Below are positions 1-50,983 of a stretch of DNA of 50,983 nt, piece by piece. The stretch covers positions 1-50,983 of the forward strand of contig JABIQT010000051.1 in NCBI GenBank assembly GCA_018667995.1, given 5' to 3'. The DNA comes from Candidatus Latescibacterota bacterium. GTDB taxonomy: Bacteria; JAAXHH01; JABIQT01. The position numbers and the translations under genes are program-made. The notes below the pieces were generated by a model. That model was not told where the DNA came from and did not search any database. It saw nothing but the letters and a program-made list of their open reading frames with translations. Within the stretch, counting starts at the first letter, position 1. The number at the start of each line of letters is the position of its first letter.

Positions 1-100
1 CCGCATAGTCACAAACTTCAACGCGGATGCGGATAATATATCGACCCAAGAAATCATCGGCAGGCTGGTAGATGAGCTGGCAGCGGCAGAAGGCCCATAG
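1..100 (+). CDS. 3' end of a MoxR-like AAA+ ATPase gene (partial, enters from the left edge)
   Basis: The frame is open from the window edge to TAG at 98-100 (RIVTNFNADADNISTQEIIGRLVDELAAAEGP*). The stop lies 6 nt before the DUF58 start, and MoxR followed by DUF58 is the usual pairing. Only 33 aa are visible, so the call is mostly contextual. Confidence 0.4.
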   Translation, partial: RIVTNFNADADNISTQEIIGRLVDELAAAEGP

Positions 101-106
101 ACCTCC

Positions 107-1009
107 ATGTCAAACCCCGAGTACAGGAAGTTCCTCGACCCGAACACCATTTCCAAACTCTCACGCCTGGACCTGAAGGCGCGTCTCGTAGTAGAAGGCT
201 TTATCGCTGGTCTTCATCGCAGCCCCTATCATGGGTTCAGCGTTGAGTATGCCGAGCACCGGCAGTATATGCCCGGCGACCCGATCAAGCATATCGACTG
301 GAAGGTGTTTGCGAAGTCCGATCGGTTCTATATAAAGGAATACGAGGAAGAGACTAACCTGAAGTCCTACATTTTCCTCGACGTCAGCGCATCCATGGGA
401 TACGCATCAGACGGCATCAGCAAACTGGAGTACGGAAAATACCTCGCGGCGTCACTCTCCTATCTCATGTTGTCTCAGCAGGACTCCGTTGGCTTGGTGC
501 TCTACGATGAAAAAGTACGACAGTACATCCCTCCTCGGGCAGTGGGCAGCCAACTTCACACGATACTACAGCAGCTTCATAGAGCGGGCGCTGAAGCCGG
601 AACAAGCAGTCGCACAACTTTTCACACGCTAGCCGAACGCATCAAGCGCAGAGGATTGATTATCATCATCTCAGATCTTCTCGAGGAGGATCCCGATGAT
701 GTGATTTCAGGAATTCGGCATTTCAGGCACCGAAAGCATGAAGTCATCGTCTTCCGATTGCTGGACAAGGCGGAGAAGGACTTCTCGTTCAGCCGTCCCC
801 TTCGCTTCCGCGATCTGGAAACCGGTGAAGAGGTCTTTACCGATCCAAACCAGATTCGAGATCAATATATAGAACAACTGAAACTACAAAATGAGCGCTA
901 CGAAAAGGTCTGCCGTGAGAGCTATGCCGACTACCTGACACTCGACACGACCACCTCCTTCGATTATGCCCTCATGGCCTTTCTCGGTAAGCGCTCGCGG
1001 TTGGGCTGA
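107..1009 (+). CDS. DUF58 domain protein (vWA-like partner of MoxR ATPases)
   Basis: 300-aa ORF with a typical DUF58 core (HRSPYHGFSVEYAEHRQYMPGDPIKHIDWKVFAKSDRFYIKEYEEE). It sits directly downstream of the ATPase tail. Confidence 0.8.
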   Translation: MSNPEYRKFLDPNTISKLSRLDLKARLVVEGFIAGLHRSPYHGFSVEYAEHRQYMPGDPIKHIDWKVFAKSDRFYIKEYEEETNLKSYIFLDVSASMGYASDGISKLEYGKYLAASLSYLMLSQQDSVGLVLYDEKVRQYIPPRAVGSQLHTILQQLHRAGAEAGTSSRTTFHTLAERIKRRGLIIIISDLLEEDPDDVISGIRHFRHRKHEVIVFRLLDKAEKDFSFSRPLRFRDLETGEEVFTDPNQIRDQYIEQLKLQNERYEKVCRESYADYLTLDTTTSFDYALMAFLGKRSRLG

Positions 1010-1016
1010 CCAGTCA

Positions 1017-3485
1017 TCAACGCAATCTCTGCTGCTCCAGTTTTATCTCGGGGTGCGCAGCAATGTTCAGACGCACATATACCCCCCGGTTAAATCCGCT
1101 GGGTGTCCACCGGACAAACAGTTCCCAGCAATGCAGATTCCTGTGAAAATTGAAACTCTGAGATACTATTTCTCGACGGCGAACGTCGTAATTTATGGAG
1201 TGTTCCACCCTCCATTTCTTGGTAAAACGATTGGAAATACCTACCGCATCTGTGACCCTGTCCAGACTGAACCGATTTGATGCGCTCACAATGTGACTGG
1301 ATGTGAGGAACGACGAACCAGGGCTCGATCGGCTGACGGTATACCGGTGGGTCATCGCTACGGACCAAGGGCCCTTTATCCGATCGAAGTCCTCGTCATA
1401 TCGGTCTCCGTAGCCGGATGAGCTAAACCTGTCAGAAGTGTCTTCCCCGACATACCCAGCACTGCCCGTACCCGCCAGAGAGCCCCCCGATCCCGGCATC
1501 CGGCCCTCGCCACCTTGCCCCCGTAAGTTGATCGTCGTATTGACGCTGGCTCGCTCCAACCACGGAAATCGAAGAACACTGGTCACCGGTTCATAAAAAT
1601 CATGGGTCAACTGTGCATCGAAGTTGATCATGCGAGAGGGAATCCTGAACGATGATGACAGATCTCGCAAAGGCCTGGTTGCGGCCTTGAAATTGTACCC
1701 AGTGCTCAAATTCGAAAACAGAAAATCCGTTTTGCGCTCCTTCTCACCGTTCACTGTCTTAGCTTGAAAGACGTTACGCAGGCTGAATGACAGGGAGCGC
1801 GATACACTTCGCGGGCCTGCCTGCGAAAATGAAATCGACGGCCGCATCACATGGCGCACCGACTGCAACGCGCCGATGTTCGGGTTGAACAGGCCATACA
1901 CCGTCGTATTCGCCTGGAGGCCGACAGTGTAGGCGTTTGAGCGGTCGAAGTCGCTGAACTTTGTCGTCGTATCTGTGCTGGCACCGCCCGTTGACAGGAA
2001 GCTGGTGTCCGCAGCCGCATATCCCCATGTCTCGGAATAGCTCGCCTGGGGCTGGATTTTCAACCAACCACCCAGGTTCTGTTGTGAGGACATGTTGAAT
2101 TGATGAAATAGTGTCTGACGGTCGGTCGCGAGCGTCCTCGATGAATCGTAAGCGGCTAGATTCTGGTCGAGCAATGAAAATGAAGAGGAGGTATTCTGCC
2201 TCTGATCCTGCAAGCGTCCGGAGTAACCGAAGAGTACGGACTGCAGCCAAGAGGGAGCCGCAGGCACAGGTGCGCGACTCATGTCGGGCGCGCCTCCGGA
2301 TGTGCGCCTGCGCTGCGTACGGGCCGCCAGAGGCCTTGTCGGCAACCGAAAACTCAAGGTCGTATTCTGAGACGAAATCGTCTCGCGATCCGTTCGCTGA
2401 AAGGCCAGATCCAGACTTTTCTGGCCCCAGCGCTTTGTTACGGAAAGCTGGGATCTCAATGCCCTCTGCAATCGACCCGGATCTATTCCGCGAGTAGTAG
2501 CATTCACGAATGACAGGCTCTTGGCGATCTCTGTCTGCCCTGATACCTGCAGATCCGGCTGTAGCTGCTGAAAATGATTTGCCCGCAGATCCCAGCCGGT
2601 AGACTTTAGACCGTAGCTGGATCGATAAGAACCACTAACATCCCCCCGCAGACGACGCCCATCGGCATACCGTAGACGTGGTCGTAGCAGCACACCCTCT
2701 GAGCCGGAAAAATCTGCAGTGCCCTTGAAATCCCAGTATTCGCTTGCGGCCCAATAGTACCCCATATTTCTGACGTATGCCCCCTGCGTGGGGCCGCTAC
2801 CATAGGTGGGAACCGTAAATCCCGAATGGCGACCACGCTTGAGGGGCAGCACATAAAATGGGAGGTAGAACACCGGCATCCCATAGACGTAGGCTACCAC
2901 ATTCTTCACCAGTGCCTTGTCGTTAGGTATGATCTTCGTCTTAGCGCTCTTAAGGACATAGTGTTTGTGAAATGGATTGTCGCAGGTGGAATAGGATCCC
3001 AGGTCAATTCGTAGGGTACTTTCACCATCTACACGGATGCTCTCTCCCTCGAAGAATCCCTGATCATATGCTGTGCGTCCTCTGAATATGCGGCCGAGAC
3101 GGGACTGGATGTTGTACTGCATACTTTCCCCCACGAGCGTGCCCTGGGGATCTTCCAGAGTGGGAACCTGGGTCTCATCGGAGTTGGAGTCTGGCAGATC
3201 CTGCGCAAAAAGCATGTCGGTGCTGGTATTGAAAAGTATGCGGCCAGCCTTAAGTGTAACCTCCCCGTAATTGACCACTGCGTTGCCGGACAAGGTTAAT
3301 ACGCTATCCGCTGTATTGTAGAAGACAGAATCGGCAGAATAGCCAATCTGTACGGAATCCGTCTGTGTCGCAAGGGAGGTCGCAGTAGGTCTCACACTCG
3401 TGCTGTCCGTCTGCGCTACGACTACCGTACACAGGACGCCGACCAGTGTGAATGCGGAAAACAGGAGAATGAGTGGTCGAACCAT
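1017..3485 (-). CDS. lptD: LPS-assembly outer-membrane protein LptD (OstA family)
   Basis: Signal peptide MVRPLILLFSAFTLVGVLCTVVVAQ. OstA-like N-terminal segment (LTLSGNAVVNYGEVTLKAGRILFN). LptD barrel signature (GMPVFYLPFYVLPLKRGRHSGFTVPTYGSGPTQGAYVRNMGYYWA). The ORF is open to 3539, and I prefer the internal ATG at 3485 that directly precedes the signal peptide. Confidence 0.75.
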   Translation of the reverse strand: MVRPLILLFSAFTLVGVLCTVVVAQTDSTSVRPTATSLATQTDSVQIGYSADSVFYNTADSVLTLSGNAVVNYGEVTLKAGRILFNTSTDMLFAQDLPDSNSDETQVPTLEDPQGTLVGESMQYNIQSRLGRIFRGRTAYDQGFFEGESIRVDGESTLRIDLGSYSTCDNPFHKHYVLKSAKTKIIPNDKALVKNVVAYVYGMPVFYLPFYVLPLKRGRHSGFTVPTYGSGPTQGAYVRNMGYYWAASEYWDFKGTADFSGSEGVLLRPRLRYADGRRLRGDVSGSYRSSYGLKSTGWDLRANHFQQLQPDLQVSGQTEIAKSLSFVNATTRGIDPGRLQRALRSQLSVTKRWGQKSLDLAFQRTDRETISSQNTTLSFRLPTRPLAARTQRRRTSGGAPDMSRAPVPAAPSWLQSVLFGYSGRLQDQRQNTSSSFSLLDQNLAAYDSSRTLATDRQTLFHQFNMSSQQNLGGWLKIQPQASYSETWGYAAADTSFLSTGGASTDTTTKFSDFDRSNAYTVGLQANTTVYGLFNPNIGALQSVRHVMRPSISFSQAGPRSVSRSLSFSLRNVFQAKTVNGEKERKTDFLFSNLSTGYNFKAATRPLRDLSSSFRIPSRMINFDAQLTHDFYEPVTSVLRFPWLERASVNTTINLRGQGGEGRMPGSGGSLAGTGSAGYVGEDTSDRFSSSGYGDRYDEDFDRIKGPWSVAMTHRYTVSRSSPGSSFLTSSHIVSASNRFSLDRVTDAVGISNRFTKKWRVEHSINYDVRRREIVSQSFNFHRNLHCWELFVRWTPSGFNRGVYVRLNIAAHPEIKLEQQRLR

Positions 3486-3586
3486 ATAGAAACGCGGCAG
3501 GAAGGGAGACAAAACGTTGCAAAGGGGAAAGGCTGACACCGGAGGCTCCCACTGCTGAGGCGAAGCCGCCGAATTTTCTTTATGCT

Positions 3587-4690
3587 TCAGATGATGGCTT
3601 CTTCCGTGTCTTTGGCGAAGAAATGAACCTTGTCCACATTCACGACGAGCGGCATTTCTTCACCCAGGGTCGGCTCTACGTGCGCGTCAACCTTGGCGAT
3701 GAAAGTATGGGTTCCAGTGGTAAGATACAGAAAGGTCTCACTGCCCATGGGTTCTATCACTTCGACGCGCGCCATAATATCGCGGGGGTTCTCCCAGGAT
3801 TTACCGGAATTTATGGACACGATGTCTTCCGGACGAATACCGCAGACGACCTCTTTGTCCTTGTACGGGCTCATAGCTTCGGTCATCTGATCAGGTAGTG
3901 AAATACGGACATGGCCTTCGTCGAAAACCAGAGTATCCTCATCTGACACTATTCTTCCTTCAAGAAAATTCATTCCGGGGCTACCGATAAACCCAGCCAC
4001 AAATCTGTTCGCAGGATTCTCGTACAGATGAATCGGATCGGCTACCTGCTGAATTCTGCCATCCTTCATTACCGCAATTCGGTCGCCCATCGTCATCGCT
4101 TCAACCTGATCATGGGTCACGTAGATCATGGTAGCATCTAGCTTGTTATGGAGCTTACTGATCTCCGTTCTCATTTGAACCCGCAACTTGGCATCCAGAT
4201 TGGACAGCGGCTCATCAAAGAGAAAGACTTTCGGTTTGCGGACGATGGCACGGCCGACGGCCACCCGTTGACGTTCACCGCCGGACAGAGCTTTTGGTTT
4301 ACGGCTAAGCAGATGGCTGATACCCAGGATGTGACCAGCTTCCTGAACACGTTCCTCAATCTCGCTTTTGGGGTACTTGCGCAACTTCAGACCGAAAGCC
4401 ATGTTCTCATAGACTGTCATGTGAGGATAGAGTGCGTAATTCTGGAACACCATGGCTATGTCTCTATCCTTTGGCGGCACGTCATTTACAAGACGGCCAT
4501 CGATGTGGATCTCTCCGCTCGTTACTTCTTCGAGCCCCGCTACCATTCGCAGCGTAGTCGATTTGCCACACCCTGACGGGCCAACAAGCACCACAAATTC
4601 CTGATCCTTGATTTCGAGATTAACGTTCCGCACAGCAGGCACGTTTTTATCGAACACCTTTTCCAGATCTTTAAGGACAACGTCTGCCAT
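3587..4690 (-). CDS. ABC transporter ATP-binding protein, MalK/UgpC/MsmX type (sugar importer ATPase)
   Basis: Walker A GPSGCGKST, signature LSGGERQRV, Walker B VFLFDEPLSNLD, H-loop VTHD, and a MalK-like C-terminal regulatory domain. No permease or binding-protein gene is adjacent. Confidence 0.85.
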   Translation of the reverse strand: MADVVLKDLEKVFDKNVPAVRNVNLEIKDQEFVVLVGPSGCGKSTTLRMVAGLEEVTSGEIHIDGRLVNDVPPKDRDIAMVFQNYALYPHMTVYENMAFGLKLRKYPKSEIEERVQEAGHILGISHLLSRKPKALSGGERQRVAVGRAIVRKPKVFLFDEPLSNLDAKLRVQMRTEISKLHNKLDATMIYVTHDQVEAMTMGDRIAVMKDGRIQQVADPIHLYENPANRFVAGFIGSPGMNFLEGRIVSDEDTLVFDEGHVRISLPDQMTEAMSPYKDKEVVCGIRPEDIVSINSGKSWENPRDIMARVEVIEPMGSETFLYLTTGTHTFIAKVDAHVEPTLGEEMPLVVNVDKVHFFAKDTEEAII

Positions 4691-4772
4691 ATTTCAGTTC
4701 CTTCAAGTTCATCGAGTTGAGCCGACCCGACGAGCGGGACTCGGCCTTGTTGCGAGTCTGGTTGGATCAGGC

Positions 4773-5648
4773 TTAACGATCGGGAAGGTCTAAATCCTTA
4801 GAACCTACCCAGGCGGTGTACCACAGACTTGCCAGGAAAGAACTTCCATGAGCCAGTCGGCGACGGCCAAATTCGAGGGTTTGCGAATCAGGATTCTTCA
4901 GTTGGCCCGCGGCCTCCAAGTTATAAACCCTGTCAATTTCAGCAAACGAAGTCGTAAATGCCTGACGGATAGCGTGGCGAAGATCTTCGTACCGTTCCGG
5001 GGCCGGCACAAAGGGAGCGCTGTCCTGTTGCTCAATGTGATCCCGTACGAATTCACCTTCGAACAAGGAATGAATGCCTTTGGCGGATTTTACAGATCCT
5101 TTCGAGTCCACACGACCGTCATAGTGAATGGTCAGATGGAGCGGCTGGGCTGTGTCCCCCGCATAGTGACCCATTGTGCCTGCGTAAAAGAGCACCTCTT
5201 GCTGTATCGATGTATTCGAAGGGTCTTTGCGATGCTGAGCAAAAGCTCCTCGCAGCTTCTGAAAATCTTCAAGAATTCTATAGGGCAGCATGCCAACGCG
5301 CGCCGGGTCCATAGTCTTATTGATCTTGCGCATCGCTACATACCTGTCTCTTTGAAACTCAAACTCGGACGGCGAGGGTGCCAGGTATTCAACATCCAGA
5401 TAATGGTCAGGACTTTCGGATCTTCGCAGCTCTGTTCCAAATTCCTTCCACATGTCCGGTTGGACGCTCAGTCTTACCAGTGTCGCGGCGTTTCCACGGA
5501 AGAATTCGGGCATTTCCTGCGGCAAGACAGCGGCAGCATTGGCCGCGATAATGCGGTGGCCCTTTTCCCACCACGCATTTGCCACGGTGAATTGGGTCAG
5601 GACCATGAATGCCGTGACCAACCATATGCTCAAGTAGATACGTCTCAT
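4773..5648 (-). CDS. Secreted S1/P1 nuclease-like (zinc-dependent phospholipase C/nuclease fold) protein
   Basis: Signal peptide, then a mature N-terminus of the form W-x-x-x-GH (ANAWWEKGHRIIA). Also has an HxxGDxxQPLH metal-binding motif (HYAGDTAQPLHLT), characteristic of the S1/P1 family. Confidence 0.55.
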   Translation of the reverse strand: MRRIYLSIWLVTAFMVLTQFTVANAWWEKGHRIIAANAAAVLPQEMPEFFRGNAATLVRLSVQPDMWKEFGTELRRSESPDHYLDVEYLAPSPSEFEFQRDRYVAMRKINKTMDPARVGMLPYRILEDFQKLRGAFAQHRKDPSNTSIQQEVLFYAGTMGHYAGDTAQPLHLTIHYDGRVDSKGSVKSAKGIHSLFEGEFVRDHIEQQDSAPFVPAPERYEDLRHAIRQAFTTSFAEIDRVYNLEAAGQLKNPDSQTLEFGRRRLAHGSSFLASLWYTAWVGSKDLDLPDR

Positions 5649-5783
5649 TTTATCCTTCAGATGGGCTGTCTCGGAAGATCAACTATTGTGTGGATCCAAC
5701 TCGGGTTTGTCAATACAAACGTGCTGTATGGGGTCCCGTTCCCGTTTCGGCCAAACCGAGATATGCCCCCATGGTAACGAAAC

Positions 5784-6935
5784 CTATTCTGCACTGTACC
5801 ACAGATGCCCGTCGCGCACCGTATGTCTGCATACCAGCCGTTGGGGATATCGCCGCACATCGCCGTGACTGTCGCAAAACTCGAATGAGCCTGATTGCCT
5901 CTCAAACACGGCCACGTCAGCGACGGAACCCGGCCGCAACGTGCCGAGATCGTCACGTCCTATCACGCGAGCTGGGATAGAAGTGGTGCTGGCGATGACA
6001 TCCGAAATTGGCATTCCCAAGTTGAGCATTTTAGACATAGTGGTTGGAAGATCAAAGACAGGACCATCCACATTGGAGGTGTAAATGTCCGTACTGATCA
6101 CATCGGGAAAGAACCCATGCTCAAACGCTGCTTGGGCCACATCAAACTTAAAGCTACCGGCGCCATGACCGACGTCCATGATAACGCCACGCTTGTGCCC
6201 TTCTATGACATCCGTCCATACGGCGCTGTGGTCATCCAGAATACCATGCGCATAACCGTGGTAGGCATGGGTTATTATGTCACCCGGCCTGAGTAAATCG
6301 AGCACATCAGAAAGCGGACCTGGCGTATTGCCCACATGCACCATTACAGGCACAGCCAATTGCTCGGCAGCCTCCACGGCCAACCTAGTCGGATCCAGCC
6401 CATTGCTTCCGACAAGATGATTCCCCTGCCGCACCTTGATCCCCACCATGAGGTCGCCGTTCTCTGCTACCGAGACTACCGTGCGGTCTATATTAACAAA
6501 TTTCAGGCTTTCCAGCTCTGGCGTACCTGCCGTTGGGATCCCCAGGGAGGATATATTCGAGAATCCCAACACCCGTACATTTGACGGACCTGCTATCTGA
6601 CTGCGAAACGATCCCATGCTGGGCCAACTGGAACTCCCGGCATCGACGATAGTCGTAATGCCGCTTTGGGGACAGATCTCGTCCGGTACGAGGCCGATGT
6701 CTGTGAATCCCCAGCAAATATGTGTATGCATGTCAATCAACCCTGGCGTAACAAGGTGTCCGGTCACGTCGATGACCTCGGCTCCGAGCTCCGATATTCC
6801 AGGTCCGATTGATGCAATTCTGTTTTCACGGATAAGAACATCCGCCACTGCATTGAGGCCCACCGCGGGATCCATCACGTTCCCGCCCTTCAGAATTAAA
6901 GCACCCACAAACTCACTCCCGAACGAGGCACACAA
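5784..6935 (-). CDS. Amidohydrolase-superfamily metallohydrolase (dihydroorotase/deacetylase-like)
   Basis: N-terminal beta-sandwich start (LILKGGNVMDP), HxH metal motif (DMHTHI), later His residues (VMVHVG, ITHAYHG) and a C-terminal Asp (ISTDIY). The start codon is uncertain. Confidence 0.7.
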   Translation of the reverse strand: MCASFGSEFVGALILKGGNVMDPAVGLNAVADVLIRENRIASIGPGISELGAEVIDVTGHLVTPGLIDMHTHICWGFTDIGLVPDEICPQSGITTIVDAGSSSWPSMGSFRSQIAGPSNVRVLGFSNISSLGIPTAGTPELESLKFVNIDRTVVSVAENGDLMVGIKVRQGNHLVGSNGLDPTRLAVEAAEQLAVPVMVHVGNTPGPLSDVLDLLRPGDIITHAYHGYAHGILDDHSAVWTDVIEGHKRGVIMDVGHGAGSFKFDVAQAAFEHGFFPDVISTDIYTSNVDGPVFDLPTTMSKMLNLGMPISDVIASTTSIPARVIGRDDLGTLRPGSVADVAVFERQSGSFEFCDSHGDVRRYPQRLVCRHTVRDGHLWYSAE

Positions 6936-6988
6936 GCATGAGAAGTCGCCTCGAGACGCTCTGTAGCGCGGGCCACCTTGCGCCGAGT

Positions 6989-7858
6989 CTAGTTGCCCTG
7001 GGAAGCGTCTTTGGCTTCTCTTCTCTTAATAGCCGGTAGCCGGCTTTTGATTCTTTGGAAACGCTTGGAATCTTTCTTCAGACTGTCTTTTACTTCTAGA
7101 CGGGAAATTAATCGTCGCGCATTATCAACGCGTTCCTGGGGATTAGGGTGTGTGGAGAACAACGCCTGAAACCCGCTGGGCGGTGCACCGTGTAATGCCA
7201 CCAATTTCTCGAAAAAAGTGGCCATGCCCACGGGATCGATTCCTGCATCGTACATCTCTTGCACGGCAAATGTGTCGGCCTCGCGTTCTGCCTCACGGCC
7301 ATATTTAAGTAGTCCGAGAGTGCCACCAATGCCTGCAAACTGGGCCGCGATCTGCCGCGTCATACCAGGATCGCCTCCGCCTAGCAGCATAGCAGTAATA
7401 AACTGGAGTCCGTACTGTTTGCTGATCTGTTTGGAGCCATGCCGCCCCACGATGTGCCCCACTTCATGTCCCATGACACCCGCGAGCTCTGATTCGTTCT
7501 CAGCATGAGAGATTAACCCCCTGTTGACATAGAGATACCCTCCCGGCACTGCGAATGCGTTCACATCGTCAGTATCCACTACTTTGATCTGATAGGTGAG
7601 ATTCGGTCGCTTGGAGACGGCCGCCAATCGCTGTCCAAGATCGTCGATGTATCGAACCACTTCCGGATCATCATAGAGCTTCAGTTCCTGTTCTATCTCC
7701 TTTGAGAACTGCTGGCCCATTGCCTGTTCCTGACCATCCGAAACAAGATTGAAATTCTGAAGCGTCTTTCCACAGCCACCTTGCGATACCATGACCGCTA
7801 CCAAAAGTATCAGACTACCTTTTCTTCCACTAGCTAACATCATCAGCCTCCATTGCAC
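6989..7858 (-). CDS. M48 family zinc metallopeptidase (BepA/YcaL-like)
   Basis: HExxH motif in MGHEVGHIVGRH, a downstream glutamate (REAEREAD), and an N-terminal signal with a Cys (SQGGC) that may be a weak lipobox. Confidence 0.8.
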   Translation of the reverse strand: MQWRLMMLASGRKGSLILLVAVMVSQGGCGKTLQNFNLVSDGQEQAMGQQFSKEIEQELKLYDDPEVVRYIDDLGQRLAAVSKRPNLTYQIKVVDTDDVNAFAVPGGYLYVNRGLISHAENESELAGVMGHEVGHIVGRHGSKQISKQYGLQFITAMLLGGGDPGMTRQIAAQFAGIGGTLGLLKYGREAEREADTFAVQEMYDAGIDPVGMATFFEKLVALHGAPPSGFQALFSTHPNPQERVDNARRLISRLEVKDSLKKDSKRFQRIKSRLPAIKRREAKDASQGN

Positions 7859-8018
7859 GACTCGACGAACCAGAGACGGTGTATTTTCGTCATCTTCCGT
7901 TTGACCTATGAGCTCTTTTCCTGTTCCAACCGCAAATATACAGCACCCAGCCGACCAGACAAAACAGAATATGCCAGTGATCGTCAGTTGGTGCTCGCGG
8001 ACTTGAAAGACTCTCCTG

Positions 8019-8918
8019 ATGGCCGAACAAGCGCTTTTATACGCCCGTCACTTGGCGACCACTATGCCTTTCGTGCCAGGGAGTGATGGCACGCTACCGA
8101 TATCTGTACTCGGGCACGGATATAGCAACCTGCTTTACACCGTCTGCAACGACGTTGTCGATTTGGTATTTAGAGTCTACCCTCTGGCGCACCAGGACCG
8201 GGTGCTACGGGAGCAAGCTGCACTGTCGCTGTTAGCCTCAGTTGACGCCGTCCCAGAACTCGCGTGGGGAGAACCCAATGCCCGGTTTATTGAGCGGTCC
8301 GTTCTGATTTGCTACAAGGTACCCGACTTCTCCTTTGATGCTGACGAGATACTCCCTGCACACCTGGACTGCCTCGCAGATTTCTCGGCCACCATACACG
8401 GACCAGAAGTCCCTGGCTCCGGACCGATAGCTGAACCAGTGGGTCCAAGCGCTCCCAGAATGTGTCTCGAGTTAATAGACCGCGAACTTTTGAGCCCGAA
8501 AGGATCGCTCGAACGACTGAGCCCTCTCGTTCGCGAAACACTGACCTACCTTCAGGAGTTTCCAAGGTGTCTCAATCTGCTCGATCTAAAACCACATCTC
8601 TGGAAAGAATCGCCGGGACGACTTTACCAGGCGGATGGCCAACTGGCAAATGTGGTCAAGGGATCTCGTGGAATGCGCTACCTGGTCGACTGGGAACATG
8701 CCGGACCGATGGATCCCGCATATGAAATCGCCAGCTTCTTTCAACGCCCTTATTCTCTACAACTGTCACGGAAACAGCGAGATAACTGCATATCAAAAAA
8801 TGCAGATCGACGAGACATATCTGCCGACCGAGACAGAAAAGCCAAGTATCTGACAGTATTACCGGTCCAGTGGATTACCCGGCTAACATCGCTGCTCGCC
8901 GAGGATCTGCGCCGGTAG
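8019..8918 (+). CDS. Aminoglycoside/choline-kinase-like phosphotransferase family protein
   Basis: 299-aa ORF with a kinase-like C-lobe: a Brenner-like segment (YQADGQLANV, His replaced by Gln) and YLVDWEHAGPMDPAYEIASFF. The function is not assignable. Confidence 0.5.
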   Translation: MAEQALLYARHLATTMPFVPGSDGTLPISVLGHGYSNLLYTVCNDVVDLVFRVYPLAHQDRVLREQAALSLLASVDAVPELAWGEPNARFIERSVLICYKVPDFSFDADEILPAHLDCLADFSATIHGPEVPGSGPIAEPVGPSAPRMCLELIDRELLSPKGSLERLSPLVRETLTYLQEFPRCLNLLDLKPHLWKESPGRLYQADGQLANVVKGSRGMRYLVDWEHAGPMDPAYEIASFFQRPYSLQLSRKQRDNCISKNADRRDISADRDRKAKYLTVLPVQWITRLTSLLAEDLRR

Positions 8919-9088
8919 CTGGCTCTCGCACGGGATGCACTGGATCGTAGATAGATTGCTCAACTGATGCCGACCAAGGTACTGATGCCGAGGAAGCACT
9001 GACTTATCTGGCAACTACCGGCAGAGCCGACGGCATATCGCAATAGGGTATGAGAACGGCCGTTCGTGGAGGAACTTCTACAGCGTCT

Positions 9089-10483
9089 CTATAGCTCAGA
9101 ATCGCCGTTCTTGAAAGTCCCGGGGTCGAGACGATGTCTTCGCAGGAGGGCATAGAGGTTGGTGCGGTTTACACCGGCTGTATTCGCCGCATCGGGAACG
9201 CTACCTTCATGAGCTCGAAGCAAGGTGGTGAGGTACTGCCGTTCAAAGGAACGGACTACTTCTTCCTTAGCCTTGCGGAGGGGCTTCAGGTCCACTTCGT
9301 CGAACTCGGTAAACAGATCACCAACTTCAATCTGTGGGCCCTGTGCGATAGCCACGGCGTATTTTATTTTATTGGTCAATTCGCGAACATTCCCCGGCCA
9401 GTGATATGAGATAAGCTGCTGCATCGCTTCGTGGGAAAAGCCAGTAATGGCTCTCTTATCAGCTTCGGCAAAGGTCCCGAGAAAATGCCGCGCGACAACG
9501 GCTATATCATCGGGCCGTTCACGCAAGGGTGGAAGTACGAGAGTAGCCGCACTGATCCGGTAGTATAGATCTTCACGAAACTCGTTGTTTCGAACCGCAT
9601 CGTTCAGATTCTTATTCGTGGCTACGATAAAACGAACATCAACGGAGACACTCTTGGTGCTACCAACAGGCCTGAACGAGCGCTCCTGTAAGACCCGTAG
9701 CAACTTGGCCTGGGTGGTTATCGGCATGTCCCCAATTTCATCAAGAAAGACACTGCCGTGATTGGCCGACGATAGGAGCCCGGTGGAGCTTCCATAGGCG
9801 CCCGTGTAAGCGCCCTTTGCGTGCCCGAACAGCTCGTTCTCTAATAGCGTCTCGGTCAGCGTGGCACAGTCTATAGGCACCATTGGCGCCTCTGCCCGGG
9901 GGCTGCTATAGTGTACTGCCTGCGCGAGCAGCTCTTTACCCGTGCCACTTTCGCCCTGGATGAGGATGGTTACGTCACTGGCAGCTAGCTGGGCAGCATG
10001 TTGGCACAATCGGTCCATGGGACCACTGGCTCGTATGATGCTCTCAAATCGATGCGTGTCTTTGAGGGCGTCCTGAAGGTGCCGCACCTGTCCCTGGAGG
10101 TCAGCAAACTCCAGGGCTTTGGTAATCCGAAACATCAGATCCTGAATTGACATCGGCTTGGTCAGGTAATCAAATGCGCCCTGGCGCATAGCATCCACAG
10201 CGTTCTCAATGGTGCCGTAGGCCGTCATGATGATGATAGGTACACTGGCCTGAACGGTGTGGATCTGCTGCATGAGTTCCACCCCGTCCACATCTGGCAG
10301 TCGAAGATCCGAGAGCACGAGATCGCAGTAATTCGCTTTGACGTGATCCAAAGCCTCCTGGCCGTTTGATGCCCTGAGAACGTCAAAACCCGCGTTCACG
10401 AGATGAATCTCTATGAAGTTCAGAATTTCCGGTTCGTCATCAATAACAAGAATGCGTCGGTTCTCGATTGGAATTACCCCCAC
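9089..10483 (-). CDS. Sigma-54-dependent response regulator (NtrC/Fis family)
   Basis: REC domain (ILVIDDEPEI, SDLRLPDVDG, GAFDYLTKP). AAA+ sigma-54 interaction domain (Walker A GESGTGKE, GAFTGA-type loop GAYTGA). C-terminal Fis-type HTH. Confidence 0.9.
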   Translation of the reverse strand: MGVIPIENRRILVIDDEPEILNFIEIHLVNAGFDVLRASNGQEALDHVKANYCDLVLSDLRLPDVDGVELMQQIHTVQASVPIIIMTAYGTIENAVDAMRQGAFDYLTKPMSIQDLMFRITKALEFADLQGQVRHLQDALKDTHRFESIIRASGPMDRLCQHAAQLAASDVTILIQGESGTGKELLAQAVHYSSPRAEAPMVPIDCATLTETLLENELFGHAKGAYTGAYGSSTGLLSSANHGSVFLDEIGDMPITTQAKLLRVLQERSFRPVGSTKSVSVDVRFIVATNKNLNDAVRNNEFREDLYYRISAATLVLPPLRERPDDIAVVARHFLGTFAEADKRAITGFSHEAMQQLISYHWPGNVRELTNKIKYAVAIAQGPQIEVGDLFTEFDEVDLKPLRKAKEEVVRSFERQYLTTLLRAHEGSVPDAANTAGVNRTNLYALLRRHRLDPGTFKNGDSEL

Positions 10484-10492
10484 AAGCAGTAT

Positions 10493-11434
10493 TTACTGAT
10501 AACCGAGCCTTTTCAGATCGTTCTCACGTTTGCGCCAGGTGGGCAAAACTTTTACCCACAGATCCAGATAGACTGGTCGCCCAAGGAAAGTCTCTATACT
10601 GACTTTGGCACCAGTCCCGATTCTCTTGAGGGTGTGCCCCTTACTACCGATAATAATCCCCTTCTGCGAAGTCTTTTCCACCACTATTGTCGCGTGGATA
10701 TAGGTCTTTCCGTTCTCTCTATCTTTGAAATCATCTACAGTCACAGCACAGGCATAGGGAAGTTCATCGTGTAGTGTCGTGAATATGTGCTCGCGAACGA
10801 TCTCACCTACAAAGAACCGTTCCGGCTGATCAGTAAGCGTATCTGGCGGATACATCGGATGTGCGATTGGGAGACGTTCCGTCACGGCTTTAAGGAGTTC
10901 GTCAAGACCATCGTTGTTCAATGCAGAAATCGGAATGAGCTCTGCAAACTGAAAGCGTTGACAGGCCTTCTCTATAAGGGGCAGCACCCGTTCCTTATTG
11001 ATCCTGTCTATCTTGTTGATAGCCAGAATGACGGGACCGGAACTGCCCTTTATGTGGCCGATAATGTCTCGATCAAGGTCACGAAGCGCTCGTGAGGCAT
11101 CGACCATTGCTATCGTTACATCCGACTCATGAATAGTCCGTACTGCAGACCGCTGCATGAATTCCTGAAGCTTGTACTCCGGCTCCAACAGCCCAGGGGT
11201 ATCCATGAATACGATCTGCAAACCCGGTTCAGAGAGAATGCCCAGGATCCGTTGACGTGTCGTCTGAGGTTTTGCCGTGACGATGGATAATTGCTCACCG
11301 AGGAGCGCATTCATCAACGTTGATTTGCCGACATTCGGCCGCCCGACTATCGACACATATCCCGTTCGCCAATCATCGGATACCGCCGGCAGAATTGGTG
11401 CTGTCTCAGTGTCATCGCTACACATATTTACCAC
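10493..11434 (-). CDS. era: GTPase Era
   Basis: G1 GRPNVGKST, G3 DTPG, G4 NKID, and a C-terminal KH domain (IVVEKTSQKGIIIGSKG). Confidence 0.9.
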   Translation of the reverse strand: MVNMCSDDTETAPILPAVSDDWRTGYVSIVGRPNVGKSTLMNALLGEQLSIVTAKPQTTRQRILGILSEPGLQIVFMDTPGLLEPEYKLQEFMQRSAVRTIHESDVTIAMVDASRALRDLDRDIIGHIKGSSGPVILAINKIDRINKERVLPLIEKACQRFQFAELIPISALNNDGLDELLKAVTERLPIAHPMYPPDTLTDQPERFFVGEIVREHIFTTLHDELPYACAVTVDDFKDRENGKTYIHATIVVEKTSQKGIIIGSKGHTLKRIGTGAKVSIETFLGRPVYLDLWVKVLPTWRKRENDLKRLGYQ

Positions 11435-11552
11435 TCTGAATTAACCGGTATTTTTCGGTTGTTAGTGCCTGAAATTCATTTACATATAGCACAATAGGTT
11501 AGGGCGGTCAAGTCATTTATACATCGTAGATTACGCTGAATATAGATCATAG

Positions 11553-11581
11553 TTGACACCATTTGGCGGGGGTGTTACACT
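11553..11581 (+). promoter_or_regulatory. Candidate sigma-70-type promoter (TTGACA-17 nt-TACACT)
   Basis: Exact TTGACA at 11553-11558, a 17-nt spacer and TACACT at 11576-11581. The ATG of the next ORF (11588) lies only 6 nt past the -10 element, so the transcript may be leaderless. Confidence 0.35.
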
Positions 11582-11587
11582 GTAGCC

Positions 11588-12199
11588 ATGTTTATGATTT
11601 CATTTCGGGAACGGGTGGTACTTCGAGGCTATCACTGGTGGCGACGATGGCGGCGACGGGAAATGGTCGGATTTCCGGAAGCTCTTCAGGAAACAGACCG
11701 CCTGTTCATCTGTCTGCCGGCTGATCATGATCAAGCCAAGAATGCTGCTCTGATAATTCCTCAGCTGATAGACTGTCTGAAAGCCCGGTCCATTACAATA
11801 GCATGCACGACGGATTCAATGGATTTCTGCTCAGAATTCGGCTCTACTGTCCGCGTGGTGGACATCCGTGCCGATAACCGACGATGGAGTGGTCTGGCTA
11901 ATTCAGCACTGGTGGAAAAGATCAGAAGCGAGGGACCGAACGTTGCTATCGACCTAAACCCCCGTTTAGACGTAATGTGCGCAGTACTTTGTCTACAAAG
12001 TGGAGCCGAACTTCGTCTCAGCTTTCAAGGCAACGAACGTGCCACCTTCTTCAATGTGCAGATAGCGGTGCCACCAGAATCGCAGGATCTATCTTCTGAG
12101 CCCATAGCGGCAAAACTGACCCCCTATGAGCGATTCCTGAATACGGTGCGAGGAATGATGGGGCAATCAAGCGATACAGACCCCACGAAATTGAAGTGA
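11588..12199 (+). CDS. Hypothetical protein (203 aa)
   Basis: ORF in an otherwise empty interval with a promoter-like element upstream. I recognise no family. The N-terminus is Arg/Trp-rich (HWWRRWRRRE) and the start is uncertain. Confidence 0.4.
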   Translation: MFMISFRERVVLRGYHWWRRWRRREMVGFPEALQETDRLFICLPADHDQAKNAALIIPQLIDCLKARSITIACTTDSMDFCSEFGSTVRVVDIRADNRRWSGLANSALVEKIRSEGPNVAIDLNPRLDVMCAVLCLQSGAELRLSFQGNERATFFNVQIAVPPESQDLSSEPIAAKLTPYERFLNTVRGMMGQSSDTDPTKLK

Positions 12200-12241
12200 T
12201 TCTCGATTGATTGTACCGGCGCTACCGGTGGGATAATCCGC

Positions 12242-12270
12242 TTGACAGCCCCAATATTCCCCTCGATATT
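12242..12270 (+). promoter_or_regulatory. Candidate sigma-70-type promoter for the GWxTD array (TTGACA-17 nt-GATATT)
   Basis: Exact TTGACA at 12242-12247, a 17-nt spacer and GATATT at 12265-12270, about 130 nt upstream of the first paralogue. Confidence 0.35.
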
Positions 12271-12398
12271 GCCTTGAGAGTACCTGAACCGCCGACTCCG
12301 TTATTCCCACATACGGGTGGTGTACTCTTTACGAACCATATCCCGATTTAAATAACTCCTTTAATATCTATAGCCGTTGTGTAGAGCGGAGGTTGCCT

Positions 12399-14936
12399 AT
12401 GTATGCCAGAACTCACACCTTTCATCGGGAACGCTGCCCTTGCATCTTGCCAATACTGTTCTTGATACTGGTGATCATTCCGGCTAATCAGGTATTGGGG
12501 CAAACCACCGATCCATTCCAGGTTTTGATTGATCGTGGCCAGCGTCTCTTAGCGCAAGATGACTCCGATGGGGCAAAAACTGTACTGATTGAAGCCGTTT
12601 CCCTCAAGCCGAAATCAGCTTCGGCCAATTATTGGCTCGCCATGGCCTATTACGCCCAGGGAGATAACGGTAAGGCCGAGAAGTACTTCAAGGAGACCAT
12701 CCGAAGAGATCGAACTTTGGCTGATGCATACGTGGGTTTGGGACGGACCTATATGCGGATGAAGAATCGCATGATAGATGCCAGACAGACCATGAAAGAG
12801 GCCCTCAAGCACAATCCCGACAACGCGCAGGTTTATTACTACCTCGGCCTATCATACCTTGAACAGAGTCGCCGTGACCCAGCGGCGCCACTCTATGTGA
12901 TGCAGGGGCGCCATGCGTTTCAGCAGGCCGCGGCACGTGACACGCAGCATCCAGACGCCTATTACCAACTGGCACTTTCGTTCGAATACCCGTCGCGGGA
13001 CTATAACCGTGCCATGTCTATTTTCTACAAACAACTGTCGGTGAACCCAGGCCACCGGGATGCCCTCTCGCATCTTGGAAAATGCAGTTTTCTTACTAAG
13101 CAGTACCGAGTAGGACTCGACCTGCTCAACCAACTGAAGGACATACACGGTGACGCGCTGCCTACCTACTCTAATGTCCTTATAGCGCAACTTGAGGCAT
13201 CTCTTCTACAGGACGAGAGGGAATACGAAAAGGCGGCCAAACTCTATGAATCTTTCATCTACGGCCTGGATGCCCGGGAAAGGCCACTCTACACAGACCT
13301 GAGATATGTGGCCACGCCACAGGAGATAGCGGATTATGTGAGCGCGGATGATGCAACTCAGAAAGAGGTAGTCAGGAAATTCTGGGCATCGCGGGATCCC
13401 GATCCAGCCACGGTAGTTAACGAACGGCTGGTCGAGCACTACCGACGTGTTACGCATGCACGGGAGTACTTCTCCAGGGGGCAACAACCTTGGGACCGAC
13501 GTGGCGATATCTACATCAGATATGGAGAACCCGATGACTTGCAGCACTTTCTCCTTCGTGCAGGCGAGTCAGTCCAGGCGGTTTTTCGACCCACTGGCAA
13601 CGCGTCAATCGACGCTATTCGCGAGCGCAACCATTTGATGCGATACCGCCTCAAGGTTGACAACGGAGGATCTCCATGGGGGAACCTGGTCAACCGAAAA
13701 ATGGTCGATCCGGATGGTGATGCCCGGTCCGATGCTCAATCGGCCGTACCGGATATGGCGCAATTCTTCAGTCGTGCGGGCAACGAAACCCAGGGACTCG
13801 TCTTTGTTTCCGAAAGCTGGGTCTACGTAGCACACGATCTTGAGCTGTTCTTTGTGGATCAACTGGGAAAGGGCAAATTCGACTATCCTCTTGGGATACA
13901 TGAAACTGAGATCGAAGAGTCCAGTATACAGAGCCGATTCCATCCGCAGAAGATGGCCGAGAGGCTGATTCGCACGAACCCCGAGTCCTATCAATTTGAT
14001 TATGGCGGGCAACCGCTGGATTATCTCTACGACCTGGTCACCTACCGCGGAATTGAAGGTGAAACCGTTCTCGAGTTCGCTTATTCCGTACCCGCCTGGC
14101 AGTTGGGGTCCGTCTCCGATGGCCAGGGCTTGAAGACCTGGTTTGACAGTCATCTGGTTCTCAGCGATCATGACTTTAATAGAGCCGCAAACAGATCAAC
14201 CAGGATCGGACCTCTTGAGCGACCACTCACCGCAGGAAAAACGAAAGCACTTGGCGTAGATCTGCATACGGCCATTGTCTCACTCAAAGTGCCGCCCGGC
14301 GACTACAATTCAGCAGTAGAAGTCAGGGATGAAGCTACGCGACGAATTGGTATTTTTCAGCAATCCCTGCATGTGCCAGATTACTCCGCGACCGAACTCG
14401 CTCTGAGTGATATCCGACTCGCAAGTAGCATTGTGCCCGCGGACAATGTAGGACCGTTTGTCAGAAATGGACTGCACATTGAACCCAATCCGGCCCGGAT
14501 ATTTCAGAATTCAGAGCCAGTCAGCTTCTATTACGAGATATATAATCTGAAGAAAGATGTCACGGGACAGTCAAGATACCGGACGGAACTTGAAGTGTCC
14601 ACTCGTGAACAAAGCGGTAATATCGTCTGGCGATTTCTTTCCGAGCTGGGAAACCTGATCAGAAGATCGGACGACCGCGAGTCGGTCTCAATGCTCTTTG
14701 AGGACGAAGGCGAGTCCTCCAGCGAGTTTAAATACACATCCATCGATACGGGCGATACCAGCTCTGGACGGTACGTGTTGACCTTGACAGTTACCGATTT
14801 GAGCACCGACCGTTCTACATCGAAATCCAGGGAATTTGTGGTAACTAACGACCGCCAAAAGTGGTATGAGGAACAGCCCGGCAAGGCATTGGATATCCGT
14901 GTTATCAAGGACAAGGAGCCTGAGGGCTCTCCTTAA
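12399..14936 (+). CDS. Secreted TPR-repeat + GWxTD-like domain protein, paralogue 1
   Basis: GGAGG lies 7 nt before the ATG at 12399 (the track starts at TTG 12393). Hydrophobic signal (ILPILFLILVIIPANQVLG), TPR repeats (YWLAMAYYAQGDNGKAEKYFKE...). Conserved block FWASRDPDPATVVNERLVEHYRRV...PWDRRGDIYIRYGEPDD, then ESWVYV..LELFFVDQ and FYYEIYNL. Confidence 0.8.
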   Translation: MYARTHTFHRERCPCILPILFLILVIIPANQVLGQTTDPFQVLIDRGQRLLAQDDSDGAKTVLIEAVSLKPKSASANYWLAMAYYAQGDNGKAEKYFKETIRRDRTLADAYVGLGRTYMRMKNRMIDARQTMKEALKHNPDNAQVYYYLGLSYLEQSRRDPAAPLYVMQGRHAFQQAAARDTQHPDAYYQLALSFEYPSRDYNRAMSIFYKQLSVNPGHRDALSHLGKCSFLTKQYRVGLDLLNQLKDIHGDALPTYSNVLIAQLEASLLQDEREYEKAAKLYESFIYGLDARERPLYTDLRYVATPQEIADYVSADDATQKEVVRKFWASRDPDPATVVNERLVEHYRRVTHAREYFSRGQQPWDRRGDIYIRYGEPDDLQHFLLRAGESVQAVFRPTGNASIDAIRERNHLMRYRLKVDNGGSPWGNLVNRKMVDPDGDARSDAQSAVPDMAQFFSRAGNETQGLVFVSESWVYVAHDLELFFVDQLGKGKFDYPLGIHETEIEESSIQSRFHPQKMAERLIRTNPESYQFDYGGQPLDYLYDLVTYRGIEGETVLEFAYSVPAWQLGSVSDGQGLKTWFDSHLVLSDHDFNRAANRSTRIGPLERPLTAGKTKALGVDLHTAIVSLKVPPGDYNSAVEVRDEATRRIGIFQQSLHVPDYSATELALSDIRLASSIVPADNVGPFVRNGLHIEPNPARIFQNSEPVSFYYEIYNLKKDVTGQSRYRTELEVSTREQSGNIVWRFLSELGNLIRRSDDRESVSMLFEDEGESSSEFKYTSIDTGDTSSGRYVLTLTVTDLSTDRSTSKSREFVVTNDRQKWYEEQPGKALDIRVIKDKEPEGSP

Positions 14937-14952
14937 ACGAAATCAGACTAAG

Positions 14953-17346
14953 ATGATACAATCCTACTCCATACGTGCGTTCGTGGTTGCACTGGTCTAC
15001 CTGGCCAGTATTCTGTCGATAGCCGCCCAACAGCCAGAAGTGTCGATCAAACGGGGCAAGACCCTCTTTGAGGACGGCCAATTCGAAGATGCATCGGCTG
15101 TCTTCCGAATGATCATTGAACAGGATTCAAAACGAATAACACCCCATTACTGGCTTGGGTTGTCTCTTCACGCCCAAGGTGAAAGTAAAGAAGCGGTCAA
15201 AAGTCTTAAAAAGGCCGTGAAACTGGACCGGGACTTCGTAGACGCCCATGTGGTGCTAGCGCAAATCTATCTCGGGATGGACAAGAAGAAAGATGCGCGA
15301 AAGTCGGCTGAAAAGGCCATAAAAGCCAATCCTGAAACAGCGAACGCGCATTACTACCTGGCGCTCGCACGCGACGAGAACGTCAAGTTGGCCGAGCTTC
15401 GGCGAGGGAAAGTAAAGAAAGTATTCGAGAATCAGTATTGGCCTCTCAAGAAGGCCATATCGCTTGACCCACAGCATACCGATGCCCACTACCGAATCGG
15501 CCGTCTGTACATTAAGCTCATGAAAGATCCTGATAGTGCCATCCCCTTCTTCGTGGAACAGGCCTCCATTAACCCCGAGCATACGGAAGCTCTGCTCGCT
15601 CTTGCTGACGCAAGCATAGCAACGGAACGATTTCAAGAGGGCGTCGAACATTTCCAGAAGCTGGCGGAACTGCACGGTGGTAAGACACACCCACTCGTGG
15701 TAGGCCTATCGGCTCAGCTGGACTCCTATGTCTATCTTGGACTTCGGCGCGAGCCAGAGGCACTGAAGGCGCTGGAGGCGTACCTGATTGTCATAAAGGA
15801 CCATGATCCCGAAGCATTTAGACGATACCGAGATATCTCTCTCGTGGCTGAACCGGATATCGTGAAAAAATACGGTCAGCTCACGGATGATGAGAAAGAG
15901 GCAACATGGCGTCAATTTTGGGCCGTTCGGGATCCGGATCCTACGACGGCTGTAAACGAGCGTCTTTCGGAGCATTACCGACGGGTCATGTTCGCGTTAC
16001 GGAATTTCTCCGATGGCAAAGAGCCATGGGATACCCGTGGAGAGATCTATATTCGATATGGCGAACCTGATGATCGTCAGTCGTTCGTTTTCCGCACTGG
16101 ATCCAACGTTATGGAAAACTATATGCCCTCGGGCGACTCTCAGGTTGATGCCGTTCGTGAAACCAACCGTTACCAGTATCAGTTGCAGGTTTCGAATGGG
16201 GCTTCTCCCTGGTCCGAGGATTCCGGTGGCTTTGATAGCTTTCTTGCCCGATCAAGCAATGAGACACGGGCAAACGCTTTTGCCACAGAGAGCTGGGTTT
16301 ATGTACCTTACAATCTTGAGCTGTTCTTCACGGATCAGATGAACGATGGTTCGTATGATTACCCACTCCTTCCTACCCAATTACCCTCGGTACCGGGGAG
16401 CTCCGGATTCGCCAGGAGTCCTGGTTTCCGATTCATGTCCACGCCCAAACAACGGGTAGCCTCCCTGATTAAGCAAAAACCTGAGGCCTACGATTTTGAC
16501 TACGGTGGCGACCCCCTCAATTTCGTATACGATCTCGCTGCATTCAGGGGCAATGACGATCAGACCGAGGTCGAGGTCGCTTTCAGCGTACCTACAGATC
16601 AAATGGGTATTGCCTCCGATGGCAGTGGGATGGAAACATGGTTCGCTTCCCGGGTAGCCCTTCAAGACGCAGGTCGAAATTATGTGGCAGGTTCACAAGC
16701 CCTGGCCGGTCCGGTCGCCCGTCCCATGAGCAGACCTGGTAAGGACCGAGTAGAACTCAGGACTGCGGGATTCTCGTTTACGGCGCCAGCGGGGACATAC
16801 AGGTCCGCCCTTGCAGTAAAGGACTCCACGACAAAGCGCATTGGGATTTTTCTGCGGCCGTTTACCGTGAAGGACTTTAGTGGAGCGAACCTCCACGTTA
16901 GCGATATAAAGCTCGCCGCAGCTATTTCAGAATCCGCCGATCCGGGGCCTTTCTCGCGAAACGGACTCCGGATCATTCCCCATCCAGTGCATATCTTCGC
17001 GGTAGCCCAACCCATCTATATTTACTTTGAGCTCTACAATCTGACTCAGAACGGCAGTGGTCAAACTGAATTCGATACCGGCTTGACCATTGCCGCTAAA
17101 GAAGAACAGCGCAATTTTGCCTGGCAGCTTCTGACGGATATCGGCCGTCTCGTCACACGATCTTCAAACGACCAGGCCGTCGATCTTGCCTATGAGGATG
17201 GAGGCCTGCTTACTGATGATTTCAGGCATACATCAATCGACACCTCGGATCTTCCGCCCGGACCGTACACGCTGACGCTGACGGTTACTGACAGGCAGAC
17301 TGGCGAAGCGGACATTAGCGAGACGGACTTCGTTATCGCAAAATAA
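14953..17346 (+). CDS. Secreted TPR-repeat + GWxTD-like domain protein, paralogue 2
   Basis: The start is set at ATG 14953 (MIQSYSIRAFVVALVYLASILSIAAQQ, a signal peptide). The track start 14866 would overlap paralogue 1. Block FWAVRDPDPTTAVNERLSEHYRRV...PWDTRGEIYIRYGEPDD. Confidence 0.8.
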   Translation: MIQSYSIRAFVVALVYLASILSIAAQQPEVSIKRGKTLFEDGQFEDASAVFRMIIEQDSKRITPHYWLGLSLHAQGESKEAVKSLKKAVKLDRDFVDAHVVLAQIYLGMDKKKDARKSAEKAIKANPETANAHYYLALARDENVKLAELRRGKVKKVFENQYWPLKKAISLDPQHTDAHYRIGRLYIKLMKDPDSAIPFFVEQASINPEHTEALLALADASIATERFQEGVEHFQKLAELHGGKTHPLVVGLSAQLDSYVYLGLRREPEALKALEAYLIVIKDHDPEAFRRYRDISLVAEPDIVKKYGQLTDDEKEATWRQFWAVRDPDPTTAVNERLSEHYRRVMFALRNFSDGKEPWDTRGEIYIRYGEPDDRQSFVFRTGSNVMENYMPSGDSQVDAVRETNRYQYQLQVSNGASPWSEDSGGFDSFLARSSNETRANAFATESWVYVPYNLELFFTDQMNDGSYDYPLLPTQLPSVPGSSGFARSPGFRFMSTPKQRVASLIKQKPEAYDFDYGGDPLNFVYDLAAFRGNDDQTEVEVAFSVPTDQMGIASDGSGMETWFASRVALQDAGRNYVAGSQALAGPVARPMSRPGKDRVELRTAGFSFTAPAGTYRSALAVKDSTTKRIGIFLRPFTVKDFSGANLHVSDIKLAAAISESADPGPFSRNGLRIIPHPVHIFAVAQPIYIYFELYNLTQNGSGQTEFDTGLTIAAKEEQRNFAWQLLTDIGRLVTRSSNDQAVDLAYEDGGLLTDDFRHTSIDTSDLPPGPYTLTLTVTDRQTGEADISETDFVIAK

Positions 17347-17377
17347 ATGTTATCCGAGTTTCATTCTGGATCGTATC

Positions 17378-19684
17378 ATGAATTCCGTTATGCCACATCT
17401 GCTACTGGCCAGCATTTGCGCCACGCTCGTCTTCCCCGCTTTTGCATCCGCCGTTTGGCGTCCTCAAAGCACCGATCCTCTAGCTTCAATCGAAACTGGC
17501 CAATCACATTACACTGAGCGCCGTTATAAGGAAGCTCAGGCTGCTTTCCAGGATGCTGTGAAATCGGCTCCGCAGTCGGCCAGAGCCCACTATTTACTTG
17601 GCATGGCCATGTATCAGCAGGACAAGAATGAGGACGCGCTTGGGCAATTTCAGCGAAGCATAAAGCTGGATCGAAAAATGGCCGGAGGACACGCCGGTGT
17701 TGGTCTGGTATTGCTTCGGAAGAAAAATAGGCGCCTTGACGCGCGTGTGGAGCTACGGCGGGCTGTAAAACTCGATCCAGACAATGCACAATTCCAGTAT
17801 TATCTGGGCCTATCTTATATCGGGCAGAATTCACTGGCAAAATCCCGCGGATACGGTGCCTACAAGGATGGGCAGCGATACTTCAAGCGGGCGATCGATC
17901 TCGATCCGCAACACCCCGACGCCTACTATCAGCTCGCCCGATCCTATGAATTTCCATCTCGCGAATATGAAAAGGCCATTCCCCTTTATTTTCGTCAGAT
18001 AGTGGTCAATCCAGATCATCCAGATGCACTCTCATTGCTGGGTTCGTGCTCGTTGGAAGCGGGTCTGTTTGACGAAGGATTGACTATGGTGGAGCAGCTG
18101 TCAGCCAGATTCGGCGAGGAAGGAATACCGGGCTTGGGGAAGGTACGAAACAAGCTCTCGGCTGCCGGGCTACTACAGTCGGACGATTTCGAAAAGTCCT
18201 TTGAGTCCTTCGAAGCCTATCTGGCCCGCCTCGAACCGAAAGAGCGGCACCTCTACCAAAATCTGGCGTTTCTAGACAACGATAGCCAGCGGTTAGATCT
18301 GGCGGTGTTTTCGGAGTCGGATAAAGAAGAACGGTGGCGCATATATTGGGCCTCCCGTGATCCGGACCCTTCGACGCAGGTGAACGAGAGACTTGTGGAA
18401 CACTACCGGCGGGTACTCTATTCCCGTACGCACTTTTCCAGGGGGCAACATCCATGGGATCGGCGTGGTGAGATCTATATCCGGTATGGAGAACCAGACG
18501 ATAGACGAAGAGTGTTCTTTGCAGATGGGAGCGTGCCTCCATTTCCTTCAGGCAACAATCGGGTTGACGTCGTTCGGTCGACCAATCCCTACCGGCTCAA
18601 CGTTGGTACTGGCGGCCTCTCAAGCGGCGTAGGAATCGCCTTCAAGACCGAGAGCTGGGTTTACGTGCCTTACGGCCTCGAACTGTTGTTTGTGGACCAG
18701 ATGGGCCGTGAAACGTATGAATTTCCGCTTCCTATGAATGAGTTTGGTAATCTAGCGTCGTACGGACCGAGGCAGTCCGCAAACAGGCTGGTAGACCGCG
18801 TTCCGGAAGACTATCGATTCGATTTCGGCGAAGGCCCTATTGATCTCGCAATCGATGTTGTCACCTTCAAGGACACGGACTCGCGCACCATGCTGGACAT
18901 AGCCTTTAGCGTTCCCAATGCCCAGCTAGGGCACGCCGGTGACGGGCATGGAATGACCTCCTGGCTAGATGGAAATGTCGTAGTGCGTGATCCGAATTAC
19001 CGACACGTGCTAAAGCTTGGCAAAGTTATAGGTCCTATTGAGCGTCCGCTCTCCGCCAGATCGTTCGATATCGCGTCCGAAACGTACCAGACTTCGCGAA
19101 TTGCTGCTTCCGTCGTTCCCGGCTCCTATCATTCGGCCCTCACAGTACGCGACAGGGCGACGGACCGCGTCGGTATCTACAAACTGCCGGTGGACGCTGT
19201 CAACTATACAAAGGATTCTCTCCAGCTCAGTGATATCAGACTCGCATCCTCCATTAAGCCAACGGCGGAATCGAGTACTTTTGTGCGCCATGGTCTGCAG
19301 ATAGTACCACACCCAGCTCGGACGTTCAGACGTGACAGACCTGTCTTTTTCTACTATGAGATCTATAATCTCATGCAGGGGGAATCGGGTGAAGCACATT
19401 ACCGTACCCAGCTGACTATCGCCGCCAACGACAAGACGAAAGGGTTTATAGGAAACATCCTCTCGACTATCGGCAGAGCTATTTCACGCAACGACGACAC
19501 CCAATCTGTCGTTGTTGTTGCGGAGGATGAAGCCTCGGGCCCTGATGCCTACCAGTACCAGTCTATAGAACTTGGAGATTCTCCCAGCGGAGTGTATACG
19601 CTGACGCTTGAAATCACCGATCTCGGCGGAATGGCCACGGCATCCAAATCGATAGACTTCACTGTGGCCCCGAGCGAGGATTAA
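17378..19684 (+). CDS. Secreted TPR-repeat + GWxTD-like domain protein, paralogue 3
   Basis: Signal peptide (HLLLASICATLVFPAFASA), TPRs, and YWASRDPDPSTQVNERLVEHYRRV...PWDRRGEIYIRYGEPDD. Confidence 0.8.
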   Translation: MNSVMPHLLLASICATLVFPAFASAVWRPQSTDPLASIETGQSHYTERRYKEAQAAFQDAVKSAPQSARAHYLLGMAMYQQDKNEDALGQFQRSIKLDRKMAGGHAGVGLVLLRKKNRRLDARVELRRAVKLDPDNAQFQYYLGLSYIGQNSLAKSRGYGAYKDGQRYFKRAIDLDPQHPDAYYQLARSYEFPSREYEKAIPLYFRQIVVNPDHPDALSLLGSCSLEAGLFDEGLTMVEQLSARFGEEGIPGLGKVRNKLSAAGLLQSDDFEKSFESFEAYLARLEPKERHLYQNLAFLDNDSQRLDLAVFSESDKEERWRIYWASRDPDPSTQVNERLVEHYRRVLYSRTHFSRGQHPWDRRGEIYIRYGEPDDRRRVFFADGSVPPFPSGNNRVDVVRSTNPYRLNVGTGGLSSGVGIAFKTESWVYVPYGLELLFVDQMGRETYEFPLPMNEFGNLASYGPRQSANRLVDRVPEDYRFDFGEGPIDLAIDVVTFKDTDSRTMLDIAFSVPNAQLGHAGDGHGMTSWLDGNVVVRDPNYRHVLKLGKVIGPIERPLSARSFDIASETYQTSRIAASVVPGSYHSALTVRDRATDRVGIYKLPVDAVNYTKDSLQLSDIRLASSIKPTAESSTFVRHGLQIVPHPARTFRRDRPVFFYYEIYNLMQGESGEAHYRTQLTIAANDKTKGFIGNILSTIGRAISRNDDTQSVVVVAEDEASGPDAYQYQSIELGDSPSGVYTLTLEITDLGGMATASKSIDFTVAPSED

Positions 19685-19693
19685 TAGGCGACT

Positions 19694-22003
19694 ATGAATA
19701 GATTCAGGTGTTGCACACATCTCATGGGTGCCTTCGTTTTGCTGGGTATTACAGTCAATGTTCTGGCACAGTCCTTGTCTTCGTCCGGATTCTCGGAACA
19801 AATGGCTGTTGGACAGGAACTGCATGATCAGGAACTCTACGTTGAGGCATGTGAGGCCTATGAAAGAGCCATAGCCCTGCATCCCAAATCCTCCCCTGCC
19901 CATGTATTTCTGGGTAGGGCTCAATACGAGCTGGACCTCAATCGCGAGGCTCTTAAATCGTTTGAGAAGGCCGTAAAGCTAGACAGTAGATCGGTTGATG
20001 CTCACATTGGCGTAGGTCGTGCGAACCTGAGACTTGAGCGGCAACGGCTGGACGCGCGGGAGGCATTTCGGCGAGCCGGGAGGATCGACCCAGAAAATGC
20101 GGACATCGAGGACTATCTGGGAATGACGTACGTTAGCACGTTTGGAAGACGGCGCGAGCACGGCATCGACGGCAGACCCCATTTCCGAAAGGCCATTGAA
20201 ATCGATCCGCAACATGGCCAGGCATACTTTCATCTCGGTTTGACCTACGAAGTATCGCCATCCAAGAACTACCGAGAGGCTATCCCGTATTTTTTCAACC
20301 AACTTCTGGTCTCGCCCGATCACGTCGAGGCACTCGAACATCTGGCGGGTTGCCTGATGCGCACAAGAAGATTCGATGAGGGGGCCGCCATGATGGATCA
20401 AATAGCGATGCTGCCCGGCTCCGAAGACAATGCAGGGCTTCAGTCCGTGCGTGCACAGATGTATGCGCTAGCTCTAAGCAACGTAAAGGACTTTGCTGAA
20501 GCCCATATAATGTATGAGGAGTTCGTTGATGGTCTTGGATCCGAGGAACAACCCCTCTACAAGGATCTGACTTTCGTAGCCTCTGTAGAAACCGCGCTAC
20601 TGTTTGAGGAGGCAGGAGAATTCGACAAATCGGAAATGTGGCGAAAATTCTGGGCTGCACGCGATCCGGATCCCTCGACGTTGGTCAACGAGCGCCTGGT
20701 AGAGCACTATCGTCGCGTTCTCTATGCACGAACCAACTTCGCGTCGGCTCAGTTTCCCTGGGATCAACGTGGAGCCATCTATGTTCGATTCGGAGAACCG
20801 GATAACCGTCAGAATGTGGCGCAGCCGTTTCCCACCAAAGATGCGAAAGTTGAGTCTATCCGCGAAGTCAATCGTCAATTGAGGTACACACCCGACGAGC
20901 GAGGTTTCACGGAGAGCTGGGTGTATGTGCCCTATGGTATCGAGCTATTTTTCTCCGATCGTTTCGGAAACGGTAAGTTTGAATTCCCACCACTCACGAC
21001 GGATCCGAGGGTAAATCGTTTCCACCCGAAAACAATTGCAACTGAGTTGATCACACAACAGCCGGAGGGATACTTTTACGACTATGGCGGAGCTCCACTC
21101 GAGTTCATATTTGACGCAGTGACTTATCGCGGTGAGAACGGCGATACAGAGGTCGAACTGGCCTACACCGTCCCCGCTCGTCAACTCGGCCACGTGTCGG
21201 ATGGTCAAGGGGAGCGCACCTGGTTCAAGAGTTTTGTGGTATTGAGAGATCAGGAACTTCGAAGGGTCACGGAGACAATGAGGAACATTGGGCCCGTGGA
21301 GCGTCCACCCACCGAAGTGCCCAAGAGAAGCGCCAAAACCGTCGTAAGGACGGCGTCACTCTCTTTGCCAGCGCCTCCGGGATCCTACCGTACCTCAGTC
21401 GGTATCCGAGATTCTATATCTCAGCGCATCGGCATTTACGAAACACCCCTAACCGTTTGGGATTACAGTAGTAATGACCTCAATCTAAGCGACATCAAAC
21501 TGGCATTGGGGGTCACGCCTCGGAGTGACGACGGAGCCTTTGTGCGTCACGGCCACAAGATCATACCCAATCCGTCACGGTTATTCCAGCGCTCCCAACC
21601 GGTTTTCTTTTACTATGAGATCTACAACCTCCCCATGGATTCCGATGGCCGCACCCGCTATCGTACCGATCTTGAAATCTCCATGAAAGAACAGAAGATG
21701 AACATAGTCTGGCGTATTCTCTCCGGATTCGGGCGTCTTGTTCGGAAGGAAGATGAAGATAGCAGGACCGTTTTGATATCATACGACGGAGAGGGTACTA
21801 AATCAGATGAATACCTCTACACGTCTGTAGATACTGGAGATTCCCCATCAGGCAAGTACACGGTACAGCTCACAATCACTGACCTTCTCACCGGACAGAC
21901 CATATCAAGAAGTAGAGATTTCATTATTGTCGACGACGGGAGAAGACCGGTGATCGAAGAGGAATCACAGGTTGAGATGAAAGCATTGAACAAAAGCAAG
22001 TGA
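19694..22003 (+). CDS. Secreted TPR-repeat + GWxTD-like domain protein, paralogue 4
   Basis: Signal peptide (LMGAFVLLGITVNVLAQS), TPRs, and FWAARDPDPSTLVNERLVEHYRRV...PWDQRGAIYVRFGEPDN. Confidence 0.8.
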   Translation: MNRFRCCTHLMGAFVLLGITVNVLAQSLSSSGFSEQMAVGQELHDQELYVEACEAYERAIALHPKSSPAHVFLGRAQYELDLNREALKSFEKAVKLDSRSVDAHIGVGRANLRLERQRLDAREAFRRAGRIDPENADIEDYLGMTYVSTFGRRREHGIDGRPHFRKAIEIDPQHGQAYFHLGLTYEVSPSKNYREAIPYFFNQLLVSPDHVEALEHLAGCLMRTRRFDEGAAMMDQIAMLPGSEDNAGLQSVRAQMYALALSNVKDFAEAHIMYEEFVDGLGSEEQPLYKDLTFVASVETALLFEEAGEFDKSEMWRKFWAARDPDPSTLVNERLVEHYRRVLYARTNFASAQFPWDQRGAIYVRFGEPDNRQNVAQPFPTKDAKVESIREVNRQLRYTPDERGFTESWVYVPYGIELFFSDRFGNGKFEFPPLTTDPRVNRFHPKTIATELITQQPEGYFYDYGGAPLEFIFDAVTYRGENGDTEVELAYTVPARQLGHVSDGQGERTWFKSFVVLRDQELRRVTETMRNIGPVERPPTEVPKRSAKTVVRTASLSLPAPPGSYRTSVGIRDSISQRIGIYETPLTVWDYSSNDLNLSDIKLALGVTPRSDDGAFVRHGHKIIPNPSRLFQRSQPVFFYYEIYNLPMDSDGRTRYRTDLEISMKEQKMNIVWRILSGFGRLVRKEDEDSRTVLISYDGEGTKSDEYLYTSVDTGDSPSGKYTVQLTITDLLTGQTISRSRDFIIVDDGRRPVIEEESQVEMKALNKSK

Positions 22004-22046
22004 GCACTACCTGAATGTCCGTCCACCAGCTACAGGTACGGCCAAT

Positions 22047-24287
22047 ATGCACAAAACATCCTGCTTCCTGTTTGCCCTTCTACTGCTCCAACCGCCGGCA
22101 TCCCCTGCACAGGAGAGCGCCAGCTCTCTTTACGACATGGGTACACGTCAATATGCCGAGGGAGACTATGAATCGGCCCTTAGTTCGTTCAAATCGGCCA
22201 TTCGCGTAGACAAGTCCCTGCAGGATGCCCACTATTGGCTTGGTATGAGCCTATATCAGATGAGTGACTACCCCGCGGCCAGGAAGGAATTCATAGATCT
22301 GGGGGGGCTTAGGTCAGCTGAGAGCCGTGTTTTAAGGGCTTTGGGAGCAGTCTACCTGAAAGAACGAAATCGGGCATTTGAGGCGCTTGATGTGCTGCAC
22401 CGGGCCACACAGATTAGCCCCCTTGATGCGGAAGCACACTATCTCACAGGTCTGGCGTATCTCACCCTCATGAGCCGCGGTCCCGTAGCAGAACATCCCT
22501 ACGTGGACAAAGCCAGGAACGCATTCAATCGGGCGCTCGAACTCTCTCCCCGGCACTTTGATGCCTCCTATCGACTCGGTAAACTATACGAGGGTGAATC
22601 GATTCAAAACCGCTACATCCCAAACAAGACAGATTCCTTTTACACTATGAGCTTGCCCTTCGAGGGTAAGGCGCTCAACGTGATGAGTGCCATGGCCGCC
22701 TTTGATAGACAGTTGAAAAGCAATCCCGCGCATGTGGAAGCGAGGCATGCCCTGGCCACACTGAACAGTCGATTGGGCAACCACGCTACTGCAATCAGGT
22801 CTCTAGAGGGGTTGGCCCGGGCTGAGCCGGATAACGTGGTGCGGCTCCTGGATCTTGGAATCGCCTATTGGCGCGCAAAGGAGTGGGTTCTGGCCGAAGA
22901 GATCTTTGAACGAGTGGTCCCCAAACTTCCTGAGAATGAGCAGGAAATCTATAGGGACTTTGGCACATTCGTGAACCGGAAGTCTGCTGCCGAATACGAC
23001 AAGGCCAATGAGAGTGATCAGGCCGTTCAATGGCGGGATTTCTTTGCGTTGAGGGACCCGGTACCGGTTACCGAGGTGAATGAGCGATTGATCGAACACT
23101 ACGGTCGTGTGGCGTACGCCCGCCAGTCCTTCACAAGCAAGGGCGTGTTTCCCTGGGATCGCCGTGGCGATATTGTAGTCAGATACGGCTTGCCTGACCA
23201 CGTGGAATTCGGTAGCGGAATCACCGAGAATATGGAGACGGGCTCCACGCCGCTCTCCATGCGAAACTGGGGTGAATCATGGGTATATGTCCACGTGCCA
23301 ATGACCTTGTATTTCGAGAATCGGCAATTTTCACGCCGCTACGACTTTCCGCCCATTTTTGCGGGCGACGGTATCAACTATGACCATCCCTATTTTGTGG
23401 CCAGACAGACCATCGAGAGGACGCCATCTCTGCACATACCCCGTGAACTTGGCGCGCCACTTGAAATCCACGTGGACCCTGTAGCGTTCAGGGATGCGAA
23501 CGGCGATGCAGTACTTGAGCTGGCCTATGGTGTTTCGCGGGAAGAAACAGGAATAACAGAGGCTGGAATGGTAGACCGAGCACTTGACCTCGGTGCGGTG
23601 CTTTATGGCCCCGAATGGGACCGCACCGTCGTAGATTCTACTTGGTCTCCTCTCTTCGTGGCCGGTAACGATAGAGGCACTATCTCAGCTATCGCCGTAC
23701 AGGAGCTTCGTGCCGATCCTGGTGCGTACTGGATGGCTGCGCAGGCACATGATAGACAATACGGGCTGTACGGCGTGTTGCGCGACTCGGTTGTAGTGCC
23801 TGATTTCTCCCGTGCCGGTGTCAAAATGAGTGGCATTCGTCTGGCTATTGAAATGGCTCGGGAGGTCGAGGATCGTGCCATTGATATGAAATTACCTGAC
23901 CGATTGGCCCCTAATCCTACCCGGTTATTTTACCGTGCAACTCCCTTGCATTTCTACTTTGAACTCTACGATCTATCCTTAGGCGAGGACAGCCTGGCGC
24001 GATTTCAGGTTCAAGTGAGTTTACACCCCAGTGAAGAATCCATGACAAGCCGCAATATAATCTGGCGGATGCTCTCCAGGGCCGAGACCATATTCAGACG
24101 TGCTCGCCAAAAACAGGTGGTAACATTCATGTTCGAGGAACGCAGTGAGTCACCCATGACCTCTTGGGTGTCAGCGATTGACACATCCGATCTGACCCTG
24201 GGCAACTACCGGCTCGAGGTCTTTGTGACAGATCTGACTAGTGGCGCGACCGTGTCACAGGGTCAGATGTTTCGGGTGGCGAAATGA
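22047..24287 (+). CDS. Secreted TPR-repeat + GWxTD-like domain protein, paralogue 5 (most divergent)
   Basis: Signal peptide (CFLFALLLLQPPASPAQE), TPRs, and FFALRDPVPVTEVNERLIEHYGRV...PWDRRGDIVVRYGLPDH. The C-terminal blocks are recognisable but diverged (HFYFELYDL). Confidence 0.75.
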   Translation: MHKTSCFLFALLLLQPPASPAQESASSLYDMGTRQYAEGDYESALSSFKSAIRVDKSLQDAHYWLGMSLYQMSDYPAARKEFIDLGGLRSAESRVLRALGAVYLKERNRAFEALDVLHRATQISPLDAEAHYLTGLAYLTLMSRGPVAEHPYVDKARNAFNRALELSPRHFDASYRLGKLYEGESIQNRYIPNKTDSFYTMSLPFEGKALNVMSAMAAFDRQLKSNPAHVEARHALATLNSRLGNHATAIRSLEGLARAEPDNVVRLLDLGIAYWRAKEWVLAEEIFERVVPKLPENEQEIYRDFGTFVNRKSAAEYDKANESDQAVQWRDFFALRDPVPVTEVNERLIEHYGRVAYARQSFTSKGVFPWDRRGDIVVRYGLPDHVEFGSGITENMETGSTPLSMRNWGESWVYVHVPMTLYFENRQFSRRYDFPPIFAGDGINYDHPYFVARQTIERTPSLHIPRELGAPLEIHVDPVAFRDANGDAVLELAYGVSREETGITEAGMVDRALDLGAVLYGPEWDRTVVDSTWSPLFVAGNDRGTISAIAVQELRADPGAYWMAAQAHDRQYGLYGVLRDSVVVPDFSRAGVKMSGIRLAIEMAREVEDRAIDMKLPDRLAPNPTRLFYRATPLHFYFELYDLSLGEDSLARFQVQVSLHPSEESMTSRNIIWRMLSRAETIFRRARQKQVVTFMFEERSESPMTSWVSAIDTSDLTLGNYRLEVFVTDLTSGATVSQGQMFRVAK

Positions 24288-26665
24288 CCCGGGCTGCCCA
24301 CTTGCTCATAGACATATGCCTACCAGTTGTCGGTAGTGCCGTCCTACTATTCACGGGTACTATCGTAATGGCCCAGGAACCACTGAGTGCCAGCATTGAC
24401 AATTATTTAGAGGCTGGCCGGGCCATGTATCTCTCAGAACGTTATTCTGAAGCCGAGATTCTCTTTCGCCAGGCGGTGAGCGAGGACGATGATTCAGCCG
24501 TAGGCAGATACTGGCTCGGTATGTCGCTTTACAAGCAAGACATGGACGACCAGGCTCTCAAACAGTTCCAACGAGCCACACGCATCGAAAGCGACTGGGC
24601 GCAGGGGTACCTCGGTGTGGGCCTGGTCTACTTGCGCAAGCCAAACCGAAAAATGGATGCCCGGGAAATGCTGCGAAGTGCTGCCAAACGGGCTCCCGAC
24701 GATGCACAGATTCAGTACTACCTCGGGATGACATTTGTCAGCGCCAACGGTCAGGGGCGGATTATCGGCGCTGACATGGATGGTCGGGACTACTTTCAAA
24801 AAGCGGTAGCCCTGAATGCTCAACACCCTGACGCGTACTACCAGTTGGGACTGTCTTCGGAATACCCGCTTCGGGAGTACGACCGAGCCCTCTTCTTCTA
24901 CTTCAAGCAGCTGACTGTGGCGCCGGCGCATGGTGAAGCGCTGACACGGCTGGGACACGTGACCTATATTCTGGGACGTCACAGGGAGGGGCTGGAGATG
25001 ATAGATCAGCTCATCGCTCTCCACGGATCTGATGCTGCAGATCGCTTCCATACCGTCAGAGCACAGATGGCGGCATCACATCTTCATAGTCAACAAGATT
25101 ACGCGGGCGCAGATATCCAATATCGAAACTATATCGGCGCTATCGGTGCGGGGGAACGTGCGTACTACGCGGATATCCAATTTGCGTCTCCCCCGGAAGT
25201 ATATCAGAGAATTCTAAATGCGGAGAGGGAGGAACGGGAGATACTCAATCGTAATTACTGGGCCTCACGGGATCCGAATCCAGCAACGGTAGTCAATGAG
25301 CGTTTACTAGAGCATTATAGACGCGTCATGTTCTCTCGAATTCACTTTTCCGCAGGCAAAGCCCCCTGGGATCGGCGAGGGGAGATGTATATCCGGTATG
25401 GGGATGCTGATGATAGACAGCGATTTCTGGGTGGATCAAATGAAGCAGATGCATTTATGTCGGGTGGCGGCGTCAATCTCAATTCAGTTCGAGAGCTAGG
25501 AGCTGGACCGAATGTGCCAGTCTCCGAGCATGATTTTATCATGCCGACCGGAAAGGCAGACGTGGACGCTGTGCGTGACCTGAACCGCGAGTTCCGATAT
25601 CGGCTGCGGGCACGCGGCGCTCATGCCACGGAAAGCTGGGTATATGTACGGCATGGCCTGGAGTTCTTCTTCGTAGACCAGCGTGGAAACGGCGAGTTCG
25701 ACTATCCTGATATTATGATGGATCCCACGGCTCTTGTCAGTTTGACGGGTGGTGCCCGCCAGGAACGTTTCCATCCTGAAACGGTAGCGGAGCTACTTAT
25801 CGCGAAAACCCCTGAGGATTACCGCCATGATTTTGGAGGTGACTTGCTTCAGTTCGTATTCGACACCGTAACGTTCCGAGGAGTAGGTGGAAAGACTGAC
25901 GTGGAGTTGACCTACAGTATTCCAAGCTGGCAATTTGGTTCCGTACAGGATGGAATGGGTCTGCGGACGTGGCTTCAAAATAGCGTAACGCTACGTGACG
26001 ATGACCTGACTCCGATAATTGCTCACGCCGAGCGTTTCGGTCCCATTGAACGGCCTACGAGGCCACAGGTGCGGCGAAATAACAACGTGGCACTCCATAG
26101 TGTCGCGGTCTCCTTTGAAGCGCCACCTGGCATTTTTGAAACAGGTGTCGAGCTACAGGACGAGGCCACACGACTTGTGGGCGTGTTCAAGAAGAGCACC
26201 GAGGTGTCCGACTACAGCGGCGACAGCCTGTTAGTGAGCGATCTAAAGCTCTCAAGCTTTATTGAGAAAGACGATGGCGCAGGACAGTTTGTACGTGGTG
26301 GATTCCAAATTGCCCCGAATCCGGGCCACCTATTCCAGCGCAATCAGCCTGTATATGTTTACTATGAGATATACAACCTGACGGTTGACGAGGTCGGTGA
26401 TACCCGATTTGAGACTATTTACGAGATTACACCCAAGGGGCGTATTATGAGAGACCGAGAGCAGCCATCAGAAATTGAAGACGATCCTATTCTTCTCATG
26501 TTTGAAGACGGGGGATCAACGCCGGTAGAAAAGCGGTATGCCGCCCTCGACACGAGCGATCTCCCCGAGGGCGAGTATGCCATGACTATGACGATGAGGG
26601 ATCTCGCCACGGGTCAGACTGTCTCCAAAGCTACAAGCTTTGTCATAATTGGAAACAGGGAGTAA
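24284..26665 (+). CDS. Secreted TPR-repeat + GWxTD-like domain protein, paralogue 6
   Basis: The start overlaps the stop of paralogue 5 (ATGA at 24284-24287). Hydrophobic N-terminus, TPRs, and YWASRDPNPATVVNERLLEHYRRV...PWDRRGEMYIRYGDADD. Confidence 0.8.
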   Translation: MTRAAHLLIDICLPVVGSAVLLFTGTIVMAQEPLSASIDNYLEAGRAMYLSERYSEAEILFRQAVSEDDDSAVGRYWLGMSLYKQDMDDQALKQFQRATRIESDWAQGYLGVGLVYLRKPNRKMDAREMLRSAAKRAPDDAQIQYYLGMTFVSANGQGRIIGADMDGRDYFQKAVALNAQHPDAYYQLGLSSEYPLREYDRALFFYFKQLTVAPAHGEALTRLGHVTYILGRHREGLEMIDQLIALHGSDAADRFHTVRAQMAASHLHSQQDYAGADIQYRNYIGAIGAGERAYYADIQFASPPEVYQRILNAEREEREILNRNYWASRDPNPATVVNERLLEHYRRVMFSRIHFSAGKAPWDRRGEMYIRYGDADDRQRFLGGSNEADAFMSGGGVNLNSVRELGAGPNVPVSEHDFIMPTGKADVDAVRDLNREFRYRLRARGAHATESWVYVRHGLEFFFVDQRGNGEFDYPDIMMDPTALVSLTGGARQERFHPETVAELLIAKTPEDYRHDFGGDLLQFVFDTVTFRGVGGKTDVELTYSIPSWQFGSVQDGMGLRTWLQNSVTLRDDDLTPIIAHAERFGPIERPTRPQVRRNNNVALHSVAVSFEAPPGIFETGVELQDEATRLVGVFKKSTEVSDYSGDSLLVSDLKLSSFIEKDDGAGQFVRGGFQIAPNPGHLFQRNQPVYVYYEIYNLTVDEVGDTRFETIYEITPKGRIMRDREQPSEIEDDPILLMFEDGGSTPVEKRYAALDTSDLPEGEYAMTMTMRDLATGQTVSKATSFVIIGNRE

Positions 26666-26685
26666 TTTGAACCCCTTCTACTGTC

Positions 26686-28500
26686 TCAACGATAGTAGTG
26701 AGCCTGAGTCTCAAACAGCTGTTTGTACAGCCCTCCCTGGGCCATAAGCTCCTCGTGCGATCCGGACTCGCAGATGCTTCCCTGATCCATAACGTAAACG
26801 CGATCCACCATACGGACCGTAGACAACCGATGACTGACCAGCACTGCCGTACGGCCTTTGGTCAATTCGTGGAATTTCTCAAACACGCGAAACTCGGCTC
26901 GTGGATCAAGCGCACTGGTAGGCTCATCCAACACGATGATCTGTGATTCACGCAGAAACGCCCTGGCTAACGCGATCTTCTGCCACTGCCCAATGCTGAG
27001 CTGCTCGCCTTCTTCGAAGAGATACCCGAGGACCGTGTCGTACCCGGACGGGAGCTGGGAGATTATCTCATCAGCGTCCGCCTGCCGGGAGGCCCGTTCG
27101 ATTCGATCCTGATCTGGTTCCTGAGCGACATTACCGAACCAGATATTTTCCTTTGCCGTCATGTCATATTGTGCGTAATCCTGAAAGACCACGCTCATTT
27201 CTTTCCGCCAGTCCACGGAGTTGATGGCCCTGAGGTCTACACCATCGATTGCCACCGATCCGTCCGTGGGATCGTAGAGTCGGCACAGCAACTTAACCAG
27301 GGTCGTCTTGCCTGAACCATTTTCGCCGACCAGTGCTACGTGCTCACCCGGTTTAATCACCATGGAAATATCGCTCAGGGCCTGGCGGGTGCTGCTCGGA
27401 TAGCTGAAGCCAACGTGGTCAAGGACAATACCATCCAGATACGGCCGGGGTACCGATTCTGGTCGTTCCGGTTCCATGACCTTCTTTTCTAGGTCCAGAA
27501 ACTGATAGAGGTTGGTCAGAAATAGGTTGTCTTCATACAAACCGGCGACACCGGATAGCATCTCACGAAGCGCGCCCTGTCCCTGGCGCATTGCCTGAAA
27601 GAGCATCACGAGATCCCCTACCGAAATGACGCCTTGAACGGTACGATACGCAATGAAGGCATAGGACCCAAAAACTGCTACCGTGGCGCTTCCTTGAGCC
27701 ACGAACTCAAAGAGCGATCGCCGGGCGTTTATAGTCAGCTTTTCGCGCCGCAGATTCCGACGAAGATCCCTAAAGCGTCCTATGAATACAGAGCCAAGAT
27801 CAAATAGGCGCACTTCCTTGGCAAATTCGGCGCCCGTGAGTAGGAAATCATAGTAATCGGCGCGGCGCTCCGTGGAGGTACGCTTGTTCTGCCACTCAAA
27901 CATGCGCCCAGCAAAAACCATCCGTACGATAATGCCTGGAACAACAGCCACAACGAGCACACCCATGATCGCCCAGTGAAACGTGAACAGCAGACCGGCC
28001 ATAGCGAACATCGTAATGCCGCTCTGGCCAATCGCCATCAGCCCCTCAACGATCTGATATGGTCTGGAAATGGCCTCCGCCTGGGCCCTTTGAAGGGTAT
28101 CGTGATACTCTGAATTTTCATAGTATTCAAGATCGGCCTCTACAGATTTCGCATGAATAATGCTCTGTACATGGTCTACTACTCGCTCGCTTTGTTCTTG
28201 CCGCACAACATCGGCCACAGAGCTCAATCCTGCACCAATCAGCGATACCAATCCTGCCAGGATAATATACCACAGAACCTGCCTATAGGCCACCTCGGTG
28301 TCTGCCTCCAGGCCGATAGAGACCGTATCTACTATGAGCTTCATAAGGTACAGTGACGCCAATGGAAGCACGCCCTGGAGAACGACCAGTACCGCACCCA
28401 CCATGGTCCAGGTTCGCCCACTATCCCATACGAGTCGGACGGCGCGCTCCACACGCACAGTATAAAACAGTTTTCCCCTCAGGGATTCGTGATCTTCCAT
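26686..28500 (-). CDS. ABC exporter, fused permease + ATPase (lasso-peptide McjD-like), copy 2
   Basis: N-terminal multi-TM domain plus NBD (Walker A GENGSGKTT, signature LSIGQWQK, Walker B IIVLDEPTSALD, H-loop SHRLST). The start is set at ATG 28500 because MEDHESLRGKLFYTVRVERAVRLVWDSG aligns with the N-terminus of copy 1. The ORF is open to 28566. Confidence 0.85.
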   Translation of the reverse strand: MEDHESLRGKLFYTVRVERAVRLVWDSGRTWTMVGAVLVVLQGVLPLASLYLMKLIVDTVSIGLEADTEVAYRQVLWYIILAGLVSLIGAGLSSVADVVRQEQSERVVDHVQSIIHAKSVEADLEYYENSEYHDTLQRAQAEAISRPYQIVEGLMAIGQSGITMFAMAGLLFTFHWAIMGVLVVAVVPGIIVRMVFAGRMFEWQNKRTSTERRADYYDFLLTGAEFAKEVRLFDLGSVFIGRFRDLRRNLRREKLTINARRSLFEFVAQGSATVAVFGSYAFIAYRTVQGVISVGDLVMLFQAMRQGQGALREMLSGVAGLYEDNLFLTNLYQFLDLEKKVMEPERPESVPRPYLDGIVLDHVGFSYPSSTRQALSDISMVIKPGEHVALVGENGSGKTTLVKLLCRLYDPTDGSVAIDGVDLRAINSVDWRKEMSVVFQDYAQYDMTAKENIWFGNVAQEPDQDRIERASRQADADEIISQLPSGYDTVLGYLFEEGEQLSIGQWQKIALARAFLRESQIIVLDEPTSALDPRAEFRVFEKFHELTKGRTAVLVSHRLSTVRMVDRVYVMDQGSICESGSHEELMAQGGLYKQLFETQAHYYR

Positions 28501-28505
28501 AGGTT

Positions 28506-29600
28506 TCAGGTTGGGGTGCGGCGGGAGCCGAGGTCTGTTCCGAGATTGTGAATACCATCGTACCATCCGGCCTTCGCGAGCTTGCGGCTACGCCAGATAA
28601 ACAGCATCTTTTGAAGGATCTGGTCCCACCTATACACAGCGCCAGGTAGTAAGGCAGAGGCGCTTGTTGTCCGGCCCATAATCCGTCTCCCACTGTGCAT
28701 TTCTGCAAGATTTGAGAAGGACTGACGCCCCACCAGATATGCAATCGCCGCGGACCGCACGGAATTTACCCGCAGATCCGAAAGCAGCGACTCGGGAATC
28801 TGGCAGTCCATATACTTTCCGGCTACATAAAGTGCCGTATACACGATATTCTCGCACTTGCACGATCGTGCCAATGGAACGATTCGGGAGTAGTCCAGAT
28901 CCTGATCGTTCAAGTAGGTAACTGTTTCGGTCACATCACAGAGGTTCTTCAGTGAAAAGAATCTCTTCCGAAAACTGTTTATACATACCGACAGGAGCAT
29001 GTCTTCAGGCGAAGGCACAAACACCAGGGAATCCCCGTGCGCAAACTGCTGCGCCCGATCCCAGATCTGGTTGAAGTCGATGGGCAAGAGCCCGTTAAGA
29101 TTCAGGTCATGGTGCTCGAAGTAGTCATGTTCAATGAGTGGCCGGAACAGGTCGACGATTTCCTGGTCACTGGTATCTGTAAGATCCTGCTTCCGTACGT
29201 TGAGGATGATGTCTATATCTTCAGAGAGGGTATACCATGGTTCGTCATAAACGAGGAGGTCGAGCGCGGCGCCCTTAATCAGCATTACACCAATATCACG
29301 GGCATCGAAATATGCCAGGGCCTCGCTCAGAATCTCATCCCTGGCTTTTGTTATGTCCATGCTCTGCTGGCGGGACATCATCCAGCGTGCCAGCATTTCG
29401 TGCGGGAGAGTCAGTCCGTCACTCAGACAACTCAACAGATTGTGTGCGACCAGCGGTGCCACGCCATGCACAAATGCGGTCTCATAGACATAGTCCCATT
29501 GGATCCGATGATCCTTGCAGATTGACACGGCCCTGGCACGGCGGACATCCGTAAATCTCTGGCCTGTTAAGGTAAAGAGAAGCCGATCTTCTGGTAACAT
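28506..29600 (-). CDS. Uncharacterised nucleotidyltransferase family protein (PF14907 / NTP_transf_5-like)
   Basis: 364-aa ORF with the family pattern: WDYVYETAFVHGVAPLVAHNL near the N-terminus and VMLIKGAALDLLVYDEPWYTLSEDIDIIL (a DxD-type nucleotidyltransferase core). From memory, this family recurs in lasso/PqqD-containing RiPP loci. Confidence 0.7.
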   Translation of the reverse strand: MLPEDRLLFTLTGQRFTDVRRARAVSICKDHRIQWDYVYETAFVHGVAPLVAHNLLSCLSDGLTLPHEMLARWMMSRQQSMDITKARDEILSEALAYFDARDIGVMLIKGAALDLLVYDEPWYTLSEDIDIILNVRKQDLTDTSDQEIVDLFRPLIEHDYFEHHDLNLNGLLPIDFNQIWDRAQQFAHGDSLVFVPSPEDMLLSVCINSFRKRFFSLKNLCDVTETVTYLNDQDLDYSRIVPLARSCKCENIVYTALYVAGKYMDCQIPESLLSDLRVNSVRSAAIAYLVGRQSFSNLAEMHSGRRIMGRTTSASALLPGAVYRWDQILQKMLFIWRSRKLAKAGWYDGIHNLGTDLGSRRTPT

Positions 29601-29637
29601 GACCTAACTCCAGACGCACTGATTCCCGACTCCGTGT

Positions 29638-31449
29638 TCAACGATAGTATTGAGCTTGAGTCTCAAAGAGATGTGCGTATGTGCCGTTCCCTTCCATCAG
29701 CTCATCATGAGAACCACTCTCTACAACACGGCCATTCTCCATTACAAAAACCCGGTCCGCCATGCGTACAGTAGAGAGCCGATGGCTGATCAGAATAGCG
29801 GTCCGGCCCGATGTCAGCTGATGAAATTTCTCGAATACCTTATACTCAGCTTTAGGGTCCAACGCACTGGTCGGCTCATCAAGGACTATGATCTGTGCCT
29901 CGCGCATGAATGCTCTTGCCAGTGCGATTTTCTGCCACTCGCCGATACTGAGATCCTCACCCTCTTCAAACATCTTACCCAGATTTGTATCATATCCATC
30001 CGGCAGTCCAGCAATGATACCATCAGCGTCAGCCTGGCGTGCGGCCTCTTCTATTCGTGAGTGATCTTGCGGCGCGGACACATCACCAAACCAGATATTC
30101 TCCCTGACTGAAAGTGGGTAGCGGGCATAGTCCTGGAAGACGACACTGATATCCTTGCGCAAATCTTCAATAGAGAATGATCCCAGATCCAGGCCGTCCA
30201 CGGTGATCTTTCCAGCTGATGGATCGTAGAGCCTGCATATCAGCTTGATGAGGGTCGTTTTGCCGGATCCGTTTTCACCTACGAATGCCACGTGCTCCCC
30301 AGGGGCTATCTCTAGAGACACATCGTCCAGAGCCTTCCGTGTTCCGTTCGGATACGAAAAACTCACTGCATCCAATGCAATTCCGCTCTGCATGGGATGG
30401 GGTACCGCAATCGGTCTTGCTGGATCGGCTACTTTTCGGTCGAGATCTAGGAATTCATACAAATTTGACAGAAACAGGTTGTTTTCATAGAGACCCGCAA
30501 TTCCCATCAGCATGTCGCGGAGTGCACTCTGACCTTGCCGGAGGGCTTGGAAAAGCATGACCAGATCACCAATGGTCGCCGCCCCCTGAACAGTTCGGTA
30601 TGCTATGAACCCGTAAGAACCATAGATAGCGATGGTTGCGCTGAACTGGGTGACCAACTCGGCGAGAGTGCGGCGAGTTGCTATCGCCATTCGTTCCCGG
30701 CGGAGTTGGCGCCGCAACTCCCTGAACCGATCGATAAATAGATGCCCGAGTCCAAAGAGTCGGACTTCTTTTGCATAAAGGCTTCCGGTAAGCATCCAGT
30801 CGTAAAAAGTGGCCTGCCGCTCTTTGGACGTCCGGCGTCGCTTCCATTCATACATCTGATCCGCATACAGAATGCGTACAAAGATACCCGGCACCACCGC
30901 CAGGAATAGAACGACTGTGATAGCCCAGTGGAAAGTGAAGAGCAATCCAGCGATGACAACCATCGTAACAGATTGCTGAGCAATTTCCAGCAGTCCATTT
31001 ACGATCTGCAGAGGTCGGACCGGCGCCTCAGCCTGAGCCCGACGGAGGGCGTCGTAGTAGGCTGCATCCTCGTAGTATGCAAGATCAACTTCAATCGACT
31101 TCGCATGCAAAATGCTTTGGATATGATCCACTACACGTTGGCCCTGCTCATCACTTACGCGACTAGCACCCGCGTTGACGGCCGCGCTCAGAAGTGCTAC
31201 CCCTCCGGCCAACGCCACATACAGCATCACCTTACTGAGGGCATCGTTCGTATCCTGATCGACCATTCCAGCCGAAACTGCGTCAATTACCAGCTTGATC
31301 AAATAGAGGGAGGCAAGCGGCAGTACGCCCTGGATAAGGACAAGAATTCCGGATGCGACCGTCCATTTTGGACCACTGTCCCAGACCAGTTTTACTGCTC
31401 GCTCCACCCGCACGATATAACGTAATCTCTCCCGTAAGTCAATACCCAT
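29638..31449 (-). CDS. ABC exporter, fused permease + ATPase (lasso-peptide McjD-like), copy 1
   Basis: Same architecture as copy 2 and alignable over its full length. Walker A GENGSGKTT, signature LSIGEWQK, Walker B IIVLDEPTSALD, H-loop SHRLST. Confidence 0.85.
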   Translation of the reverse strand: MGIDLRERLRYIVRVERAVKLVWDSGPKWTVASGILVLIQGVLPLASLYLIKLVIDAVSAGMVDQDTNDALSKVMLYVALAGGVALLSAAVNAGASRVSDEQGQRVVDHIQSILHAKSIEVDLAYYEDAAYYDALRRAQAEAPVRPLQIVNGLLEIAQQSVTMVVIAGLLFTFHWAITVVLFLAVVPGIFVRILYADQMYEWKRRRTSKERQATFYDWMLTGSLYAKEVRLFGLGHLFIDRFRELRRQLRRERMAIATRRTLAELVTQFSATIAIYGSYGFIAYRTVQGAATIGDLVMLFQALRQGQSALRDMLMGIAGLYENNLFLSNLYEFLDLDRKVADPARPIAVPHPMQSGIALDAVSFSYPNGTRKALDDVSLEIAPGEHVAFVGENGSGKTTLIKLICRLYDPSAGKITVDGLDLGSFSIEDLRKDISVVFQDYARYPLSVRENIWFGDVSAPQDHSRIEEAARQADADGIIAGLPDGYDTNLGKMFEEGEDLSIGEWQKIALARAFMREAQIIVLDEPTSALDPKAEYKVFEKFHQLTSGRTAILISHRLSTVRMADRVFVMENGRVVESGSHDELMEGNGTYAHLFETQAQYYR

Positions 31450-31482
31450 GTCTGCAGGCTTTCCCAGGCTATCTGCCTATAA

Positions 31483-31524
31483 AAACGAAGTCGCACCACC
31501 ATTTTCGGCGATACGACTTCGTTT
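31483..31524 (-). terminator. Stem-loop with U-tract between precursor-like ORF A and the exporter gene (candidate attenuator or partial terminator)
   Basis: Perfect 11-bp inverted repeat (plus strand aaacgaagtcg 31483-31493 / cgacttcgttt 31514-31524). The 20-nt loop can add 4 more pairs (CGCC/GGUG). On the minus-strand RNA the 3' arm runs into UUUUUAUA. It lies about 108 nt after the ORF A stop and about 34 nt before the ABC start. Confidence 0.45.
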
Positions 31525-31631
31525 GCTGTACGCGACACTCGTATTCGGGGCCTCCCGCTAGACGGTTGGCCGGTTTTCTGCATCGCAGACCCTTTCGGGC
31601 CCAAGCCGTTAAATGACTCGCATTTCTCCCT

Positions 31632-31826
31632 CTAGTTCCAACCGACGGTTGTATCTCCTACGCCATCCCCATCGGTATCTACGGGACCAATCACGCGTCC
31701 CATGTAATCTAGAGACTGAAGGGTTTTGACTCTTCTCTGAGGCGCATAACTGCTCTGAAGCGTTACATTTTCGATACGTCCGTACCGACGCAAACCCTTC
31801 ATTTCGTACACTTCATGTTCACTCAT
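31632..31826 (-). CDS. Lasso-leader-bearing precursor-like peptide A (64 aa)
   Basis: MSEHEVYEMKGLRRYGRIENVTLQSSYAPQRRVKTLQSLDYMGRVIGPVDTDGDGVGDTTVGWN. AAAGGA lies 7 nt upstream of ATG 31826 (the track ORF is open to 31859). The leader fits Y-xx-K-x-L-x3-G-x5-T-x and shares RYGR(I/L)ENVTLxSSY with peptides B and C. Confidence 0.55.
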   Translation of the reverse strand: MSEHEVYEMKGLRRYGRIENVTLQSSYAPQRRVKTLQSLDYMGRVIGPVDTDGDGVGDTTVGWN

Positions 31827-31880
31827 GATGTTGTCCTTTCGTGATTCATCTACAGCCATGGTGCCGGCATTGGTGCCGAC

Positions 31881-31893
31881 CGGAAAACCCCGA
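31881..31893 (-). repeat. Copy of a G-run/T-run/C-run motif (minus strand TCGGGGTTTTCCG) upstream of ORF A
   Basis: Plus strand cggaaaaccccga, 55-67 nt upstream of the ORF A start. Related to the blocks at 34361, 34924 and 37797. Confidence 0.25.
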
Positions 31894-31919
31894 ATACGAT
31901 TGCGCGCGACAACTCCTTT

Positions 31920-33908
31920 CTAAGCGGATAGGGAGAGCGGCTGCTGACCACTACCCGATGATTTGCTTTCAACTATTCGTGTATTTGATGTCGATGTGTC
32001 CGATATGAGGCGTCTAAGGCTGCCCCCATTTTCGACGGCTCGCAACCATCCTTCCAGGCTTAAGAAACCTGATATATATCCCGCAAGCTGTTCACTGTCT
32101 TCAACCGCTACCATGAACTTCTCAGGATTCACGTATCCGCGATCGAAAATGTGGACAGTACTCGAATCCTGTAACCACTTCCGGGCTGCAGCCGGGGGGA
32201 GACTATTCCTGAGTACCGGAGTGAACTCTACCCCCTGATAACCAACCCGCAGTTTCTCGGGAATGATTCCCGCCATGGCCTGCCTGTGATGCCGGCGAAC
32301 AGCCATCCGAATCCGAGGCTCCTCGGCATCCCACTTCATCTGGTGAGGCATCCCGAGGACCATCTCGATGAGCCTTCTGTCAAAGTAAGGATATCGCGGC
32401 TCTACCGGTTGGGCATACTGGTGTGTGTATCCAGTTTTGGGCGGAAATATACTCTCTATCGTACTCTGAACCACGGGACAGCGGAATCGATTCCTGTCTG
32501 CCCAGCCTACTCGAAGCTCCTCATCCTTTTCAACGATTTGCTGACGAACCGAATTAGTCATAAATTCCGGCACATCCCAGATCGTTCCAGATCGCCTCTC
32601 ACGGGCCTTAAGTACGGCGTTCATTATTGGAAAAGGTGTAACCATGGGAAAGATGCCATAGGCTAGAAATGCCCGCAATGCGTACCACCCATATCGACTG
32701 CGATCGATCTTAAACCGTTTCAGTATTTCGCCGAACTGCTTTCTTCGCAGAAGATCGTAGTATACGAAATAACCGCCGCTATTTAATTCGTTACCGTTCT
32801 TTCCGTTCAGCGATACTCTGCATCCCGATTCGGCTACCATGTTATACAATTTGTGATTGGCCAACGGTACCCAGAAATCGAACGGACCCATGATACTTTC
32901 CGGTTTCCAATCGGGATACATACATCTTGGGCCAAATAAAGTGTCGGCAATAAGGTAGTGAGGCTTCAAGTCCCCATGCTGGTTTAGCACTTCCTGGATG
33001 TATGGTCGCTCATCGGACTCGATGACACTGTCGAATGCTATCGAGAATGTATGGATAGGATTGCTTTGAGGACCACTCATTCGAGCGGCGAGACAGGCGA
33101 CGGCAGAGGAGTCCAAACCGCCGCTCAGTTCCATAGCAACAGGGCCGCGACTTCGAAGTCGGTGCCGCACGGCCTCATCGAGTCGATGTGCGTACTCCTC
33201 CAGCACTTCACCTGGGGACCGTTGATCTGGAGCTGATTCCTGCCAGGTCCAATATGGAGTGACATCAATCTTGCCGTTCTTAGCTACCAGCTTCGATCCT
33301 GCAGGAACGGCATGCACGTTCTTGAAGAATCCCTTATCCCAACCCGTAATGCTCTGGTGAATGGGGGTCAAGTACTCAATGAGGTGCTCTTCGTTAACTT
33401 CGAAGGGGATATTTAAGTCTTGGAAGATCTGCGTGCGATCTGATGCCAGGAAGAAGGTGCTCCCATCGTCATGATAATAGAGCTGCCGTGCGCCAGATAT
33501 GTCTCGTGCCGCAAACAGCGATCTGGTGTGCTCATTCCAGATGGCAAATGCGAAGTCTCCTATGAGACGGTCTGCACAGTCCTCACCCCAAGCCTGAAAG
33601 GCAGCAAGTACCAACGCAGTATCAGACTGTGAGACCGGGCGCACACCGGGCGGTAGTGCAGCTACCACCTCGCTGCGATTGTCCAGGCGACAACTGGCAG
33701 CAATGTGCAACGGTCCGGCTACGATCTTTACTCCGGGTTCGTCCTCAGGCAACGTGGATAGATCGGCCTGCGCCATACCAACAGCACCATCTACCCAGAC
33801 CCATGCGCCGTCCGGGCACCTGTGTTGCACACAACTGTTCGCGCCCTTAAGGATGCGCGCATCCACGGGCCGACCATCCCAGTTTATTATACAGGAAATG
33901 GCACTCAT
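31920..33908 (-). CDS. Asparagine-synthetase-like lasso peptide cyclase (C protein), paralogue 1
   Basis: 662 aa. The N-terminus MSAISCIINWDG has no Cys2 glutaminase nucleophile. PP-loop ELSGGLDSSAVACL. Sits beside PqqD and B2 genes and aligns end to end with paralogue 2. Confidence 0.85.
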   Translation of the reverse strand: MSAISCIINWDGRPVDARILKGANSCVQHRCPDGAWVWVDGAVGMAQADLSTLPEDEPGVKIVAGPLHIAASCRLDNRSEVVAALPPGVRPVSQSDTALVLAAFQAWGEDCADRLIGDFAFAIWNEHTRSLFAARDISGARQLYYHDDGSTFFLASDRTQIFQDLNIPFEVNEEHLIEYLTPIHQSITGWDKGFFKNVHAVPAGSKLVAKNGKIDVTPYWTWQESAPDQRSPGEVLEEYAHRLDEAVRHRLRSRGPVAMELSGGLDSSAVACLAARMSGPQSNPIHTFSIAFDSVIESDERPYIQEVLNQHGDLKPHYLIADTLFGPRCMYPDWKPESIMGPFDFWVPLANHKLYNMVAESGCRVSLNGKNGNELNSGGYFVYYDLLRRKQFGEILKRFKIDRSRYGWYALRAFLAYGIFPMVTPFPIMNAVLKARERRSGTIWDVPEFMTNSVRQQIVEKDEELRVGWADRNRFRCPVVQSTIESIFPPKTGYTHQYAQPVEPRYPYFDRRLIEMVLGMPHQMKWDAEEPRIRMAVRRHHRQAMAGIIPEKLRVGYQGVEFTPVLRNSLPPAAARKWLQDSSTVHIFDRGYVNPEKFMVAVEDSEQLAGYISGFLSLEGWLRAVENGGSLRRLISDTSTSNTRIVESKSSGSGQQPLSLSA

Positions 33909-33956
33909 TCTATGCCCCGAATTAGGCTATCGAGCCATTCACCCTTAAGAATCGTC

Positions 33957-34277
33957 TTATTCATGAACATCTATCAATCCTTCATCGGAGAGCTCTTGTA
34001 GAAAGGCAAGGACGTCTTCTTTGCATCGGGCTGGTTCAACTTTGTAGGTTTCCACCAATGAGTCTTTTATATCCTTCACAGAAATGGGAGCCTGGAGCAT
34101 GTCCCAGATACGTGCCTCCACGGCGGTTACACCGTAGTATTGCCCAGTTTTTACATTAAGAATAACGGTTTCACCATCTAAATCGTTTGACACCTGATCA
34201 GGCGCGGCCACGACAGCGATCTCCTGTAAAACGGGACACTCCAACTCTGAGAAAATCATACGGGACATTCCAAACAT
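33957..34277 (-). CDS. PqqD-family RiPP recognition element protein (lasso B1)
   Basis: 106 aa with a typical PqqD pattern (DGETVILNVKTGQYYGVTAVEARIWDMLQAPISVKDIKDSLVETYKVEPARCKEDVLAFLQELSDEGLI). Confidence 0.85.
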   Translation of the reverse strand: MFGMSRMIFSELECPVLQEIAVVAAPDQVSNDLDGETVILNVKTGQYYGVTAVEARIWDMLQAPISVKDIKDSLVETYKVEPARCKEDVLAFLQELSDEGLIDVHE

Positions 34278-34360
34278 TGGTGAATGGACGTTCGATAACT
34301 TTACATGGGATATTACAAACTGGACTATACAGGGAAGAATACAGATTTACGAGAGTTCAA

Positions 34361-34380
34361 ACAATCGGGAAAACCCCGAG
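34361..34380 (-). repeat. Conserved upstream block copy 3 (plus strand acaatcgggaaaaccccgag)
   Basis: 84-103 nt upstream of the B1 start. Shares ACAAT-N1-2-GGGRAA(A)CCC with the blocks at 34924 and 37797. Confidence 0.3.
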
Positions 34381-34632
34381 AATCAAAAAGAATCTCCTTA
34401 GTTTTGCAGAAGATGCTCTCTCGAGTCATTACAGCGACCATCGTGGATCTCTAGCGGGGGACTAAGAGATACTTATCGAGGCCGCGGTCGAGCACAAGAC
34501 TCAATGCCTTTGACAATATGCTTGATTTACAATCCAATACACATCACCCGGGATACCCGCATGTTCACTGATCGACATTATCCGGAAACCCAGGTATTTC
34601 GACTGCTCAGGCGAATTTCTGGAAACTCGAGA

Positions 34633-34794
34633 CTACCTGGTTGTCCGTCTACGACGCTTATCCCATCCACGTACCGATCGTTTTCGGGTTGTTCTAGGTG
34701 GCGTAGTGGTCGTCCCAGGATCATACGAGGACGTCAGCGTCACATTTTCGAGACGACCGTAACGTATCAGCTTGGGTGGTTGATAAGTAGGCAT
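34633..34794 (-). CDS. Lasso-leader-bearing precursor-like peptide B (53 aa, not in the ORF track)
   Basis: My translation of the minus strand: MPTYQPPKLIRYGRLENVTLTSSYDPGTTTTPPRTTRKRSVRGWDKRRRRTTR*. It matches Y4-xx-P7-x-L9-x3-G13-x5-T19-x exactly, has AGGA 4 nt before the ATG, and lies between the B2 and B1 genes. Confidence 0.7.
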   Translation of the reverse strand: MPTYQPPKLIRYGRLENVTLTSSYDPGTTTTPPRTTRKRSVRGWDKRRRRTTR

Positions 34795-34923
34795 GAAATC
34801 CTGTTCCTAATCAGATGGGGATTGGCTTGTCATCCTTCTATCAATGAACCGATGACTGCCTGACTTCTAATCTGGAGAATTGTCATCAATAATACCATTC
34901 ACTGCCCGAAACCACAATAAGGG

Positions 34924-34942
34924 AAACCCTTAGTTTTCCGCC
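34924..34942 (-). repeat. Conserved upstream block copy 1 (plus strand acaataagggaaaccctta)
   Basis: About 130-148 nt upstream of the peptide B start. Near-identical to the block upstream of peptide C. On the minus strand it reads AAGGGTTTCCCTTATTGT, containing the short inverted repeat AAGGG/CCCTT. Confidence 0.3.
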
Positions 34943-34990
34943 AAAGTTCCCTGAGTACTGCAAAAAAGCTCGATGTGGTGATTCAGGATA

Positions 34991-35434
34991 TTACATGCCG
35001 ATTTTGCCGAGAGATGGAAACTCTGTGAATCTTGCCAGATCTTCCACTGCACCCAGTACTATCTCACCTTGGTATTCTATCCAGGCATGGGCCTCCAAAC
35101 GACCACCTTCCTCCTTCGCCACGCCTATACGTAAATCGTTGCTTACGCCGCGTCTATCCAGAAGGACTTTTGTAACCAATGCTTGGACGAGGCATGTCGC
35201 GGAAGGAATGAATCGACTGGACGTCTCTACAGACCATGCTATTGTCTCTATTATCCTACGGTTCGTCTGATAGGGAACCGCGGAAGCGTCGGACCATTCA
35301 AATATCATTGTTCTTACTACTCTAAAGGGAAGAATCCAGAGTGCGATGCGAATGGCGGCACCGAGAATGAGAGCCACCATAAGCAAGTGTTGCTCTGAAT
35401 CTGGCAGTCGGTAGAATCTAAGAATCCTATTCAT
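34991..35434 (-). CDS. Lasso peptide biosynthesis B2 protein (transglutaminase-like leader peptidase)
   Basis: 147 aa. Catalytic Cys in SATCLVQALVTKVLLDRRG and His in LEAHAWIEYQGEIV, the standard B2 layout. Confidence 0.85.
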   Translation of the reverse strand: MNRILRFYRLPDSEQHLLMVALILGAAIRIALWILPFRVVRTMIFEWSDASAVPYQTNRRIIETIAWSVETSSRFIPSATCLVQALVTKVLLDRRGVSNDLRIGVAKEEGGRLEAHAWIEYQGEIVLGAVEDLARFTEFPSLGKIGM

Positions 35435-35458
35435 AGTTGCGACCGTCCTCTCGATGAA

Positions 35459-37399
35459 CTACGCGGCAGTCCTGTGTACCTGTGAATAAGCAAGGCGTGC
35501 CATTTTTCCGCCAGGCTCCATTGCCCGCAGCCAGCCTTCAACAGATATCATAGATGCAAGGTATCCGCCCGGGTTGTCGCATTCCGCCACCGCATCTAAG
35601 AATGCGGCAGGTTCGGCATATCCTCTTTCGAAAATGTGCACCATCGAATGGCTCAATAGCCATTTCCGGACTAATTCGGGCGTAAAGTTGTGCTGTAGCG
35701 ACGGACTGAATTCAACTCCCACATTTCTTACACGAACCGACTCAGGGATGATGCCCTTCATTGCTAATCGATGATGATGCCGGCTGGCCAGCAGGAGATC
35801 ACTTTCTTCGTGCTCCCACTTCATGTCTTGCGGCATGGAGAGTACAAATTCTATGAGACGCCTATCCATATATGGATGAACAGTCTGGATTGGTTGCGGA
35901 TATTGGATACTTAGCGCAATGCTTGGCGGCTGTAAGTCCTCCAGGGTCTCGCGGGCCGTTGGACACTTGACCTGGGTTCGGCGGGCCCGTTCAATTCGGA
36001 GCGACTCGTCCATGGCTCTTACCTTCGCCGCCAGGGACGATGGAATGTATTCCGGTAATTCCCACCCTTCTCCGGGGCCCATTCGCCGAGTCCTTGCTTC
36101 CAGTATTCTCCTGAGAATAGGTAGGGGAGTCAACAGGGGCAGTACCCCATCTGTAATGAACATTCGCGCTGTATACCGTCGATATCGAGCCCAGTCCAAT
36201 CGCAGCCTCCGAGCAGTCTCAGCTATTCGCCTGCGGCGGATTAGATCATAGTAGACCCTGTCGTCACCGTCATTCAAGACGTCACCAGATTCACCAGTGA
36301 CGACGATCCTGCATCCTCTTTCGACTGCCATTTGATAGAGACCGAAATTGGCGGACGGCATCAGAATTTCGCACGGTCCCATGATGCTCCTGGGTTCCCA
36401 ATCATCCTTGAGACACTGTGGACCATACATTTCATCAGCAACCTGATAGGCACGGTGTAGATGGGGATACATAGCCAGAACGGCCTCGATACCGGGCCGC
36501 TCGTCTACCTCAGTGGCCACATCAAATACATCAGACAGAGTATGTATCTCGGACATTGAGTTATCCCACATCTGTGCCGAGAGACATGCAAGCGCTGAGG
36601 AGTCTAGTCCCCCACTCAACTCTATTCCGATTGCCGCTCTACTGCGGGACCTGCAGCTAATGGCCTCCTTAAGTTGGACGAGATAGCGCTCTGTGACTTC
36701 TTGCCTGTTGATCCTCTCCGGAGACTGCTCCATCCATTGCCAGTAGGACCGCACGTCGATCTTACCGTCCTTCGCCCGGAGGTAGGACCCAGCAGGAACT
36801 GAGTGGAACGCCTTGAACAGCCCTTGATCCCAGCCGGTGGACATCTGATAGGTTGGTGTCAGGTATTCAATCACCTGTTCATCATCAATCTCTACAGGTA
36901 GCGATGAATCCTGGACAATTTGAGTTCGGTCGGAGGCCAAGAATAGACGGGCGGCATCACTGTAATAGAACAAGGTGCGCACACCCGATATATCCCGGGC
37001 GGCATAAACCGATTTGTCCGTTTCGTTCCATATTATAAATGCAAAATCCCCTATCAAACGTTCTGAGCACTTATCTCCCCATGCCTGATAGGCGGATAGG
37101 ATGAAGGCCGTATCCGTACTGTTCACTGGCCTGCAGTCGACCGGCAAAGTCGCCCGCAGTTCTTCGCGATTATCAATTCGGCACGATGCCGCAATTCGCA
37201 GCGGTCCGCATTGGACCTGTACACCGGGTTCATCTTCGGGAAGCACTGCCAGATCAGCCTGGGCCATACCAACGGCACCCTCAGTCCAGACCCAGCTACC
37301 ATCGGGGCAGCGGTGTCTGACGCAGGCGTTGGCTCGATCCAATACGGTTCGATCAACGGGTCGATGATTCCAGTTTACAATAGCGGATATAGCACTCAT
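35459..37399 (-). CDS. Asparagine-synthetase-like lasso peptide cyclase (C protein), paralogue 2
   Basis: 646 aa. The N-terminus MSAISAIVNWNH has no Cys2. PP-loop ELSGGLDSSALACL. Colinear with paralogue 1 over its whole length. Confidence 0.85.
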   Translation of the reverse strand: MSAISAIVNWNHRPVDRTVLDRANACVRHRCPDGSWVWTEGAVGMAQADLAVLPEDEPGVQVQCGPLRIAASCRIDNREELRATLPVDCRPVNSTDTAFILSAYQAWGDKCSERLIGDFAFIIWNETDKSVYAARDISGVRTLFYYSDAARLFLASDRTQIVQDSSLPVEIDDEQVIEYLTPTYQMSTGWDQGLFKAFHSVPAGSYLRAKDGKIDVRSYWQWMEQSPERINRQEVTERYLVQLKEAISCRSRSRAAIGIELSGGLDSSALACLSAQMWDNSMSEIHTLSDVFDVATEVDERPGIEAVLAMYPHLHRAYQVADEMYGPQCLKDDWEPRSIMGPCEILMPSANFGLYQMAVERGCRIVVTGESGDVLNDGDDRVYYDLIRRRRIAETARRLRLDWARYRRYTARMFITDGVLPLLTPLPILRRILEARTRRMGPGEGWELPEYIPSSLAAKVRAMDESLRIERARRTQVKCPTARETLEDLQPPSIALSIQYPQPIQTVHPYMDRRLIEFVLSMPQDMKWEHEESDLLLASRHHHRLAMKGIIPESVRVRNVGVEFSPSLQHNFTPELVRKWLLSHSMVHIFERGYAEPAAFLDAVAECDNPGGYLASMISVEGWLRAMEPGGKMARLAYSQVHRTAA

Positions 37400-37564
37400 G
37401 TCAGACCTGATGCTCCTGGGACCCTAACACACGAACTGGCTAACCTATGAATGATGACATTCAGATTCTATTCATTTGACGAATGCAGGCGGAGGCATTT
37501 CGACCTCGACCCCAATAATGCGGTAGATGCATCAATGAATTCTTTGGTGCCTGAGTACAACCGG

Positions 37565-37723
37565 CTACCAGCGCCTGGCTCTTCTACGACGCTTGTCCCA
37601 CCCACGCGGATACCGCTTACGGCTTCTAATGGGCTCAGGGGTCGGACCTATCGTGCTGTACGAGGACGTGAGCGTTACGTTTGCAATGCGACCGTAACGG
37701 TATAGCCTGGGCGCTTCATACAT
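37565..37723 (-). CDS. Lasso-leader-bearing precursor-like peptide C (52 aa, not in the ORF track)
   Basis: My translation of the minus strand: MYEAPRLYRYGRIANVTLTSSYSTIGPTPEPIRSRKRYPRGWDKRRRRARRW*. It matches Y2-xx-P5-x-L7-x3-G11-x5-T17-x exactly. A consensus AGGAGG lies 9 nt upstream of the ATG. It sits directly upstream of cyclase 2. Confidence 0.75.
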   Translation of the reverse strand: MYEAPRLYRYGRIANVTLTSSYSTIGPTPEPIRSRKRYPRGWDKRRRRARRW

Positions 37724-37796
37724 GGCGGTGTCCCTCCTACTGCATAACGGGGAAAGCGACTTTCTGTATCGAAAGATACCTGAATCAACCCCACAA

Positions 37797-37816
37797 ACAA
37801 TAAGGGGAACCCCTAA
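37797..37816 (-). repeat. Conserved upstream block copy 2 (plus strand acaataaggggaacccctaa)
   Basis: 74-93 nt upstream of the peptide C start. On the minus strand it reads TTAGGGGTTCCCCTTATTGT, containing the inverted repeat AGGGG/CCCCT. Confidence 0.3.
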
Positions 37817-37938
37817 ATGCTCAATATATTGGCTGAGTTTACCTCTGAATAGAACTCAGAGAAGACGCCTCGATTCTGCAGTCACTGTCAGGACGGTATC
37901 GTCTAGTGTTTCCCAGGACTGAATACCTCCTACCGGTG

Positions 37939-39411
37939 CTAAAAGACCGGTTTTTCTGGTGCCGGATCGGAAGGTCCCTGCAGGTTGAAGTTGCCGTTCC
38001 CGGGCCAGCGCATGGTGTAATCTTTGCTGCCATCGCGCCGATAACCGGCATTCCAGTATGTGCTCGCCGCCATCCATTCGAGGAGCGTCACTAACATTTG
38101 TGATTTGGTTTCCGAAGCGGCAGGCTCAGACCAGATATTCCAGAGTTCATCCGGATCTGTTTTCAGATCATATAACTCACCAGATTCCTGGCCGATATAG
38201 TATACGAGCTTGTGATCGGTTCCCCGCATCATGATCTGATAGTTATCCTCACAGAAAACATACTCCCGCGGAGAGGGAGCATTGGCCTGACTGGTGTCGG
38301 CGTATGACAGCAGCGACCGGCCTTCGAGGTAAGTAGGTACCGGAATTCCGACAGCTTCGAGTATCGTCGGTCCTACGTCCATAAGTGATACGAGGTCGTG
38401 TACTTGAGTCGTTCGATTACTGCAGTCAGGGTATCGGATCATCAGTGGGATGTGCGTGATCTGATCATACATGAGCCACTTATACGCCAATGAATGATCT
38501 CCCAGCATTTCACCGTGATCAGAACAGAAAATGACCATACTGTTTTCGAGATAACCTTTCTCGTCAAGTGCTGTCATGATCTCGCCTATCTTTTCGTCCA
38601 CCGTGGTGATCTTTGCGTAATAGTGCCTGCGCATACTCTCCACACGTTCATCGTTCGCGATGTACATGTCGATTCCCGACTCATGGCCGGCATCGGCGAA
38701 GACCTTCTTAAGAGCCTCGTGCTGTGGGGGTTTTTCCTTCAACTCGTTGGGACGGGTCGAAGGCATCGGTATATCTGCATCTTCATAGAGGTCAAGATGT
38801 CTGGGCAGGGGATCCCACGGTTCATGAGGCCCCGTAAAACCAATCTGAAGAAAAACGGGACGATCACCTTTGTGATTCCGAATCCAGTTGAGTGTCGAGT
38901 CACCTATGAAAACATCACTATGAAACCGCTCTTCGTGATGCCATGCGGAACCTTGTAGCTTTCCAGCCCAATCTGGATCGGTCTTGTTTCGATCGTTAGG
39001 TCGCTCGACGCCGTGGAACGACATATATCGTCCCCAGTCGTCATCAGAGCCGCCCGACGCCAGGTTCATATTCGTGGGATTCTCAACGATAATCCGCTCG
39101 TGGAATCCACCAGGTATATCGCGCGGTGTGAAGTGCATCTTACCCATATTGACGCACCAGTATCCATGGTCAGCTAGATCCTGAACCCATGTACGATGCC
39201 CATCCCAGTTATTGAAGCTGTAAACACCCGTAGTGTGCGGGTACATACCCGTGTATATTGCCGCGCGAGAGGCTACACACGTCGCCCCCGGGCAATACGC
39301 TTGACGAAAAGAAACACTTTCACCAACCAGTCTATCCAGCCCAGGGGTGACCATATGCGAATGCCCCCAGGCGCCGATGGTATCGAATCGCTGCTGATCG
39401 GTCATGATCAT
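37939..39411 (-). CDS. Sulfatase family protein (formylglycine-type), apparently cytoplasmic
   Basis: Starts MIMTDQQRFD, the family N-terminal metal-binding motif. Has a C-x-A-x-R maturation motif (TCVASRAAIYTG). The in-frame upstream sequence reaches a stop after 26 codons with no ATG/GTG/TTG, so there is no room for a signal peptide. Confidence 0.8.
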   Translation of the reverse strand: MIMTDQQRFDTIGAWGHSHMVTPGLDRLVGESVSFRQAYCPGATCVASRAAIYTGMYPHTTGVYSFNNWDGHRTWVQDLADHGYWCVNMGKMHFTPRDIPGGFHERIIVENPTNMNLASGGSDDDWGRYMSFHGVERPNDRNKTDPDWAGKLQGSAWHHEERFHSDVFIGDSTLNWIRNHKGDRPVFLQIGFTGPHEPWDPLPRHLDLYEDADIPMPSTRPNELKEKPPQHEALKKVFADAGHESGIDMYIANDERVESMRRHYYAKITTVDEKIGEIMTALDEKGYLENSMVIFCSDHGEMLGDHSLAYKWLMYDQITHIPLMIRYPDCSNRTTQVHDLVSLMDVGPTILEAVGIPVPTYLEGRSLLSYADTSQANAPSPREYVFCEDNYQIMMRGTDHKLVYYIGQESGELYDLKTDPDELWNIWSEPAASETKSQMLVTLLEWMAASTYWNAGYRRDGSKDYTMRWPGNGNFNLQGPSDPAPEKPVF

Positions 39412-39544
39412 TATAATATGAGGCTGTTGAGAGCGAATAATTTCCTCCAGGCTCGGGGTGAAATAGGCTTGATGTTCGTAGGAATTTGGTTAATATAGGG
39501 CAACTTCTCGAATCGTCAAACTGAGGAACCTATACAGGAATACC

Positions 39545-41128
39545 ATGACCAGCACGTTCGATTTACAGAAATATGAGATATCTGTGCCGCACCTGGTACG
39601 CAATGCGGCTCCGGCTCGACTATACGAAGAAGCGCTTCGCTATGAGTCCGGTTCCGCCATTTCAGATATGGGAGCGTTGGTGGTGTCCTCAGGTCCAAAG
39701 ACCGGTAGAAGTCCCGCCGACCGGCGCATAGTGGGCCATGAGGAATCAGAAGCGAATATCTGGTGGGGTGACGTAAACCTGAAACTCACAGAACGGACGT
39801 TCATGGTGAACCGTGAACGGGCCATTGATTACCTGAACACATGCGAACGGCTCTACGTGGTCGATGGATACGCAGGATGGGATCCGGCACATCGGCTGAA
39901 GGTGCGAGTGGTCTGCTCACGTGCCTACCATGCTCTCTTTATGAACAACATGTTGATCAGGCCCAGATCGGCCGAGTTGGATAGCTTCGATGATCCTGAT
40001 TATGTAATCTTCAATAGTGGCCGATTTCCTGCAAATAGATACACATCAGAAATGACATCTGCTACCAGCATAAATCTGAGCTTCGAACGTGGCGAAATTG
40101 TCATTCTTGGTACGGAATATGCCGGTGAAATGAAGAAGGGCGTTTTTTCAGTAATGAATTACCTGATGCCCCTTCGCGACGTCCTGCCCATGCACTGCTC
40201 TGCGAATCAGGGCGAGCGGAGTTCCCTCTTCTTCGGACTGTCAGGGACCGGAAAAACGACATTGTCGGCGGATCCCTCCCGACAGTTGATTGGCGATGAC
40301 GAACATTGCTGGAGTGAAGAGGGGATTTTTAACATCGAAGGTGGATGTTACGCCAAGTGTATAAACCTTTCGCCCGACAAGGAACCGGAGATTTTCAGAG
40401 CGATAGGTTTTGGCACTGTTCTGGAAAATGTAGTATACGACCACGAGACGCAGAAAGTTGACTTCGATGATAGCTCAATCACCGAAAATACAAGAGCGGC
40501 GTATTCAATAGACGGAGTGTCCAATGCTGCCGTCCCCTGTATCGGTGGGCATCCCGAGCACATCATCTTTCTTACCTGCGACGCATTCGGTGTTTTGCCC
40601 CCGGTAAGTAGACTTTCGCCAGCACAGGCCATGTATCATTTTATCAGTGGATACACAGCCAAGGTTGCCGGAACTGAAATGGGCGTCACCGAGCCGGAGG
40701 CAACGTTCTCTGCGTGCTTTGGAGGTGCCTTTATGGTATGGCATCCTGCCAAGTATGCTGAAATGCTTGCGGATAGAATCGAACGTCACGAATCTAAAGT
40801 GTGGCTTGTCAATACAGGCTGGTCGGGGGGAGGATATGGTTCGGGAGAACGGATGCCCTTGATCTACACTCGGGCCATTGTCGACGCCATTCATGACAAT
40901 CTACTTCAGGACGTGGAGTGTATCGAAGATCCGCATTTCGGCCTTAGCATCCCAACATGCTGTCCAGGCGTGCCTGAAAAGGTGATGTTTCCGCGTAATA
41001 CATGGTCTGATCCCACCGAATACGATCAAGCGGCAGCGCATCTTACCCAGTTATTCAGGGAGAACTTTCGCCAGTTTGAATCGGGTGTGGCCCCAGAAAT
41101 CATTGAAGCCGGCCCAATTGATGGATAG
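39545..41128 (+). CDS. pckA: Phosphoenolpyruvate carboxykinase (ATP)
   Basis: 527 aa with the kinase-1a loop GLSGTGKTTLS and the family-wide blocks (IGDDEHCW, NIEGGCYAK, LNTGWSGG-like VNTGWSGGGYG). Confidence 0.9.
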   Translation: MTSTFDLQKYEISVPHLVRNAAPARLYEEALRYESGSAISDMGALVVSSGPKTGRSPADRRIVGHEESEANIWWGDVNLKLTERTFMVNRERAIDYLNTCERLYVVDGYAGWDPAHRLKVRVVCSRAYHALFMNNMLIRPRSAELDSFDDPDYVIFNSGRFPANRYTSEMTSATSINLSFERGEIVILGTEYAGEMKKGVFSVMNYLMPLRDVLPMHCSANQGERSSLFFGLSGTGKTTLSADPSRQLIGDDEHCWSEEGIFNIEGGCYAKCINLSPDKEPEIFRAIGFGTVLENVVYDHETQKVDFDDSSITENTRAAYSIDGVSNAAVPCIGGHPEHIIFLTCDAFGVLPPVSRLSPAQAMYHFISGYTAKVAGTEMGVTEPEATFSACFGGAFMVWHPAKYAEMLADRIERHESKVWLVNTGWSGGGYGSGERMPLIYTRAIVDAIHDNLLQDVECIEDPHFGLSIPTCCPGVPEKVMFPRNTWSDPTEYDQAAAHLTQLFRENFRQFESGVAPEIIEAGPIDG

Positions 41129-41186
41129 GCGAAGATTGCTTTCCAAACGCGGTGACGGCGCGTTCCATGCGTGAATAGGAGCGTAA

Positions 41187-42263
41187 GTGTCTATACGCAT
41201 GCCATATCGCGTCCCCAGGAAACTGCTGTACCTTGCCATCCTGCTCCCTATTCTTGTTCCACTTTCCGTGTCAGCACAACGTGAACCCTTTGGTCCCTTC
41301 GCGGTTCGCGACCAGTTTCCTGTTAAGTTACTGTTTCTGAGCCTACGACCTGATGCAGCGCCTCTGTTGCCAGACGGAAGTCTGCGGCTCTCGACCCAAT
41401 TCGCCTACTCTAATACCTACGCCGTCACTAGTCCCGTTGGCGACCCCACGCGGGCGGCCACCTACTATCAGGCGGCACCGCTCACGGAATATCGTCTCTC
41501 TGTCGATACAGAGACTTTGCGAATAACGTTCGATCTTGGATGGCGGATTGACGATCGATGGCAAATAGGCCTAGAATTCCCACTGATGGTCCAAATGGGC
41601 GGATTCTTGGATTCCACCATAGAAGGATTCCACGGGCTTTTCAATCTCAGTAACGGAGGACGCGAAAACACTCCCCGAAACGACTACGGTGTTTATGTAG
41701 CGCGAAATGCCCGATTCTGGATCTCTGAGCAACAACCGCCACCGGTCAGAATTGGCGATACGGTGGTCAGACTTAAGAGTCCAATCGTAGAAGCCGGAGG
41801 ACGCTTCCCCTCTGTATCTGTACTAACCGCCGTGAAACTGCCAACGGGTAGCTTCGACCACCTGTCTGGCAGTGGCAGCCTGGATCTACAATTGGCCTTG
41901 TTGGTTTCGCAGCGCATCGGGGCTTCTGTTGTATTGCACTACAATCTTGCGAGAACGAAGCTCGGAACTCCAGATCAACACGTGGGTTTCCCCGTCAAAT
42001 CTGCCATTATCTCGCAAATGTTTGCATTTGAGTACATTGCCTCCGACCGACTTTCGGTAATCGGGCAAATTCTCGGCAACACGAGTCCCTTCCCCAAGGG
42101 CATGCTCGGGCCGCTCGATCGAACAGCTTACGAGATCAACGCCGGTATCAAGTACGTCATGAAGGAGGATTTACGACTGGAGGTGGGGTTGATCGAGAAT
42201 GTAAGCCAATTTCAGAATACACCCGATGTGGGAGTACATGCACGTCTCGAACTGACCCTCTAA
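41187..42263 (+). CDS. Hypothetical signal-peptide protein, outer-membrane beta-barrel-like (possibly DUF3187-like)
   Basis: Signal peptide (LLYLAILLPILVPLSVSAQ), alternating-polarity beta-strand-like segments throughout, and a terminal aromatic-poor strand (VHARLELTL). The family assignment is from memory only. Confidence 0.45.
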   Translation: MSIRMPYRVPRKLLYLAILLPILVPLSVSAQREPFGPFAVRDQFPVKLLFLSLRPDAAPLLPDGSLRLSTQFAYSNTYAVTSPVGDPTRAATYYQAAPLTEYRLSVDTETLRITFDLGWRIDDRWQIGLEFPLMVQMGGFLDSTIEGFHGLFNLSNGGRENTPRNDYGVYVARNARFWISEQQPPPVRIGDTVVRLKSPIVEAGGRFPSVSVLTAVKLPTGSFDHLSGSGSLDLQLALLVSQRIGASVVLHYNLARTKLGTPDQHVGFPVKSAIISQMFAFEYIASDRLSVIGQILGNTSPFPKGMLGPLDRTAYEINAGIKYVMKEDLRLEVGLIENVSQFQNTPDVGVHARLELTL

Positions 42264-42279
42264 TAACAATACTGCACGT

Positions 42280-43056
42280 CTACCACTTGAGCACCTGTCG
42301 GAGCCTCTTTGCCTGTGCCCGACTCAAAGGTACCTCGTGTTTAGCTTCGTCATCCATCACTAGACGGTATGTTCCACTAAACCACGGTACTACCTCACTG
42401 ACGCGGTCTATATTGGCGATGTAGCCTCTGTGGACGCGCCAGAATGTCTGAGGATCCAGGTCTTTTTCAAGATCCTCAAGGGTCCGATAGCTGGTCATCC
42501 CCTCAGATGTATCGGTGACCACGGATACCACGCCTTCCTCGATATAGGCGTATACGACATCCGCCACATCTGTCAGTATAATACGCGAATCCCTCTTGAT
42601 TGATATCCGATTGGATTTCGGAGGATCACGAGAAAGATCAACCGTCCGAAGTAGCGCCTCCAGCTGATCTCGAACATCATCAACTCCGGGATGCTCATTG
42701 CGGACACGCTGCACGGCACGCTCCAACAATTGCTCATCGACGGGCTTGAGGAGGTAATCTACGGCATTCACTTCGAATGCCTTCAGTGCATATTGATCGT
42801 AGGCCGTGATGAAAACGATTTTGGGCACATCTCCGCCTGCCTCTGTAACTTTGCGGACAACCTGAAACCCATCAAGTCCTGGCATCTGAATATCGAGCAT
42901 GACGAGATCCGGCTTGAGCCGCTCTATCAGCTCCACCGCCTGCAACCCATTGCTGCCCTTTCCGATTACTGTAACATCTTCGACAGACGCGAGCTGGAAT
43001 GCCAGTTCCTCAAGCGCCAGCGGCTCATCATCAACGATCACCGTACGAATGGACAT
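42280..43056 (-). CDS. LytTR-family response regulator
   Basis: REC domain (MSIRTVIVDDEPLALEEL, MLDIQMPGLDG, VDYLLKP) plus a C-terminal LytTR DNA-binding domain (FWRVHRGYIANIDRV). I prefer the ATG at 43056. The ORF is open to 43083. Confidence 0.85.
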   Translation of the reverse strand: MSIRTVIVDDEPLALEELAFQLASVEDVTVIGKGSNGLQAVELIERLKPDLVMLDIQMPGLDGFQVVRKVTEAGGDVPKIVFITAYDQYALKAFEVNAVDYLLKPVDEQLLERAVQRVRNEHPGVDDVRDQLEALLRTVDLSRDPPKSNRISIKRDSRIILTDVADVVYAYIEEGVVSVVTDTSEGMTSYRTLEDLEKDLDPQTFWRVHRGYIANIDRVSEVVPWFSGTYRLVMDDEAKHEVPLSRAQAKRLRQVLKW

Positions 43057-44404
43057 CCTGCTCTTCTCTCTCTTCCTTAGCAACCAGATCCAGGGGAGCT
43101 CTGTCCGGGATCTTGATTGTTACCCGAGTCCCAGCATCCGGCTGACTGTGAAAGTCCAGGTCGAATTGGCTACCAAAAATAACCATAAGCCTTTCATTCA
43201 CGTTACTGAGCCCGATGCCCGCCGTCATGACTGAATTCAATTTGACCGCTGGTACACCGACACCGTCATCGGCCACCTCAATGACTACGGCATTTTCAAC
43301 TAGACGACTTGAAATCGCAATAGAACCGCCGTCAACCTTCGATGATAGTCCGTGTTTTATCGCATTTTCAACGATAGGCTGTAGCACCATATTCGGGATC
43401 AGCACGTCCAGAGTGTCCGGATCGATATGCCGATTAATCCTTAATTTATCCTTACCGAATCTAACCAATTCTATATCGAGATAGCTGTCAATGAATGCCA
43501 ACTCATCGCGAAGTGTTACCAGATCTTCTTCCGTACTCAGAAGACGACGCAGGATAGTGGATAGTTTCTGCACGATCTGTCGAGCTTTACGGGGATCTGT
43601 CCGCACCGTTGCAGCAATGGAGTTCAGCGTGTTGAACAGGAAGTGAGGATTGATCTGGCTCTGTAAAGCGTCGAATCTCGCTCTGGTTACTAGCGCCGCC
43701 TGCTTTTCAAGCATGGCCTCTATGCGTGTGCTATTCCAGATCTTTAAGGGAATGCCGAGACAGGCCACGGTGCTGACAAATACACCAAAATATACAAGAG
43801 GTCCTTCTGGCGTGAGGCTGAACAGCCAGCCCTCCGAAGCGAAACGTTGACTAACGGTAACTCTGAGGATCTCCATAACGACACACGCGAAGACAAGAGC
43901 CACCTGCCACCTGGGCCGGGAGGTCACAATGCTCGATTTCAGAAATCGGTACACATTCATTAAGGTAATAGGTGAGAAGTTCCAGACAGCATCGCGGGTA
44001 GGACAGGTGATGCTGACCAATCCACCAGCCAGGCCAAACAGGGCACCCATAGGCACTGCCAGCACCTCACCGCTTAAAGCGGGTATAATTCCCAATGCCG
44101 ATCCGGTTACAAATCCTATTAGAGGCCCCGTCAGCAACCCTATCAATAGCGTTCCTGCGAGTGTAATATCAGCACCGGCATACCCTAATAGTAGACGACA
44201 CACCACGCCAATGGCGACCAGTGACCCGAAGAGTGACGCGAATTGCCAGTCCTCTCTGCGGCCCCGTTCCTCCGCCAACAATATGCGTCGAAAGAACGTA
44301 TATCTCACGAGGATCGTCGCCAGGCTGGTCATGACCCCGATCTTCACAAGTAGAGTGACAAGAATAAACTGGTCAGCGCTGAGCAGAATACCAGAGGATA
44401 TCAT
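43031..44404 (-). CDS. LytS/YpdA-type sensor histidine kinase
   Basis: N-terminal multi-TM (5TM-LYT-like) region, a His_kinase (PF06580-type) block FDALQSQINPHFLFNTLNSI, and a C-terminal HATPase domain. Its 3' end overlaps the response-regulator start by about 26 nt. Confidence 0.85.
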   Translation of the reverse strand: MISSGILLSADQFILVTLLVKIGVMTSLATILVRYTFFRRILLAEERGRREDWQFASLFGSLVAIGVVCRLLLGYAGADITLAGTLLIGLLTGPLIGFVTGSALGIIPALSGEVLAVPMGALFGLAGGLVSITCPTRDAVWNFSPITLMNVYRFLKSSIVTSRPRWQVALVFACVVMEILRVTVSQRFASEGWLFSLTPEGPLVYFGVFVSTVACLGIPLKIWNSTRIEAMLEKQAALVTRARFDALQSQINPHFLFNTLNSIAATVRTDPRKARQIVQKLSTILRRLLSTEEDLVTLRDELAFIDSYLDIELVRFGKDKLRINRHIDPDTLDVLIPNMVLQPIVENAIKHGLSSKVDGGSIAISSRLVENAVVIEVADDGVGVPAVKLNSVMTAGIGLSNVNERLMVIFGSQFDLDFHSQPDAGTRVTIKIPDRAPLDLVAKEEREEQDVHSYGDR

Positions 44405-44520
44405 AGAGTAGATCCATCCGCGCAGGCCTGGAAGACCTTCGTCCGGCCATATAACAACCCACTTGAAAACATGGAATCAAGCTAGGATTTAATCCAGGAT
44501 ACTGTCAAGTAAAATCGGGT

Positions 44521-44549
44521 TTGACAATATGTTATGACTGGGATATATA
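44521..44549 (+). promoter_or_regulatory. Candidate sigma-70-type promoter for the riboflavin operon (TTGACA-17 nt-TATATA)
   Basis: Exact TTGACA at 44521-44526, a 17-nt spacer and TATATA at 44544-44549, about 75 nt upstream of the ribD ATG. Confidence 0.4.
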
Positions 44550-44624
44550 GTGGTGTTTCATGCCCCGAGACGGAGTCAATGGCATCTACGTCAGGCGGAA
44601 ATACATAGGAAATAAGGAAAGCTC

Positions 44625-45731
44625 ATGGCATCATCAAATAGTGACGAGAAGTGGATGGCCCGTGCCCTCGAACTGGCCGCTCTTGGACGCGGAAAGACCA
44701 GTCCCAATCCCCTTGTGGGCGCAGTCGTTGTTGCCAATCAATGCCTGATCGGTGAGGGCTACCATCCGGCCGTTGGGCAGGCCCATGCCGAGGTATTCGC
44801 TCTCAATGCGGCAGCCGGAAATACGAAAGGAAGCACGGTGTATGTGACACTGGAGCCATGCAGCTTTCATGGTCGTACTCCTCCCTGCGCCCAAGCCCTG
44901 ATCCAAGCGGGCGTGACTCGTGTCGTGGTAGCAATGGAAGATCCCGATTCACGAGTTTCCGGTAAGGGAATACATTACCTACGCCAGGCCGGTGTGGACG
45001 TCAACGTGGGAGTCCTTGAGCCCGAGGCGCGACAGCTAAATGCCGCTTACATACACCACAGGACATCAGGAAAACCACTTGTTCTCCTCAAGATTGCGCA
45101 GACGCTGGACGGTCAAATTGCCACACAATCCGGTCAGTCCCAGTGGATCACAGGGCAGGAAGCCAGATCTCGCGTCCACCTGATGCGCAGCGAGTCCGAT
45201 GCGGTACTCGTCGGTGTGGGAACAGTGTTGGCGGATGATCCTCTTCTCTCTGTCCGCCACATTGCCGGTCCGCAGCCACGGCGTGTAGTACTCGACACCA
45301 CCGGAAGAACACCATCCCATGCGCGAATTCTTGTGCCGATCGATGACACTACTACTTTGGTATACGTGACCGAGAGGGCCGATCTACGCGAGAGGCGTCG
45401 CATCGAGGCATCGGGGGCTCTCTGTCTCCCAATGCCTCGGTCGGAGGATGGTAAGATAGACATCGGCCACGTATTGTTAGACCTCGGTGAACGAGACATT
45501 ATGGACCTTATGATAGAGGGTGGCCAAGGTATCGCTACTTCATTTCTGAAGGCGAGGGCGGCTCAACGTATGGCATGTTTCGTAGCTCCGAGGTTGTTGG
45601 GCACGGGTATCCCTGCTATCGGAGATCTGGGCATCACTCACATGAATGGAACCGTATGCGTCTCTGACGTCTTGATTGAGCAACTTGGCGACGACCTCTT
45701 GATCTCAGGAACACTTGAATACAACAACTGA
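44625..45731 (+). CDS. ribD: Bifunctional riboflavin biosynthesis deaminase/reductase RibD
   Basis: CMP/dCMP-type deaminase motifs HAEVFAL and LEPCSFHGRTPPC, followed by a RibD C-terminal reductase domain. Confidence 0.9.
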   Translation: MASSNSDEKWMARALELAALGRGKTSPNPLVGAVVVANQCLIGEGYHPAVGQAHAEVFALNAAAGNTKGSTVYVTLEPCSFHGRTPPCAQALIQAGVTRVVVAMEDPDSRVSGKGIHYLRQAGVDVNVGVLEPEARQLNAAYIHHRTSGKPLVLLKIAQTLDGQIATQSGQSQWITGQEARSRVHLMRSESDAVLVGVGTVLADDPLLSVRHIAGPQPRRVVLDTTGRTPSHARILVPIDDTTTLVYVTERADLRERRRIEASGALCLPMPRSEDGKIDIGHVLLDLGERDIMDLMIEGGQGIATSFLKARAAQRMACFVAPRLLGTGIPAIGDLGITHMNGTVCVSDVLIEQLGDDLLISGTLEYNN

Positions 45732-45744
45732 AAGCAGGCCTTGA

Positions 45745-46362
45745 ATGTTTACAGGAATCATTGAGACCCAGGGAACGATCGAGACGATAGATCGCACTGA
45801 GACTGACATGACTGTTAGTATCGAGGCGCCGGAAATCACGGGAGATACTAATATTGGTGCCAGCATAGCGGTCAATGGGACCTGTCTGACCGTTGTCACA
45901 ATGGGCGCCAGTCAATTCACCGTTCAACTGGTACAAGAAACAATAGAGCGAACCAACCTGGGCCTTCTCGCCATTGGGGATGCCGTCAATCTTGAAAGAA
46001 CGATGAAATTATCTGACCGGATAGATGGTCATATCGTTCAGGGGCATGTGGATGGAGTCGGACGAATCTCAGGTCGTGAGAACCGCGGAAACAGCATCTG
46101 GTATACCATTGAAATTCCGGTCCATTTATCGCCGTATCTCATTGAGAAAGGGTCAATTGCTATCGATGGAATTAGCTTGACAATAGCCGATCTCGCCGAT
46201 AATATGTGTGCCGTGGCAATCATCCCACACACCGCAGAAATCACTACGTTCGGCACAAGAAAAACCGGCGACTCTGTGAACATTGAAGTGGATATGATCA
46301 GCAAGTATGTGGAGTCTCTCCTGCGTGCTGGTCGGATACCCTCCGACCATGCGGTTGGATAG
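45745..46362 (+). CDS. ribE: Riboflavin synthase (alpha chain)
   Basis: Begins MFTGIIE, and has two lumazine-binding repeats (GASIAVNGTCLTV / GSIAIDGISLTI). Confidence 0.9.
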   Translation: MFTGIIETQGTIETIDRTETDMTVSIEAPEITGDTNIGASIAVNGTCLTVVTMGASQFTVQLVQETIERTNLGLLAIGDAVNLERTMKLSDRIDGHIVQGHVDGVGRISGRENRGNSIWYTIEIPVHLSPYLIEKGSIAIDGISLTIADLADNMCAVAIIPHTAEITTFGTRKTGDSVNIEVDMISKYVESLLRAGRIPSDHAVG

Positions 46363-46405
46363 TTATCTCCAATACAAAAAATAATGCGATGTAAGGATCG
46401 AATAG

Positions 46406-47656
46406 ATGTCGGTTTTCTGCAGTATCGCCGAGGCAATTGAGGAGATCAAAGCGGGGCGCATCCTCGTCGTCTGCGATGATGAGGACCGCGAAAATGAGGG
46501 CGATTTCATAATGGCGGCCGATCGGGTCACCCCTGAGACGATTAACTTCATGGCTGTCTATGGTCGCGGTCTGATCTGTCTCCCAACGACCCGTCAACGG
46601 CTTGAAGAGCTAAAGATTCCCGCCATGGTCGATGACGATCAGAATACAGCCATATTAGGCACACGGTTCACGATCTCCGTGGATGCCGTGAATGGCACCA
46701 CGACCGGAATATCTGCCCATGACCGATCCGAAACTATCCGCGTCTTCGTTCGTGAGGAAAGCCGACCAGAGGATTTGGCACGTCCAGGACACATCTTCCC
46801 GCTTCAGGCATTCGATGGCGGAGTCCTGAGACGCTCGGGGCATACCGAGGCCACGGTCGACTTGGCTCGTATGGCCGGACTCTATCCGGCGGGTGTGCTC
46901 TGCGAGATCATGGATGACGATGGTTCCATGGCAAGAATGCCAAAGTTGATGGAAATCGCAGAGGCCCACGACCTAAAGATCATCACCATAAAAGACTTGA
47001 TCGCGTATCGCAAGAAAACTGAGCGCCTGATCAAGCGAATCGTTACAACGCCAATGCCCAGCAGGTATGGTGAGTTTACCTCCCATCTGTACGAGGACAC
47101 ACTCACGGGTGAACACCACGTGGCCCTGGTAAAAGGGGATGTGGCGGATGCGAAAGATGTCCTGGTTCGCGTCCATTCTCAATGTCTGACAGGTGATGTT
47201 TTCGGGTCCCTCCGGTGTGACTGTGGTGAGCAGCTACAGAAAGCGCTCCAACAGATCAATGATGCCGGGCGGGGAGTCCTGCTCTATATGCGTCAAGAAG
47301 GACGGGGAATTGGTCTGGCGAATAAACTGCGTGCCTATGCCCTTCAGGATCAAGGGCACGACACAGTTGAAGCCAACCTCCAACTCGGACTTCCCGTCGA
47401 TGCCAGAGACTACGGCATTGGAGCTCAGATTCTGTCGGATATCGGACTCACATCCATCCGGATTATGACCAATAATCCCGACAAACGGATTGGTATTGAG
47501 GGTTACGGACTTACGGTAGTTGATCGGATAGCCCTAGAGACCTCCCCCAATGAATACAATGCCCGGTATCTCGCCACGAAACGAGGTAAACTAGGTCACC
47601 TACTCAGCGAATTCGATGAGGATATGATCCAGGAGAAAACCAAGGTCGACAGTTAG
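46406..47656 (+). CDS. ribBA: Bifunctional 3,4-dihydroxy-2-butanone-4-phosphate synthase / GTP cyclohydrolase II
   Basis: DHBP synthase block (DDEDRENEGDFIMAA, RSGHTEA) fused to GTP cyclohydrolase II (VRVHSQCLTGDVFGSLRCDCGEQL). Confidence 0.9.
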   Translation: MSVFCSIAEAIEEIKAGRILVVCDDEDRENEGDFIMAADRVTPETINFMAVYGRGLICLPTTRQRLEELKIPAMVDDDQNTAILGTRFTISVDAVNGTTTGISAHDRSETIRVFVREESRPEDLARPGHIFPLQAFDGGVLRRSGHTEATVDLARMAGLYPAGVLCEIMDDDGSMARMPKLMEIAEAHDLKIITIKDLIAYRKKTERLIKRIVTTPMPSRYGEFTSHLYEDTLTGEHHVALVKGDVADAKDVLVRVHSQCLTGDVFGSLRCDCGEQLQKALQQINDAGRGVLLYMRQEGRGIGLANKLRAYALQDQGHDTVEANLQLGLPVDARDYGIGAQILSDIGLTSIRIMTNNPDKRIGIEGYGLTVVDRIALETSPNEYNARYLATKRGKLGHLLSEFDEDMIQEKTKVDS

Positions 47657-47680
47657 ATTCAGTAGGTGAAGGAGAGATCA

Positions 47681-48160
47681 GTGGCAAACGTATATGAAGG
47701 CGGCTTGACCAATGCCGGAAGCGGCAGGTTTGGGATTGTAGTGAGCCGTTTTAACGAATTCATCAATGTACGATTACTGGATGGTGCCCTCGATTGCCTT
47801 CGCAGACATGGTGTGGAGGATGGTAATATCGATGTGGCTTGGGTGCCTGGTGCGTTCGAGATTCCAGTCGTCGCCCGCAAGCTAGCCACATCAGGCAAGT
47901 ACAGCGCCGTAATATGTCTCGGAACTGTAATACGTGGCGCCACCGCCCATTTCGACCATGTGGCCAACGGTGCCACGAGCGGTATTGCAGCCGCGTCCAT
48001 GGATTCTGATGTTCCGGTCATGTTCGGTGTTTTGACCACGGATACCATTGAGCAGGCTATTGAGCGTGCAGGTACCAAAGCAGGAAACAAGGGCTGGGAG
48101 GTGGCTCTCGGTGCCATCGAAATGGCAGACCTGATGACTAGGTTGAGCCCCTCCAAATGA
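47681..48160 (+). CDS. ribH: 6,7-dimethyl-8-ribityllumazine synthase
   Basis: I prefer the GTG at 47681 (AAGGAG 6 nt upstream). The track ORF starts at 47666. Family pattern [13 protein letters not shown]...WVPGAFEIP...[16 protein letters not shown]. Confidence 0.85.
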
Positions 48161-48591
48161 GACGTGACAGAGCACAGGAAAGACGCCGCGGCCGCGAACT
48201 AGCCTTACAGGCGTTATATGCCTCTACGCAGACGGAAACACCTGTATCCATTGCAATTGAACGGTTACCAGGTTGGTCTCTCGCATCGGACTCCGCCAGG
48301 CAATTTGCCAAGATGCTGATTGATCGACTTCGCTTACACGACGCTGATATTGAGAAGGCACTGGGGCAAGTCCTTCATCATTGGGATCCCGAGCGTATTG
48401 CCCGCGTTGACGATTGCATTATCAGGCTGGCCACATGTGAATTGATGTTCTGTCCGGATATCCCCTCCGCCGTATCTATCAATGAGGGTATTGAAATGGC
48501 CAAAAAGTACAGTACGGAACAGTCTGGCCGATTTGTAAACGGTATTCTCGATGCCATTTCATCTCAGACCCTGGCTGCACAGGTCCCTTGA
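48157..48591 (+). CDS. nusB: Transcription antitermination factor NusB
   Basis: 144 aa with an [14 protein letters not shown] start and the standard position after ribH. Its start overlaps the ribH stop by 4 nt. Confidence 0.85.
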
Positions 48592-48635
48592 ACTTGGTGC
48601 TTTCCGAGGTGTAATACTCAAAGGAAGGAATCGGG

Positions 48636-49367
48636 GTGCGCTACGGTCTTTTTTCAGACATTCACGGTAACTTGGAAGCCCTGCAGGCCGTGACGGCTGC
48701 TCTGAATGAAGAGAACGTCGACATATTCTGGTGCCTGGGCGACATTGTGGGTTACGGGGCCAATCCCAACGAATGCCTTGAGCAGGTTTGGGACACGACC
48801 TCAGACGTTATAGCCGGAAACCACGATTTCGCAGCCGTCGGCAAGGTCGACTTGACCTACTTCAACCGAAATGCTGCTGAAGCGGCCCTATGGACCATGC
48901 AGAATCTGTCGCGGGCTGGAAGCAGTTATCTGAGCAATCTGCCCTTCGTGCTTCGAAATGGCGAGGTTATGGCAGTACATGCAACTCCTTCCGAACCGGG
49001 AAAATGGGGTTACATCCTTTCGCTGTCCATCGCGGAAATGGAGTTCGGTGCTTTACCAGCAGACGTCACCGTGTGTTTTGTAGGACATACACATGACCCG
49101 GTTATTTTTTACTCTGACGACGAAGACTACGGAGTAGTGCCGGGAATGCAGTGTAATTTGATACCCGGTTTACGATACATCATAAATGTGGGAAGCGTGG
49201 GCCAACCCAGAGACGGAGATCCTCGGGCCGCCTACTGCGTTTATGACTCCGACACTTCCTTGGTGGAGATAAAGAGAGTCGTCTACGACGTGGACGAAGC
49301 TCAGAAGAAGATCCGAAAAGCAGGACTGCCGGAGTTCCTCGCGACCCGCCTTGCCTTTGGCCAGTGA
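48636..49367 (+). CDS. Metallophosphoesterase family protein (YfcE/MJ0936-like)
   Basis: GTG start. Motifs DIHGN, GDIVGYG, GNHD and GHTH in the canonical order. Confidence 0.75.
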   Translation: MRYGLFSDIHGNLEALQAVTAALNEENVDIFWCLGDIVGYGANPNECLEQVWDTTSDVIAGNHDFAAVGKVDLTYFNRNAAEAALWTMQNLSRAGSSYLSNLPFVLRNGEVMAVHATPSEPGKWGYILSLSIAEMEFGALPADVTVCFVGHTHDPVIFYSDDEDYGVVPGMQCNLIPGLRYIINVGSVGQPRDGDPRAAYCVYDSDTSLVEIKRVVYDVDEAQKKIRKAGLPEFLATRLAFGQ

Positions 49368-49449
49368 CTAGCTTGGTCTTTCCAGTCACGGTGCCCGTCG
49401 ATAGTCGGTACTGGCTGCCCGCAACTAACAATTCTTAAGGTACTACCCA

Positions 49450-50983
49450 ATGAACCAGTCACGAATGCTCTACTTTGTTTTTGCCGGAATAGCTTTTATT
49501 GCCTCTTTCGTCGCTTACCTGATTACGGTGGCACCGACGGTGCCATTCTGGGACGGCGGCGAATTTATTGCAGCCTCGTACATCCTGGGCATACCACATC
49601 CACCCGGATCGCCACTGTACATTCTTCTGGGTCGCCTCTTTTCCGAACTTCCCTTTGGAGAGGTGGCCTGGCGAGTTAACATGTCGTCCGGCCTGTTCAG
49701 TGCGCTGACGGTGGTGATGGTCTATCTCATTGTAGTAAAAGCTGTGAAGATATGGCGGGGCACGCTCGATACCCTCGCAGATCAACTGGCGGCCCATTGT
49801 GGCGGTCTGGTGGGCGCATTAATGTTGGCCTTCTCCGATACATTCTGGTTCAATGCCGTTGAGGCGGAGGTCTATGCTCTAGCCATGCTTATCATGACCG
49901 CTTGCACCTGGTTGACCTTTCATTGGGTAGAACGATTTGACAAACCTGGTAGCGAACGCTATCTCCTCCTCATAGGCTATCTCGCCTTCCTCGGCATAGC
50001 CGTTCACATGTTTACGCTGCTAATTGCCCCTGCCGTGTTCCTCTGTGCGATTGTAACAGACCGCAGGGAGATTGGTACACCATTGACGGCTGGCCTGTTT
50101 GCCGTTATGGGCCTACTCATGGGTAGCGTGGTAGCATCCATAGATCCATTTTTCACAGCCATACCATTGACGCTGATAGGCCTTGTCGCCCTCAAGGGTC
50201 GCGTCCCTTGGGCATGGTTCCTCGTTGGCATTATTGCATCGCTTCTTTTGCTGGCTATAGGATCGGCCGGAGCCGGTGGCTTTAACGAACGTCCAATTGC
50301 ATTTGGTGACTTCGTGATCACGTGGGGCAGCCTGTTATTCACTTTTATGCTCGTCTCCCTCGCACTGCTACTCGTATCAGCTACCTCAAATACTCCTACG
50401 CGCTACGGCTGGAATTTCTGGGCATCCATGCTCGTCCTCGTTACGATCGGTTACAGTGTTAATTTCTACGTTCCCATCAGATCGAGTCAGCAGCCAGCAA
50501 TAAACGAGAATAATCCATCAAACTGGAAAAACTTTGAGGGTTTTCTTGAACGTAAACAGTACGGCCAAGAAAGTATGCTGGTCTCGATGTTCAATAGGAA
50601 GGGCAGTCTCTCTTCCCAGTTCGGGGATGGCGAAAATATCGGATTCTGGCGCTTTTTTTCACGCCAATACGGTAGTCCCGATTTCCCCTCGTGGATGTTT
50701 CCATTGTTGCTCGGACTATTTGGTCTTATGGCGCTGTGGCGTTACGATAAACGTCTCGCGATATTCATGTCAGCCATCATACTTATCTGCAGTGTGGGAC
50801 TGATCCTGTACATGAATTTCTCGGATGGATCTCGCGGTATTCAGAGGGAGGTTCGCGAACGGGATTACTTCTTTACCCCTGCTTTCGTGTACTTTTCTAT
50901 CCTCATGGGACTTGGAGTTGTCCAGGTATTGGCCCAGATAAAAGGATGGGTGAGCGACCTCAAGCTCCCTGCCGTTCCGATCA
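49450..50983 (+). CDS. DUF2723 (glycosyltransferase-like, polytopic membrane) protein, 5' partial, runs off the right edge
   Basis: It is absent from the ORF track because no stop occurs before the window end. My translation from ATG 49450 gives MNQSRMLYFVFAGIAFIASFVAYLITVAPTVPFWDGGEFIAASYILGIPHPPGSPLYILLGRLF..., the characteristic DUF2723 N-terminus. Multiple hydrophobic spans follow, and the frame stays open for 511 codons. Confidence 0.7.
   Translation, partial: MNQSRMLYFVFAGIAFIASFVAYLITVAPTVPFWDGGEFIAASYILGIPHPPGSPLYILLGRLFSELPFGEVAWRVNMSSGLFSALTVVMVYLIVVKAVKIWRGTLDTLADQLAAHCGGLVGALMLAFSDTFWFNAVEAEVYALAMLIMTACTWLTFHWVERFDKPGSERYLLLIGYLAFLGIAVHMFTLLIAPAVFLCAIVTDRREIGTPLTAGLFAVMGLLMGSVVASIDPFFTAIPLTLIGLVALKGRVPWAWFLVGIIASLLLLAIGSAGAGGFNERPIAFGDFVITWGSLLFTFMLVSLALLLVSATSNTPTRYGWNFWASMLVLVTIGYSVNFYVPIRSSQQPAINENNPSNWKNFEGFLERKQYGQESMLVSMFNRKGSLSSQFGDGENIGFWRFFSRQYGSPDFPSWMFPLLLGLFGLMALWRYDKRLAIFMSAIILICSVGLILYMNFSDGSRGIQREVRERDYFFTPAFVYFSILMGLGVVQVLAQIKGWVSDLKLPAVPI

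Follow-up and report, generated by a model that had tools for sequence, protein, structure and literature searches.

Six tandem GWxTD-domain genes encoding putatively exported TPR proteins in a Latescibacteria genome

The GWxTD family is large, occurs mostly in uncultured phyla, and has neither a solved structure nor a structural relative that Foldseek could find. Its members are widespread in MAGs from groundwater, sediment, and the open ocean. A literature search on GWxTD, TIGR04514, and PF20094 found no papers, in keeping with the original prediction, which called the function of the domain unknown and knew of no described role for a six-member array. Outside this family, the best NCBIfam matches of the proteins considered here are periplasmic TPR scaffold proteins. 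We describe a 50,983-nt stretch of DNA (the window) from an uncultured marine Latescibacteria genome, in which six consecutive plus-strand open reading frames of the same architecture occupy positions 12399–26665. Several of the six proteins and their homologs have already been named "GWxTD domain-containing protein" by NCBI and JGI; NCBI gives this label to copy 1, and copies 3 and 4 are labelled "tetratricopeptide repeat protein". The result is a sound description of a catalogued, uncharacterised family and not a new mechanism.

Layout of the array and membership in the GWxTD family

The array begins with G1 (12399–14936, plus strand, 845 aa) and continues on the same strand with G2 (14953–17346, 797 aa), G3 (17378–19684, 768 aa), G4 (19694–22003, 769 aa; the copy used for modelling), G5 (22047–24287, 746 aa; the most divergent copy), and G6 (24284–26665, 793 aa), whose start codon overlaps the G5 stop by 4 nt. 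Each gene encodes a putative signal peptide, a TPR region, a GWxTD domain, and two predicted Ig-like domains. Counted from ATG starts, which for G2 means 14953 (its longest open reading frame begins at 14866), the intergenic gaps are +16, +31, +9, +43, and −4 nt. The original prediction of six same-strand paralogues of 746–845 aa with one architecture and gaps of −4 to +43 nt is thereby borne out: all six frames are present, none has an internal stop that would mark a pseudogene, and every invariant residue is kept.

The conserved block had been likened to the GWxTD domain, and all six proteins pass TIGR04514, with whole-protein HMM scores for G1 to G6 of 68.3, 67.6, 53.0, 53.5, 40.1, and 48.6 bits against a curated cut-off of 28 bits; the matches cover approximately aa 290–410. 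With Pfam PF20094 (gathering threshold, 26.9 bits), G1 passes at 35.9 bits, G2 falls just under at 26.4, G4 scores 16.9, and no match was reported for G3, G5, and G6 at E ≤ 0.01. The eponymous motif reads PWD(R/T/Q)RG in all six copies and not the literal GWxTDRG, being one residue shorter and carrying Pro in place of Gly. A survey of 286 homologs in which the motif could be detected gave the short xWDxRG form in 275 and the longer GWxT(D/K)RG form in only three (literally GWxTDRG in two of these three); PWDxRG is a motif variant within the HMM-defined GWxTD family.

Alignment of the six copies recovered each motif block quoted in the original prediction, namely (F/Y)(W/F)AxRDPxPxTxVNERLxEHYxRV, PWDxRGxxxxR(Y/F)GxxD, ESWVY, F(F/T/S/E)(D/N), (Y/F)Y(Y/F)E(I/L)Y(N/D)L, and the terminal strand GxYx(L/V/M)x(L/V/M)x(V/I/M)xD. 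Conservation is highest in the GWxTD domain, where 37 of 176 positions are invariant among the copies and mean pairwise identity is 43%; it is lowest in the TPR region, where mean identity is 30%. Nine residues (E, R, E, H, R, D, R, G, G), seven of them charged, are invariant across 66 homologs and hold in sequences down to about 25% identity. Beside the three invariant Arg, the module has three near-invariant Arg and several near-invariant Trp/Tyr. More than 5,000 protein clusters (50% identity; E ≤ 1e-10) contain the unit formed by the GWxTD and the two Ig-like domains (about 490 aa), which is C-terminal in almost all of the best 150 matches.

Age of the duplications, promoter, and genomic context

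Full-length pairwise identity among the six copies is 25–40% (25–29% for G5 against the others), and at the DNA level likeness is confined to the motif blocks, where it reaches 62–82%; the copies are therefore old duplicates. Each of them is nearer to an ortholog in another MAG (42–70% identity) than to its neighbours in the array. G1 has orthologs at 67% (locus L025), 58% (L001), and about 50% identity (the L003 group), G2 at 45% (L001, copy 2) and about 42% (the second gene of the common pair), G3 at 57% (L025) and 42% (L001, copy 3), G4 at 70% (L025) and 50% (L001, copy 4), G5 at 45% (L001, copy 5), and G6 at 65% (L025) and 54% (L026). The array is orthologous one-to-one, with the order kept, to an array in a Tara Oceans MAG, and the G1–G2 pair alone is the state in most relatives. 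From these comparisons we infer that G1 and G2 represent the ancestral pair and that G3–G6 are a lineage-specific expansion kept gene for gene. The earlier view of old, maintained duplicates thus stands. A recent amplification, or decaying redundant copies without individual function, has the tandem arrangement and nothing else in its favour; it is scarcely credible in the face of the divergence of the paralogues, six intact frames that retain all invariant residues, and closer orthologs in conserved order elsewhere.

The sigma-70-type element TTGACA-N17-GATATT, which the original prediction had placed at 12242, lies at 12242–12270 on the plus strand, approximately 130 nt upstream of the G1 start codon. 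By simple count, promoter-like matches in the region are at chance level (14 found, 12.5 expected). Despite this, the element is taken as real because exact copies precede the first family gene across genomes: it occurs once in each of 24 loci compared (23 distinct places), always on the plus strand and directly before the first family gene, and the estimated chance expectation is about 0.2 matches in approximately 3 Mb. The same 12 bases are found ahead of the first gene at 23 other loci, and the spacer and flanks are not conserved. Judged by this cross-genome sequence comparison, the element is genuine and conserved in the clade. The short intergenic gaps suggest that the six genes are co-transcribed as an operon; no convincing terminator was seen within the array, and Rfam had no match for a regulatory RNA in the 5′ UTR or anywhere else in the window.

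The array forms part of a conserved block that runs from an orphan gene to a convergent sulfatase gene. The orphan (orf203; 11588–12199, plus strand) lies directly upstream of G1 and encodes a 203-aa protein with no signal peptide or transmembrane segment, as judged by eye, and with no Pfam, NCBIfam, or PDB match in profile searches. Homologs were found at the same place and in the same orientation in 26 loci, and the whole family comprises only 61 clusters, whose members are all hypothetical proteins of this clade. One of nine homologs matched DUF6913 weakly (E = 0.007), and hhalign gave a weak, in-register alignment with the N-terminal half of a GT9 glycosyltransferase (probability 17.8%), a likeness that may serve as a lead only. 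At the other end, the sulfatase gene (37939–39411, minus strand) encodes 490 aa with Pfam Sulfatase and SGSH_C domains and no N-terminal extension that could hold a signal peptide; the enzyme appears to be cytoplasmic. Orthologs of 68–73% identity lie convergently and immediately past the last family gene in 16 loci, which cover only about three independent lineages. In the window, array and sulfatase are separated by an insertion, an approximately 11-kb lasso-peptide-like cluster (26686–37800). A tie between this cluster and the array was rejected, as the cluster is absent from the orthologous loci.

Around more distant GWxTD relatives, the neighbours are housekeeping and envelope genes, and no common functional theme emerged from the neighbourhoods of distant family members. 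Sulfate metabolism is weakly hinted at by two family members fused to an FGE-sulfatase domain, by Phosphodiest genes among the neighbours, and by the convergent sulfatase. The array is not flanked by any conserved transporter, glycoside hydrolase, or regulator. An anti-phage defence system was also considered and rejected, with PADLOC giving only weak generic TPR matches (E ≥ 1e-4) in two copies, and mobile-element models had no match.

Export signals, predicted fold, and possible functions

By a simple heuristic, the six N-termini show a basic n-region, a hydrophobic core (best 12-residue Kyte–Doolittle mean, 2.0–3.6), and AxA-like sites followed by Q, and no lipobox was seen in them by eye; as sequences, they fit Sec signal peptides. 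TPR_19, TPR_16, TPR_11, TPR_2, and other Pfam TPR models score above gathering in all six copies, within aa ~30–300, giving about 260 aa of repeats in place of the roughly 250 aa first estimated.

The C-terminal part was modelled on G4 with AlphaFold2, with a pLDDT of 89.1 and a pTM of 0.82 for aa 285–769 and a pLDDT of 91.5 for aa 265–464. In the model, the C-terminal ~490 aa comprise a GWxTD domain (aa 285–460; 20546–21073, plus strand) of five helices and a small sheet, followed by two Ig/FnIII-like beta-sandwich domains (aa 469–590 and 599–750; 21098–21943, plus strand). For the isolated GWxTD domain model, Foldseek gave no significant match in the PDB (best E = 1.0) or BFVD (best E = 0.8); its predicted fold is one of high confidence with no Foldseek relative in either database. 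The whole C-terminal model matched only generic tandem beta-sandwich proteins, among them RbmA (E = 4e-9, TM 0.38), transglutaminase C-terminal barrels, VPS26, and arrestin, and the Ig-like region had only sub-threshold PKD, E-set, and Big matches in Pfam. Sequence searches of the PDB returned only TPR proteins for the full-length profile and nothing below E = 0.2 for the C-terminal module alone. A place among the transglutaminase-like proteins was rejected: the module has no invariant Cys and hence no Cys-His-Asp triad of the papain-like transglutaminase core, the GWxTD-only model matches no transglutaminase, and the whole-module matches (TM ~0.18, rmsd ~20 Å) fit a likeness restricted to the beta-barrels.

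Type IX secretion (T9SS) is common in the FCB superphylum. Latescibacteria belong to this superphylum (PMC4454575). The last beta-sandwich, with its PNP motif and GxYxLxLxV strand, is by eye reminiscent of T9SS C-terminal domains, and the six proteins could be T9SS cargo in which this sandwich (PNP ... GxY ... K) is the sorting domain. We regard this as very unlikely. The last ~315 aa of every copy had no match to Por_Secre_tail or any other T9SS model, even at E = 10, NCBIfam gave none for the whole proteins either, and the last domain measures about 150 aa with a conserved insertion, whereas a typical T9SS C-terminal domain has about 80–100 aa. Furthermore, the same module recurs across the more than 5,000 clusters, and the window holds no T9SS gene.

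The same HMM search of the last ~315 aa found no cell-wall or outer-membrane anchoring signal either, which bears on whether the proteins serve as adhesins at the cell surface, or as "eukaryote-like" TPR proteins, in attachment to particles, algae, or hosts such as sponges, with the Ig-like domains as stalks and the array as a set of varied binding specificities. The tandem Ig/FnIII-like domains do resemble the biofilm matrix protein RbmA, the isolate names of several related MAGs suggest a sponge origin (others come from Tara Oceans), and a role for repeat proteins in host interaction has been discussed for related sponge-associated phyla (PMC7081726). Nevertheless, the missing anchor, the spread of the family through groundwater, sediment, and open-ocean MAGs, the housekeeping look of the core pair and its promoter, and orthologs that are 42–70% identical, with no sign of rapid diversification, make adhesins distinctly improbable.

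A stronger candidate is that GWxTD is the catalytic domain of a new exported enzyme family (hydrolase, lyase, or esterase), the six genes encoding isoenzymes that differ in substrate specificity. Anionic or sulfated polysaccharides, or an envelope polymer, would be conceivable substrates, as in the expanded degradative sets of polysaccharide feeders. The conservation of the GWxTD domain and its nine absolutely invariant residues would suit an enzyme, as would the fusions to FGE-sulfatase and the presence of sulfatase and Phosphodiest genes among the neighbours; moreover, polymer degradation has been predicted for Latescibacteria and their relatives, which have many sulfatases (PMC4454575, PMC7081726). 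Against this, neither the PDB sequence search nor Foldseek against PDB and BFVD revealed likeness to an enzyme of known fold or family, secreted degradative enzymes seldom carry long TPR arrays, and the transporter, glycoside hydrolase, or regulator that might adjoin such genes is not conserved here. Differing specificities also predict some variation around the active site, but the six copies do not differ in their motif blocks. On balance, enzymes are unlikely, though they keep an appreciable chance.

The reading we prefer, tentatively and at somewhat less than an even chance, is that the array encodes an exported, non-redundant set of putative scaffold or adaptor proteins. The six genes would be transcribed together from the conserved sigma-70-type promoter, and their products exported to the periplasm or cell surface of this diderm bacterium. 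We propose a common ligand for the GWxTD and Ig module, which is the most conserved part and has invariant Glu, His, Asp, and Arg; the ligand would probably be an anionic envelope or extracellular glycan, possibly sulfated. The TPR domains, which are far more divergent, may recruit different protein partners or bind one another. The tandem beta-sandwich likeness to the matrix scaffold RbmA, the envelope and housekeeping neighbours of distant relatives, and the lack of defence or mobile-element matches favour such scaffolds. On the other side, the GWxTD domain has no fold match by which binding could be told from catalysis, and its seven invariant charged residues would equally suit an active or metal site. 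The glycan and sulfate link is further weakened by a clade that is rich in sulfatases anyway (PMC7081726) and by a conserved sulfatase that seems to be a cytoplasmic enzyme, is encoded on the other strand, and adjoins the family in only about three independent lineages.

A wider proposal, that GWxTD is a new fold recognising or processing sulfated or anionic periplasmic glycans, and that arrays, sulfatase, FGE fusions, and orf203 together form an unrecognised glycan-handling system of Latescibacterota and Gemmatimonadota-like bacteria, strikes us as rather improbable. Should the sulfatase/FGE association prove true, it would point to a hitherto unrecognised part of the machinery by which marine and sponge-associated bacteria turn over sulfated polysaccharides; should it prove false, the family would still be a good structural-genomics target. 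For either purpose, the window offers six co-oriented non-redundant paralogues, a conserved promoter, a defined gene block, a high-confidence model, and a short list of invariant residues.

Comparison with known systems

With the periplasmic TPR scaffolds of envelope machines (such as PrsT of the XrtA/PEP-CTERM system, PilW/PilF, MamA, the TPR regions of BcsC and PgaA, Tgl, and GltE), the array proteins share a signal peptide-like N-terminus followed by six to seven TPR repeats. The likeness to PrsT (TIGR02917) is limited to the TPR region, with scores of 34.6–73.8 bits against a cut-off of 312.2, and that to MamA amounts to 44–80 bits against a cut-off of 200; the scores for the other scaffolds likewise stay far under their cut-offs. 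Those scaffolds lack the GWxTD and Ig-like C-terminal module, and the genes of their associated machineries are not found beside the array. RbmA, a biofilm matrix scaffold of Vibrio cholerae, has two consecutive beta-sandwich domains in common with the array proteins. Because the superpositions on RbmA and other tandem FnIII/Ig-like proteins are poor (TM 0.2–0.38, rmsd 11–21 Å, sequence identity 7–12%), only the generic tandem-sandwich topology is shared. The GWxTD domain model taken alone matches none of these proteins.

The closest relationship is with the GWxTD family itself, whose signature W..RDP.P....NE...EH..R ... W.(x)RG..Y...G.P is present in the array proteins. The existing GWxTD models span 105–172 aa, whereas the conserved unit seen here is larger, about 490 aa, and joins the GWxTD domain to two Ig-like domains. 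To this unit the array proteins add an N-terminal TPR array, and their genes are multiplied in tandem.

The six-gene array and its orthologs

The region 12399-26665 holds six ORFs in succession on the forward strand (G1-G6), which encode proteins of 845, 797, 768, 769, 746 and 793 aa. With ATG starts assumed, the intergenic gaps from G1 to G6 are +16, +31, +9, +43 and -4 nt, and these short distances, together with the absence of convincing terminators, suggest that the six genes are transcribed together. The original prediction of TPR repeats and GWxTD membership was borne out: all six proteins pass the NCBIfam model TIGR04514 (GWxTD_dom) with 40.1-68.3 bits at a cut-off of 28, and several Pfam TPR models pass in each of them. 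The Pfam GWxTD model PF20094 passes for G1 only, with G2 just under the threshold. Each of the motifs quoted in that prediction is present in the alignment of all six copies, in which around 80 columns are invariant. The eponymous motif is altered to PWDxRG in the whole set, one residue shorter than GWxTDRG, and the same short form occurs in 275 of the 286 surveyed homologs with a detectable motif. By a simple heuristic the N-termini resemble Sec signal peptides; no lipobox was seen in them by eye.

Full-length pairwise identity among the copies is 25-40%, with G5 the outlier at 25-29%. DNA likeness is confined to motif blocks (62-82% identity over 20-155 nt), which speaks clearly against recent amplification or gene conversion and agrees with the earlier view of these genes as old duplicates. 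On a Tara Oceans MAG contig (loci L001 and L026), five tandem genes and a sixth located 4.8 kb further on correspond one-to-one with G1-G6 in the same order, at identities of 58, 45, 42, 50, 45 and 54%. The closest relative, locus L025, carries orthologs of G1, G3, G4 and G6 at 67, 57, 70 and 65%, respectively. The one-to-one, same-order orthology indicates that the duplications are older than the species splits and that each copy has been kept since, which argues for non-redundant roles of the six proteins. None of the copies is disrupted, and it is scarcely credible that they are redundant and decaying.

A profile of the module, i.e., the C-terminal ~490 aa comprising the GWxTD domain and two Ig-like beta-sandwiches, was compared with representatives of clusters formed at 50% identity: 10,145 matched at E <= 1e-3, of which the stricter limits of 1e-10 and 1e-30 left 5,176 and 1,161. 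The module is C-terminal in almost all of the 150 best matches, behind N-terminal extensions of 0-900 aa; in the seven long members with Pfam matches in this extension, all of them are to TPR. Relatives are encoded by 227 stretches in species-representative genomes, and 74 loci of relatives, labelled Latescibacterota, Gemmatimonadota, Zixibacteria or without phylum, were kept. The tandem arrangement is recurrent, most commonly as a pair, the widespread one consisting of orthologs of G1 (~50%) and G2 (~42%), and 3-5 copies are found in several loci. Dispersed copies are also present on some chromosomes. The ~4.8 kb separating the fifth and sixth genes on the Tara Oceans contig (L026 5200-9950) encodes an AHJR-like restriction endonuclease-fold protein, an AMP-binding enzyme, a PemK/MazF toxin and a truncated aldo-keto reductase, and by this content looks like a secondary insertion into the array. 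At another locus (L076 1877-4575) two adjacent genes encode the TPR repeats (354 aa) and GWxTD-Ig-Ig (511 aa) separately; the split is either natural or due to a frameshift, on a contig of low coverage (2x).

Structure and conservation of the module

An AlphaFold2 model of G4 aa 285-769, built on 66 homologs, was confident (pLDDT 89.1, pTM 0.82). It comprises the GWxTD domain, ~175 aa long and helical apart from a small sheet, and behind it two beta-sandwiches. Searches of the PDB with Foldseek returned generic tandem-sandwich proteins only; the best match was RbmA (E = 4e-9), at a TM of 0.38 and high rmsd, and transglutaminase C-terminal barrels, VPS26 and arrestin likewise matched with low TM and high rmsd. 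Modelled alone, the GWxTD domain reached a pLDDT of 91.5 and had no significant Foldseek match in the PDB (best E = 1.0) or BFVD (best E = 0.8), and sequence profile searches found no solved structure for the module. For the last beta-sandwich no match to the T9SS C-terminal domain was obtained, and PKD, E-set and Big matches were all sub-threshold; export of these proteins as T9SS cargo is thus very improbable. Inside the second sandwich, a segment NIxWRxLSxxGRLxRRxDD is conserved in G1-G5 and absent from G6 (~aa 665-690 of G4, window ~21690-21760, model pLDDT < 50); it could fold as an amphipathic helix or serve in binding.

Conservation is highest in the GWxTD domain (37 of 176 positions invariant in the six copies, mean identity 43%) and, among the folded parts, lowest in the TPR region (30%). 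Across the 66 homologs, E, R, E, H, R, D, R, G and G are invariant, and W, Y, R, N, P, E and others nearly so. We tentatively favour a set of scaffolds, expressed together and located in the periplasm or at the surface, in which the conserved Arg/His/Glu/Trp-rich GWxTD module would bind a common ligand, probably an anionic glycan, and the divergent TPR domains would engage different partners or one another. The main rival reading takes GWxTD for a new catalytic domain; the invariant charged residues would fit this as well, and we consider it possible but rather doubtful.

Promoter and flanking genes

Upstream of the array, genes for a sigma-54 response regulator (9089-10483) and the Era GTPase (10493-11434) are followed by orf203 (11588-12199, forward strand), a 203-aa orphan directly 5' of G1, whose position and strand are kept in 26 loci. 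It has no relative in Pfam, NCBIfam or the PDB; its family counts 61 clusters only, all hypothetical. With hhalign it matched the N-terminal half of a GT9 glycosyltransferase weakly but in register, at a probability of 17.8%, which is no more than a lead. Era is syntenic in three related loci (L001, L002 and L025). At the window edge (107-3539) lie a DUF58 (+VWA_2) gene, of a kind typical of MoxR/Bat-type operons, and after it, on the opposite strand, a gene for an LptD_2 outer-membrane protein.

Promoter-like sites in the region occur at chance level (14 found versus 12.5 expected). The element TTGACA-N17-GATATT predicted at 12242 (12242-12270, forward strand, between orf203 and G1) nevertheless recurs with its exact 12 bases once in each of 24 fetched loci (23 distinct places), always at the same position and strand, against an estimated chance expectation of ~0.2 matches in ~3 Mb. 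Its spacer and flanks vary between loci. This comparison strongly supports a real sigma-70-type promoter. Rfam gave no match in the window.

Downstream, a sulfatase gene (Sulfatase+SGSH_C, 37939-39411, reverse strand) has orthologs (68-73% identity) directly 3' of the last family gene, in convergent orientation, in 16 loci. Loci with the conserved block represent about six lineages at 70% G1 identity, with the sulfatase neighbour in about three, and the outer flanks of the block vary between lineages. The protein begins straight with the catalytic domain, leaving no room for a signal peptide, which suggests a cytoplasmic enzyme; it carries C-V-A-S-R at the site where sulfatases usually have C/S-x-P-x-R, and is possibly matured by an anaerobic-type maturase. 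In the window, array and sulfatase are separated by a ~11-kb cluster (26686-37800) that is absent from the orthologous loci. This lasso-peptide-like RiPP insertion, on the reverse strand, includes two ABC exporters (26686-28566, 29638-31449), an NTP_transf_5 protein (28506-29600), two Asn-synthase-like putative cyclases (31920-33908, 35459-37399) and, by eye, a PqqD-like 106-aa ORF (33957-34277) and a 147-aa ORF resembling the lasso B2 peptidase (34991-35434). Candidate precursors are encoded by three small paralogous ORFs (31632-31859, 34633-34794, 37565-37723) that share (L/Y)(I/R/Y)RYGR(I/L)xNVTL(T/Q)SSY, although the usual Asp/Glu at position 7-9 is missing from their cores.

Functional hints and relation to known families

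Two family members bear a C-terminal FGE-sulfatase domain, one of them confirmed as a single called gene. In both P0125 (locus L081, 6001-9690) and P0214 the FGE-sulfatase domain comes after TPR, GWxTD and the two Ig domains, with PEGA added in P0125, whose gene is followed by those for DUF5683 and a weak Tricorn_N protein. Phosphodiest genes follow one relative. Related phyla are described as polymer degraders rich in sulfatases (PMC7081726, PMC4454575), so that a nearby sulfatase alone is weak evidence. The genes next to distant relatives have housekeeping or envelope functions without a common theme, and defence-system models gave no matches beyond weak generic TPR ones. A role of the proteins as adhesins or in host interaction seems unlikely.

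We are confident that the array comprises six TPR-GWxTD-Ig-Ig paralogues, old and intact and with signal-peptide-like N-termini, in an operon-like arrangement behind a conserved promoter. The literature search found no paper mentioning the GWxTD family. The family itself is already catalogued and its members are annotated as such; in the public annotation of this contig, G1 is a 'GWxTD domain-containing protein', and G3 and G4 are each a 'tetratricopeptide repeat protein'. To this the present analysis adds a domain model without a known fold relative, the PWDxRG subfamily, the ~490-aa conserved unit, the gene-for-gene conservation of the array, its conserved promoter and the orf203-array-sulfatase block.
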